DNA of 57,907 nucleotides, filler included, from Sphacelaria rigidula (Eukaryota): NCBI GenBank assembly GCA_964200075.2. It is 9 parts of 9 records of this genome, joined end to end, with 100 filler letters (N's around TTAATTAATTAA, not from the genome) between each part and the next. Parts side by side here need not be neighbours in the genome. Positions count along the whole stretch, not along the records: positions 19,338 to 25,682 come from CAXNAA020020634.1; 8 more parts are not named here. One strand, 5' to 3'. Below the pieces are notes generated by a model that saw nothing but the letters and a program-made list of their open reading frames with translations, was not told the DNA's origin and made no database searches. A program made the position numbers and the translations under genes. This document shows positions 1 through 57,907 of the stretch, piece by piece. Within the stretch, counting starts at the first letter, position 1, and every line of letters starts with the position of its first letter.

Positions 1-1572
1 TTTGTTTTTTCCCACTTTGTTTTTTTTTTTTTTAAAGAAAATTTATACCGGCAAGTAACCTTTTTGTTACTCCTTCCCCCCCCCCCCCCCCCCTTTTTTT
101 TTCCGCCGAGAAGCGCCGTCGTTGAAGCGTACGTAGGATGGATGGTCAGTCGATCACAAATCGATTAATATAAACTCTCTTCATGTGATGTTTTGAATCC
201 TTGAGCTCCCCTCTATCCACGCAGTTATTTCTCTGCCTGTACGGGATAGCTTGCGGGGCGTGCCTGGGAAGAGGAAGAGAAGCCATCGCCGTCGGGTCAG
301 CTCGTACGTTTCCACGATAGAGACGTCAATCATGTGTTTTGTACCTCAAATAATTACACCGGATCCGTGTAGTCAACAAGGCGGTGTCACGTTGCTTCTT
401 GCTTGGTTATGTTTTTTTTCTTCAGTGTCTGCATCTTCGAATTCGGTCGACCATGAAAGGGACTGCCGAGCCCAATTCCCGTAGTACGAGTCGAGTAAGC
501 ACTGGTGGAACTGCGCTTACATTTTCTGTGCACTACCGGCAGCAGCAGTCGTTCGCATGGCTTGTCCCTTTGTGTCATGAGGCAGCAACTGAGTTGGTCG
601 GGGGCGATTGGGTCATCAAAGTCGCGAGCACATGCAGATGACTGTTTTTTATTTTTCATGCTCCCTGCGCGTTTTTTTTCATGTTGTCGCGCTTCGAGTC
701 TCATTATGTTCGTCGGGTGGTTATTTGGATATGGTTTTTCTTGTCCCCCCACTTTTTTATTCGATGTGTACGCTGGCGCGATTTTGATTTGGTGCAAGTT
801 GAAATTCCGGGTTGCGTGGTGTGCTATCGATGGCAGCTGGGCGGGGGCTCCCCTTCTGTCGTACTCGGAAGGCGAGTGAGAAAAGGAGCAGCGTCGAACA
901 TGGCTGACTGGAACGCATCGAGGTGGTGAAGCAAATGAAACGTCAACTTGTTGAAATGGGTGCGCACAGTACGCGCCTCTGTGGTGTAATGGTTCGACTT
1001 TCACCACACCGTGAGGGCGGAGAGTAGGCGGATGCGATTTCCACCAGATGCGTTGGGTTTTTTTACTTCGAAGTATCTCATTTCCGCCATGGAAACCTCG
1101 AGTATGCGAGTAAACAAAAAGTGATTGACTGAATTTGTTTGACGAGAGTTTGACGCGATGCGGGAGTGCTGACGCAATCCGCGAGACCTAACTGCAAGGG
1201 CGTGTGCCGGGGGGAGAGACGGGTCGATCCCTATTAGTAAAGACCACGGGCTCATCTCGAGGAAGGGAAGAGGTTCAAGCGATAAGAAATGAAAGGAAAA
1301 AACTTTGTGGGGGTTTCGGAATGTGGAGGAGGCGTTTTGCTGTTTCCTATTTCTGTTTGGTTTTTTTCTTCGAGCGTCGAAGCTCAAGTCCCGTCCAGCA
1401 AGTGCGTGCAGACGTACCCTGTCACTCGATGACGTACACGCGTTTGTTGCATGCGACTCGGGACAAGAAGCGGATAGGGTGAACTAGAAAATAAAAGTCA
1501 CCAATTTGTACACGATTAATTAATTTCCTGCCCGTGGTCCCTCCAGAGTACAGTACCATGAGGCTACGAGGG

Positions 1573-1826
1573 ATGCTACGGTAGGGGTGCACAAATATCT
1601 TTTTTTAGATTGGAATTATTAGGAGCCCTTTATCTCATGCAAAACACGACCTATGAGAAAATATGAAAGTACGCCAGGATTACTACTCCAATGTGCTGGG
1701 GATACCCCGAATGGATTTGCAAACGGTGTTGCCCTGACCCATATTTTTGTGCATGTAGAATCATTACGAGCCCCCGAACGACATGGGACATAATTTCGCG
1801 AAAAAAGTGCACCCCTACCGTAGCAT
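1573..1826. mobile_element. MITE-like element with 20-bp inverted repeats (ATGCTACGGTAGGGGTGCAC)
   Basis: ATGCTACGGTAGGGGTGCAC at 1573 and its reverse complement ending at 1826; an inverted homologous copy lies at 49082-49326. Outer CAGAGTACA...TGTACTCTG (1544/1883) may be the true ends. Confidence 0.65.
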
Positions 1827-2103
1827 TGCTCCTACCCCAAACATAGCCGGAGATAACTATATACTTGAACTCGGTGTACTCTGAATCCCGAGTGATTCCT
1901 GAGCATTTTTCAGCCGAGTCAGATCATTTCGCTGTTTGTCTTTTCACAGCACCTCACAGGTACGCATTACGAAGTCTCGAGCAATACGCGCGCGTGTAGC
2001 TTCGACCTAGTGGGTGTAAGGAAACTTGAGCGTTAGAGCAAGAGCGAGAGACCACAGTATACCCCAACGAGGAGCGATGTCACGACCAGATAGTGTCATC
2101 TGC

Positions 2104-2404
2104 TTGTTGTCATCCCATCTAATCTGAACGCCAGTTTACTCCTTCCGGTATACGTGGGCGTATCAGCCGGGATCACACGGGAGGAACGATAATCCTTCAC
2201 CTGCCTACTGCGGTGCTTGCCTTACTTTTCATGACGAGAAGGGTTCAGCGGTCTCTTTCCCTCGTCCACCGTCAAGGTCGAATTTTGTGTACCCACGACA
2301 TTGTCGCTCTCCACTGTTGAGCACGTGAGGAAAAAATCCCAGACAGTGTATCACCCAGATTCGAACCCATTACTCAACCGCCATAAGGTTTCCACGTTAC
2401 CAAC
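2104..2404 (-). mobile_element. tRNA-derived SINE copy (degenerate)
   Basis: Reverse-complement homology to 3037-3428, including the B-box (GATTCGAACC on the + strand) and the CCCTCGTC/GAATTTTGTG body. Confidence 0.75.
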
Positions 2405-3036
2405 GATGAGATAAAAGTGGACATTTCTTCGCCTTGTGTATGTGTATTACAAGGGCTGGCCCCTAAACACGGTCCATCTTCCCCGACACGTCATTTCTGG
2501 AACGACTAAAAATCCACTACTGTACTGTAGTAAAGAAAGCACAGACATGAACAAGCTTTTTCATTGGTTGGAAGAAGCTCAATTATATTTTACTCGGTGT
2601 CGACCATTCGCATACCACCATGCGCACGTGGCATGCTTACAGACAGCGTAACTGTGCCCATGATGGCTCGGGGGGGGAGCTTGAGAAAGACAGGGCCGAT
2701 GAGGTCGTAGCGCTCAAGAGGCGAGGAAAATGCGTTTACATGTTTGCGGGCAAGTCGGGTCTGCATGCGAAGGATCCATCTCTTCCATCTACTGGAACGA
2801 GACGCGCTTCTATCCGACCGACTGAATGTGCACCACACCTCCGCCAACCGACCCGTGCAGGCCTGGTATGTGCACCAGCTACGCGCGAAACCCACGTGGG
2901 TTGCCCTGCACTGTTGCTACAAACACCGTTGCACACTCACTATGGCGGCAAAGAAAATAACTGGTACGCGATAAGCCGAAATTGTGGCTAGAAATCAACT
3001 GACGTTCGGGGGAAAGAAGCCTAGGGTACAGTCAAG

Positions 3037-3428
3037 AGCCGGTCGCCCCGGTGGCTCAGTTAGTGACCTCGAAACCTTCAAACCTACTGACGGTTGGGTC
3101 GTGGGTTCATTTCTCCGAGCAATCTGAGCTTTTTTCTCACACAATGCCCAACAGTGGAGAGCGACTATGTCGTGGGTGCACAAAATTCGACTCAACGGTC
3201 GACGAGGGAAAGGGACTGCTGAACCCCTCTCGCGATAAAAAGAAAAGAAAAGACGAGCACCGCAGAAGAAGGAAGGCGGGGTACTAAAAATAAAGTAAAA
3301 ACGAAAAAGCTCCTGTGTTGACCTTCCTCCTGTTTGACCCCGGCTGGTGCGCCCACATATACCGAAGAAAGGTGCAGACCGGCGTCCAGAATGGGACAAC
3401 AACACACACACACACACACACACACACA
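3037..3428 (+). mobile_element. tRNA-derived SINE, near full length, with (CA)n tail
   Basis: Head GCCCCGGTGGCTCAGTTAG...GTGGGTTCA with Pol III A/B-box-like motifs, ~300-bp body and CA-repeat tail; five homologous copies in the window. Confidence 0.8.
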
Positions 3429-4090
3429 TTCCACACTTCCGTCAGTCTGAGATCTCCTGTGTTTTCTCCGTTGTTTCTTCTGCGCGTGTTTGCACGATTC
3501 TCTCGGCAGATGTTTGACTAGCTCGCTGAAGCGCTTGACGCACTATAGGACACGAACACCCACGGAACATTTACCGCGAGTATGAAAAAAATGGTTCACC
3601 AGGAGATGATTCAGGAGATAGTCGTCTTCGTCTGATGTGTTTCAAAGCACCGTCGTGTTTCCACGGACGGATTGCTCGACGGTTAGTTCCGTTCACAACT
3701 CTTAGATTATCTTATTGCTGTGGCAGCTCCCCACATGCCGATGTATTGCATTTGCGATTATCCTCGACGATAAGTACTACGTAGCTGGCTGTAAGCCCAC
3801 CACGCGTCCTAGTTGTGACATAGTTCGTTGTAGTAAATACGCCAGAAGACACGAAACGCAACAATTGCGGGGGTATTTTCCAGTGCATTTTCCAGGACGG
3901 GCGGTTCACGAGTCTTTTCAGGTGTCCACGTTCCTCAACCTCTTGAGCGATAGTCATGCCAGCTTTTTTCTTTCGCCGTCCGGTTCGAAGATGATCATGT
4001 GCGACTCGTGCACCATTCAGACATGATCACTCGAGGTTCACTCTTTCTTGCCGGCTGGTTTGAATATGGTCACCCCCCCCCCTCCCGTCG

Positions 4091-4605
4091 TTTAAGGATT
4101 GGCGTCGGTTGGTAACGTCGCTGTTCAACACGCCACTCACTGCGTAAGCTCGGCAGCCAGGTACTTCGTTCGCTTGCGTTTTGTGCGGCAAACACGCGGA
4201 TGTGATCGAGTTATTTTAGTACCATACTTTCTGTGCGGAGTTGAGAACCTCAACCTCGGACAAATGGGATGATCGTACTACGCAGTGTTGCAGTGGTGAG
4301 ACACCCATGAGGCAGTGTATCCCTTGGTAGTCTCTGAAAGCGGCGATATCAGAAAATGAAGCAAGTCGACATTGTAGGCTGTCATCGATACTTGTTCGTA
4401 CTTCGCTTTGGGCTGAACAATGTTTATTTAGTAGGATGCAGCTCACCCTTCGTGCGACCCGCCGAACACATCACGGAGCTTCGTGCTTGGTGATTGATTG
4501 CGAAACCTGGTTCGGCGAAAACCCGGCGCTTCCGTTCCGGCTTTGCAGGGATGCGAGGTCGATGGTCTTATGGTTCCGGCATGCAAGATCATAATTATAC
4601 TCCCT
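4091..4605 (+). mobile_element. Non-LTR retroelement family B (~500 bp), C-rich flanks
   Basis: Homologous to 12398-12792, 38275-38572 and 45888-46355; ends in a GGGATGCGAGGTC..ATGGTCTTATG..GCATGCAAGATCATAA motif; preceded by a C-run at 4073. Confidence 0.75.
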
Positions 4606-5321
4606 CTATCGTAAGCTGAGTCTCACGTGAGGTACTGCTGAATCCATTTTTGCCGTCCGGTTTGAACGTTTGGACGTGATCGCGAATAACATGCCAACGT
4701 CACGTTCAGGCAACCGGCACGAATCCCGCCGCAGTAAGATCCACCAGTATAACGGTACGGTGTTGCAAGTTACAACCAACTGACTGTACACTTATTCCAC
4801 CACAGGATTGTCTCCCTGTATAGCAGGGCTGAGAGTCACACACGCACACACACAGGGCGTTACTCATCTGTTGGGTGAATCCTATACTATATGCTACTAA
4901 GCGGTACTGTACCGCATGGTACTGGGTGCGTGAGATCGTCCCTACTTCTTTCGGAAGTTCCTTTGTGACTCAAAAGAAGCCGGCCGTTGTGTCGAGTATA
5001 GTAGTGTAGTGCAGACAGATACAGTAGATACCGTACCGTAGTACAGTCCGTTCGGTGCTGCATTTGCGTGCATGTAAAACGGACAGCAGTGTGGTGTGTA
5101 GAGCACCAACCAATATTTTCCGCATTCGAATCGATCCAGTGCTGTGGTCGTGGCTGCGGTATCTTCGCATAGCACGACAGACCCAGGTGACTTCGGGTCA
5201 GCATTTCTATCGTTGTGGCCAATTGCTGCTATTATACGTAGTAGGTGGCACGGATCGGTGTTGAGAAGAAGAACACCATCTTCAAGTAAGCTGGTTGGTT
5301 CTGCAAGCAAGGGAAAGACTG

Positions 5322-5437
5322 ATGGCGTTCTCGAAAGATGTTTTGCGCGACGCGATGGCTACTGCTGATCCCCTGATCTGCGGAGACAAAGGCTCTGAGC
5401 TTCTTCGGGCGGGGAAGGCTGAAGAATCGGTGGAGTG
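5322..5437 (+). pseudogene. Possible exon of a TPR-repeat protein (probably decayed)
   Basis: Translates MAFSKDVLRDAMATADPLICGDKGSELLRAGKAEESVEW, followed by a GTGAGT donor; resembles the TPR helix-A pattern KGNELFKAGKYEEAVEWY. The upstream frame has a stop, and the putative next exon (~5901) is broken. Confidence 0.35.
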
Positions 5438-6346
5438 GTGAGTGAGTGGGTCGTCTTGTTACAGTTTAGGAAACTATTTCCGTGGTACAACGTCGCGGTT
5501 TTACGACGTCTGTGGGTACATTGTGTGGGCACGTCCGGCGTTTCGTAATTTACTGCTGTGGTGGTACTCTATTGCAGTCTCTTGAACTATCCTGTCGGCA
5601 CATAACCACATCTTACAAAACACCCCCCTTGCAGCACTCCTTCATGGGTGTCGTTTTACTACGGTACAGTATTGAATACATCCAGCACGGACTGTGGTTG
5701 TGTACGAGTGTCATGCTATGGAGCAGAACTACCCCAGCCTGTCGCCAACCTGCCACGGTTGGGACGCGGGTTCTGGAAGTACCGTAAGCACGGCCTTGAT
5801 ACGAGTACCGGTTCTGATTATGCCTCACGATGCGGCGCCATAGGATACAGTTGGATGGTACTGTGCTCTTGCACGGTGTAACTGCGCTACACAACAACAG
5901 GTATGCTATCATGTAGCACTGCAGCGGATATGCTTAGGAACCGTATGTGTCGGAACCCGGTGCGCTCTGCGCGTGGGGGTGGACAACGTGTCCCCAGAGC
6001 GCGTCAACACTTTATCCCTCAGTGTTACGCCCAGTTTAGTGTCACGTTTTTCAACACCACCCTCAGAACGCGACTTGGTGAAGTGAAATAAGTCGACAGG
6101 GCAGAATAATGACAACTATGCTGATGCACAGCTGTAGCACTTATCCTACACTGCCCCTCCGTCGAAGTCCGGTTCAATTTCATCCAGTACAGCACACGAA
6201 CGATCGACGGATGACCAGGAAAAAAGCCATGGAAATCTGTACAACCCCAAAAGCCATTTTCCAATATGGCCTACTAGCTGGGCCAGCCCAGAAACGGATT
6301 TAACCTGGCAGAGCAATATCTCATCACCGGAAACGAATTGGGCCGT

Positions 6347-6446
6347 NNNNNNNNNNNNNNNNNNNNNNNNNNNNNNNNNNNNNNNNNNNNTTAATTAATT
6401 AANNNNNNNNNNNNNNNNNNNNNNNNNNNNNNNNNNNNNNNNNNNN
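6347..6446. other. Artificial contig linker (also at 12793, 19238, 25683, 32128, 38573, 45018, 51463)
   Basis: 44 N + TTAATTAATTAA (stops in all six frames) + 44 N, recurring every ~6445 bp. Confidence 0.98.
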
Positions 6447-6515
6447 GAAATTGAACCCACGACCCAACCGTCAGAAGGTTTCGAGGTTACCAACTGAGCC
6501 ACCGGGGCGACCGGC
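6447..6515 (-). mobile_element. tRNA-derived SINE head (cut by contig end)
   Basis: Reverse complement reads GCCGGTCGCCCCGGTGGCTCAGTTGGTAACCTCGAAACCTTCTGACGGTTGGGTCGTGGGTTCAATTTC, matching the head at 3037. Confidence 0.8.
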
Positions 6516-6679
6516 TGCGTGTATACTCTTTATCCTGGCTACTTTTTTATGGTGGGATAGACTTGCATATCAACTGATGTGTTTTTGTGACGCGGGTGTA
6601 GACACTTATACGCGAGATGAAGAATGAGGCTACTAAGCAATATAACAGCATCTGGAAACAGTTACGTTTACAATACTCC

Positions 6680-6780
6680 GTCGTAGTAGTCGTGGTAGTA
6701 CCGGTAGTCGTAGTAAGTAGTACTATTATAGTAGTACTAGTAGTAGTAGCAATAGTAGTGGTGTTACTAGTAGTACTATA
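6680..6780. repeat. Degenerate (GTA)n microsatellite
   Basis: Imperfect GTAGTA repeats. Confidence 0.85.
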
Positions 6781-7652
6781 CCTGTTCTACCGATGTTCCA
6801 GTTTTTTGGGCCGTGGCTCCTGAGGCAAAACCTGCTTCGACACCCCCTCGCCTTGGAGGGCATATAATTTCGCTAACACGGGTCTGAACAACACTTAATT
6901 TAGTGTGAAGATGAAAATAAATTTCAATGGGGGGCTCTCAGTAGTGCCAGTATGTGCCCACCACGGACACCGGCACTACTCAGAGAACCCGGCACTATTC
7001 TGAAAAGTGCCAAAACAGGTGCAATTGAGGGCTCTGAATACCTCAGTAGTGCCGGTTCTAGCACTACTGACGACCGTCCGTTCGTACAGTGCTACGCTTG
7101 CCCTTCGTGGGACCAACGGAAGCACAAAACGGACGAGGACCTTCGTTTCAAGGGGTTTCGATAGGATACGTCACGTAAGGTTTCGGGGTAGCAGAACTAA
7201 ACCCGATGTTTTTTTGTTGTCGCGAAACACTTGCTGCAGATGCGGTGCATTTCGTTGTTGCCAAACATGCTGCCGCAAATACCGTGGAGCCTCCCGCCAC
7301 ATGTCCCCTGGCAACCGTGACCATGACGGCCTTCTGGCGTCGTGGCCTGCACCAGGCACAGTTCACCTTCCGCACAAGGCATGTTGTGTCCCCATGTTGG
7401 TGGCGGCGGCGAGGGCTCATGCTGTTACTACCTAGTGTCTGTTTTGGGAGTGTAAGTGTTCCTGTCCAATCGTAGCCCCTCACGTGGAATCACTGCTCTC
7501 AAGGTTTACCCCTTCGTCCGCCCACTTGAAGTGGTTCTCGTGACCCCCCCTCCGCCTCCAACGCTCACTCGAATACCACGGAGTCCCTCTTTTTCTTCAA
7601 GTCTTGGTGTTTTTTGGTATTGCGCTCACCCCCTCCCTCCCCTATGCAATAG

Positions 7653-7758
7653 GGTTTCCATCACGCCGGACGGCGTCGAGGCGGTGATGCACTTGGGGCA
7701 GGGGGATATGCGGCGGGTCCTGAACTTACTGCAGTCCACGCATATGGCCTATCAAAAG
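7653..7758 (+). CDS. RFC5: Replication factor C small subunit (RFC5/yeast Rfc3-like), internal exon
   Basis: AG acceptor, VSITPDGVEAVMHLGQGDMRRVLNLLQSTHMAYQK, GTGAG donor (phase 0); GDMRRxLNxLQST is the RFC sensor-2/box VIII motif. Confidence 0.88.
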
Positions 7759-8096
7759 GTGAGGAGAGGACGACCATTTTTGATGATGTAAACGGAGACG
7801 AGACTCGCTTGACAATGAAATCTCAAGGGTTATTTTCTTGAGCTTCGCCGAGTTTTTGTGAGTTGGAACACAGAAGTGCTCTCGTTTTTATTCGCTGCTC
7901 TGGTCCATAAAGTGTTCTCAGACGTTATCTGAACCGTGCTGTGTGTGTGTGTGTGTGTGTGTGTGTGCATGTGTGTTTTCTGTGTTTGTTCCTCCACTGG
8001 AAATGTAAAACTTGCACGCGTGTGCTTACTCGTGTGTCGTGAAGATTGACATGTAAATACCCTTCTCTTGAGGGGGGGTGGGGGTGGTGGGGGTTC

Positions 8097-8161
8097 TCAT
8101 TTGTTGCTTGCCTTGGTCGTTTGACTATTTATTGACCACGCATCCCTTCCGAGACGGAGCA
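8097..8161 (-). mobile_element. LINE family A, short 3' fragment
   Basis: Reverse complement of the family-A terminus, abutting a G-rich tract at 8072-8094. Confidence 0.75.
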
Positions 8162-8826
8162 CGCGGGTGAGACGGGGAAAGGCACCTTTCTGCACAGGCA
8201 CTTGAGGAAGTTCACATTTGGTTTTGTCAACATCGATTTTTTTCGAGATGCAGTTCACAAAATCAGTCGAGAGAGATCGACGAGGAGCACGCAGCCTTGC
8301 CCTTACCACAGCCCGCACCTGAAGCAGTATCACTCCCGCACGCCCGTTTCGATTTTCGGGTGTCCAGCTAACTTTCCGTCCGGTTTTCGGGACTCGGCCA
8401 TCACAAAAGACACCCCGTTTGTGAGCGAAGCTTCTTACAAAGCCGACCGGCTCGTCGACGTGAAAAACTCAGCAGTGTAGACAAAGATTATAAAAGTACG
8501 CCGCTGCGAGACCGTAAGATACGAATCGAAATCGAAAAGTCAAATTGACACGAAGGAAAAAAAGTCCGTGAAGTCGACCTTCAGTTTTTGAGGTTGGACA
8601 AGATTCGATTCGAAATCAGCTTTTTTGTTTTTCATTGCATTCATATTATTTTTTTTCACACTCATTTTCTCCAGTCATCGTGCATATTTTATTTTATTTG
8701 TATTTTTACTANNNNNNNNNNTTTTATTTTGTTTTTTTTCTCTCCCCCCCCCCCCCCCCGATGTTTTCCATAGTTATTTTAGTTGTCTACTCGAGGGATT
8801 TTTTTTTCATGTGTTTCCCGCCCAGG

Positions 8827-9848
8827 ATTGACGTGATCCTCAGAAACTCGCACCTAAACACTGGGAATAAGATATGTATCCTGATGAACGTGGTTGTACC
8901 AAAGCTGGAATATGAAGGAGAAGTATGGGAGTGGAACGTGAAGGTGGTGAAGAAGTTGGAAACAGTACAAATGCCTGCAGCTGAGAAAATACATGGGTGC
9001 CCGAAACGATGAGTAACACAGCATTGAAAGCAGAGTTGGGATTGTACTCGCTTGAAACTAACAGAAACATGAGGAAATTGCGATGACAATATAGCGTAAA
9101 GAGCATGCAGAGAAAGAGATTGCCAGCCATAGTTGATGAGGCTGTATGGAAGAAAAGTACGAAAGGGAAGCCTGGAATAGGGTGGGATGAACAAGTGGAG
9201 AAAGTATGGAAATAGATAGGAGGAAACCAAGCCACAACACTGACCATAGGTGAAGGCTCGGAGTACAAGACAAAAGTAAGAGACGTGATAAAAATGAGGG
9301 GGAAAGGAGCGCTCAGACGCGAAGTAGACGAGGAAGAACACCTCAAGATATACCGAGGTTGAGAGAGGGGAGAGGGACGAAAACGTATTTGCATGGCACA
9401 ATGGACGTGGCGAAAATTTTGAAGCTGCGATTTCGGGTGGGGGGACCTGGACCGGGAGAGGGGAGGAGGAAGTAGATGCGCAGAACTGCCCCTGTGGCGA
9501 AGCAGTAGAGCATAACTCATATTGTGGCAGAATGTAAACTATACAAGGAGGAACGGGACGTGCTAGAGGGGGAAATGCGGGACGTGAAGGAAGATGACAT
9601 GAAATTGTTTGATGCATTATTATCCAGTAGCCAAAAAACGATAGTTATACCAGGAGATAAATGGTGGCCACAGACGGCGAAACAAGACGGGGATAAGATA
9701 TGTAGAAAGTTTTTGTGTAATGTATGGAAGAAACGCGATGGGCTCCCGAATGTTGGAGGTGGGCTTTATTAGGAGTAGGAACGGTGCTCCGTCTCGAAAG
9801 GGATACGTGGTCAATGGTCAAACGACTGAAACAAAGCAACAAATGAAT
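8827..9848 (+). mobile_element. LINE family A, 5'-truncated (~1 kb): post-RT C-terminal ORF2 remnant in the RFC intron
   Basis: Decayed translation VVPKLEYEGEVW...KLETVQ...ALKAELGLYSLETNR...RKLR typical of the non-LTR ORF2 region after RT, then a CPCG..THIVAEC cysteine/histidine motif; multiple stops and frameshifts; many copies in the window. Confidence 0.85.
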
Positions 9849-10660
9849 CTCCCCCTTTGTGTATGTTCCTTATGAAATGACGTCCAGAACGTCTGTCCCT
9901 CATGTCCTTCATGGCATTTGAAAACAGTCGTCGTATGTAGGCAGGCCACACAGCACACATCTATGTGCATGGCGAACTCCGGTGCGCAACATACAAGCGC
10001 CGGAAACAGACAAATGCGAATTCACAGACTAGAGCTGTTGCACGAGGGACATGGGCGGAAGGACCCGCGGTTCTCCAAGCCTGTCCTGCGGGATCGCCCG
10101 TACCCTAGCCAACCCGGTGAGACGGTGCACTAAGGATCCAGCAGACTTGGAATCGCCAGCTCATCCGGGTACCCTGAGTCCTATCCAGTAGCCTTTGCCA
10201 ACCTTCAACTCCTTGCCCACATTACAAGCGAAGGAACATCTGTGTATGCCTAGCTTTTCGGAGTATCTTCTGGCAACAAAGAGGAAATGCTGTAGTGGCT
10301 TTTCACCGCAAGAAGACGGAGGGTTCCCGATTTTTTTTTTTTCTCGGCGGCGTAATGTAGTTACCCCGGAGACGTTCAACAGTTGCTGTAAAACCGCTTC
10401 TTCCGTCAAGCGTGGCGCTGGCTCTCCGTCCCGAGCAGGATCTAACTGGTCGTTCGTTGGAGCTCTTGAGGCGGTTTTGGGCATTCCAAGAGAGTTATAT
10501 TCTCTAAAATTTCACCGAGGATATCCCATTTGAAACCGGCCATTTTTGGCACGTTTCGACGTGAGTAGGCTGTGAATAGTGAAAGTGTAGGCACGTCCCC
10601 CCCAGGAAGATCTCGCCTGTTTTTGTTGTCGCTGTTGTTATAATTATAATCCATTGCAAG

Positions 10661-10753
10661 GTGGATGAGCGGCATGCGTACCTCTGCGCTGCGGCGCCGT
10701 TGAAAGAGGACATGGAGCACATCCAGCACGTCCTGTTGACGTCGTCTTTCAAG
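10661..10753 (+). CDS. RFC5: Replication factor C small subunit, next exon
   Basis: AG acceptor, VDERHAYLCAAAPLKEDMEHIQHVLLTSSFK, GTGAG donor; phase 0 joins exon 7653-7758 and resembles the RFC5 segment after the sensor-2 motif (V.E..VY.C.G.P...DI..I...L). Confidence 0.8.
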
Positions 10754-11439
10754 GTGAGCAGCGACCGCGGGGAGCTACCCTGTCTACTTTTTTGCTGTTA
10801 AGGCGTTTTCGTCCATTTTTTTTCTCCTTTTCATTCCTCGTTTTGCAATATAGGCCACTCGTGTAGATTTTGCTCTGCTCTTTAGGTGTGTGTGTTGTTT
10901 TCTTTTCTCGTGTCATGTCTCTTGTGTCAGAGTTTAGTCACATCGCCCACGCGCGAGCTGCCGAGGCTAATCTGCGTTTGATGTCGTTACATTCATCCCT
11001 GGCAGAGATCAGCAGTGATACCTTTGGACTAGTATGAATCTTCTTCTTAAACAAGAGATGTTGATGATCAGTTCATCTCTAATTGGGGGTGTTATACACC
11101 GTCATCATAACGAGCGACGTGCATTTCGGAATACTTCCCCGCGCCAACAACTCTCAGCAGACCATGCATGATGTCGGAAGCAGTATCGTAATGGCACACA
11201 GTTGTGCAAACACATGAAGAACGTAGTACAGCGGTGGCGGCATTAATGTGCTCTTGTGGTACGTGTCGATTGTACATGGTCCGTGGTCCGTGGTATACGT
11301 GGTACACGGTACACGGTACACGGCACACCAGTCACGTAATTGTGAGTATGGTTCGCCTCGTCGTGCGCTTACTACCCTCCGTGGACAGGCAAGCGTTTTT
11401 CTAGTATTTTTTTCTCCCTTCCCCATGTTGCTCCTCTTT

Positions 11440-11582
11440 TTTTTTTCTTCTTTTCTTCTTTTATCTTTCTTGAGCGATCATTTCCGTATCCCTTTTGTTC
11501 ACCTTGGTTACATATGTCTTGTCACCATGACCAGGTCCCTCGAGTATCAGTTGTTGTGAGACAATCAGTCACTCAAATCAAT
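11440..11582 (+). mobile_element. Retroelement family C 3' end with (CAAT)n-like tail
   Basis: Pyrimidine-rich stretch, then ...ATGACC...TCAGTT...GACAATCAGTCA; homologous to 39975-40115 and 49780-49930. Confidence 0.5.
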
Positions 11583-11959
11583 ACTTACTTCCTTCACATC
11601 ATCGTTGGATTGTGCGTCGCTGTGTGCTGCGTTGCAAATGCCTCGTCCTCATTGGAATGATGCCCTTTATGGCAGAGGGCGGGCGGTTTAGGTGCGAGGG
11701 TAGTGGAACGATGCAGGGTCATGATCCAATCACAGTCTCTTGGAAGAAGGGGTCGGTGAAGTGTCACGGTAGTTTTTTTCATGTTGCTAGAAGCTTGTGT
11801 GTGTGTAGAAATGTGCTAGAACGTTGTGCCCTGAATTTTCGTATTTCGCTTTTTTCTTGGTGTCGGATAAAAACTTTGGTCTTACATGGATCATGGTATC
11901 TATCTTGCGGGCCCGCGATCTAATGCCCCTCCACCACCCTCCCCGCACATTAGATATTA

Positions 11960-12159
11960 GAGAGTGTCGGAAAACGCTTTTTTAATATTTTAGAGCGCAA
12001 ATGTCTCAGGATCAGAGTGCAGAATGAATATAACACCTCATCGAAAAAAAGTGAAGGAGACCGCATTTGACGGAGGAGAGATTTTTTTCTTCGTTACACT
12101 CTGATCCTGAAATATTTGCACTCTGAAATAACAAAAAAAAACCGTTTTCCGAAACGCTC
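11960..12159. mobile_element. MITE with ~60-bp imperfect TIRs, TA-flanked (Tc1/mariner-like), inserted in a LINE A fragment
   Basis: GAGAGTGTCGGAAAACG...AGAGCGCAAATGTCTCAGGATCAGAGTG is mirrored by CACTCTGATCCTGAAATATTTGCACTCTG...CGTTTTCCGAAACGCTC; TA on both sides. Confidence 0.75.
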
Positions 12160-12162
12160 TAT

Positions 12163-12385
12163 AAGCGAGAATACGGTCGCTATTTCAGGAGAAGGGTAGG
12201 GACCACAGACTGTAAAACAGAAAGGGGACAAGATAGATGACATGTTCTCATGTAATGTTTGGCAAAAAATGTCATGGCCGCCACATGTTGGAGTAATCTC
12301 TATTAGAACTAGGAACGGTGCTTCGTCTCGAAAGTGATGTGCGGTCAACTGTCAAATGACTAAGGCGAGCAAAAGATGAGCGCCC
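12163..12385 (+). mobile_element. LINE family A 3' fragment
   Basis: Homology to 9630-9848 and 13280-13500. Confidence 0.8.
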
Positions 12386-12397
12386 TCCGCCTCCCCG

Positions 12398-12792
12398 TAG
12401 GCGTCGGTTGGCGATGACGCTGTAAAACACGCCACTCACTGCGTAAGCTAGTCAACCAGGTTACCGTTTTTTTTACGCGCTTGCGTTTTTTTGCGGTAAC
12501 CATGATGGTCGAGCTAAATCATGTTGTGCGGCGTGGGAGAACCTCAACTCCGCACAATGAGGATGATCGTACTACCTAGTATTTATATGGTGAGACACCC
12601 ATGAGACAGTGTATAAGCCGTGGCTGTCTCTGGAATCGGCGATACCAGAAAATAAAGCAACTCATCGTACAGTAAGCTGTCATCCAAATCCAAGATGATC
12701 AGTAGGCCTCGGGCCGAACAATCTTGGCAGGATGCAGCTCACCCTTCGTGCGACTCGCCGAACACACCACGGCGCTTCGCGCTTGGTGATTG
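12398..12792 (+). mobile_element. Non-LTR family B copy (cut by contig end)
   Basis: Homology to 4091-4605; starts in the C-rich tail of the preceding LINE A copy. Confidence 0.8.
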
Positions 12793-12892
12793 NNNNNNNN
12801 NNNNNNNNNNNNNNNNNNNNNNNNNNNNNNNNNNNNTTAATTAATTAANNNNNNNNNNNNNNNNNNNNNNNNNNNNNNNNNNNNNNNNNNNN

Positions 12893-12955
12893 TGTAGGGA
12901 TGCGAGGTCAATGGTCTTATGACTATGGCATGCATGATCATGAGTACACCCCCAC
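12893..12955 (+). mobile_element. Non-LTR family B 3' terminus
   Basis: TGTAGGGATGCGAGGTCAATGGTCTTATGACTATGGCATGCATGATCATGAGTACACCCCC. Confidence 0.8.
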
Positions 12956-13500
12956 CAGGAAGAACACCTGGAGATATACGGGGGGTTGAGAGAGGGGATA
13001 GGGATGAAAACATTTACATGGCCCAATGGGCGCGGCTAAAAAAGTAAAACTGCGATTTCGGGTGGGGGACCTGGACCTGCCAGAACGAAGAAAGAGATTT
13101 ACCAGTAGTCAAAAGGTGGAGGAAGTAGATGCACAGGACTGCCCCTGTGGCAAAGCAATGGAGGGCAGAACTCATATAGTGGAAGAATGTGAACTATACA
13201 AGGAGGAACGGGACGTGCTAGAGGGGGAAATGCGGGACGTGAACGAAGGTGGCATAAATTCGTTGGATGCATCAGACAGTAGCGAAAAAACGATGGTTAT
13301 ACTAGGAAATAGATGGTGGCCAGAGACGGCGAAAAAGGACGGGGGTAATATATGTAAAAGGTTATTGTGTAATGGATGGAAGAAACGTAATGAGCGCCGG
13401 AATGTTGTAGGCGTCTATATTAGGAGTGGGAACCGTGCTCCGTCTCGAAAGGGATGCATGGTCAATGGTCAAGCGACCAAGGCCAGCAAAAAATGAGTAC
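12956..13500 (+). mobile_element. LINE family A 3' fragment with an open C-terminal ORF remnant (13026-13496)
   Basis: LRFRVGDLDLPERRKRFT...CPCGKAMEGRTHIVEEC...WKKRNER...GCMVNGQATKASKK*; nucleotide homology to 9330-9848. Confidence 0.85.
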
Positions 13501-13653
13501 GCTCGCCTTCCTCGTCTTCCTGCGGTCAATCTAGGTTCCGGTCGGTCCCGCTTCCACTCATGAGCACGCGGCTGCGGCCAAAATTCAGGAGTGTATGCGC
13601 ACAAGGGTGGCAACAAGGGCCTACTCCACTACTGATCTATTCACCAAAAATAG

Positions 13654-13858
13654 GACTACCAACAGCAAGCCCTTTCCGGCCTCTCGGCAAGGTGGCGGTG
13701 ACGCCGGTGTCACCGAAGGGATTGGAGCGGCCGCCACCGGGAAAAAGCGAGACGACGGCGGCGGCGTGGTGGTTGATGGTGATAATGGTAACGACGGTAC
13801 CAATTCGACTTCGTCGCTGTCGCCGCCGTTGGGCTGTACGGCGACCGTCCAGATGCAG
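13654..13858 (+). CDS. Probable internal exon of an unknown, low-complexity (Gly/Asp-rich) host protein
   Basis: AG acceptor and CAG|GTGGGG donor bracket a GC-rich open frame TTNSKPFPASRQGGGDAGVTEGIG...CTATVQMQ; no recognisable domain. Confidence 0.45.
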
Positions 13859-14267
13859 GTGGGGTCTGCGTTGTCACTTGCTTGCTTCCTTGTTTGCCGA
13901 GAGCTGTCGGTCGTACTGTGAATGGACGTAGTACTCAATTCGTATATGGTAGTCTGATTGGTGTACGCATGCATTGTGAGCACCTCTTAACTGCTCGCAG
14001 ACCTCCCACTCCATGTATACATATCTTCCGCCACGGTACCACGTACATTGTCTGAAATAGCCAAGCAGATGAGAATTCATCTGTATGCTTGACCCGGTGT
14101 ATACATACGCGAACATGTTGAGCAGGACTGACAGTTTAGCGGGTGAGTTGTGCAATATTACACAAGCCCTCCGGGGTACCGCCAGCCTTCGGCCGACCGG
14201 TGGGGGCCGTTCACATTTGGGTCTAGGGTAGCGAAAATCACGAGGGAGTTCCAGTCCGTGCCAAATA

Positions 14268-15150
14268 CAGGCTGGTTCGGATTGAATACCCAAAATTTAT
14301 TCCCCGGCTGATGACGAACGCAATACCCAGCCAAAATGCACAAATGTGGTATTATACTGACCACAATGAACAGACAAAAAGGGTGACATCGCCAGATTAT
14401 TGTTTAAGGCTATAGCGGTGGCGATATGTACAAAAGTATGTATTGACCAATCAGCGCCCGTCAAATTGTTCCGAAATTGAAAACACGAATTCCAAGCCCA
14501 ATTTTCACCGAATCTTCACATGCTTCAAATCGTAGTAACAGTAATCAGCTTGGGAATCTAACGGGAGAGACAGAGTTCAAAACGGTTCCAACGGGGTCGA
14601 ATTTTGCCCGAAACCGTGATGATTCGGTGATGTCGAGCTATGGCATCGTCTAATTTCCGCTCATGATATGTACGAAATACCCACAGAGCCTCGTGACGAT
14701 TTCCCTTTTATCTATGGTGAAAAAGCTCAGATCATCCTCAAACTAGGCAGTTCCGTAGGTATTGCTGCTCCAAATGAAAAGATTGTATTCATGGCAAGAT
14801 TTCAAAGTTTCTCCGCTCTGTACCGGCTTCCGGGGGTCCCAGCATAAAGACCCCCGGAAACCGATACAGAATGCCTAAACACCAAAAATTTGACATCTGA
14901 GGGTTAGGTGGTATCCCAAGGAACATGCATATTATTCATCGTTGCTCAACTCGAAAAACTGAATCGGCTGGGTCTTTTACCGTAAAAACAACACTCAAAA
15001 AGGGCGATTCTATACTTCAATCAAGTAATTAGGGGGGCACGCAGACTCCAGCGCACGTTTTGGCATTTTCACACGCCGTTTTTTCGAGTTAGACCACGAA
15101 TAATTGCACATATGTTCTGGAGGGCACTATCTAAAACTCGAAGACCGGGG
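14268..15150 (-). mobile_element. Partial copy of the CAGGCTGGTTC-TIR non-autonomous DNA transposon
   Basis: TA|CAGGCTGGTTC terminus; inverted homology to ~32950-33850, including the ACCGGCTTCCGGGGGTC hairpin at ~14820-14868. Right boundary approximate. Confidence 0.7.
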
Positions 15151-15699
15151 TTTTCAATTTTTTTCCATGTTGATGGCTTTTTATCCAAGGTCGGGGTTGA
15201 TCTACTTGACCGGGGGGGGAGTCAGATCCCAACTTTCTCGACACCAAAACCCAAGATAAAAAAAAAGGCCTTCGAGTTTCAGATAGTGCCCTCGAGAACA
15301 GTGTGCAATCTTTTGTACTTTAACTCGAAAAAACGCCGTGAGGGAATGCCGGGGAATGAAATTGAGGTATTCAATCTGAGCCAGCTCGTAGTTTAGGACG
15401 AAGTCGTAAGCTTTGCATGCAGGCAAGGGATGGCACATCTCTATTTCCGGCGCCCCACCCCTTTTTACCTCACTCCCTTCTCGGGCCTCACAGAAATATT
15501 TCACATATCGGCCGAAACCCCATAAAACCAGTAGAAAGACCTCCACAAGCAGCTGAATTAGCTGGCGGAGTGATCTAGCGTACATAGCTAACTCGCTACT
15601 TTCACGTTAACTGGTCTCACCTGCACTCTTTCGGTGAGCTCCGACGTGGTCTCCAGGCAACACCAAAAGTCAGTCTCGCTGTTCATCTCCTTCCTCACT

Positions 15700-15939
15700 C
15701 AAAATTCGACTTGACGGTCGACGAGGGAAAGGAAATGTTGAACCCCTCTCGCGATAAGAAAGAAAGGCGAGCACCGCAGAAGGAAGGTGGACTACTAAAA
15801 ACAAAAACAAAAAAAACTCCTGTGTTGACTGACCTTCCTCCTGTGTGACTTCGGCTGGTGCGCCCACATATACCGCAAGGTGTAGAACGGCGTCCAGAAT
15901 AGATGGGACGACAACACAAGACAACACAACACAACACAC
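15700..15939 (+). mobile_element. tRNA-derived SINE, 5'-truncated
   Basis: Homology to 3181-3428 with an ACACA-type tail. Confidence 0.8.
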
Positions 15940-18900
15940 TTACCCATGGTCAACTGACATCAGTCTCTCGAAAATAATGTTCATCCTTGCTCCAAGTTCA
16001 GTACCATACGCTCAACTTGTGAACCAGCAAAAGCTCAGGGGTTTGGTCATGTCTGCTAGCTCATTTCTATGGATTTGGTGTACCATCCCACCCATCCCGA
16101 CATATTCGGGTTGAACCATTCGACCGCCAGCCTCTTCTCGGAATAACTTCGTCGGCTGACGGTCCCGGGCTATAGAGGAGCTTCAAGAGGAGATAGGGGG
16201 TGCCGGTTTTCACATAAGCGGGGAATTTTCCGAAGCCTAGCATTCGTATTTCCAGGATATTTCTAGGATAACGAAAAAAGTGGAATGCCGCTTGAAGCCA
16301 AGAAAAACGAACGCCTCTTCAAACAAAAGCAGCAATACGAGGAGATTTGCGCCCTTACAAACTGTCTAATCCTGCGCGCTGTAGGTACAGGCACATTCTA
16401 TCATTAATCGCAGGACACCGGTAGGACTTACGCGATAAATGTTTCGGGGCAGTCTTCGACAACGTACTCCCTTCGCTGTTGTCAAATAATCTGCACCGAG
16501 CAGAGGATGACAATGGACGTACACGCTCAATACCCTGCTACAATCGCGGCAGAGGAGTACTGCGGGAATCAGCCGAAAGCAGTTGACAACCATATTCCGT
16601 CCATTTGTGCGTACCAACCCGAACTTGTCCGGGAGTTCGCAAATGACGCTGCTGCAGTGGTGGGCAGGAAATACTCCCGACCCTTACCCCTCCCGTGCGT
16701 GACCAGGCTCATTGTCTTATGAGAAAAATGACGAACCGCAATGCCTGTCTGGGCAATACATTGTAATTTCGGGGGATGGCGATTAATTGATAAGCTGGAG
16801 AACTGGGGTGTGTTTCGAGAAAAAACTCACTTGCTTGCCACCCCCTCCCTTTATGCGGCGTATCACTATATGTGCGATGCTACCGGGAGAAGTACATCCT
16901 CCGACATCCGACCCCTTTCCTCAATTTTCAGGTCAAACAGATACCCCTTTGGGAGCAGGCTTTCGATAGGAACGACTCATCATGGCCACGGTTCTATGGG
17001 CGTTTGTTTTCTGTGTGTTAACGTGTGAGCTCACAGCAGGTTTGTGGGGGGGCAGGCGTTCCACGGGTAGGTGTTGGTTTCCCATGTGTGACTTGTTGGC
17101 TACCTGCTGCCGCCGTTGTGAGCTATGGGTTCTGTGTGCAATACGCCCGATGCTCAACGCAGATTGCTCGCGACTTCACTTTCACTTCAGGGTGCTCATC
17201 CGCGATACATTCATGCGCATGCTTCCCACCCATCACATCGTGCTGTCGACGGAGATTATCCAAGCATTTTCTGTACAGCCATCCACGCGGTACATGCACG
17301 GTACACCCGTACGTTCATCAGCCATAGATACGTGCGAGATCGCGGCGCTTCGGGATCTGATTGACAAAACTTCTTGCATTCAATTGGCCAGAGTAAACAT
17401 CATGACATACGCTTTGTTGTGGGTTCTCTGGTACGCGGCGAGACACTGGCAGGCGATACTTCACGTGCCTGCAAGTTGATCGAATCATACGAACGGGAGA
17501 AAATGAAGTACAATCGCGAATAAATCTGCGCTCTTTCAGTTTGCGATGACGGTGACGCGGGGTTACCGCTTGCTCCACTGCCAGAACGAAGTATTGAAAC
17601 ATTCATCCCTCATAACATAAAAGTTGAACTCGAGACAACGAAATCACATCCCGCATATTATCAAACAATCGTACCTTGTGGAACTGCTCTGATTGAAAAC
17701 AGTTGTCGTACACCCTCTGTTCCAAGAGCACGGATTGGTCCAAATATATTTTGCAAAACTTGAGAAGCATGAAACGACAAGTCATCACCCGAAAGCCCAT
17801 GACTTGCAACCACCTGCGTGGACGTATGTATACAGTATCTGTCGCTTCGAAACAGCTCGAGAAAAGGGCCTTCAACCAAGGTTTTGTTTTCATCGAATAT
17901 AGACGCCAAATCGCGAAAAAAACAGCGTTGAAATCAATCACGAAAATCACTCAAATGGCCGCAAAATTGGCACTTCAGTCCCTCAAAAAAAAAAATCAAA
18001 GAAACGATCCATTGCTTTGGGTCGGCGAAACTCGACCCAAATTCAGTGCTCTTTGATGAATGACTCAGCGCCCCTCTCAGCGCCATCACGACGTCACGGT
18101 GAAACACGCCAGTCGTAAAAGAAGGCGAAATTGAGGGTTCATGACGAAGTCGTTAAGGCAGCATGATGGTTCGTGCGACTCAAATTGACGGCGGGACATT
18201 GTGAGGGAACGGTAAGTGATACGAATAAGAGAATTGAAGCCGTTTAATCATATACCGCGAATAACTCCGACGCGATAAACGGGTCCTGGATCTCATCTGT
18301 AGTCGTGGTGTTGATGCCGCATGATCGGCATGCACTCCAGCCGATTTGGACCGATTTGGGCGTTTTACCGCACTGTTCAAATTTGAAAAAAGAGTGCATA
18401 ACAGTTATATGATGGATCTTTTTCCTGAGAACCCGGCGGGAAATCTCCCTGGACTGCTGACACGCCAGCATTTCATCATCTCGAGCTCTGAGAGGCCAGC
18501 ATTTCGTCTTGACCTGATTTGAGACTGCATTTTGTGTCCGGTGTATCTATCGAGCGCTGACAGGCCACATTTCGTTTGACTTTAGGGTGCGCGCCGAAGC
18601 CGTGTATACCACTTGGACAACAACTACCCAACATTGGAAATCATAGGCAAAGGATATGCTATTTACTCAGCCCGAAGTTTTTTCCGACTGTCTGATCCCT
18701 CTTGTCCTTCCAGCATAGCTTTCCACTGTAGGGTGCTTGTGGAACGCTAGGCAGCCAGCAGAGTGCAGTAGACTGTGCTCAGTGGATTGCGATGGCACGC
18801 TGACTGTTTCTTGCAGTTGCATTGAGATATTGGTGATGGGAAAACTTCGCATGCATGTAGGGTCGAGTAGCCGCACCAGCTGCAGCAGCAGTACATATAC

Positions 18901-19967
18901 AGTAAAAATGAACTACAGTTGAGGAGATGCGACATGGGTGCAAGATCAAAACACGCTCGACGTGTGTCACCTTCCCCCCGAAAGTAGACTTATTCAGAGG
19001 AGAGCGATAGCACGCTGCCTCTTTCATACCGTTATATTTGGCCGCTGATGAAAAGGCTCGCATGTATGTACGGTAGAAACCGGGTTTTCGCCAGATTGAG
19101 AGTCCAACGATTGATTGAGAGTGAGAACCCAACGGATAGGGAAACCTCACCCAGTCATTGACTAACAGCCGATTTTATATTTTGGGGTTCATACAAAATA
19201 TGGGGCTGAAGTGGCATATCTGTCTTGCACGAAAGACNNNNNNNNNNNNNNNNNNNNNNNNNNNNNNNNNNNNNNNNNNNNTTAATTAATTAANNNNNNN
19301 NNNNNNNNNNNNNNNNNNNNNNNNNNNNNNNNNNNNNAAGAGCCAGTGTGGGCGACTTTCGATGGCAAGAACACGCGCCACAGGTATCAGATGACACCCA
19401 AACCTGAACTGTGATGTACCGCTGACCCTTCTTCGTGCACTGCAAAAAAAAGCGCAGGCTAAGATGCCTTGCAGCCAGATAACACTCGGCAAAAGTGGTA
19501 AAAATACGAAATGATACATGTGCATATATGTATATATATATTAAGAGAAATATGTCGAAAGCGGAGAGCAGGGATATGCTACATTTGGGTATTTCGAAGA
19601 ATCAAACTCTACGCAGTCAAATTTCGGTAGAGTGTTGAGATCGTGTTCAACGATACGCAGATATTGTGCAGAGTGTTGCGACCGTACCTAACTGTACCGG
19701 ATATTCGGGTAGGGTGCGGACATGGGACTATCGCAACACAAAAAGTTCGGGAGAGTAAAACACCCGGGTACTCGCCCTACCCAACACACCTTTGTAGAAG
19801 TTTCTTTGTTGGAATCTTCGTCCGGGTGCTCGTCTTCTCTTCCACCATTTTCCTTTATATAAACGCTGTAGCAAACCACACCATCAGCCGTATCGCTAGC
19901 GCGCTGATAAATTGTCGTCACCTTTAGCATCACGGGATTGTCCAGTGCAACCCTGATGAACCGCCGA

Positions 19968-20170
19968 ATTGATTGATTGGTTGATTAATTAATTGTCGCA
20001 CTTTAACTGACCCCCCCCCCCCCTGCAGGGATTCAGCCGGGATCACATGGTGGACGTGCCGAAGAAAAACCAAAACTGACACATTCGCTGAAGAAAAAGA
20101 AGGAACAGAAAAAGTCGAACAGAACGATATATTAGTCGAAGACGTGAAATAAAATATAATAAAAAAAATC
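19968..20170 (-). mobile_element. Retroelement family C 3' end ((ATTG)n tail on the + strand)
   Basis: TTGATTGATTGG...TTGTCGCACTTTAACTGA...TTCAGCCG; near-duplicate at 20788-20990. Confidence 0.65.
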
Positions 20171-20290
20171 ATCAAAAGCTTAGGGTTAGAGTTAGTATGG
20201 GCGGAAATATGGGAAATTGTAATAGACTCACCGCATTTCCTCCTTGCTTGCTGCCCTAGAAATGGAGCAACGTCGAAGTGGGGGGGGGGG

Positions 20291-20356
20291 CGTACTCATT
20301 TGTTGCTTGCCTTAGTCGTTTGACCATTGACCACGCATCCCTTTCGAGACGGAGCA
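20291..20356 (-). mobile_element. LINE family A short 3' fragment with 18-bp TSD
   Basis: Flanked by the direct repeat AACGTCGAAGTGGGGGGG at 20269-20286 and 20357-20374. Confidence 0.85.
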
Positions 20357-20787
20357 AACGTCGAAGTGGGGGGGAACGAGGGGGGTCAAGCACCCACGTT
20401 CTAGCGCCCCCATTTTCCGAAAAACCATCCCCCGATTGTTCCCAACGCTCACATCATATAAATGCCCCCCCCACCCCAAATCGAATGAACTGGTGGAGTT
20501 ATGCATCCACAAGCATGAAGCATAGCTCCGTGTACCCTACTGGCACACGTTCTACTGCTACTGCTGTATAGGACGTTATTAATTGGCGAATTGTACAACA
20601 CACAGCGCTGTCGTTTTTTCTCGCGTTTTGGGTTTGTGTAGTCGTCGATTGATGGTAGACAAAGGACAGCTGAGTAGTGGTGTTGGCAAACCGCCCCGAC
20701 CGTGCCGATGAGGGCCGGGTGGGTTACAAAGATCGGAGTCGTCGGTGAAAGAGGTTGGGGGCTACGCTTGGAGTCGCTGGTGAGCTT

Positions 20788-20990
20788 TATTGATTGATTT
20801 ATTGATTGATTGTCGCACTTTAACTGATCCCCCAGGGGTTCAGCCGTGGTCTCATAATGATAGACGTACCCAAGAAAAAGAAACGAAATTCAAACACGCT
20901 CTGAGGAAAAAAAGAAAAAAATAGGAACAGAAAAGAAGAAAAGAAAGAGGGGTCGAACAGAACGACGTAACAGACTAAGTCGTGACAAAA
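20788..20990 (-). mobile_element. Retroelement family C 3' end
   Basis: (ATTG)n then TTGTCGCACTTTAACTGATCCCCCAGGGGTTCAGCCGTGGTC, followed by an A-rich body. Confidence 0.65.
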
Positions 20991-21325
20991 AAAAAGCCAT
21001 AAAAATTCAACTAGCAGGGGTTCGCTAGTTGCCGCAGGTCAAGCTTAAACTCGAGGCGAAATGTCTACGGGGCGATTATAGTAGGTGGCGTAGTTCGTCT
21101 CGTTGATTTAGGCACCGCACTCGATCGTTGTTGTGGCCGGCGGTGAGTGACGAGCGCACACGGTTTTGTGTATGCTGTACATAGTGGGGCTGATGTGATT
21201 TGTGAGAGGAGACAAGCTCACCGCTGCGGTTCCGGGCGGACGTTCCGAAACTTTGTTGTTGTTGTCGCTGCTGTGCCGCCGCCGCCGCCGCCGCTGCTGC
21301 TGCTGCTGCTTGCTACGCCCGACAG

Positions 21326-21400
21326 GTTGACACGGTCCTCTTGGATAAGACCGGGACTCTGACGATGAACAAGCCAATCCTCACCGACATCGTAGCGCAC
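21326..21400 (+). CDS. P1B-type heavy-metal-transporting ATPase, phosphorylation-domain exon
   Basis: CAG acceptor, VDTVLLDKTGTLTMNKPILTDIVAH, GTGAGT donor; contains the invariant P-type DKTGT motif. Too short for the ORF track. Confidence 0.92.
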
Positions 21401-22055
21401 GTGAGTAGTAGTCGCTCATGTACATCTACTTCGAAGGACTTTGATCCATCCTCCTGTGGTCTGTCTGCCTCCGGGAAGTTGCCGTAAAGGGGGTGCGTTG
21501 CGCGAACGAGGGGTGAGTGGTACGCCCCGTGTGAGTTCGTGGGTACTTTGTTAATTTTTTGTCGTGCTTTGCACGCCACGCCGCGAACAGACGGCGCAGT
21601 GTCAATAAGTAATACTGTGCTATCATCGGTGTGGGACGGGACGTGACCGTATTGTGTTACGTGACCCATGTTCCGAGTCCAGCGAGATCCTAGATGAGAG
21701 ACAAAGAGGATGTAGAAAATTTGTTTCGCAGTACGGGGCAAACCTGCACCAGAATGGGCTTTCGCGTGTGCGTAGAAAGAAATGTGGGCGGCTAAACGCT
21801 GGTTCTGCTGTCTCCTCAGGGCGTCTGCGGGGTGTCATCGTCGAGAGTTTGGTTAGAAATTTCGCGTCGCCTTCGCGGGATACGAAACGTTCGGGGGCAA
21901 AGAGGCAACAGGAGTGGCTCTTTGCATCTAATGTAATGCGCGGGTTCAGTTTCACCGTTGTGGGGCGAAATTTCTGTACTGCTTCTGGCCACTTTCGGGT
22001 ATTTATGTTGCAGTGTCGGGTACAGTTGAATGTGTCATGAGTTATGCCTTGAAAT

Positions 22056-22350
22056 ACATGATAATTGATGAGTATAATTATTGATGAGTTGGGAGTGGTT
22101 AGGGTTGGATGATTATTTTTTGAATTGGATAAAGTGTTTTTGGAAAAAAGGAACTTTATAATTTATGAGTATAATTATTAATGAGTTGGGAGTGGTTGGA
22201 GTTGGATCATTATTTTTTGAATTTGATATATATTTTTTTGGAAAGAAGGAACATGATAATTTATGAGTATAATTATTGATAAGTTGGGAGTGGTTGGAGT
22301 TGGATGGTTATTTTTTGGATTGGATTATTTCTCTTTGGAAAAAGGGGACA
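22056..22350. repeat. Intronic tandem repeat, three copies of a ~98-bp AT-rich unit
   Basis: ATGAGTATAATTATT.AT.AGTTGGGAGTGGTT...TTTGGAAA occurs three times. Confidence 0.9.
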
Positions 22351-22508
22351 CAATATATATATATATATATATGTATGAAGTTATCTGGAAAGTGCTCAGG
22401 CATCTTCACACCTGAACGTGATCATTTCCGTCGTTTTTTTCTCATGTGCGTTGTGTGTGTATTTGTGTGTGTTTCCTTAACTTTCATAATCATTGTTTTC
22501 CCATCCAG

Positions 22509-22737
22509 GGTCCTGGAAACACGCGCGATTCGGTGCTAGCACTAGCCGCCGCCGCGGAAGCCCTAAGCGAACACCCGGTGGGCAGGGCGATCGTGGAAGC
22601 CGCGCGCGCCCGGGGACTATCGAGGCGATTGCCCAAGGTGGACGGCTTCAAGGCCACCCCTGGGATGGGCATTTCGTGCACCGTGCTAACAGTGCCCGGT
22701 AGCGGCGGGAAGACGAAGAAATCCAAGGGTACGGTAG
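22509..22737 (+). CDS. P1B-type ATPase, N-domain exon
   Basis: CAG acceptor (phase 0), GPGNTRDSVLALAAAAEALSEHPVGRAIV...FKATPGMGISC..., GTGAGT donor (phase 1); SEHP and GxG motifs are diagnostic of P1B ATPases. Confidence 0.92.
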
Positions 22738-25368
22738 GTGAGTCAACCAGCTTTTCCAGTCTGATGAAATAATACCGTTGGCCTTCCGTGAGGATTCCGC
22801 ACCAAAACATGCTCGTACTCCATGTGGTTTGCGAGGTTTACGGTGCAGGGGGTATAGGTTGGCCATGGTCTGTCGAGACGGCGCGGGAGTTTGGCCGCCA
22901 CCTCGGTTGATACAGCGGTGGAGTGACACTGGGTAACGCTCGTGAGCACCAACACATGAATGTGTAGTGAACCTGTGAGTTTGCATTGGTGTGGACGAAT
23001 ATCGGGGTCTAAACATCCAACACGGGGCACTTTCGACAATAGCCCCCCCCCCAAAAAAAAAAAAAGAAGAACAGCCCAAAACTGTCGCGAAGAAAATGGT
23101 GATGCAGCGCCTGATGTTTGGTTTGCGGCTGCAAGAAGCGCCTCATATGGTGGACATTGGTTGAAACGAACCCAAGCGTTCGAATTCCCAGCTGCTCATT
23201 TTGCCCGGAGCTTTTCATTTCGATTCATTTGTAGATATTACCTCCCCGAACTAGCCACTTGTTGTGGGGGGGGGGGGGGGTATCACAGAAAGTGTCACGG
23301 GGGGTGGAATGGGGGGGGGGGGTGGGNNNNNNNNNNTTCTTCGGGGCCAGCCCCCCCCCGGCCGGGCGTGTTGGGGGGGGGGGGGGGGGGGGTATCACAG
23401 AAAGTGTCACGGGGAGTTGAATCGTGGAGAGGGTATGGGAACGTCGGTCATCTCGGGAAGACTTTTGGCCGTCGTGAGCGAACGGCAAAAACACTCGGAG
23501 AAGAACCGATTCGTCTGGTGTTCTAGTCGTCGCTGTTGCTAGTGGTTTGATTAGGAGTGTTTGGCGACTGCATGAAGTACAGAAGGTCCTCGAGTAGACC
23601 GTACCCGAATAGGAAAGGTCAGGAGGGCCATCTGAAAGATTGTATCTCGACAGAAGAAAACGTCAGATTCGGAATATGTGAGGAAATTTACGCCTATTAA
23701 TAGCGAGGATACGGAGTGGAGTTCAGGAGAAGCTCTGTTCGGCGCATGGGTGGCACACGATGAGAATGCGTTTTTTTTTGCCTTTTTGCTACGTTTCTTT
23801 CCCCCCCCAGGTACAGATGCAGCATATATCCTGGGTTCCTGTGCGGGAAGAATTCTGATCGACAACCGTGTTTCTGGCGTGCTTTTACAATTCTGCACGT
23901 CTGAGCTGAAATGGTACTTTCCACATGCGCGAAACGTGAAGCTAAACCTTTTCTAGCCTAAACCGAATTTTTCCGAGTAAAACCAGGATCGATTTTCATC
24001 TACAGTAGAACGAGATGCCAAAACAACGGCAAGCCCGTCATTAGTTCATTTTTTATTTGAAAAGCATGATTATTTTTGAAACTGTACACCGTGCCGGTGT
24101 CTTATCGTTTCCCGAAAGTTCGGGTAGTCACCCTTTACTGCTCAATTAGCCTACTCGAAAGCGTGGAGCATGACAAGTCGAGAATAGCATGCAAAACATT
24201 CGAAAAATGCCTGAATATCGCCGACGATATCATTTCTCGCCTCCACCGCCACACTTGTTTCGCGAGCTGCGAAATCAAACAGCACCTGCTTTTTTTTTTC
24301 TTTCAAAAATCGAACAGGCATCCGCAACTACATATACCCAAAGGCTGCTCCTACTTTTTTCTTCGACAAACGGTTGTTTTTTCCAGCATAATTTTTTTCC
24401 TGACGCTTTTCCTCAGTACACCTTTCTCCGAGATCGGATTTTTTTTCCCGTCAAGGGTCTTGTGCCGCCCATAGTGCGACAAGCAAACCGTTTCCGGAGA
24501 TATTGAAGTTCGCCGAAAAAGCGTTTCATCAGAAAGTCGTCCATCAAGCACACTGCAGCTAGCTGTCCAGCACCGCACATGCGTTCCATGCACTTATAGC
24601 TGCTTATATCACAGTACAGACAAGTACGCGCAGTCTGCGGCGCAGCTACAATCCAGTGCAGCCAGTAACATCGTGCGGTAGTGCGGACAGCACGCACAGC
24701 TGCAGCATTTTCCTGCAGGCACTCACATGAGCATGAACGACAGCAGCTTACTTTATCTTACAGGCAGGACACAGAGGCCGCTATTTCGTTTATCGCATGA
24801 ATGATGGCGAAAAAAAAAAGTATGATGGTAGCGGGCGCTCCCATGTTGGTGTCAAACGAGCCAATTTCTCCCCAGAGTTGGACACGGTTTCGGAAAAGGG
24901 TCTTCATTGAGGAAATCTGCGGAAGGCATCACTTTTTGAACTTATTTTCGATATATATATATATATATTCGAATTGATAGGAGGCGGCCACAAGATTCAA
25001 TCATGGGATCAGTAGGGGGTGAGCCCTCCAGTAAGCGGTTGGCTCTTAACTCGTTCAAGTTAAGGCCCAAGATGAGAAGAATCAGATCGACTGTATACGG
25101 TCCTCATCTTTTGACCCAGAAGCTCTAAGATGGAGTAAAATTCTGGGATATCATTCATGTCCCCCAAAAGACCAAACTAACCGACGAAGCCTATGGTTGG
25201 AAGCCGCTTTTCCCGGAGGGACCTTGACTTCGTCCAGTCGGCTCTGCTCAAATTCCCCTCCCACACACCCACCGTCTATCTCTTTCCTCTCACCTTTCCA
25301 ACGCTCAGCACTACTGACACAAATCAACAAACTCCGCGCACTCCCCCAAAACACACAATGATACACAG

Positions 25369-25588
25369 TGAAGCGGACAACACAATCACCGCTACTGGTG
25401 GGTACGCGGACATGGCTGCAGCAGAACAGGGTGGTGATTCCCCCGGAGCTAGGCGGCAACGTGGCGTCACTCGAATGGCAGGGGAAGACGGTGGTGTTTG
25501 CCGCGGCGGGGGGTGTTGCCGTCGGCGCTCTAGCCGTCGCTGATCGGGCGAGGCCTGAGGCTCGAGAGGCTGTAGCAGCGCTGCACAG
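25369..25588 (+). CDS. P1B-type ATPase, next exon
   Basis: Phase-1 acceptor matches the previous donor; LLVGTRTWL...LEWQGKTVVFAA...ALAVADRARPEAREAVAALH matches the P1B pattern (G.T.V.VA...G.IAVAD..RPEA...V..L); GT donor at 25589. Confidence 0.9.
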
Positions 25589-25611
25589 GTGGGGGGTTGG
25601 GGGGGGGGGTG

Positions 25612-25671
25612 CTCAGTTGTTGCTTGCCTGAGCCGTTTGAGAATCGACCACGGCTCCCTTTTGAGACGGAG
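25612..25671 (-). mobile_element. LINE family A short 3' fragment between G-runs
   Basis: Reverse complement of the family-A terminus with G-runs on both sides, just inside the ATPase intron. Confidence 0.7.
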
Positions 25672-26446
25672 GGGGGGGGGGGNNNNNNNNNNNNNNNNNN
25701 NNNNNNNNNNNNNNNNNNNNNNNNNNTTAATTAATTAANNNNNNNNNNNNNNNNNNNNNNNNNNNNNNNNNNNNNNNNNNNNATATGCTCGAATCGAGCT
25801 GATTTGGTAAACTTGACGAGTTATGGTTGGAGATGCAAATGCGGCACTTACTGCTGGCCCAGCCTGTATATAGTTCTGAAACCAAGCATTCGATCGAAAC
25901 TGCAACTTGTCGACCGCGATGTTTACATATTGTTGTTAGTGTACACAGGCGGCAGTGGCAATAAACATCATGGCTGCTGCCAATAGTCAGTGAAGCGCAG
26001 TACACCGACGATGGTCAAAACTGCTTTTCACACGAGGGTTTCTGCGCTTGATCCGTCCGACGTACGCGCAGGCGACTTTCATGTGTGACCTTGCCCACTG
26101 CAATGCGAGAGGTGACGGATGCTTGCTGTTGTAACGCAAAGTTGCTTTGCACAGTCACACAGCGGAAACCATAGCATCGAGCTTCATAGCGAAGAAAACA
26201 TAACTGCAACCACTGACCGTACTGTGTGTGTATTGTATGAAGCAAAACCTGTGGCCACAATCACCCTGGCATCGATAACTCAATCTTCGCCAACATGGCC
26301 CTATAGGCAGGCCATATTTCCCACTCGTGGCGGCACAACGACGCATGAATATCTTGCGGGTATCGGCGGTCAAGACCTGGAAGCACCTTCTAAGGGCTAG
26401 CAATGTGGGATTAACAGTGTTGTGCCCCAATTTCGCGGCTGCGGCC

Positions 26447-26678
26447 TGTAGCCCAAAATGGCGCCAAGCCGTTGCGTTTCACGTGTAGGATACTGGATGA
26501 TGATTATGTGACAGGGTACACTGTGGATGATGACCCTCACCGTGTAGCCTTTGATGTGGAGCCAGTGGGCTGCTGTTGCTTACTTCGTGAATGGAAGCTC
26601 TGAGAGAAGTTCTTATCGATCGTGAGGCCAGTGGATTCTGGAGAAGTCCCTTACTGAATAGCCCTCTTGTCCAGATCA
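26447..26678 (+). repeat. 5' LTR (~232 bp, TG...CA)
   Basis: Starts TGTAGCCC and ends CCAGATCA; followed after 2 nt by TGGCAGAGGCGA (putative PBS at 26681); repeated at 31924. Confidence 0.88.
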
Positions 26679-26872
26679 TCTGGCAGAGGCGATAATATCT
26701 AGATACTACTCGGCACTTTGTTTGGAGGAGTTTGGGCTGAGGTACGAGACGGGCAGCCGGTACGGTTTGTGCCCAAGGAGTAGTGCTGAAAGCACTTGGT
26801 TTAAACGAGAGGAGCAGCTTGCAGCAAGACCAGCGTTTGGAGAAAGCTCCGCTGGCGACGCTCAAGTCAGGC

Positions 26873-29800
26873 ATGGCTCAAGCGACAGCAACACCACTTG
26901 TATTGGGTGAGACGTTACATCCGCCGCAATATGGTAAAGAGTGAAACGAAGCAGCTAGTCGCAAGTTTTCTGGGGCCCATCTCGATTACGAACAGCGGTT
27001 GCGAATCGCTAATGAAGAAGTAAGGGTGATACACGCGCAAGTGCCCGTTGGGCAGTTGATTCCTGCATACATTCGTCAATGTTTCGAAATCCTGTACACG
27101 GACGGACGAACAATGACCTCAGCGGAGCTCGTAGATGCTGTGAAGCAGCATGCTGGGTATACCACTACCGGTGGCCGAGAGGATAAAACTCAGGCTGCGG
27201 CTGATATCAGGCGCATTCTCAGGATGGCCCAAGACGGACCATTGTCTGTACGGGATAGGGCAATGACAGTCACTTCAAATTTGGAACAGTATTTAAAAAA
27301 AAGATGTCGGTCGAAGCCATGTACAGGTCACAAGACAGAAGCTGGCTGCCAGGTCCGGTAGAGTCAGTTTCCATTGCCATGGTGGACGGCATTGCGCCTC
27401 CGGCGTTCAAGGCTCATGTCAAGACTCTCTTGATGTACGAGGAGGGTTGGAAACGAAACCCGACTTTAGTGATGAAGACGATATTTGAGGCTACTGACAA
27501 GTCGAAACTTGTGGAATCTGTAGAACGCCGTGATGGTGGGGCAAACACGGGTGGATCTCGCCGCAAACAACAACAGCAGCAGCAGCAGTCGTCTGCGCGA
27601 GGGACATCTACTCGCGCATGCTATAACTGTGGCGACCATGGACATCTTTTAAAAGATTGTCCCAAGCTTCGCGCCAAGGGCGCTAATCAAAATAGTCCGC
27701 AAGATCAGTCAGGATCCAGCGGCGGTCGTCATGGAGGAAAAGGTAGGGGTCATGATGGACGCGGACGCGGTGGCCGCGGCAGCAATCGAGAGGCGACGGA
27801 TGGTGGATCCTCCACTACAATATCTTCGGCTGCATCTTCAGAACCTGCCTCAGGCTCTTCTGGCCCGTCCATGCCGGGGCGGGCAGTTTATGTAGGAGGG
27901 AGTAGTACTTCGATGGGTGGTGCTGGAGCGGACAGCTCGCAAACCACCGGCCAGGCAGGATCCGTGTCTAGTATCGCTCCCGCTACTGCGACGGCGGCAA
28001 CGGCGCCGTCTACATATACGAAATCTTGGTCGGGGTGGAACGCCGATTCGGTGTCGACAACGCCACTTTCTGGAGCGCAGCCTTGGCGACAGGTGACTCT
28101 AGCCAACAATCAAGGTTTCCCCCCGACAGGTGTAGTGCCTGTCGATCGCACTGCACGATGTCTCCGTGCTGACCTTTGTTTGATAGGTACGGTAGGATCA
28201 TTGATGGCACGAGTTATTCTGGACTCTGGGTCCGCGCTCACGTCGATCAGCGTGGGTTTGCTGGCCCAGTTGTCTTTACTCTGCGGCAACGCTCAATTAC
28301 AGTTGCGGTTCCAGAACGGTCCCCAAACCGCTCACACCGCTACGGGAGGTAACACACAAGACGGTCCCAATCTCCGTAAGTGTACGCACTCCGTGGGGGG
28401 CTGTGCAGTTGCCACCCATCACCTTCGCTATTATGCCCGGTAGGGATGATGGCATTCTCTTCGGCATGGCAACGATAAAGCAGATCGGCATTGATTTGTA
28501 TCCTCTGGCATTGGAGTTACGCCCCCATGCCGTGCCGGTTCAGACGGACGTCGAAAACTCTAGTTATCTAGCGGCTAGGCGGGTGAACATCTCTGCCGAT
28601 GCGTTTCAAACTGCGTGTGTGAAGGAAACTCCTGCGGATGAGGCAGTGGAGCGATTGGTGGACCGGGGCCCGGACATGTTTCTGGACCCTGCAGAAGAGA
28701 AGGAGGGGAGAGATCGCGCGCTGGCAGATAGCGTGCGACAGGCCGAACAGCAGGGCCTGAGCGCCGAGGGCGCATATCGTCTGCGCGATATTTTGTCTCG
28801 TCGCGTAGATACATTTCGACGTGCGCTGTGCGGTGATCTGCCAGCGCGCGTAGAGCCGATGCGCGTGCAACTCAAGTCGCAGGCGAAGGCTGTAAAGGCC
28901 AAGCCAAGGCGATACGATCCGGTGAAAACCGGGTAACTGGCTGCATGCATAGCGGCGTTGGTGGCGTTTGGTTTGGTGGTGAGGAACAAACAAGCGGTGT
29001 GGGCGAGTCCGGCGATGGCGGTGCCGAAGAGAGATACTTTCCATTTGGTCAGTGACTACCAAGCGGTGAACGCGCAGATAGAGCAGTCTCCGGGGGTAAT
29101 GCCGAGTCAGGAGGACATGCGGGAGTTACTGGGAGCGCAATGCTTTGGCAAATTGGACTTGCTCCAGGGGTGTTGGCAAATACCTCTGGCACCGGACGCA
29201 CAAGAGTTCTTCACGATCGTCATACCAGAAGGTCTGTTTACGCCAACTCGTGTTGCTCAGGGTGTGCTGAATGCTACATCCTATTTTCAAGGTGTGATGA
29301 CTGATCTTTTGCAAGGATTGGACTGCAAAGTGTGGGTCGATGATGTTTTTCATTTCGCCGATTCAGAAGAAGCGTTGCTGACGTTGTTAGTCGGGATTCT
29401 CGGACGTTTGGAGAGTGTTGGTATATTCGTCGCTGCTCACAAGTGCACGTTTTTTTCTCGAGAAATAGTTTGGTGTGGAAAGGTGTACTCACACGGAACT
29501 TTGTCTCATGATCCTGTACGCATCCAAGGGCTGAGTACAATGCGACGTCCTCAAAATGCAAGTGAGCGAATGCAGTTTTTGCAGGCGGTCAATTGGTTGC
29601 AAACTTCGCTACCTCGCATGGCAGAAGTAGTAGCGCCACTTCGTGCGTTTTTAGAACAACCGATGACAGGGGCGTCGCGTAGGACCAAGCGGGTGGCGCG
29701 AAATCGTGTCATTCCGGAGGACGCCTGGACGGAGGATCGGGTGCGGGCATGGCGTGCAGCGCAGGATTTGGTGGCGCAAGCGGTCCCACTGTATCATCCT

Positions 29801-31842
29801 CGTCCTGGGTGCGTTGTGTTTATGTTTCCCGATGCAAGTGACCTTCACTGGGAGTCTTTTCTGACGCAGGTGCCTGTCACAGAGTTCAACAGTGACATGT
29901 GGTTGGACAATATGTCACACGAACCTTTGGGGCTTCTGAGTGGTAGTTTCAAGGGTTCACAGTTGCGGTGGGCGACAGTGGATAAGGAAGGTTTCGCGAT
30001 TGTAGACACATTCCGTAGACTCGAGTATATGCTCTGGGGTGGTGTTCGTATCTTCACTGATCATCGGAATCTGAAGTAAAATTTCAACCCTGAGGAGTGT
30101 GTCACCTCGGTCACAAAAGCCATGGCACAGAGACTGGAGAATTGGAAAGGTGTGCTAGGTCAGTACCGATACGCAATTGAACACATCCCGGGAGAAAAAA
30201 ATGTTGGGGAGATTTGTTGTCTCGTTGGGTCCAGGTCCCCGCCGTACCTATTCGTTCCGTTGCTGTGTACAGCCCGTGTGATGCTGATGATTCGCTGCCC
30301 TCGTTAGATGTACTTCGCAATGCGCAGCGGAAAACAGTCGGCGACGGTGTAACCTCTTTTCCCACGACCTTCGGTCAAGCTACCTTGGCTGATGATGGTT
30401 CGTTTCGGGTGCATGTTGGCAGTCGTGATGTTTTGTGGATTCCGCCAGAGGATAAGACTCTGCAAATTTGCCTTATGGTGTGCGCTCACATGAGATCGGC
30501 TGGGCACCGTGGTGTGGCGCCGACTGTGTTTCGTCTGAAAGAATACTGTGTGTGGCCTCACATGGATTCTCAGGTTCGCGCGTTTGTTCGCCAGTGTTTA
30601 CACTGTGTAGACACTCGTGCTGGTGAAATTGTACCTCGTCCGTTTGGCGATACTGTGCGTGGTACTGCGCCAGGTGAGGTGGTCCACTTTGACTTTCTCT
30701 ACGTCAGGAGTAGCGGGCCTGAAGGTGATGATGCTTTGCCTGAGGACGATGGTTTTCGATACGAACCAGTCATAATGGATGATTTATCTAATTTCGTGTG
30801 TCTGGAGCCCACCGGAGCTTGTACAGCCGAGGTCACGGCTCAATATTTGTTGCAGTGGTGTAACACTTTGGGGGTGCCACGGGTGTGGGTGAGCGATACA
30901 GCTTCGCATTTCAAAAATCGAGTGATAGTGCATCTGAGCGACGCGCTCCAGGTGAAACAACAATTTGCTGTTGCATACACCCCATGGTCAAACGGTGCAT
31001 GCGAACGTATGGTGAAGGAGGCTATTCGTGCGCTGAGCTCTATTTTATCAGAACAGAGACGACCGGTGTCGGATTGGGATAATGTTCTACCGGCAGCTCA
31101 GTGGACGCTGAATACGCCTTTTCGTGAACGATACCGCAACACTCCATACTGTGTGATGGTTGGACGGGCGCCGCGTACCGCGTGCTCAGCTTTGGTTTCT
31201 GCCACTGGCGGCGAGTGGAAAATCGATGTCATGAATGCTGACGCGTTGCGTGACAAGGTTAAGAACGTCGTTGAAGAGCAAGTGAGGTTTTGCAGAGAAG
31301 TGCACGCAGCTGTTGCGGTGTCCCGAGAAACTAAACGTAAGCTTGCTCAGGGCCAAGCTGTGTTGCCCAAATTTGCGGTTGGTGATTTTGTTTTGTATAC
31401 TCGTGTTCGTAGACAAGGTGTGACGCCAAAACTGATATCCACATGGACAGGTCCGTGGCGAGTGGTCAGAGCCGATCACGCTCACGTGTATTCGGTGCAG
31501 AATATTGTTTCGGGCGCCGTGCACTTGGCTCATGTCGCTCGTTTACGTTTTTATACTGACTCACAGTTGCACATCACTGCGGAACTCAAAGATGTTTTTC
31601 AGCATTCGTATCCTCATGGGGAGTGTCGGATGAATGCTTCGGTGCACGTCGCAGAGGACGATGATGGAAATGTCATAGTTTTGGTCGATTGAAATGGCTT
31701 CGATTCTGAAGAACGTGCGTGGGAGTCTCTTCGGGAAATTCATTCTTCGGCGCCTGAATTTGTTGTCAAGGAATTGCGTAAACTGCGGTTGACTCGGGCG
31801 TTGACCAGTAAATTAGCGTCGAAATATGGCATTTCTTTGTGA
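26873..31842 (+). pseudogene. Gypsy gag-pol polyprotein, disrupted by stops and frameshifts
   Basis: Gag from MAQATATP; CCHC knuckle CYNCGDHGHLLKDC; protease ILDSGS; RT KLDLLQGCWQI...WVDD; RNase H FPDASD...KEGFAIV...TDHRNL; integrase HHCC plus DDE core and WTGPW; chromodomain-like VLVD*NGFDSEERAWESL. Split over ORFs 26999, 27304, 28403, 28958, 30122 and 30214. Confidence 0.95.
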
Positions 31843-31923
31843 TTTGGCGCATGCAAATTCGGCTTGGTGATTCTTGTTGGTTGTCAAGCTCGTTCGTTTG
31901 TCTTGAACTCGCTTTGGGGGTGC

Positions 31924-32127
31924 TGTAGCCCAAAATGGTGCCAAGCCGTTACGTTTCACGTGTAGGATACTGGATGATGATTATGTGACAGGGTACACTG
32001 TGGATGATGACCCTCACCGTGTAGCCTTTGATGTGTAGCCAGTGGGCTGCTATTGCTTACTTCGTGAATGGAAGCTCTGAGAGAAGTTCTTATCAAGCGT
32101 GAGGCCAGTGGATTCTGGAGAAGTCCC
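31924..32127 (+). repeat. 3' LTR (cut by contig end)
   Basis: Direct repeat of 26447-26650 with 6 substitutions in 204 bp by manual count; short GGGGG tract upstream. Confidence 0.92.
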
Positions 32128-32227
32128 NNNNNNNNNNNNNNNNNNNNNNNNNNNNNNNNNNNNNNNNNNNNTTAATTAATTAANNNNNNNNNNNNNNNNN
32201 NNNNNNNNNNNNNNNNNNNNNNNNNNN

Positions 32228-32279
<52 letters not shown>
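32228..32279. repeat. (AAT)n microsatellite
   Basis: Perfect AAT repeats. Confidence 0.95.
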
Positions 32280-32285
<6 letters not shown>

Positions 32286-32302
32286 CAAGTTGGGATATTA
32301 TA

Positions 32303-33850
32303 CAGGCTGGTTCACGTTTATCACCCAAAAAACACTCATCGGCAAAACCTCACGCCGTTTTAAGGGGTTAGATCCCGAAATTTTGTACGAATGTTTTATG
32401 AGTAATCACGCAACTTTCGAAGATCGAGGTTTTTTTTTTACTTTTGGACTTTTCCCACCGTTTTTCGGGGGTCTCAATTGTTTTGGGGAAACCTCAACCC
32501 AATGGGACCCCCGTAAAACGGCAACAAAAAAATAAGTAAAACACCTCGTCCATCCAAAGTTGAGTAATGTCCCAAAGCACAGTTATGCAAAATTTCAGGG
32601 TCTAACTCCTTGAAATGGGGTGAAGTTTTTGGCCTTTGTGCGATGAAGTTTACCGTACCGCGGTGAAACCGCAACCTACTTGATTTTAGTACCAAAACGG
32701 CGTTTTTGGGCCTTTTTCGACGTGAACATGGAAATTCAAGCATCAGTTGATCGACTTTTGCGACGAAAGCTTGTGGAGCCCATCCTTGGGTTATGCGGAG
32801 GAAGATACTTCGCGAAGAAAAACAAAATCGTATTGCCGGTTCTCTGGGGTCCCAGAATAGAGACTACTGCGAAAAACGACGTCGATCCCATCGGACCCCC
32901 GAAAAAATGTGAAAAACTGTGAAAAACGCAAGGAGTACAAAAAACATCGTCCGTAGAAAGTTTAGTAATGATACAGAGCATATTTATGCAAAGTTTCAGG
33001 ATCTAACTCCTCATGACAGCGTGAAAGTTTGCGTGTTTGTGGAGGACGTGGGCTTGAAACGCGCAACTCCTAACTACTTCGGTTTAGTATGGAAACGTAT
33101 TGTGGGTTGAATTTGACGTCAAGGCGAGAAAAACTGTATGAGGTTTTCGATTTTCTCTACCAAACTTTTACATGTGTTCCTTGAACTCTCCTGGGACGCA
33201 TCATTTCATTGTTTTTCTTTCAGGGCATTCTCTACCGGCTTCCGGGGGTCTTCATGCTGGGACCCCCGGAAGCCGGTAGAGAACGGAGAAACTTTGAGAT
33301 ATTATCAAGAATAGTTTTTTTTCCATTTTGAGCATCAATTCCTACGGAACTGCCGAGTTTGAGGGCGACCTGAGATTTTCTACAACAGATATAGGGGACA
33401 CCGTCACGAGGCTCCCTGGGTCTCTCGTGCGTATCATCAGTGGAATTTAGACGACGCCAACACCCGACATCACCGAAACATCACGGTTTCGGGTATAATT
33501 CGACCCCCGTAGTAACCGTTTTCAAAATATGGTTTTCTCGTTAGATTCCCGTGTCGATGACGATTACTACGATTTGAAGCATGTAGAGATTGGGTGAAAG
33601 TTGGGCTTGATATTCGTAATATAGATCTCGGAATACTTTGAGGGGCGCTGATTGGCTGAGACACATTTTCGTCCATAGCGACACCNNNNNNNNNNGCCAC
33701 CGCTACGGTCTTAAATAGACATCCGGCTATGTCACCCTCTTCGTCCCTTCATTGCGGTCAGTATGATACCATATATGCGACTATTGGGTGCGTTTCGCGG
33801 AAGACATTTGCTGATGACATAATTTTGGGTGATCACCGTGAACCAGCCTG
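32303..33850 (+). mobile_element. Non-autonomous TIR DNA transposon (~1.55 kb), Tc1/mariner-like
   Basis: TA|CAGGCTGGTTCACGTTTATCACCCAAAA ... TTTTGGGTGATCACCGTGAACCAGCCTG; internal GTTAGA.CC.GAAATTTTG subrepeats and a long perfect hairpin; second copy at 14268. Confidence 0.8.
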
Positions 33851-36800
33851 TGGCTGGGTGCTTTCTGGGATGTCCCCGGTAAAGACGAGTTTGAGAACGA
33901 TATCACTACGGGTTATCAATGATGGCGGAGGTCGAGGTCCGTTTGCCGTTGATGGATTGGCTATTTGTTTTCAGACTGCTCATGAGTTGAGTCGGCGATG
34001 AAGCTTTCACGAAGAAAAGGTGTGCGATGCATAAGTTTTCACGGAGTTGAACAAGCAAGAGACAAGCTGCGTTCTAGACGTGTTGGATTCTTATTTGATT
34101 CTAATTTCAGGTATATTGCTTGGCTGTTGCACTCCGTTGCGCAGGTGTTAAATGCACGACAGAGAAATTTGTATGTTGAACGGTATCGAATGCGAGAGGC
34201 GGATTGTCACGATGGCGTCAGAATTTGAAGTTCATTGACGTTCACATTTTCTTGCCAGTTTGGAGTCAGGAGACTTGTTTGAGGCATGGGTTTGAAAATT
34301 GGGCGGCAGCTTTTGCTCCATGACTCGAAGCGATGCAAGTAGCGTGATTGCGTGTTCATGATGGACGTTTTGGATCTCTTGCAAGTTGTTCGGAAATTGG
34401 ACAAGCTTGTGTGGCTGTTATCGTATACTGCGGTAGGGATTGTCATTCTCTGTGGAAAATGACGGTAGACTTGGGCAACAATGATGTCTGAGTTTATCAA
34501 GCTCTAGGTTGACTACTTGTCGGTAGTAAGCGAGCTTTGGGGGTGCTGTAAACTCCGGGCAATATTGTTACCTTGATTCGGTACATGACTGCAGTGTAGA
34601 GGATGCATAGCAGGCATTGATAGTCTGGTGGAGGGATAACGGATCTGAGATTATGATCGGTGGACTCCGTGATGTATCATGTTTGCATACGAGGTGCAAG
34701 GTCACTTCTGGTTAACGAAGACTGCTGTTTGTATGACTGCTCGAGTCTTGAAGTCTCTGGAGCCCGTGGTAGGGAGAAGGCCTCTTGAGCAGCACTGTAA
34801 CCTTAATCTGATTCCAGGCAGGTTCACAGGGCGAGTCTATCTGCTCCAGTGATTCGGCGGGAGATTCTTCAGATGATTCGTAAGGGCGTTGGCTTGCAGG
34901 AAAAGTGGATGCCGGGATGGCGGATGTGGATTCGCTGGATTGCGTGGTGTTGCGGTGGTCGTACGCATTGCTGTTTACATGGACAGCTTTGGCGAATTTG
35001 GCGGCGACGGCGGAGGTGTCTACACTGTTGTGCCGTGGGATGTTTGAGGAGGATCGTGTGCCATCACGAGGTGTTGCTCTTCGGGACTGTGTAGCTGTTT
35101 CCATTTCGCCTCACGATTCCTCTGTAAAACTGACTGAAAAGCAGGTGTTCAGTACTGCTCAAGTATCTGTGGAAGCAAGATGGCTTGTCGCATTGGTTCT
35201 GCAGAGCGAATATACCGTTTAGTGGGGAGCTGGGCGGCTCCAGGAGGGTACGAGCTGTAGCTGAGCCTGTAGAGAAAGTACAGTAGCACCTCTAGCATGA
35301 GGACGGCAGCATATGGATATCACTTTGGATCGTGTGACACCGGCTTGGAGGATGATTATTAAATGCGTAGCATAATGTGTTTGTTTGGGGAGCAAAAAAG
35401 TGCCACTTCTGGTTAACGAAAGACTGCTGTTTGTATATCTACTCGAGTCTTGAAGTCTCTGGAGCCCGTGATAGGGAGGAAGCCTCTGCAGCAGCACTGT
35501 AACCTTGTCCTGATTCCAGGCAGGTCCAGAATAAACGTTTATTCAGAAAACTTGTCGTTTTTGGATTGGGTTTTTGAAGTCGCACTCGACCGTTTGTAGG
35601 ACTTGAGGACACTCACGTTGAATGACAGGGGGGGGAAAAGCGGCGGAGAGGGAAGGGAGCACCAGCGAGACGGTTGATGAGGTGAAGCTTGCAGTAACCG
35701 AATTGACATTGTGTGAATCCTTAAAAGTGCCCGAATATGGGTGAGTATTCAGTGAGCAAGCTTCCAGACGCTTTTACCAATGCTATTGACAATATGAGGA
35801 GGCAGTGGGGAAAAGTAACAAAGGCCGGTCGGTTAAGTGGTCACTCTTGACCGTGCAAGAGTTCGTGCCCAAGCACATCCAGAATTGCGTGTCTGACACC
35901 ATCTTTGGCGGATTGCCATTCGACAGAGACGAATTGCAGCAAGGGATTGCACGCCACGCGAAATGCTGGATTGATATGGAAGCTCGCATGCACTTTTTGA
36001 AGATATCTACCAAAGGCGCAAACGATCAAACAGGGGGAACCACGAAGAGGTTACATCCATTTTCCATGACAAATAAATCATTTCGAGCATTAATGGTTTG
36101 CCCCCCCTGACCACGGGGTAGGGCAAATACTTCATGTTTCGTTCATTCAAGCCTCGCTATTTCTGTTCACGGCTAATCGGCTTACATAGTACCGTGCCTG
36201 GTAGCATGTATGCACAACCAGATTGACATTACGGTCACACAAGCAGTTTTTTTGTGAATTTGTGAAGTATAGAGTAACAAGGACGTTCTTTCACCCTTGC
36301 ATCCGTGATCATGCATGAGATACTCTAATATGTCGTTCGCGTTCCTAAAAGCATATGCTGTACTCGGTACTAGTTGTAGCCGATAACATCTTGATAGCTC
36401 CTGAGTATTTTTTCCACAGGCAGTTCGTTAACCCCCATCTGCTGGTTGATATCGCGTTCAGGAGTTTCACTCAGGTGACACGGCCATCGTGACCTCATGT
36501 TTCCCCACAGTATGTAGACTCGAATAAACAGTACACGGCAGAGGTTCTTCTGCATGCATAGTCCGATATTTGATATCCGATGGTGATTCGGAACAGTTTT
36601 TTCCCACAGTGAAAGCACACTACTCATGCACTGTTTGACTGAGTACGAAGTCAACGATTTTATCGAGGAGATGGTGCTGGCCGTAAACGGTCAGCACCGT
36701 CATCCCGTATAGCCATATTGTAACAGAATCACAATAAATAAAACGGTAGCATATGGTGAAACCGAAGGGTGATATCCAACCCAATGTGCGGAGATGCAAA

Positions 36801-38274
36801 AGATTTTTTTTATCCAGCGGGTCTTGTCGAGTTTGAGTATATGTGGAGCAGGATAGCGTGGTTCCATTTCAGTTGTATCAAACTGCAGAATCGTGTTGTG
36901 TTGCTCCTTTCAGCTGCATCACACAGCAGAAAGCACACAGCAGCTGCTGCATGGAATTATTTAGCAAAGCAGTGTGGAGAGTCATGCAATCCTAGTATCC
37001 ACCGTGACTCTACTCAATCAGGTCTACACGACAAGATTTGACCTGTCACGGCTTTAACGCAAGCATTGCGTCGTCTCATCACACGGCGAAATCAGAGCTG
37101 ATATTTCATGTTGACTGTAAACGACGTGTGTCACCGTAGGCACGGCGGTCTTTGTTGAGTTTCCCCGTGAAGGCACGTCTGCAGACATTACATGAGCCAA
37201 CTCGCATCACAGCCATAGCTACTCTTCACAACTGTAGCATAATAGAGTAGAACGGGTGTCTTGCCTTCGAGTGGAAACATCTTTTCAAACTGTTGGAGGA
37301 CCTCGTCAACCGAAAGATATTGGTCATGCAGGGACGTGGCTGCTCACGGCGGGCAATTGTACTTAATTACCCGTTGTACAGTCCTGAGAAATACACATAC
37401 GAGGCAGGGCGATTATAGCTGCATCTCTGACATTAGACTCAGTCGTTTAGCGATAACCGCTGCGCCAACGCCGTGGACACGCATCTTCAGGTGACGTAGG
37501 ATAAACGCAGCCGACAGCGCGTTCAAGCGCACACGGGATTGACCGAGGATCAGTTCGGTGATTCTCAGACAGCAAAATTCGTCATCACATGCGGGGTTCT
37601 TATTTGAGGCGAAATTCAAATCTTCATATATGTGGATCGAAACATCACGGTGGCTGATGCGTTGTTGAAAGAGCGCATTTCGGAAAATCTCAAGAGGAGT
37701 GATCAATATGTCACAGATGACAACAGTCGACACAATAGTCCCGGTTGGAAGCACCATGATACAAACAGAACAGTGTTGTATGTAATTGTTGTTGACATGC
37801 GTATCTCTACTGTGCGAGTCGATATCCTAGAGCGAACAAGCATCTACTTAGGTCAAATCATGCGTAGACAAATGCATGATGATTAATATATATCATGTTG
37901 AACACGCAGGAACACATTGGAAATACACCATCCTGATTGTGTACTAGTTCGTTCACAACTACTATGTCGACCTCCTTACATCTGCTCACTTCTTGAATCA
38001 ACATCTTACAGTCTCACCGTATTTCTTGAAACAAACGTAAGCTCACAGCACGTGGGTAGATCCAACTTAGAACGATAGACGACGAACGTCACGATATCTT
38101 GACCACCGCTTCAGGTCGATTCGATTTCTCTTTTCCACTTGGTGGGGTTTAACTTGGCACTTCGATGAAGTGAACCCCAGGGTGCTAGTCGAGTCGATTT
38201 CTGTAAGGAACCGGATCCCACCAGATGTAAAGAGGCATGTCATGTATACCGTCTTTTGGCGGATTACTTCGGCT

Positions 38275-38572
38275 GTGTTTAAATGGTGAGACAACCATGA
38301 GGCAGTGTATCAGCCGTGACTGTCTCTGGAAGTGGCGATACCAGAAAATGAAGCAATTCATTGAAGGCTGTCATCCAAATGCAAGATAATCAGTACTCTT
38401 TGGGCAGAACAATTTTAGCAGGATGCAGCTCACCCTTCATGCGACTCACCGAGCGCATGACGGCGCTTCATGGTTGGTGATTGATTGCGAGCCTGGTCTG
38501 GCGAAAGCCCAGCGTGCTCCGCCCCGGCTTTGTAGGGATGCGAGGTCAATGGTCTTATGAACATGGCATGCA
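38275..38572 (+). mobile_element. Non-LTR family B copy (partial)
   Basis: Homology to 4290-4585 and 12585-12792. Confidence 0.8.
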
Positions 38573-38672
38573 NNNNNNNNNNNNNNNNNNNNNNNNNNNN
38601 NNNNNNNNNNNNNNNNTTAATTAATTAANNNNNNNNNNNNNNNNNNNNNNNNNNNNNNNNNNNNNNNNNNNN

Positions 38673-39262
38673 AAACAAAGGAACAAACACAAAGAAAAAA
38701 AAAAAGCAACAAGAAAAAAAAAAAAAGGGGAAAAAAAAACGGGAAAAAAAAAAAAAAAAAAGGGAAAGGAAAGGAAAAACAAAAAAAAACCGGAAAAATG
38801 GAAGCAACGCGAAAAACAAATAATGACAAAAGGAAAACAAGAAAAAAAACACACGTAGCCATGCAACCTTGCTTTGGACGTGCCACCAGGCAATTGCTCG
38901 TAACCCTGATTTGCGAAGCAATGGAAGCAAGTAAGCAACAAAACCAACGCGAAGCAAAGCAAAGTAAACCGAACCAAACCAAAACCAAACCAAAACCAAA
39001 CCAAAACAATTGAAATCATCGATTCCATCGAATTAAATTAAATTAAATTCAACCTCAGTCAATTCAATTCACGTCAACTCAGTTCAAACCGACACCAACA
39101 AAAAGAGCACAGACCAACCTGAACCAACGCAAACCGAAACAAAGCAATGCAAAGCAATGCAAAGCAATGCAATGCAATGCAATGCAAAACGAACCAAACC
39201 AGTGCGAAACGAAGACAAGCAAAAGCAAAAGCAAAACGAACCGAAACAGAACAAAATAAAAA
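38673..39262. repeat. A-rich low-complexity and pentamer microsatellite field (AAACC, AATGC, AAAGC, AATTC)
   Basis: Direct inspection. Confidence 0.85.
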
Positions 39263-39718
39263 CCCCACACTCGAATCACCTGTTATGGAGAGGGGCGGCG
39301 GTAACAGACCAGTGGCAGACGCCTTCACCATCGCAGGCGTTGGCAGACGGGGGAAACGGGTGCGAGAGCTCGTCTAGCCTACCCACATCCAGCCACACCG
39401 CCAGGGCCAAAAGCCTGTGGTTAAAACACAAGGGAAAAAAAGACGAAACAAAAAAACAGGGAAGGAATTGAAACAATCAATGGATATACCTTTGGCGGCA
39501 TCAGCAGGCCATCTCGGAGGGCCCCTCGTGGACGTGAGAAGTTGCAGCCTCGTGAAAAGCAACTGCTGATGGGTTGTAGTTTTCAACAACGTGCACGGGT
39601 CAGGTGCGTGGAATGCATACACGGTAGTGAGCATGTTTTCTTGTTTTTAATCAGTTAGTTACTGTTTTTTTTTATTTGCCATTAGTTCTTCCTCCGTTCA
39701 TTTTCCTTCACTTCTTCT

Positions 39719-39870
39719 CACACCCTGGACACTAGATAACATTGTCGAAAAAAGTGTGCTGCGTACAGACAGTATCGACTATTTACGTCTATCGCAACAG
39801 ACAACAGATTCTATACTGTACGCAGAACACTGTTTTCGCAATGCAACCTGTTGTCATCATCTAGGGTGTG
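39719..39870. mobile_element. Degenerate copy of the palindromic CACACCCTGGAC element
   Basis: CACACCCTGGACA...CTGCGTACAG...CTGTACGCAG...AGGGTGTG; related to 55997-56134. Confidence 0.65.
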
Positions 39871-39974
39871 CATTTTTGGTGATTAGTTTTGTTTTCTTGG
39901 TTGTTCGGTTCGTTTTCGCTACTGGTCCTTTAGTGAGTGCACTCCGTTTGTTCCATTCCTTTTTTTCTCATATC

Positions 39975-40115
39975 TCACTAATACTTTACCCTTTCTCGAG
40001 CTTTCTTCAGCGAGTGTTGAAGTTTGGTTTACCTTACGTACGTCATATTTTGTGGATGATGGTCACGGCTCGGTCCGTCGGGGGGATCAGTCAATGTGCG
40101 ACAATCAATCAATCA
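39975..40115 (+). mobile_element. Retroelement family C 3' end with (CAAT)n tail
   Basis: TTCTTCAGCGAGTGTT...CACGGCT...TCAGTCAATGTGCGACAATCAATCAATCAA. Confidence 0.65.
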
Positions 40116-40194
40116 AAACAAATCGAAACAAATTTCAGTTGTGAGGATTCGCTCCTATTATGCATCATATTTATTCTCATCCCTAAGAATACTA

Positions 40195-40377
40195 CAAGGG
40201 CAGATGGAGTAGTGTATGTACTTTTGAGTACTCGGGTAGAATACCCCAGTATTTACTCTACTCAAATTTTTATTAGGTTGAGTAAGACCTCAAATACTCT
40301 CCTCAAAATTTGAGTACTAAAAGTATGACTCTTCGGAAATACTGGGTATTGAGTATACTCTTCTCGACCTGCCCTTG
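40195..40377. mobile_element. hAT-like MITE (183 bp)
   Basis: TIR CAAGGGCAG...CTGCCCTTG; 8-bp TSD GAATACTA/GAATACCA; internal GAGTA/TACTC subrepeats. Confidence 0.8.
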
Positions 40378-41859
40378 GAATACCACTACTACCACCACTA
40401 CTAAACGTAGGAATTTCGACCTATCGCCGGTGTTGGCGTTGAACGGTGTTTCATTGGCGTTGGCCTTGAAAGGTGTGCCCGTGGAATTATTTCGAAATGA
40501 GTCCCAGTTTTCAAGGAATCGAGAAACAAAATGAAGAAAACAATTAACGATACTACTACTGTTATGGGGATCATCTGCTTCAGATAGCTTCGGAACAAAA
40601 CAGTGGGCCTGACGTCGGATAAAGGGGCTTAGCAAATGTTTTGAGATCCGTGGCACGGCGGACGCCTGATTGAAAACCTCAACCCTTGAAATCTTACGCC
40701 AAAAAATTCAAATTTCGTGGGCTGAATGAAGTCAATGAGTCAAAACAAAGGAAGATATACAGATGCCAAAAGGTGGTGCTAAGAGCTATCCTGATTCGAT
40801 TTTCATTATTCAGTTCACTCTGTTCCATTTTTCTTCCTTCGTCCGTCCTCTTTCTCGAGTTTTCCTCCTGCGAGGAAATTAGTTCCGTTCCGTTCACCTC
40901 GGGTACCGTCGGATGGATTCTCCGGGAATCAGTGAATGAATGTGTAACAATCAATCTTTCAATAAACCCATCAACCATTCAACCATTCAATCATTCAATG
41001 AACTAATTAATTAATCAAGCACTGAATCAAACAATCACCAAATCAATCACTCACTAAACCATGACGTCACTAACTTATCAGTAGATCAATAAATCAAGGA
41101 TCATGGATCAAGGATCAAGGATCAAAGATCAACACATCGAAACATCATGACACCAAAATACCATTAACGACAAAACGTCAAACATCACAGCATCAAAACA
41201 TCAAAAACATCAAAAACATCAAAATACCATTAATGTCAAAACGTCGAAAAATCAAAACGTCGAAACATCAAAACGTCGAAACATAATCATAGATCTATAT
41301 TGTAGGAAATGAGCTACTGTGCCGTGAAGCACGCTTGCAAGAGGAACACACGGATCACCACGCACGGGAAAAACACGAAAACTAAGGGCCACAGCACATC
41401 GCAGGAGATATTTCAAGGATCAACAGCACTGCAAAGCTCTAGGGGCTCACAGGTAAGGCAAGAGGAACACGCAGTACGTGTTGGGCCTGGCCAACGCCTC
41501 CAGGCGAATCTCCGCGGCCTCCACTAATCGAACACCGTGCTTGTAGAATATCTGGTGACCTGAAAAATAATAAAAATGAAGATCAAAATAAAAGAAAGAA
41601 AGAAGGTTAAAAAAAAAGTGTTCTGACACTCACTCGTGCTTCCGAGTAAATGACGAAGTGCTGTATCAGTCACGAAACCTGTGCCTCAAGTATCTCGATC
41701 ACTGGTGATGCTTCGGTCGATCGTCACAGTCATATCTTCTCGAAACTGTACGGCTATCGTACCCCGTGCCATCCTGTCGTAAGCCTGACATGCACACAAT
41801 TTCCCGAATTTGTGTTATGTAGGAACGATTTTTCGTATACCCAGGTTTTATCTCCCCGG

Positions 41860-42180
41860 GGATTCTCCGTACCCGACAATTCTGTGAGTTTTGAAAGCCT
41901 CTCATACCGGGTACTGGACAGTTCTGTAAGATCTGTACGAACTGTTTGTTTATTCTTGCCCGGGGTACGTACGGGTATACCCTCGTAGAAACACCCGGTT
42001 GCGGGTGAAGGTTTGTATGTGTACAACATAGATGCAGGTACCCGACAGGTTCTGTGAGTTTTGGAAAATACTTATTTTCATACCGGCACCCGGCAACTCT
42101 GTAAGTTCTGTAAGACGTCTTCCATACCGGTTGGTATCAGAAAGTTCTGTAAGATCTACAAGAGATCTCATACCATACCG
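41860..42180. repeat. Degenerate tandem repeat with a GTTCTGT(G/A)AG core, ~40-45-bp period
   Basis: Recurrent CATACCGG...AGTTCTGTAAGATCT units. Confidence 0.65.
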
Positions 42181-43537
42181 CGTGTAGTCTTCTTCTACAA
42201 GCGGTGACCTGTGGCGAGAAGGAAAAAAAAATGTGCGGTAACTAATTAACCTCAGCTTTCACGTGAATAGAATCGTTCGAAATACCAGCCAGCCAGTCCT
42301 AAAAACTCCAGTTTGCTTCTATGAATATTTTGTTATATAGTAGTCAGCAGCAGAAGTTTTCAGAAGTCGTAGTTCTTGTAGTTCTTGATTTTTTCTCGAG
42401 TGTTATTCTTCATTACTTCTTGAACGTGCTAGAGCGGTAAATTTAGGGGAAAGCGTAGGCCGCGCTCAAACTGCAGTGCCCAAATTGGTGGTTTTTGGGG
42501 CGATACGGACTAGATACCCCGTTTATCAGGAGGGTGTTATTGACCGTCTTTGGTCCGATAAAAACAGTTCTCCGGCTCATCCGCAACGAACCGGTAAATA
42601 TTCAGATGAATAAATACATATACAATTCTTCACAACAACGATCGAGATCGTGTTTTCCCTCCTACACTGCACAGACCTCAGTCAAGCATTTTCTTCGGAT
42701 GGCTTCTTTTCGGGTTTTCTCGCATAATATTTTCCATGAGCACTCGAAAGTGCTAGCGTCGATAGTTTCGGCGAAATAAGCAGAACGTGCTCAAATCGCA
42801 ATGCCCAGTTGGTGTTGTGGGGGCGATACGGAGTAACGACCCCCTTGATCAGGAGCGTGTTATTGATCGTGAATGGTCCAAGAAACATACTTTTGCGGCC
42901 ATAGCGCGGTGAATAGGTGAAATTAAAAAAAAGATATATATATATCATTTGTGAGTCTTTGCTTATATGATTGGGATCGAGTCGGTCCACCGAAAATACC
43001 GAAAAGCTAGAACCTGGGGTTGCACTTTCGCCGGATCCCGAAGATCGGTCAAGCCCGTAAGTCACTCAATATTGGTCCCCGATATTTTTCTTTCAATATT
43101 TGTAAAGAGGATGAAATATCTTCAGATGCCCATTTTTTGGCATCCAGCAGCCACTGTGATGAGCGGTGGCAAGCGAAACGATTTAGGAAAATCTTTGAGA
43201 AACTAAGAAATTACGAATTCTGCATACGTCTGACGCTGACTACTGTACAGTACTATCCTCCTCTCTTGTTTCTCTCCCTTTATTTTTCTTCCACCTTTTA
43301 CCCGTTTCTCGTGTTTCCCTTTTCAATTCTTTTTTTATTCGCGAGTGTTTTCCGTTTTTTCACCTTGGGGACATAGACACGCCTCATGTGATCACTGAGC
43401 ACGGCTGGATATGTAAGTCGGAACGTTAATCATGTGCGACAATCAAGTGAGCAGTCAATCAATCACATCCATCGACCATCAATGATGCGGGCCGTAGTAA
43501 AATAAACCAGCGCTTGTGGCAATTACATGCTCAGCAA

Positions 43538-43910
43538 TGTGTGTGTGTGTGTGTGTATGTTATCGTCCCATCTATTCTGGGAGCCAGTCAACACCTTTCC
43601 GTATATGTGAGCACATCAGCCGGGGTCACATAGGAGGAAAAGGCCAACACAGGAGTTTTTTTCTTCACTTTTCCACCATCTTATGCGGTTTTTGCCTCTT
43701 TTTTTTCGCGAGAGGGGTTCAGCGGTCCCTTTCCCTCGTCGACCGTGATGTCGGACTATTGTGTGCACCCACGATATAGATGATCGCTCTCCACTGTTGG
43801 GCATTGCGTGAGAAAAAATCCCAGATCGTGTGACTGCACCGAGATTCGAACCCACGACCCAACCGTTATAGTTTTTGGAGGTTACCAACTGAGCCCAGCG
43901 GGGCGACCGG
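43538..43910 (-). mobile_element. tRNA-derived SINE, full length
   Basis: (GT)n tail, body, and head GATTCGAACCCACGACCCAACCG...CCAACTGAGC...GGGGCGACCGG; reverse complement of 3037-3428. Confidence 0.85.
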
Positions 43911-44035
43911 TGTATGGTATCACGGCAATGATACTTGTATATGGCTCATGTTAGGGCTCATCGTCCCCAGCTATGCCATACTCTACGAAGCAACGTCCAA
44001 GGCGTTCCCCCTCACTGAAAGGATGCCCTTCCCCT

Positions 44036-44750
44036 CCTCCCATAGTTGATGGGGCTATATGGGAAACGAAAGGACAGGCACCGAGAAGGTGGGATAGCGT
44101 AGTCGAAAAAGTGTGGAAGGGTATAGGAGGGAAGCAATTGACGAGATCATGGCCACGGATGAAGGTGTGGGGTACAAGACAAACATAAAACGAAAAAATA
44201 GAAATAATGGGGAAACTGGCGTTAAGAGAGAAAGTGGACGAGGGAGAGCTCCTGGAGATGAACGGGGGAGTTGAGGAAGAGATCGGGATGGTAACATAAA
44301 TGCACAGTCAAACGGACCACGCTGAGAACCTGAAAGTGCGATTTCGGGTTGGGGACCTGGATCAGCTAAAAAGGAGGAAGAGCTACAGCGGTAGTCGGGT
44401 AGAGCAGGAAGTAATTCCACAGAATTGCCGTTGTGGCAAGCCAAGAGAGAGTACAAGTCACGTAGTGGGAAAATGTGAACTACTGCATACATGTTAGATT
44501 AGATGATCAATGGCTATAACATGAAATCATTCGGTACTTTATATAGAAGCGAGGAAAACAATCGCTGTACGACGAGATAGATGATGGCCACAGACGGCAA
44601 AACAGGAAGAGGATACTACGTGAGACACGCAAAAGATTCTTATGCAAAGGTACGGAAAAAAAATGTAGTGAGCGCCGAATTGTGAGAGTGCCTATTGTAG
44701 CTTCAGGAACGGCGCTCCGTCTCGAAAGGGATGCGCGGTCAACGGTCACG
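44036..44750 (+). mobile_element. LINE family A, older diverged copy
   Basis: Homology to 9125-9830 (CATAGTTGATG...GCGATTTCGGGT.GGGGACCTGG...GCTCCGTCTCGAAAGGGATGCG). Confidence 0.8.
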
Positions 44751-44830
44751 CAAAAAAAAAAGGCATCATCATCCTCGTCACCAACAAACAACCCTGGGTT
44801 CATTTCAATCCACTCCAACCGCTGTCTCTC

Positions 44831-44951
44831 GCCTGGTCCGGCGGAAACCCGTGGTGCTCGGTCCCGGCTTTGTAGGGATTGGAGGTCAATGGTCTTACAA
44901 CTGCGGCATGCAAGATCATAAGTACCCCCCCCCCCCCCCCCCCCCCCCCCC
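44831..44951 (+). mobile_element. Family B short 3' fragment with long poly(C) tail
   Basis: ...GCATGCAAGATCATAAGTAC followed by ~27 C. Confidence 0.8.
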
Positions 44952-45887
44952 GCGCCCCTGCCCCACGGGCGGCCGGGGCCCATATGGAGGTGGCTGAGGG
45001 CGGCCAAAAATCGGGTGNNNNNNNNNNNNNNNNNNNNNNNNNNNNNNNNNNNNNNNNNNNNTTAATTAATTAANNNNNNNNNNNNNNNNNNNNNNNNNNN
45101 NNNNNNNNNNNNNNNNNGTCATCATCCAGGATCCTACATGCTACATCTACTACGCCTTGGTGTATTTTGGCTACAAGGAGCATCAATGCGGCACATATAC
45201 ATACTGTACTGGTTGCCACGGGGAAGACGGAACCCGTATTTGTTGCTCCCTGGGGTAGTATACACATGGTGACGTTTTATCATGATGTCCACACGTCATA
45301 ATCCGCAGTACGGGCGTTTGCCGCGCAAGCTGTGTTTTCATGCGTAGAACCTGATCGGCTCTTGTATGCATAGAAGCTAGGTCTCGTGGTTAATATGCCC
45401 TAGCAAAGAGATCATGTTACCCAATAACACTTGTTCCATACTAGAGCACTGATTTTGTGTCCGAGGAGCCGCTAGCTTGCGACGCTTGGATTTCACAGCT
45501 GACTTCTACGGGAACAGCCTCTTCTGGTATACTGCAAACATTTTCAATACCAAAGGTTTTATCGCAGAATGAATCCGGCGCAATTCAACCGCTAGCATGG
45601 CTTGGTGATCCCTTGAAAAACAACCTCCTCGAGCCCGTCACCGCGGAGAAATGCCGGACAAATTCTGCTACGGTTGGGAAACTTGTAGCGTGAAGGTAGA
45701 TTGCTTGAACACTACACAGTCAAGCTATGGAACCATTTTTTGGAATGTCTGAATCAAATAAATGCGTTCCTAACGCATCCTACAAAGGTTCCGATCCCAC
45801 TAGCTGGCATGAGTCACTTCCATTTGAAGGTCGGGGACAGCACCCTCCCAACTCTCCCCTTCTCCGCACCCCCGAACTCCGCGCTCC

Positions 45888-46355
45888 TTTGAGGTTTGGC
45901 GTCGGTCAGCCATGGCACTGTAAGGCACGTCACTCCCAGCGTGAGCTAGGTAACCAGGTTCATGTTTTGTCGCTCAAGTTTTTGTTATGATACATCATAT
46001 CGTGCGGGGGATTGAACCTCAACTCCGCGCACATAGGAAGATCGCACTACGTTGTCGTTTAATGGCGTTACACCCACGAGGCACTTAATCGTGTGGCTGT
46101 CTCTAAAATCGGTGATACCAAAAATGAAGGAACTCATTCGAGTCTGTCATTCATACGACGCAAGTTAATTATCTCGCGTCGGGCCAAACAATCTTGAAGC
46201 TTCATACAACTCATCAAACGCATCACAGCGCTTCGCGCTTGGTTATCGATCGCGAGCCTGGTCCGGCGAAAGCCGGCGTGCTCCGTCACGACTTTGTAGG
46301 GATACGAGATCATCGGTCTAAGTGACTACGGCATGCATAACTATGACCACCCCCT
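45888..46355 (+). mobile_element. Non-LTR family B copy, C-rich flanks
   Basis: Homology along its length to 4091-4605. Confidence 0.78.
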
Positions 46356-47056
46356 TCCCTGCACCATACATGGTCGCTGGAAGCTATACCTAGGATCGCT
46401 ACAGATGTACCGGTTGTCCTCTCTCGATTTCCCACTTCACGTTTGGGCGCTTCTCATTCCACAGGGCGCTTCGAGGAGCCTCGCGGCGAGCGGACCGCCG
46501 AAGCCGACGGCAGTGACACGGGGAAAGGCCAGAAGTGGTGATTTACAGAAGCTCGTCGAGGCCGCCCGCATAGGTCAAGACGAGAGCAACAAGAGAAGGG
46601 GGAATGGATCGAGGAAACAGAGTAAGGCGGGGCTCAGGAGCAGAGGCCGAAGCCGGAGACGAGACACGATGGGCCCCGACAGCCCTTTCTGGCCGAAGCA
46701 TTGAAACTTGGTCCCAGCCTGAGTAATATAGAATCCGTTTAGTGATGTGGAGTACATCATCCTTTCCTCTCGTCCACTCACCCAAATACAGAGCACATTT
46801 GGATATGTGTCGAGATGTTGCTGGAAAGTATGGTTCGTAACTCGCCGTAAGGCTTTGTTCCCACGGTGCCTTGCGACTGCACCGCTTTGCTGCCATGCCA
46901 CCGGAAGTTCTGGTATCTGCGGCTGGCAAGATCTCCTGTCGACACCCTTCGATATGTGGACTCCTCGGGAAAATCAGGGTGTCTGTCCTTCTCCAGGAGA
47001 AAACTTGTCGTTGGATACGTACGTGAGGGGCCGTGGGCGACGGGAGAGGGGGGGGG

Positions 47057-47153
47057 TGTACTCATGATCATGCATGCCATAATCGTAAGACCGTTGACCT
47101 CGCATCCCTACAATGCCGGGACGGAGCACGCCGGGTTTTCGTCGGACCAGGCT
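47057..47153 (-). mobile_element. Family B short 3' fragment between G-runs
   Basis: Reverse complement of the family-B terminus; G-runs on both sides. Confidence 0.8.
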
Positions 47154-47299
47154 TGGAGGGGGGGGGGGGGGGGGGGGGTTTTTTTCTCCATTTTTTTTTT
47201 TGTAACGCCACGGCGTTGCTTCCGTGTTTGGGTTTTTGTGTGGANNNNNNNNNNGTGTCGTCCGCCCCGCCCGTGGTGGGGGGGGGGGGGGTGGGGGGT

Positions 47300-47342
<43 letters not shown>

Positions 47343-49081
47343 TATTGTCTCCCATTACTTTTTGTAGCACACAACTCCGTTACACGGTGTGCCAGTATAG
47401 CGGCAGAGCTAGTGCAGGTGGTCGATGTAGTTTCGTGGTTCGTAGGGTTTCATTGACAATCCCCGAAACAACGAGGGGGGGGCAGGGTTGGTTGGAGATG
47501 GGTTGGGGGCGGTTCCAACTTGCGGATGGCATTCCGAGTATACCTTTCAAGGAGAGAAAAGAGATGGGGTAGGCTTCTGACATGACCTACTTGGTAGTAA
47601 GCCATGATATACGTGCTAAGTGCACAAAGGCGGGTGGCCTGAATACTCAGTGTTGACATGAGGTAGTTGCAGCGGTTATTGCAGTGTAGATACTCATCAG
47701 GATTGCATCAGCAGTTTTCCATGTCTGGGTAATCCGACAGCATAAACATGTACCAAACGGTATATCTGACTTGGAATTAGGGAACGGGAGGGGGTCCGTT
47801 TGCAGTGTTTGACCTCGAAAACCGAGAGCTGGGTTATTCTACTGTATTGTGGTGGTGGTGGTGTTGGTGTTAGTGGTGTTAGCGGTGTTGGTGGTGTGAC
47901 CGTGTGTTGTATATGGCTGGCTGCGTGTGCAAAAGTATGATGTTTGCTAAATATCGAATAATTGCCCATTGTAGCGCTGTCTGTAGGTGGGGACTCATGA
48001 GACGACCAGAAGGCGCCTCGGGGAATGCGAAAAATGCGACAGTGAAAGGGTCGGCAAAAGCGAGCAAGGGAGCAAGTACTGTGAAATTTTCTTTGAAGTG
48101 CTGCGGGGGGGGGGGGGCAGAGGGTCGGAGAGAACGGGAATAATTTTCCTCCTTGGTGAGAAAACGGTATTTGGTAAATGACCCTACGCTGCGGTACGGG
48201 GTAAGCCTGACCCCTACAAGGGTTTACGAGGAGAAGAAGGACGATGAATTTACCCGTGTAAGAAAGATGTTACTTGGGGGGTGATTTTTGCAGCGCTGGA
48301 TACAGATCGAGATATATGTGAAGTTGAGAATGTTTGTGTACATGTATGTGTGCTATGACGAGGCACTCGGCGAGATGGGTGTGGTTGAAGACGAAGTGAT
48401 GGGGACGATTAGGTGTGTAGCGAAGAGCTAGTTGTAACTGATGTGGGTATGAGTACATGTGATGCTACTTGTTTGTATTGATGACGCGACGGATGCAAGC
48501 AATGACTTCAGATAGTGAAACGACCATGTTTGTTTCTGTGTGTACATTTGTGTGTAGTTTTTTCCTCCAAAGAGGGGTGGTGGAGCATGGAAAGGGTTGA
48601 CGTATGCACTTGTCATCCTGTACACGGGTTACCGAAACGAACGGACGGGAGGGGGCAGTAGGGTAAGGCTTATTGGGCGGAGTGGTGAGAATGGGGAGTG
48701 TGAAGCAGAGAAAAACATGAAACAGGGGAGTCGTTTATGTGCGATTTGTAGTAGGATTGGTAATCAGTTTGCAGGATGAAAAGAAGACCGTCACAGTATC
48801 ATATACTCGGTTCAAACATGGAAGACGACCGCGAGGCGCCGTACATGGTGGAGATGTTCATGGTGACCATTCACCATGCGTGTTTTACTCCGAGAAAACG
48901 GTCTTCTACTGTTGCTACTAGATAGAGGTGCAGTTTCTACGGCCAGTAGTCGTACCTGTGATTCGTGTGTAGTTGATTATCACGAGCAGATAATATTTTG
49001 GTGATAAATATGCATACCCTTTCCGGACTATAGCAAGCCGAAGAGATCATACTGTGGAATGATGGGGTACATGAACGAGCA

Positions 49082-49326
49082 ATGCCACGGTAAGGGTGCG
49101 CTTTTTGCGTGACCTCCTGTCTGGTTCAGGAGCTCCTAATGATTCTAGACGCACAAGTGCATGAGTCAGGGCATCCCCGTTTCCATACTCAGTCGAGATG
49201 CCCCTGGTCTATTAGAATACTAATCCTGGCGCACTCTCACATATTTCATATGTAGTGTTTTGGATGAGATAAAGAGCTCCTGACAGTTCTAATCACAAAA
49301 AGTATTTGTGCACCCCTACCGTAGCA
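49082..49326. mobile_element. Second copy of the TACGGTAGGGGTGCAC-IR MITE
   Basis: Inverted homology to 1573-1826 (TAATCCTGGCG.ACT, ATGAGATAAAG.GCTCCT, TATTTGTGCACCCCTACCGTAGCA). Confidence 0.7.
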
Positions 49327-49779
49327 CCACTCGAACGTGTATTTCTGGGCAGGCAGGGAGGCAACCAGACACAAACACGCAGAGAAGGAAACAAAGGAAG
49401 ATTTATTATCGGGAGTGTATGCGTTTTGCGATTGTTCGTGAATGATGTGTTCGAAAATGGCTTGGAGCGGCGACATGCACGTCACATTTATTTCGCCGTG
49501 GCTGTGGGGTTTGGTTTGTGTCTATATCTACTCTGCTGTCCTGAAATCTTTGGGTTTCATCACTTCCGTAGTCTTCTTTTCTCTGCTGTCCCTTTTCCCC
49601 ACCCTTCTCTCCATATATATATATATACATATTAATATAAAATTTCCCCCGTTCCTGTTTGTGTATGCCAGAGCAGTGTGGTACCTTGTTCCGTTGTGTT
49701 TCTTCATGGAAGAGACGGCCCATACCCTAAAAGGAGCGGTAGTAGTAGATGAGCTGCCATATTTTCCTTCTATTATATT

Positions 49780-49930
49780 CTGTTCTGCTCTACCTTTTCT
49801 GTTTTTTGTTCTTCTCATCGTTCTTCAGCGAGTGTTTCAGTTTGTTTTGTCTTGGGTATGTCTATCATATGACCACGGCTGGATCCCTGGGGAGTCAGTC
49901 AAAGTGCGCCACTCAGCCAATTAATCAAAG
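49780..49930 (+). mobile_element. Retroelement family C 3' end
   Basis: TTCTTCAGCGAGTGTT...GACCACGGCTGGATCCCTGGGGAGTCAGTCAAAGTGCG...AATTAATCAA. Confidence 0.65.
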
Positions 49931-51616
49931 TGAGCAAAGAGCGTGGATCGCGGCGGTTATAAAAGTGTGTTGGTTTGGGAGTAGTATGCGTGCAGGCGTA
50001 CGAGGGAAGAAGGGTAACAAACACTACTACTACGTCGGTATACATGTGAATGACATGGCCGTGAAATGTGTACATTGATTGACAACTATCAACCCCGTGA
50101 GGGAACGGCATCACCAGGCAATTCATGGGTCAACCATGTGAGGGCATAGTATGGTATGGTGACGCCGCTCGGGACTTGTTTCGATAAACGTCGTTAATTC
50201 GAAGTATATGTCTTAAATATGGGATGGTCAGCTCTCGCGAGGACCCGTCTGAACGGGGCCCGAACAATCATCTGAAGAGAAGCATGGGTGATTCGCGCCC
50301 TATCTATGATTGACAGATGCTACACAGCTTCCAATCACAGGGTAGCTGCTACCGGGGGCGAACTTCACATTGCTTGTGCTTTTGGTCACACAAGATCTCT
50401 GAAAAACACTCATCATTACTTGTGCGATATGGCACACGTTGTCTTCGGGTTGGTAGGGTCCTTGAGCATACTCCGCTACATGCGTTTCTTTCCCACGTCA
50501 GTTTGTGTGTCGAAGGAAATCTCTTCGTGGTATTATAGAATAGTTGTCGGGATAGCGTTCACGTCAAGGCAGAATGTGCAAGCCAATCCTCGTTTGGCTT
50601 CATTGCATCGTAGTTCACTTACGCTAGCATAGCCTCTTTTTATTGAATGATGCCTTAATATACAATAGTAGCTCAGCGGGTGAGAACCCATCGGTGAGCA
50701 TGCTCCACAGTGGTGATAGACATACCTCTTCTTCGGGCATGTTTCAAGTTCAACCCGTACATAGATGCCAAAACAATGAACCCAGCATTTATTTGTCACC
50801 AGGGACATGAACGAATGTACAAAACACTGAAATGGTTGAATTTGAGGAGGGGTTGTATATATATGGCAGGGGAAGGGAAAATAGCTGCCCCCGAGGGGGG
50901 TGGTATCTTCGGTAGAGTGAGGTGATATATCCCATCTTGGTTGGTCTATCATTCTGAATAACTTATCAGTGGTTCTACGGTAGGGGTGAAAAAAGTTCCT
51001 CTGGGGTTCTTCACTTTCTGAGCCTCTCGATGACAAACATCTGGGCCCTTGTGTGCAGCCTCTGAAACCTTTTCGACAGTTAAGTGTACCCTCACCGTAG
51101 AAGCACTCTCATGTGCAATGCCAAGGCCACGTGTGTGAGAGCCGTACAACTGGAGTTCTTATCCAAAATGATACATATACATATGTATAGCTCTATGTGT
51201 ATATATCACGACTGCAAATTTCGTGGAGACTCCGATGTTGGAATAATTCGTGGTCGTGGCACTGTCCTTACGACAGGCCAACTACTGTTCAGTGAACAGT
51301 AGTATGCAGAGGTTGCACCGTGGTTGATTAGACCACTTGCTTCCGCAGCTTCAGAATAAAATCAGTGAGACGAGTGGTTGATTGGGCGCTTATTTGGCCA
51401 ACAAAAGCAGAACTCGCAGTTTCCTCTCAAAGCGGAGAACTCATGGTAGTGAAGGAGAGCGANNNNNNNNNNNNNNNNNNNNNNNNNNNNNNNNNNNNNN
51501 NNNNNNTTAATTAATTAANNNNNNNNNNNNNNNNNNNNNNNNNNNNNNNNNNNNNNNNNNNNCGAGCTTTGAAAGTCGGTCCAGGGGGTGTGCGATGACT
51601 CGCACAATTACGGTAC

Positions 51617-51920
51617 TCATTGCTCGTGGCGGAAAAAAGTCATCGGGCGAGTACTCGAGTCATTTCTCGTGATGGCAAAAAATAGTGTGGCGAGCACTTG
51701 AGTCATTGCTCATGGGGATGAAAATTAGTAGGGTGAGTACTCGAGTCATTGCTTGTGGTGGACAAAAATATTAGATCGAGCACTCGAGTCATTGCTCGTG
51801 GTGGAAAAAAAATCAATGGCTTTAGCACGCGAGCCATGCCCGCGATAAAAAAACATTATTAACTCGAGCACACGAGTCGTGCTCATGGTATTTGAAAAAA
51901 GCATTACCTGTGCACTCGTT
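51617..51920. repeat. Tandem array of ~7 x 43-bp units with a semi-palindromic core GAGYACTCGAGTCATTGCTC
   Basis: The core recurs at a ~43-bp period, separated by variable A-rich segments. Confidence 0.85.
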
Positions 51921-53089
51921 TCGACGAGTTATGACTCGTTCGACATGTGCAAACTGCGTTGAATTTAGGGTCTCCGATGTACCCTTTTTTTTTCTCGGGT
52001 ACTGAATCATCATGAGTTACAGGGGTGCACGTTTTTGTCAGTAAAGCGATTCCCGCTACCTGACGGCACAGGTACCATCAAAGTACCTGCCTGACTCGTT
52101 CTCAGCAGATGTACAGATCCTGCCCACTAGGAAGACGCCCTCATTTCAATCAAGACTCGTGACATTACTTTTGTGACTACGTCTAAAATACATCACTCGT
52201 ACGTTTCTCTTATTTCACATTCCTGAATGAACTATCAAATGCTTCTCTGGAGCCCGTGATCAACCTCCCTGAATTTCTCATGTCACTCAACATATCGTCC
52301 CCGCTTTACGCTCAAAAAGCCTGTGTTCTCGACCGAAGCCGGGTTTGTCAATGTATGGAAGCTACGCCTATCGATCTCGCTCCTGGGCAGCCGCCTACTT
52401 CGTATTTACTTGGACAACCGCGTCGCGTGTTAACTCTGCGCCTGCGTCAAGGGTCCTCTCACGACACACAATCTCCGTGCACTGGTAGATCTCAGGAATC
52501 GTACTTGATACACCGTATTTTTAACGCTTCAGCTCGGACGTAGAACCATCAATGATATGGGAATGTGGGAAACACTTGACGTGGGTGAAACACCAGCGGT
52601 AGAGTTATAACGCGAACCCGGCGACAGAACCCATTGGTGGAACGCAGTTGACTATAATATAGACCATCACAGTCGAGTCTCGATGGGGCTCACAGTAGGA
52701 TGAAGGCCTGGTATACGGTGCAGCCGAGGTGCACCGGCAGTGAAAGGGGGTGAGTAAGAGCGAACTTCATGTGGCAACAAATAATCAATCCATATCTTCT
52801 GCACACGATTGGCGCCCAGATCCCTTTTTTCTTCGGTCATCAAAGAACCGCAACATCGCGCACCACGGCGGAGAATGACAGAACTGCTACTACTGTGTCC
52901 GATCCTGACCAGACCTTTTTTTTCCCAGTCATCATCATAGTGTCGACAATTATTCCACGAATAGAATCGTGATTCGACTCTTATTCAATATTTGTACGAA
53001 TCAATCATAGGAATCGTACCTAAGTTGTGTTTCGCGCATGTTTTGGGTTCGTGACTTGTGCGGTACACCAACGACTGTACACGTTTCCT

Positions 53090-54062
53090 ACCTTCCATTC
53101 GTATGGTTCGGCCATCCTTATATGCTTTTCACCTTTCATTCTTGTGGTATGAATCATGGGTACATGTTTACTAATTTCCACTCGTGCAGCATGAATCATC
53201 TGCACACCTTCCCTATCTTCCATTCACATGCCATGAATCACAGGAACATGTTTCTCCCCCTTCATTCATGGGATGCTCCCACTAAAACCCCCCTGTCACC
53301 TTGGCGCAGTACACGCGCCGCCCTGCTCTCAAGAGTTTCGGGCCCCAGTACTGCAAGAGTCGTCCCCGCATGTTCGCATGAGCTTTTGGAAACACTCGGG
53401 CAGCGCCCACTGCAGCCAGCGGACAGTACAGCACAACAGCACAGCTTAGTACTGTACAATCCGTACACCGGGCAACAGACAACAGTAGCTCGAAACCTTC
53501 CATTAATACGGCATGAATCATATGTACATACTCTCCCCTTGATTGATTGACTGATTGCAACAATCCAGCCGGTGGTCAGGAGTAGCAATACGAAAAAAAA
53601 CAGAAAAAGAAAGACGCAACAGCCACAGAAAGGAAAGATGGAAGGAAGCAGGCACAACAACAACAGCAATAATAAACACACACATACACAACGAGATGAT
53701 TATCTCGCATCACGTAGCTGATTAAAACACTCCAGCTCGTGATCAGAAAAAAAAAAGAAGAAATTGATTCATGCAGCATGAATCATGTGATTCATGTACG
53801 CGTTTTCCACCTTGCATTCGCCCAGCGTGTTTCATGGGTACATGTTCCCACCTCCCATCCATACGCCATGAATCCCAGGTACATGTATCTCCCCCTTCAT
53901 TTATGCAGCATGAATCAAGCGTACATGTTTCCCGATATCCATTCATGCAGCATGAATGATGGGTACATGTTCTCTGCCTTCCATTCATACGAGGTGAGTC
54001 ATGCGTAAATGAGTCCCACCTTTGATTCACATGAGATGAATCAAGTGTACATGTTTCCCACC
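53090..54062. repeat. Interrupted minisatellite, ~43-bp unit (CATTCATGCAGCATGAATCA..GTACATGTTT)
   Basis: Units at ~53090-53270 and ~53765-54062, split by unrelated inserts. Confidence 0.8.
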
Positions 54063-55957
54063 AATGATTCTTAAAGGAGTTGTGATTCGCGCATATTTTT
54101 GCACTCTTGATTCATGTAACACTACTTGGACTGTACCGATTCCCGGTTCGTGATTCGTGCGGTATGACCTTGAACGTACAACTTCACCATTCGTGATTCA
54201 TAACGATTAATTCTTTGGTACGTGATTTGCATTCAACATTCATGGGGAGCCAATCCGTATTAACTCTGATTCGTCCGAACCGTGAATGATATTTCCTCAC
54301 ACAGCACTGTAGGCGAAAATTTCAAATCGCGGTAGCACGACGGCACAAAGGTGACACGCGGATATCGACAGTCAAGGCCTGAAAGTATCTTCAAAGGGGC
54401 TAGTGTTGTGATCCAACATGTGCGGTTCCCTCAATTTCGCGGTTGCGGCCCGCTCAAAAATCCCCCCTCAATCTGATCACAAATATATGGTACTTGATCT
54501 CATACTCAAATGCATCAATTGTAGTATAGGTACCACTGTAATGCATACTGCCGTCTGGTATGCTGACCGCAGGGTACAGGTCTCACCGAAATCAACGTAA
54601 GCTGCCTGACTCACAAGCTCGAGACCGAAGGCGTCGTGAACAACTGCGGTGATTCTCGGTAGTGTTTTGAAAGTTGAGCGGGCACGACCATCACTGTGTG
54701 TTATACATAATGCTCGTATCGAGTCCTAGCCCATGTTCTCGCTTTGTGGTACAGACCTAATCATCCCAAGAGAGCTTACAGGAAAAACAACACTTCTTTG
54801 TCTCAGGTCCCTTCTTTACACCAACAAACGATCGCTACTTTTTGAGTTTAGTTGTGCTGACGGCACGTTGCAGGCTCAGTCTAAACCCCCAAACATTGTT
54901 TTGCATGTGCCCTGAGCGAAGCTGCTCACATCGAACAACATTCTCGCCAGGTTGAGAACACACCTGTTGATTCAGTGAGCTTTTTGGCGGTTCATGGAAT
55001 CGGCATCGCTTTCACTCGGAAACTTACTGCGTGACCCGGATTACGGACCCTGGCGGTCAAAGGGTTAACATTCCCGAGAGTTAGTCGTTGGATGTATAAC
55101 CCGAAAGCGAACGAACACCGACACAAGGTTATTTGAAATTGCTATGGGCCAATACCCTACACTCGCATTCAACGTATTGATCGACATAGCATTTTTGGAA
55201 TGCACAGCATTTTATGCAACCTGTGTTCACAACCTTCTCGACGTACACTAGCGCCTTGATGAGGAAAATAAATTGATGGTTGTATTTGCTCATCCCCCTT
55301 CTTTTCATGGGTTCATTTAACAAAATCGACCCTTCCCCATTATTGCTTGTCAGTGTTTCATTCATTGATACAGACACACAGAACGTGTTCCTCCTGAAAG
55401 CTCACTCTCCATCAGAAGCTAGACTCTCAATCTAGCAAAAATGTGATTATTTGATGATGGATTTCCGGCAAATGCCTCGAGTGCTGAAGAACTGCTTGAT
55501 GCTGTTTATTTGCATACGCCTGCTTTTGGGAACGGCCAGGTCCCGTATTTTGTTCACGCCGAGAAGCTTTGACTCCGGGAGCTGAAACCTACCTGAAAAA
55601 GGTGTAGAGCGCCTCTTTTCTATTTTTTTTTCTCCCAGCAACCTAGAGAGAAGTCGCGCCGACCATTCCAGAGGTCTTCGGCGCGGGAACGCGTCGGTAT
55701 GAGTTGGGGCACATTACGTGTAGTCTGTAGCGAAAATCTTACCATCAACATTGCCATTCCACAACAGCGTGCACATGATGGGTTCTGAAGCTTGTTGAAA
55801 AAGCCTCCTCCCTCCCCCGGCCCCTGTAGCAAAGCAATAGAGAGGGACTTATACAGAGGCAGAATGTGAACTATACAAGGAGGAACGGGATGTGTTGGAG
55901 AGGGAGATGCGGAAAGTAAATTGAGTTGGCAGGAAATCGTTAGTTACATCAGATAGT

Positions 55958-56907
55958 TATGCCCGTGAATGGGGTCCGATTTTGGGCACTATATACCACA
56001 CCCTGGACAATAGATTACATTACCAAAAAATATACTTCGTACAGTATGGAATCTACTGTCTATTGCAATAGACAAGAGATCCCACACTTTACGCAGTATA
56101 ATTTTTGGCAATGTAATTTATTGTCCAGGGTGTGCTATTTACCGGGAAAATGAAGCGACCAACTCCACAGTCAGTGGAATGCAGAAGAAATGAAACCTCA
56201 ATGAGCCAATCAGTATCGATCACAAGTACACGCGTCATTTGAAATGACGACGGCGCTCATACAACATGTACTATTGCTACCGTGCCTTTCACAACACACC
56301 TGTGACTGACGTTGCTGTACACCTGTACACTGAGTTACGATGAAAGGAGGATAGAAGCTGCCGCTCGTGTTGTTGGTGTGCCCTTCTTGTTGCAGTATGT
56401 TGTTGTGCTTATCTTTCAACGCTACTTTCTTGGCAACGACGCAGAGGATTGGACTGCGGTTTGGTGCGTGCGCTTCCCATACACCAGAACTGGTGAATTT
56501 GACAAGAGGTTTCCGTACGCGTGCCGCGGAGGACGCAGCACTTCGCAAACCGCTGCACCAAACACAAAATGTACTATAAAACGCGTTTCCTGCAACGTTC
56601 TGGGGCTTTTCGGATCCGCTGTGGTGAATTGGGCACCTCCGTCGTCAAACTCACTACGTCTAGTGTGTGTGCGGGGGTCTGTGGAGTTCCAAATACCGGT
56701 TTGCTTCCTTTCTCGAGATAGTAGCGATGAATTTTTACAGCTGTCGCATACTAAACCTAGATAACTTGGGGTGGAGCGTGTGTTATGCTCGGCACAGGTT
56801 CGGCACAGGTCCGACTAGTCTATGACGTCTTCAAGATCCGTCCGCATTCATTTTATTTTTTGTGGGCAACGGACTTTTAGTTGGTAAGTCCTTCATTCAC
56901 GGGCATA
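55958..56907. mobile_element. Non-autonomous TIR element (950 bp)
   Basis: Perfect TIR TATGCCCGTGAATG...CATTCACGGGCATA; apparent 5-bp TSD ATAGT/ACAGT; interrupts LINE A. Confidence 0.8.
55997..56134. mobile_element. 138-bp palindromic (foldback) MITE with 8-bp TSD
   Basis: 69-bp arms pair end to end around TATTG|CAATA; flanked by CTATATAC/CTATTTAC. Confidence 0.85.
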
Positions 56908-57485
56908 ACAGTAGCGGGAAAACGATCGCTATACTTGGGGACAGATGGTGGTCTGACACGGCGAGTCAGGAAGGGGATGGCATATGTAAAAGGTTTCTGT
57001 AAAAAGTATGGAATGAACGTGATGAGCGCCTGAATGTCGGAGAGGTCTTTCGAGGAGTAAAAACAGTGCTCCAGTCGCAAGTTATGCGTGGTCAATGGTC
57101 AAACGACTAAGGCAAGCAGCAAGTGAGTACCCCCCCCTCTCCGGTTATTAAATAGTAGCGAGAAGATGATCACGTCATTGGGAGATGAATGGTGGCCACA
57201 GACGGCGAGACAGGAAGCGGGTGCGCGACAATCAACGAATCAAATCGAATCAGCATACAAAATACACACACATACAAAATACACACACGTCACTGTTCTG
57301 AGAAGCACGGAAGTGTGAGGCAGGATTTTTTTTCCTGCCTTGTCATTTGTCAAGGCACGGGTGCAGCGCATATCCCCCATTTAATGTACCTGAAGAAGTC
57401 CTAGCAAGGACCGTGTTTATGACAGTCCTCATCTCGATTGCGCGACTTTGCACGTAAATAGTACCTTTATGGGGGGGAAGGGGGG

Positions 57486-57581
57486 TGTACTCATGATGAT
57501 GCATGCCATAATCATAAGACCATTGACCTCGCATCCCTACAAAGTTGGGATGAAGCACGCCGGGTTTTCGCCGGACCAGGC
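57486..57581 (-). mobile_element. Family B short 3' fragment between G-runs
   Basis: Reverse complement of the family-B terminus; G-rich on both sides. Confidence 0.8.
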
Positions 57582-57800
57582 GCGGGGGGGCGGGGAGAGG
57601 GGGGGCGGGGAGGTAAAAACACGAACGTGTACATGGTACCTTTCCAGTCTGAAGCCCGTTCTTTATCCTTTTTTTTCATTCTTCACGTCATTGTGTTGCG
57701 TGTATTCAAATATTTATACTAATTATGTGTGCATGCACAATGCATATGTTGTACGACTGTTCCATGTTTCTTTGTTTTCCGCTTGCAGTTTTGTCAAACG

Positions 57801-57846
<46 letters not shown>

Positions 57847-57907
57847 CCCCCTCCCCCCCCTTCCCGTGCCCCTTTTTTTTCCCCTCTCCTTTCCTTCCTC
57901 TTTTTCT

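Follow-up and report, generated by a model that had tools for sequence, protein, structure and literature searches.

An oligo-C-tailed LINE insertion flanked by a C-run target site duplication in Sphacelaria rigidula

The repeat at positions 20291-20356 (minus strand) of the Sphacelaria rigidula DNA analysed here is very probably a recent and heavily 5'-truncated copy of a non-LTR retrotransposon of the APE type, one that encodes EN and RT in a single ORF, most likely falls in the RTE-X clade, and ends in oligo-C instead of poly(A). The whole stretch analysed, called the window below, comprises 57,907 bases in nine pieces of about 6,345 nt each, joined by spacers of the form N44-TTAATTAATTAA-N44, and contains in addition four N10 gaps. 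Logan contigs from four public sequencing runs (X1, X3, X4 and X6; three studies), which are contigs and not raw reads, were placed on the piece at 19338-25682.

Results

Anatomy of the insertion at 20269-20374

On the plus strand, the locus reads AACGTCGAAGT (20269-20279), G11 (20280-20290), a 66-nt body (20291-20356), AACGTCGAAGT again (20357-20367) and G7 (20368-20374). On the minus strand, which is that of the element, this corresponds to C7-ACTTCGACGTT, followed by the body, which extends from TGCTCCGTCTCG (its start is also given as TGCTCCGTCTCGAAAGGG) to AAATGAGTACG, and then by C11-ACTTCGACGTT-GCTCC. The direct repeat formed by C7+ACTTCGACGTT is exact over 18 nt, with copies at 20269-20286 and 20357-20374 of the plus strand, and can be extended to 23/24 nt with one additional T. 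The initial annotation had described this locus as a 66-bp family-A 3' end on the minus strand, flanked by a direct repeat, with a C-run that merges into the target site duplication (TSD) and without poly(A); this description matches base for base, C11 being found at the 3' end of the copy in place of poly(A).

The body, assigned from both sequence and translation, aligns over 74 nt at 98.6% identity with L011 (reference positions 1986-2059), an independent copy of the family from a metagenome. Its oligo-C tail is merged with the C-run that opens the downstream TSD copy (C11 on the minus strand, G11 on the plus strand; 20280-20290), and since the upstream TSD copy has only C7, at least four C of the C11 are extra. 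In the downstream TSD copy the unique portion, ACTTCGACGTT, lies at 20269-20279 (minus strand), and the GCTCC that comes after it (20264-20268) matches what the LINE itself has at the 5' junction, which we read, from these letters, as microhomology. The G7 of the upstream TSD copy (C7+ACTTCGACGTT on the minus strand; 20357-20374) is crossed by X1, X3 and X4 contigs, from two studies, with more than 31 letters on each side, and one X4 contig (20102-20302) and the X1, X3 and X4 contigs that start from 20331 have fewer than 31 letters within the element and were not counted as bridging the element junctions. No empty allele of the insertion was seen in the contigs of the four runs, so that the earlier presence of a G-run at the target is deduced from the TSD alone, and the upstream C7 might be the tail of an older insert instead of the original target.

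The 66-nt 3' module is plainly extremely abundant in these contigs. The bin that contains the body has a summed word depth, which is not a copy number, of 3.3 million in X1, versus about 31 in the next bin. Past the 3' end of the element (20280-20283) the consensus is poly-G, with 968, 476, 860 and 87 records at 20280 in the four runs. Upstream, the majority of the records run on into the LINE (CCGTTCCTA...), and a subset stops at 20354/20357 and then enters poly-G (148, 95, 112 and 29 records), which represents a recurrent truncation beside a run. In 135, 51, 120 and 5 contigs we also found joints that go back by 70-77, with short sides and an intervening sequence that is not known, which suggests tandem units.

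Family A is an APE-type LINE

A scan of metagenome contigs with a 20-nt core returned 69 loci, among them three true copies (L011, L018 and L050), which end in ...ATGA(G/C)TACG followed by C8, C11 and CCTC7, respectively. The other 66 loci belong to a bacterial gene (...MGCVVNGPGE...) with an identical 20-mer, a chance match in both DNA and peptide (GCVVNG) that could mislead k-mer searches.

The element strand of L011 carries a 681-aa open frame with a reverse transcriptase domain (RVT_1, 2.8e-33), a FADD motif and a C-terminal Cys/His motif, and the stop of this frame is the TGA in AAATGAGTACG, 5 nt before the C-run. The ~60-nt 3' end that is common to families A and B is therefore coding sequence in the LINE, and the 66-nt fragment at 20291-20356 consists of the last ~20 codons of the EN-RT ORF (residues ...APSRKGCVVNGQMTKASNK), the stop and GTACG. 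A full-length relative, P0122 (1360 aa), is 90% identical to the L011 frame over 100% of the frame, has an identical C-terminus, and combines in one ORF the Pfam domains Exo_endo_phos (170-392; 3.4e-12), Exo_endo_phos_2 (279-414) and RVT_1 (740-989). P0123, which is 77% identical, has the same APE and RT layout. The ~165 residues upstream of the APE domain in P0122 (1-165) have no Pfam match. The initial annotation had called the repeat a LINE and had asked whether its endonuclease is of the APE or the RLE type; the RT domain of the L011 frame and the APE and RT domains of the 90%-identical relative bear out the first point, and Pfam settles the second in favour of APE. We consider the assignment of family A as an APE-type LINE with a C tail to be firm.

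Among named proteins, the closest relatives come from Ectocarpus, with at least 20 of them at 39-73% identity; P0005 reaches 58% over 99% of the query, and the value of 73% belongs to shorter proteins. The C-terminal motif APSxRGxVVNG is common to the LINE frame and its Ectocarpus relatives. Family A is probably a member of the RTE-X clade, a label that derives from kinship to unnamed Ectocarpus proteins and from matching terminal features.

A Pfam scan of 206 of the 232 stop-to-stop frames with 80 aa or more revealed no intact LINE RT in the window, and the sole transposon domains in the scanned frames are those of Ty3/gypsy at 27259-31692; the other frames lie over the LTR element at 26018-31812 (22 frames) and over the A-rich beginning of piece 7 (4 frames). 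The family-A copies of the window all align to the 3' part of the L011 frame, starting at reference positions 999, 1304, 1506, 1691/1828, 1831, 1985, 1986 and 1988, which is the 5'-truncation series expected of a LINE. The longest copy (8823-9855, plus strand) covers reference positions 999-2056 at 75% identity with a degenerate frame, and ends in ...AATGAATCT and then C5. Among the shortest are a copy of ~77 nt at 8086-8162 (minus strand; reference 1985-2057), 5'-truncated and followed by C5ACCAC5AC7, and a 5'-truncated copy of ~72 nt at 25600-25671 (minus strand), which lies just inside an intron and has C12 on its 5' side, at the piece end, and the tail C11AAC6. The copy at about 44040-44761 is an exception: it stops at reference position 2021, has neither the last ~30 nt nor a C tail, and is bordered there by A10, which may reflect a deletion or a different 3' processing event.

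Non-autonomous partners share the 3' end of the LINE

Family B, of about 500 bp, has a fixed 5' start, GGCGTCGGT, in three copies, and aligns to the LINE at reference positions 2000-2059 only. Its frames of 80 aa or more gave no Pfam hit, and we take it to be a non-autonomous rider on the LINE machinery. Short family-A derivatives that start near reference position 1828 have a few non-LINE bases in common upstream, and may be another rider. From the LINE reading of the initial annotation, family B and the short A derivatives have to be excepted as non-coding riders.

For these two groups a classical SINE was considered and discarded: no tRNA, 5S or 7SL head with a Pol III promoter was found with ARAGORN or at the Rfam gathering score, and Rfam at E-values up to 10 on families A and B returned chance-level rows only, with no hammerhead and no small-RNA head. 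Over the window as a whole, ARAGORN gave 0 tRNAs and Rfam no family at the gathering score. On 16 copies of the shared 3' end, RNAalifold found 6 pairs at -2.0 kcal/mol and 0 compensatory changes, and hence gave no support for a stem-loop.

The full-length family-B copy at 4101-4604 (plus strand) is ~500 bp long, non-coding and LINE-like in its last ~60 nt only, with a C10 located 18 nt upstream, and the copy at 45898-46359 (plus strand) has the same 5' start. Three 5'-truncated copies are found at 44831-44951 (plus strand; C27 tail), at 47049-47178 (minus strand; C21 on the 5' side and C9 as the tail) and at 57471-57605 (minus strand; C-rich tracts on both sides). Several copies are arranged head-to-tail. 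The short family-A derivative at 12164-12388 (plus strand; reference 1831-2057) has a C-rich tail right past which the B copy at 12400-12792 begins, the family-A copy at 12958-13502 (plus strand; reference 1506-2052) begins directly after the C-rich tail of the B copy at 12893-12956, and the short family-A derivative at 56910-57137 (plus strand) is followed by C8 and then by a partial copy at 57153-57220. The break between pieces 2 and 3 (12792/12893) falls inside family B, at B-reference positions 4496 and 4544, which are 47 nt apart, so these pieces may be genomic neighbours and not unrelated contigs. The remaining copies show 70-87% identity with the L011 reference or among themselves, and their flanks are no more than C-rich; the copy at 20291-20356 is the only one with a clean TSD containing unique sequence, the other TSDs being degenerate.

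C-runs at the element ends

We scored 16 family A and B 3' ends, 13 from the window and 3 from the metagenome; the copy at about 44040-44748, with its missing ~30 terminal nt and its A10, was left out. In 12 of the 16 (9/13 in the window and 3/3 in the metagenome), seven or more of the 10 nt that follow are C, compared with 0.9% of the 10-mers of the window (binomial 5e-22). At least 5 C were present at 15 of the 16; four ends have fewer than 7, and the C-poorest flank, at 4602, has 4 C in 10. A 5' end could be placed in 12 copies; in 7 of these, the 30 nt upstream contain five or more consecutive C, compared with a background of 3% (2e-8). The runs are coupled to the strand of the element, C-runs accompanying plus-strand copies and G-runs minus-strand copies, so that C is always on the element sense strand. 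The claims that C-runs abut the 3' ends of A and B copies, and often their 5' ends as well, are both upheld by these counts, and for the 3' end also by the same poly-C flank in the four runs.

These numbers could in principle be obtained if the LINE had a C tail and no preference for G/C runs, the C-runs in the 5' flanks and in the TSD being older tails or products of slippage and the endonuclease having another or a relaxed specificity. The copy density is very high, with about 16 A/B ends in 57 kb and, in the run contigs, a summed depth five orders of magnitude above that of the flank, so landing on an old tail would not be rare; at 12956/12958 and 12388/12400 the 5' flank is demonstrably the tail of another copy, and there is one clean TSD only. 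However, the 7/12 5' flanks with a C-run, against 3%, exceed what the copy density predicts, the clean TSD begins exactly at the run, and truncation next to poly-C recurs, with ~100-150 records in each of three DNA runs and 29 in X6, in agreement with insertion within runs. Furthermore, landing on old tails is itself predicted by C-run targeting, and 'C-rich' TSDs were recorded independently by the Ectocarpus curators, in the available part of their table (PMC12477816). In our view, the absence of a preference is therefore improbable, and insertion directed to G/C runs is the better reading.

It is scarcely credible that the G/C runs are sequencing or assembly artefacts such as two-colour poly-G read ends: some runs do lie at piece ends or by N10 gaps (8712-8721, 23327-23336, 47245-47254, 25671-25682), Logan contigs break at runs (for example, an X1 contig ending at 20013) and the data are contigs instead of raw reads, from which the run lengths are likewise not taken, but the runs follow the element strand, unlike a poly-G artefact, they are found inside three unrelated metagenome contigs with unique sequence on both sides, the TSD G7 is spanned in three runs from two studies, and '(C)n' ends were curated independently in Ectocarpus, in the part of the table at hand (PMC12477816). 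An artefact was thus rejected on strand coupling, spanning contigs and independent curation.

In the 57 kb of the window, G/C runs that reach 8 nt or more number 27, against an expectation of about 1, and 10-11 of these, by hand count, touch the ends of A/B elements. Many of the 27 are found in introns and adjoining assembly gaps. The suggestion that the element seeds or lengthens poly(G/C) tracts is thus plausible for part of them, and at least one long run has another origin: the C13 at 20011-20023 lies inside a different high-copy repeat (19955-20140, 20772-20950, 49760-49945) whose sister copies have C3-C4 there, and it is an expanded internal tract of that repeat and not a LINE tail. A third short repeat (...CCCCGTGACACTTTCTGTGATA) occurs on the minus strand at 23281-23310 and 23393-23425, followed by C15 and C20, with C12 preceding one of the copies; the surrounding bins have a depth of 10^4 in the Logan contig data, and this repeat may be another rider with a C tail.

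Discussion

Proposed insertion mechanism

The anatomy of the TSD agrees with a nick made just 3' of a G-run and with priming on an oligo-C RNA end, where we infer both the nick site and the RNA tail from the sequence. In this mechanism, the endonuclease would cut the bottom strand where the G-run ends on its 3' side (5'-...GAAGTGGGGGGG^AACGA-3', window plus strand), and the oligo-G 3'-OH would pair with oligo-C located at the RNA 3' end, or close to it, and prime the cDNA. The four additional G/C (11 versus 7) would be copied from the RNA, so that oligo-G priming on an oligo-C end makes the run grow from 7 to 11. The RNA may acquire its C end through templated read-through or through reiterative copying. 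A second nick would be made 18 nt away, and the 5' end would be sealed via the GCTCC microhomology. The additional T in the upstream TSD copy is unexplained by this model. Family B and the short A derivatives would use the same machinery through the common 3' end. Every new copy would bring a C-run, old tails would become targets, and in this way head-to-tail arrays would arise, as would copies with runs on both sides, such as those at 25600-25671 and 47049-47178. A G-run nick with priming on a C-rich RNA was the central proposal of the initial annotation, and it is the best reading of the anatomy of the locus: the clean TSD starts in a C-run, as expected, and the proposal stands with the nick site and the RNA tail as its conjectural parts.

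A further-reaching possibility is that this genome owes its long poly(G/C) tracts chiefly to the LINE and its riders, through priming at G-runs, reiterative copying of C, 'tail-only' events and a self-reinforcing loop, with ~10^5 copies of the 3' module. We regard this as rather doubtful. If true, each event, even one that leaves no body or an extremely short one, would lengthen the run and make it a better target, and introns would become filled with G4- or i-motif-prone runs. The recognition module would then be the last ~60 coding nt of the ORF, so that protein sequence and cis-recognition would be constrained together.

Relation to known elements

The Ectocarpus repeat table, in the part available, describes RTEX-1_Ec32 as having a 'single EN-RT ORF; (C)n 3'' and a 'C-rich' TSD, and RTEX-2_Ec32 as having '(C)n termini/TSD' and likewise a 'C-rich' TSD (PMC12477816). 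RTEX-N1_Ec32, in the same part, is a non-autonomous element of 607 bp with '60 bp 3' end 83% RTEX-1/2' that 'can be present in tandem' (PMC12477816). Of the three Ectocarpus LINE groups named there, RTE-X alone has (C)n, RTE having (CAA)n and CRE (CA)n, and 16,418 RTE-X copies are given (PMC12477816). RTEX elements also occur in kelp, according to the sections available of another report (PMC4421812).

The resemblance of family A to RTEX-1/2 extends to the single ORF with an N-terminal APE followed by an RT (P0122 and P0123 here), to the (C)n 3' terminus (12/16 ends, the four runs and 3/3 metagenome copies), and to the C-rich TSD (one exact 18-nt TSD starting with C7, and C-runs in 7/12 5' flanks). 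Family B, with its ~500 bp, parallels RTEX-N1/N2_Ec32 of the available table as a non-coding partner of ~600 bp whose 5' origin is unknown, with ~60 bp of common 3' end and a tandem arrangement. The likeness to RTEX-1/2_Ec32 comes from the table descriptions, as far as they are available, and from protein kinship. The Sphacelaria elements differ in their host, in the identity of only 58% to the best named Ectocarpus protein, and in an abundance that is seemingly far higher, on an uncalibrated depth, than the 16,418 RTE-X copies in Ectocarpus. The initial annotation had supposed that this kind of family was undescribed. That claim fails, because an already described clade shows the same behaviour: Ectocarpus RTE-X, in the table part at hand, is curated with '(C)n 3'', 'C-rich' TSDs and a non-autonomous partner (PMC12477816). 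The LINE at 20291-20356 is a clean further example of a catalogued brown-alga element type, and not a new class.

In the available parts of the Ectocarpus source we saw no mechanistic treatment of this (C)n/C-rich behaviour (PMC12477816), and our literature search found no study of the mechanism of a poly-C-tailed LINE or SINE, returning L1 papers only (PMC12809410, PMC3415434), a weak negative as 'poly(C)' is not queryable as written. Internal poly-C tracts are known in L1 3' UTRs, from a source likewise available in part (PMC5381506). What the present locus adds is a clean TSD that places the inferred nick directly behind a G-run, a 3' UTR of almost no length, which leaves the cis module within coding sequence, a very high abundance, and a link to 10-11 of the 27 long runs, which accounts in part for the conspicuous G/C-run excess of the genome. 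For annotators, the ~60-nt module followed by a C-run marks RTE-X-type insertions and their riders.

In target-primed reverse transcription of L1 and Alu, the endonuclease cuts at 5'-TTTT/AA-3', and the exposed T-run then acts as primer on the poly(A) tail. The Sphacelaria LINE is similar in that its tail would be complementary to the nicked primer strand and its TSD starts with the tail base, and also in the 5'-truncated copies with 5' microhomology and in the non-autonomous riders acting in trans. In contrast, it uses C/G and not A/T, its tail cannot stem from ordinary polyadenylation, and it has a single ORF and a near-zero 3' UTR. Since the riders share ~60 nt of LINE 3' sequence, recognition of the 3' end would be stringent and not tail-only, unlike in L1/Alu. 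The element is thus a natural counterpart of L1, with C as the tail base, for the question of whether endonuclease specificity or pairing between primer and tail sets the target choice of a LINE.

APE-type LINEs of the R1 clade also target repeats, namely Waldo, Mino, Kibi and Koshi on microsatellites and TRAS/SART on telomeric repeats. They share with the Sphacelaria LINE the insertion into simple repeats and a 3' end that matches the target repeat, whereas their targets are di- to penta-nucleotide repeats, as opposed to a homopolymer here, and they have two ORFs and belong to another clade.

Chlamys Penelope-like elements (PLEs) resemble the Sphacelaria families more closely in their insertion behaviour, with, in the parts of the source available, a bias for (C)n and (CA)n, hard-to-discern TSDs, head-to-tail multicopy insertions and non-autonomous derivatives that share their 3' end (PMC8557442); they have a GIY-YIG endonuclease and a PLE RT, versus APE and a LINE RT here. 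That families A and B are non-autonomous derivatives of such elements is hardly conceivable: the head-to-tail arrangements in the window and in the run contigs would agree with it, but this trait and the (C)n bias, which the families here have in common with Chlamys elements, also belong to RTE-X and do not discriminate, while family A runs on into a LINE-type RT frame, P0122 has an APE (Exo_endo_phos) and Pfam shows no GIY-YIG in P0122 or P0123, there is no hammerhead or other Rfam match, and the Ectocarpus table, in the part available, gives (A)n for Chlamys families and (C)n for RTE-X (PMC12477816). With an APE, a LINE RT and no GIY-YIG, a Penelope-like identity was rejected, and family A is retained as an APE-type LINE.

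Other features of the window

A Ty3/gypsy LTR retrotransposon is located at 26446-32127, with frames that contain zinc knuckle, RT, RNase H and integrase domains. Its LTRs, of at least 205 nt (26446-26650 and 31923-32127), are 97% identical, and the right one is cut by the piece end. Two plus-strand exons, at 22509-22735 and 25367-25588, are joined in one X6 contig across a GT-AG intron of 2,631 nt; the second has a weak match to HAD hydrolases (4.9e-05) and is P-type ATPase-like by eye. Several repeats flanked by runs occur in the 22735-25367 intron and in the next one, including the family-A copy at 25600-25671 right behind the exon. Tandem repeats with periods of ~43 nt (51617-51889) and ~42 nt (53118-54073) are also present, and have no relation to the LINE finding.
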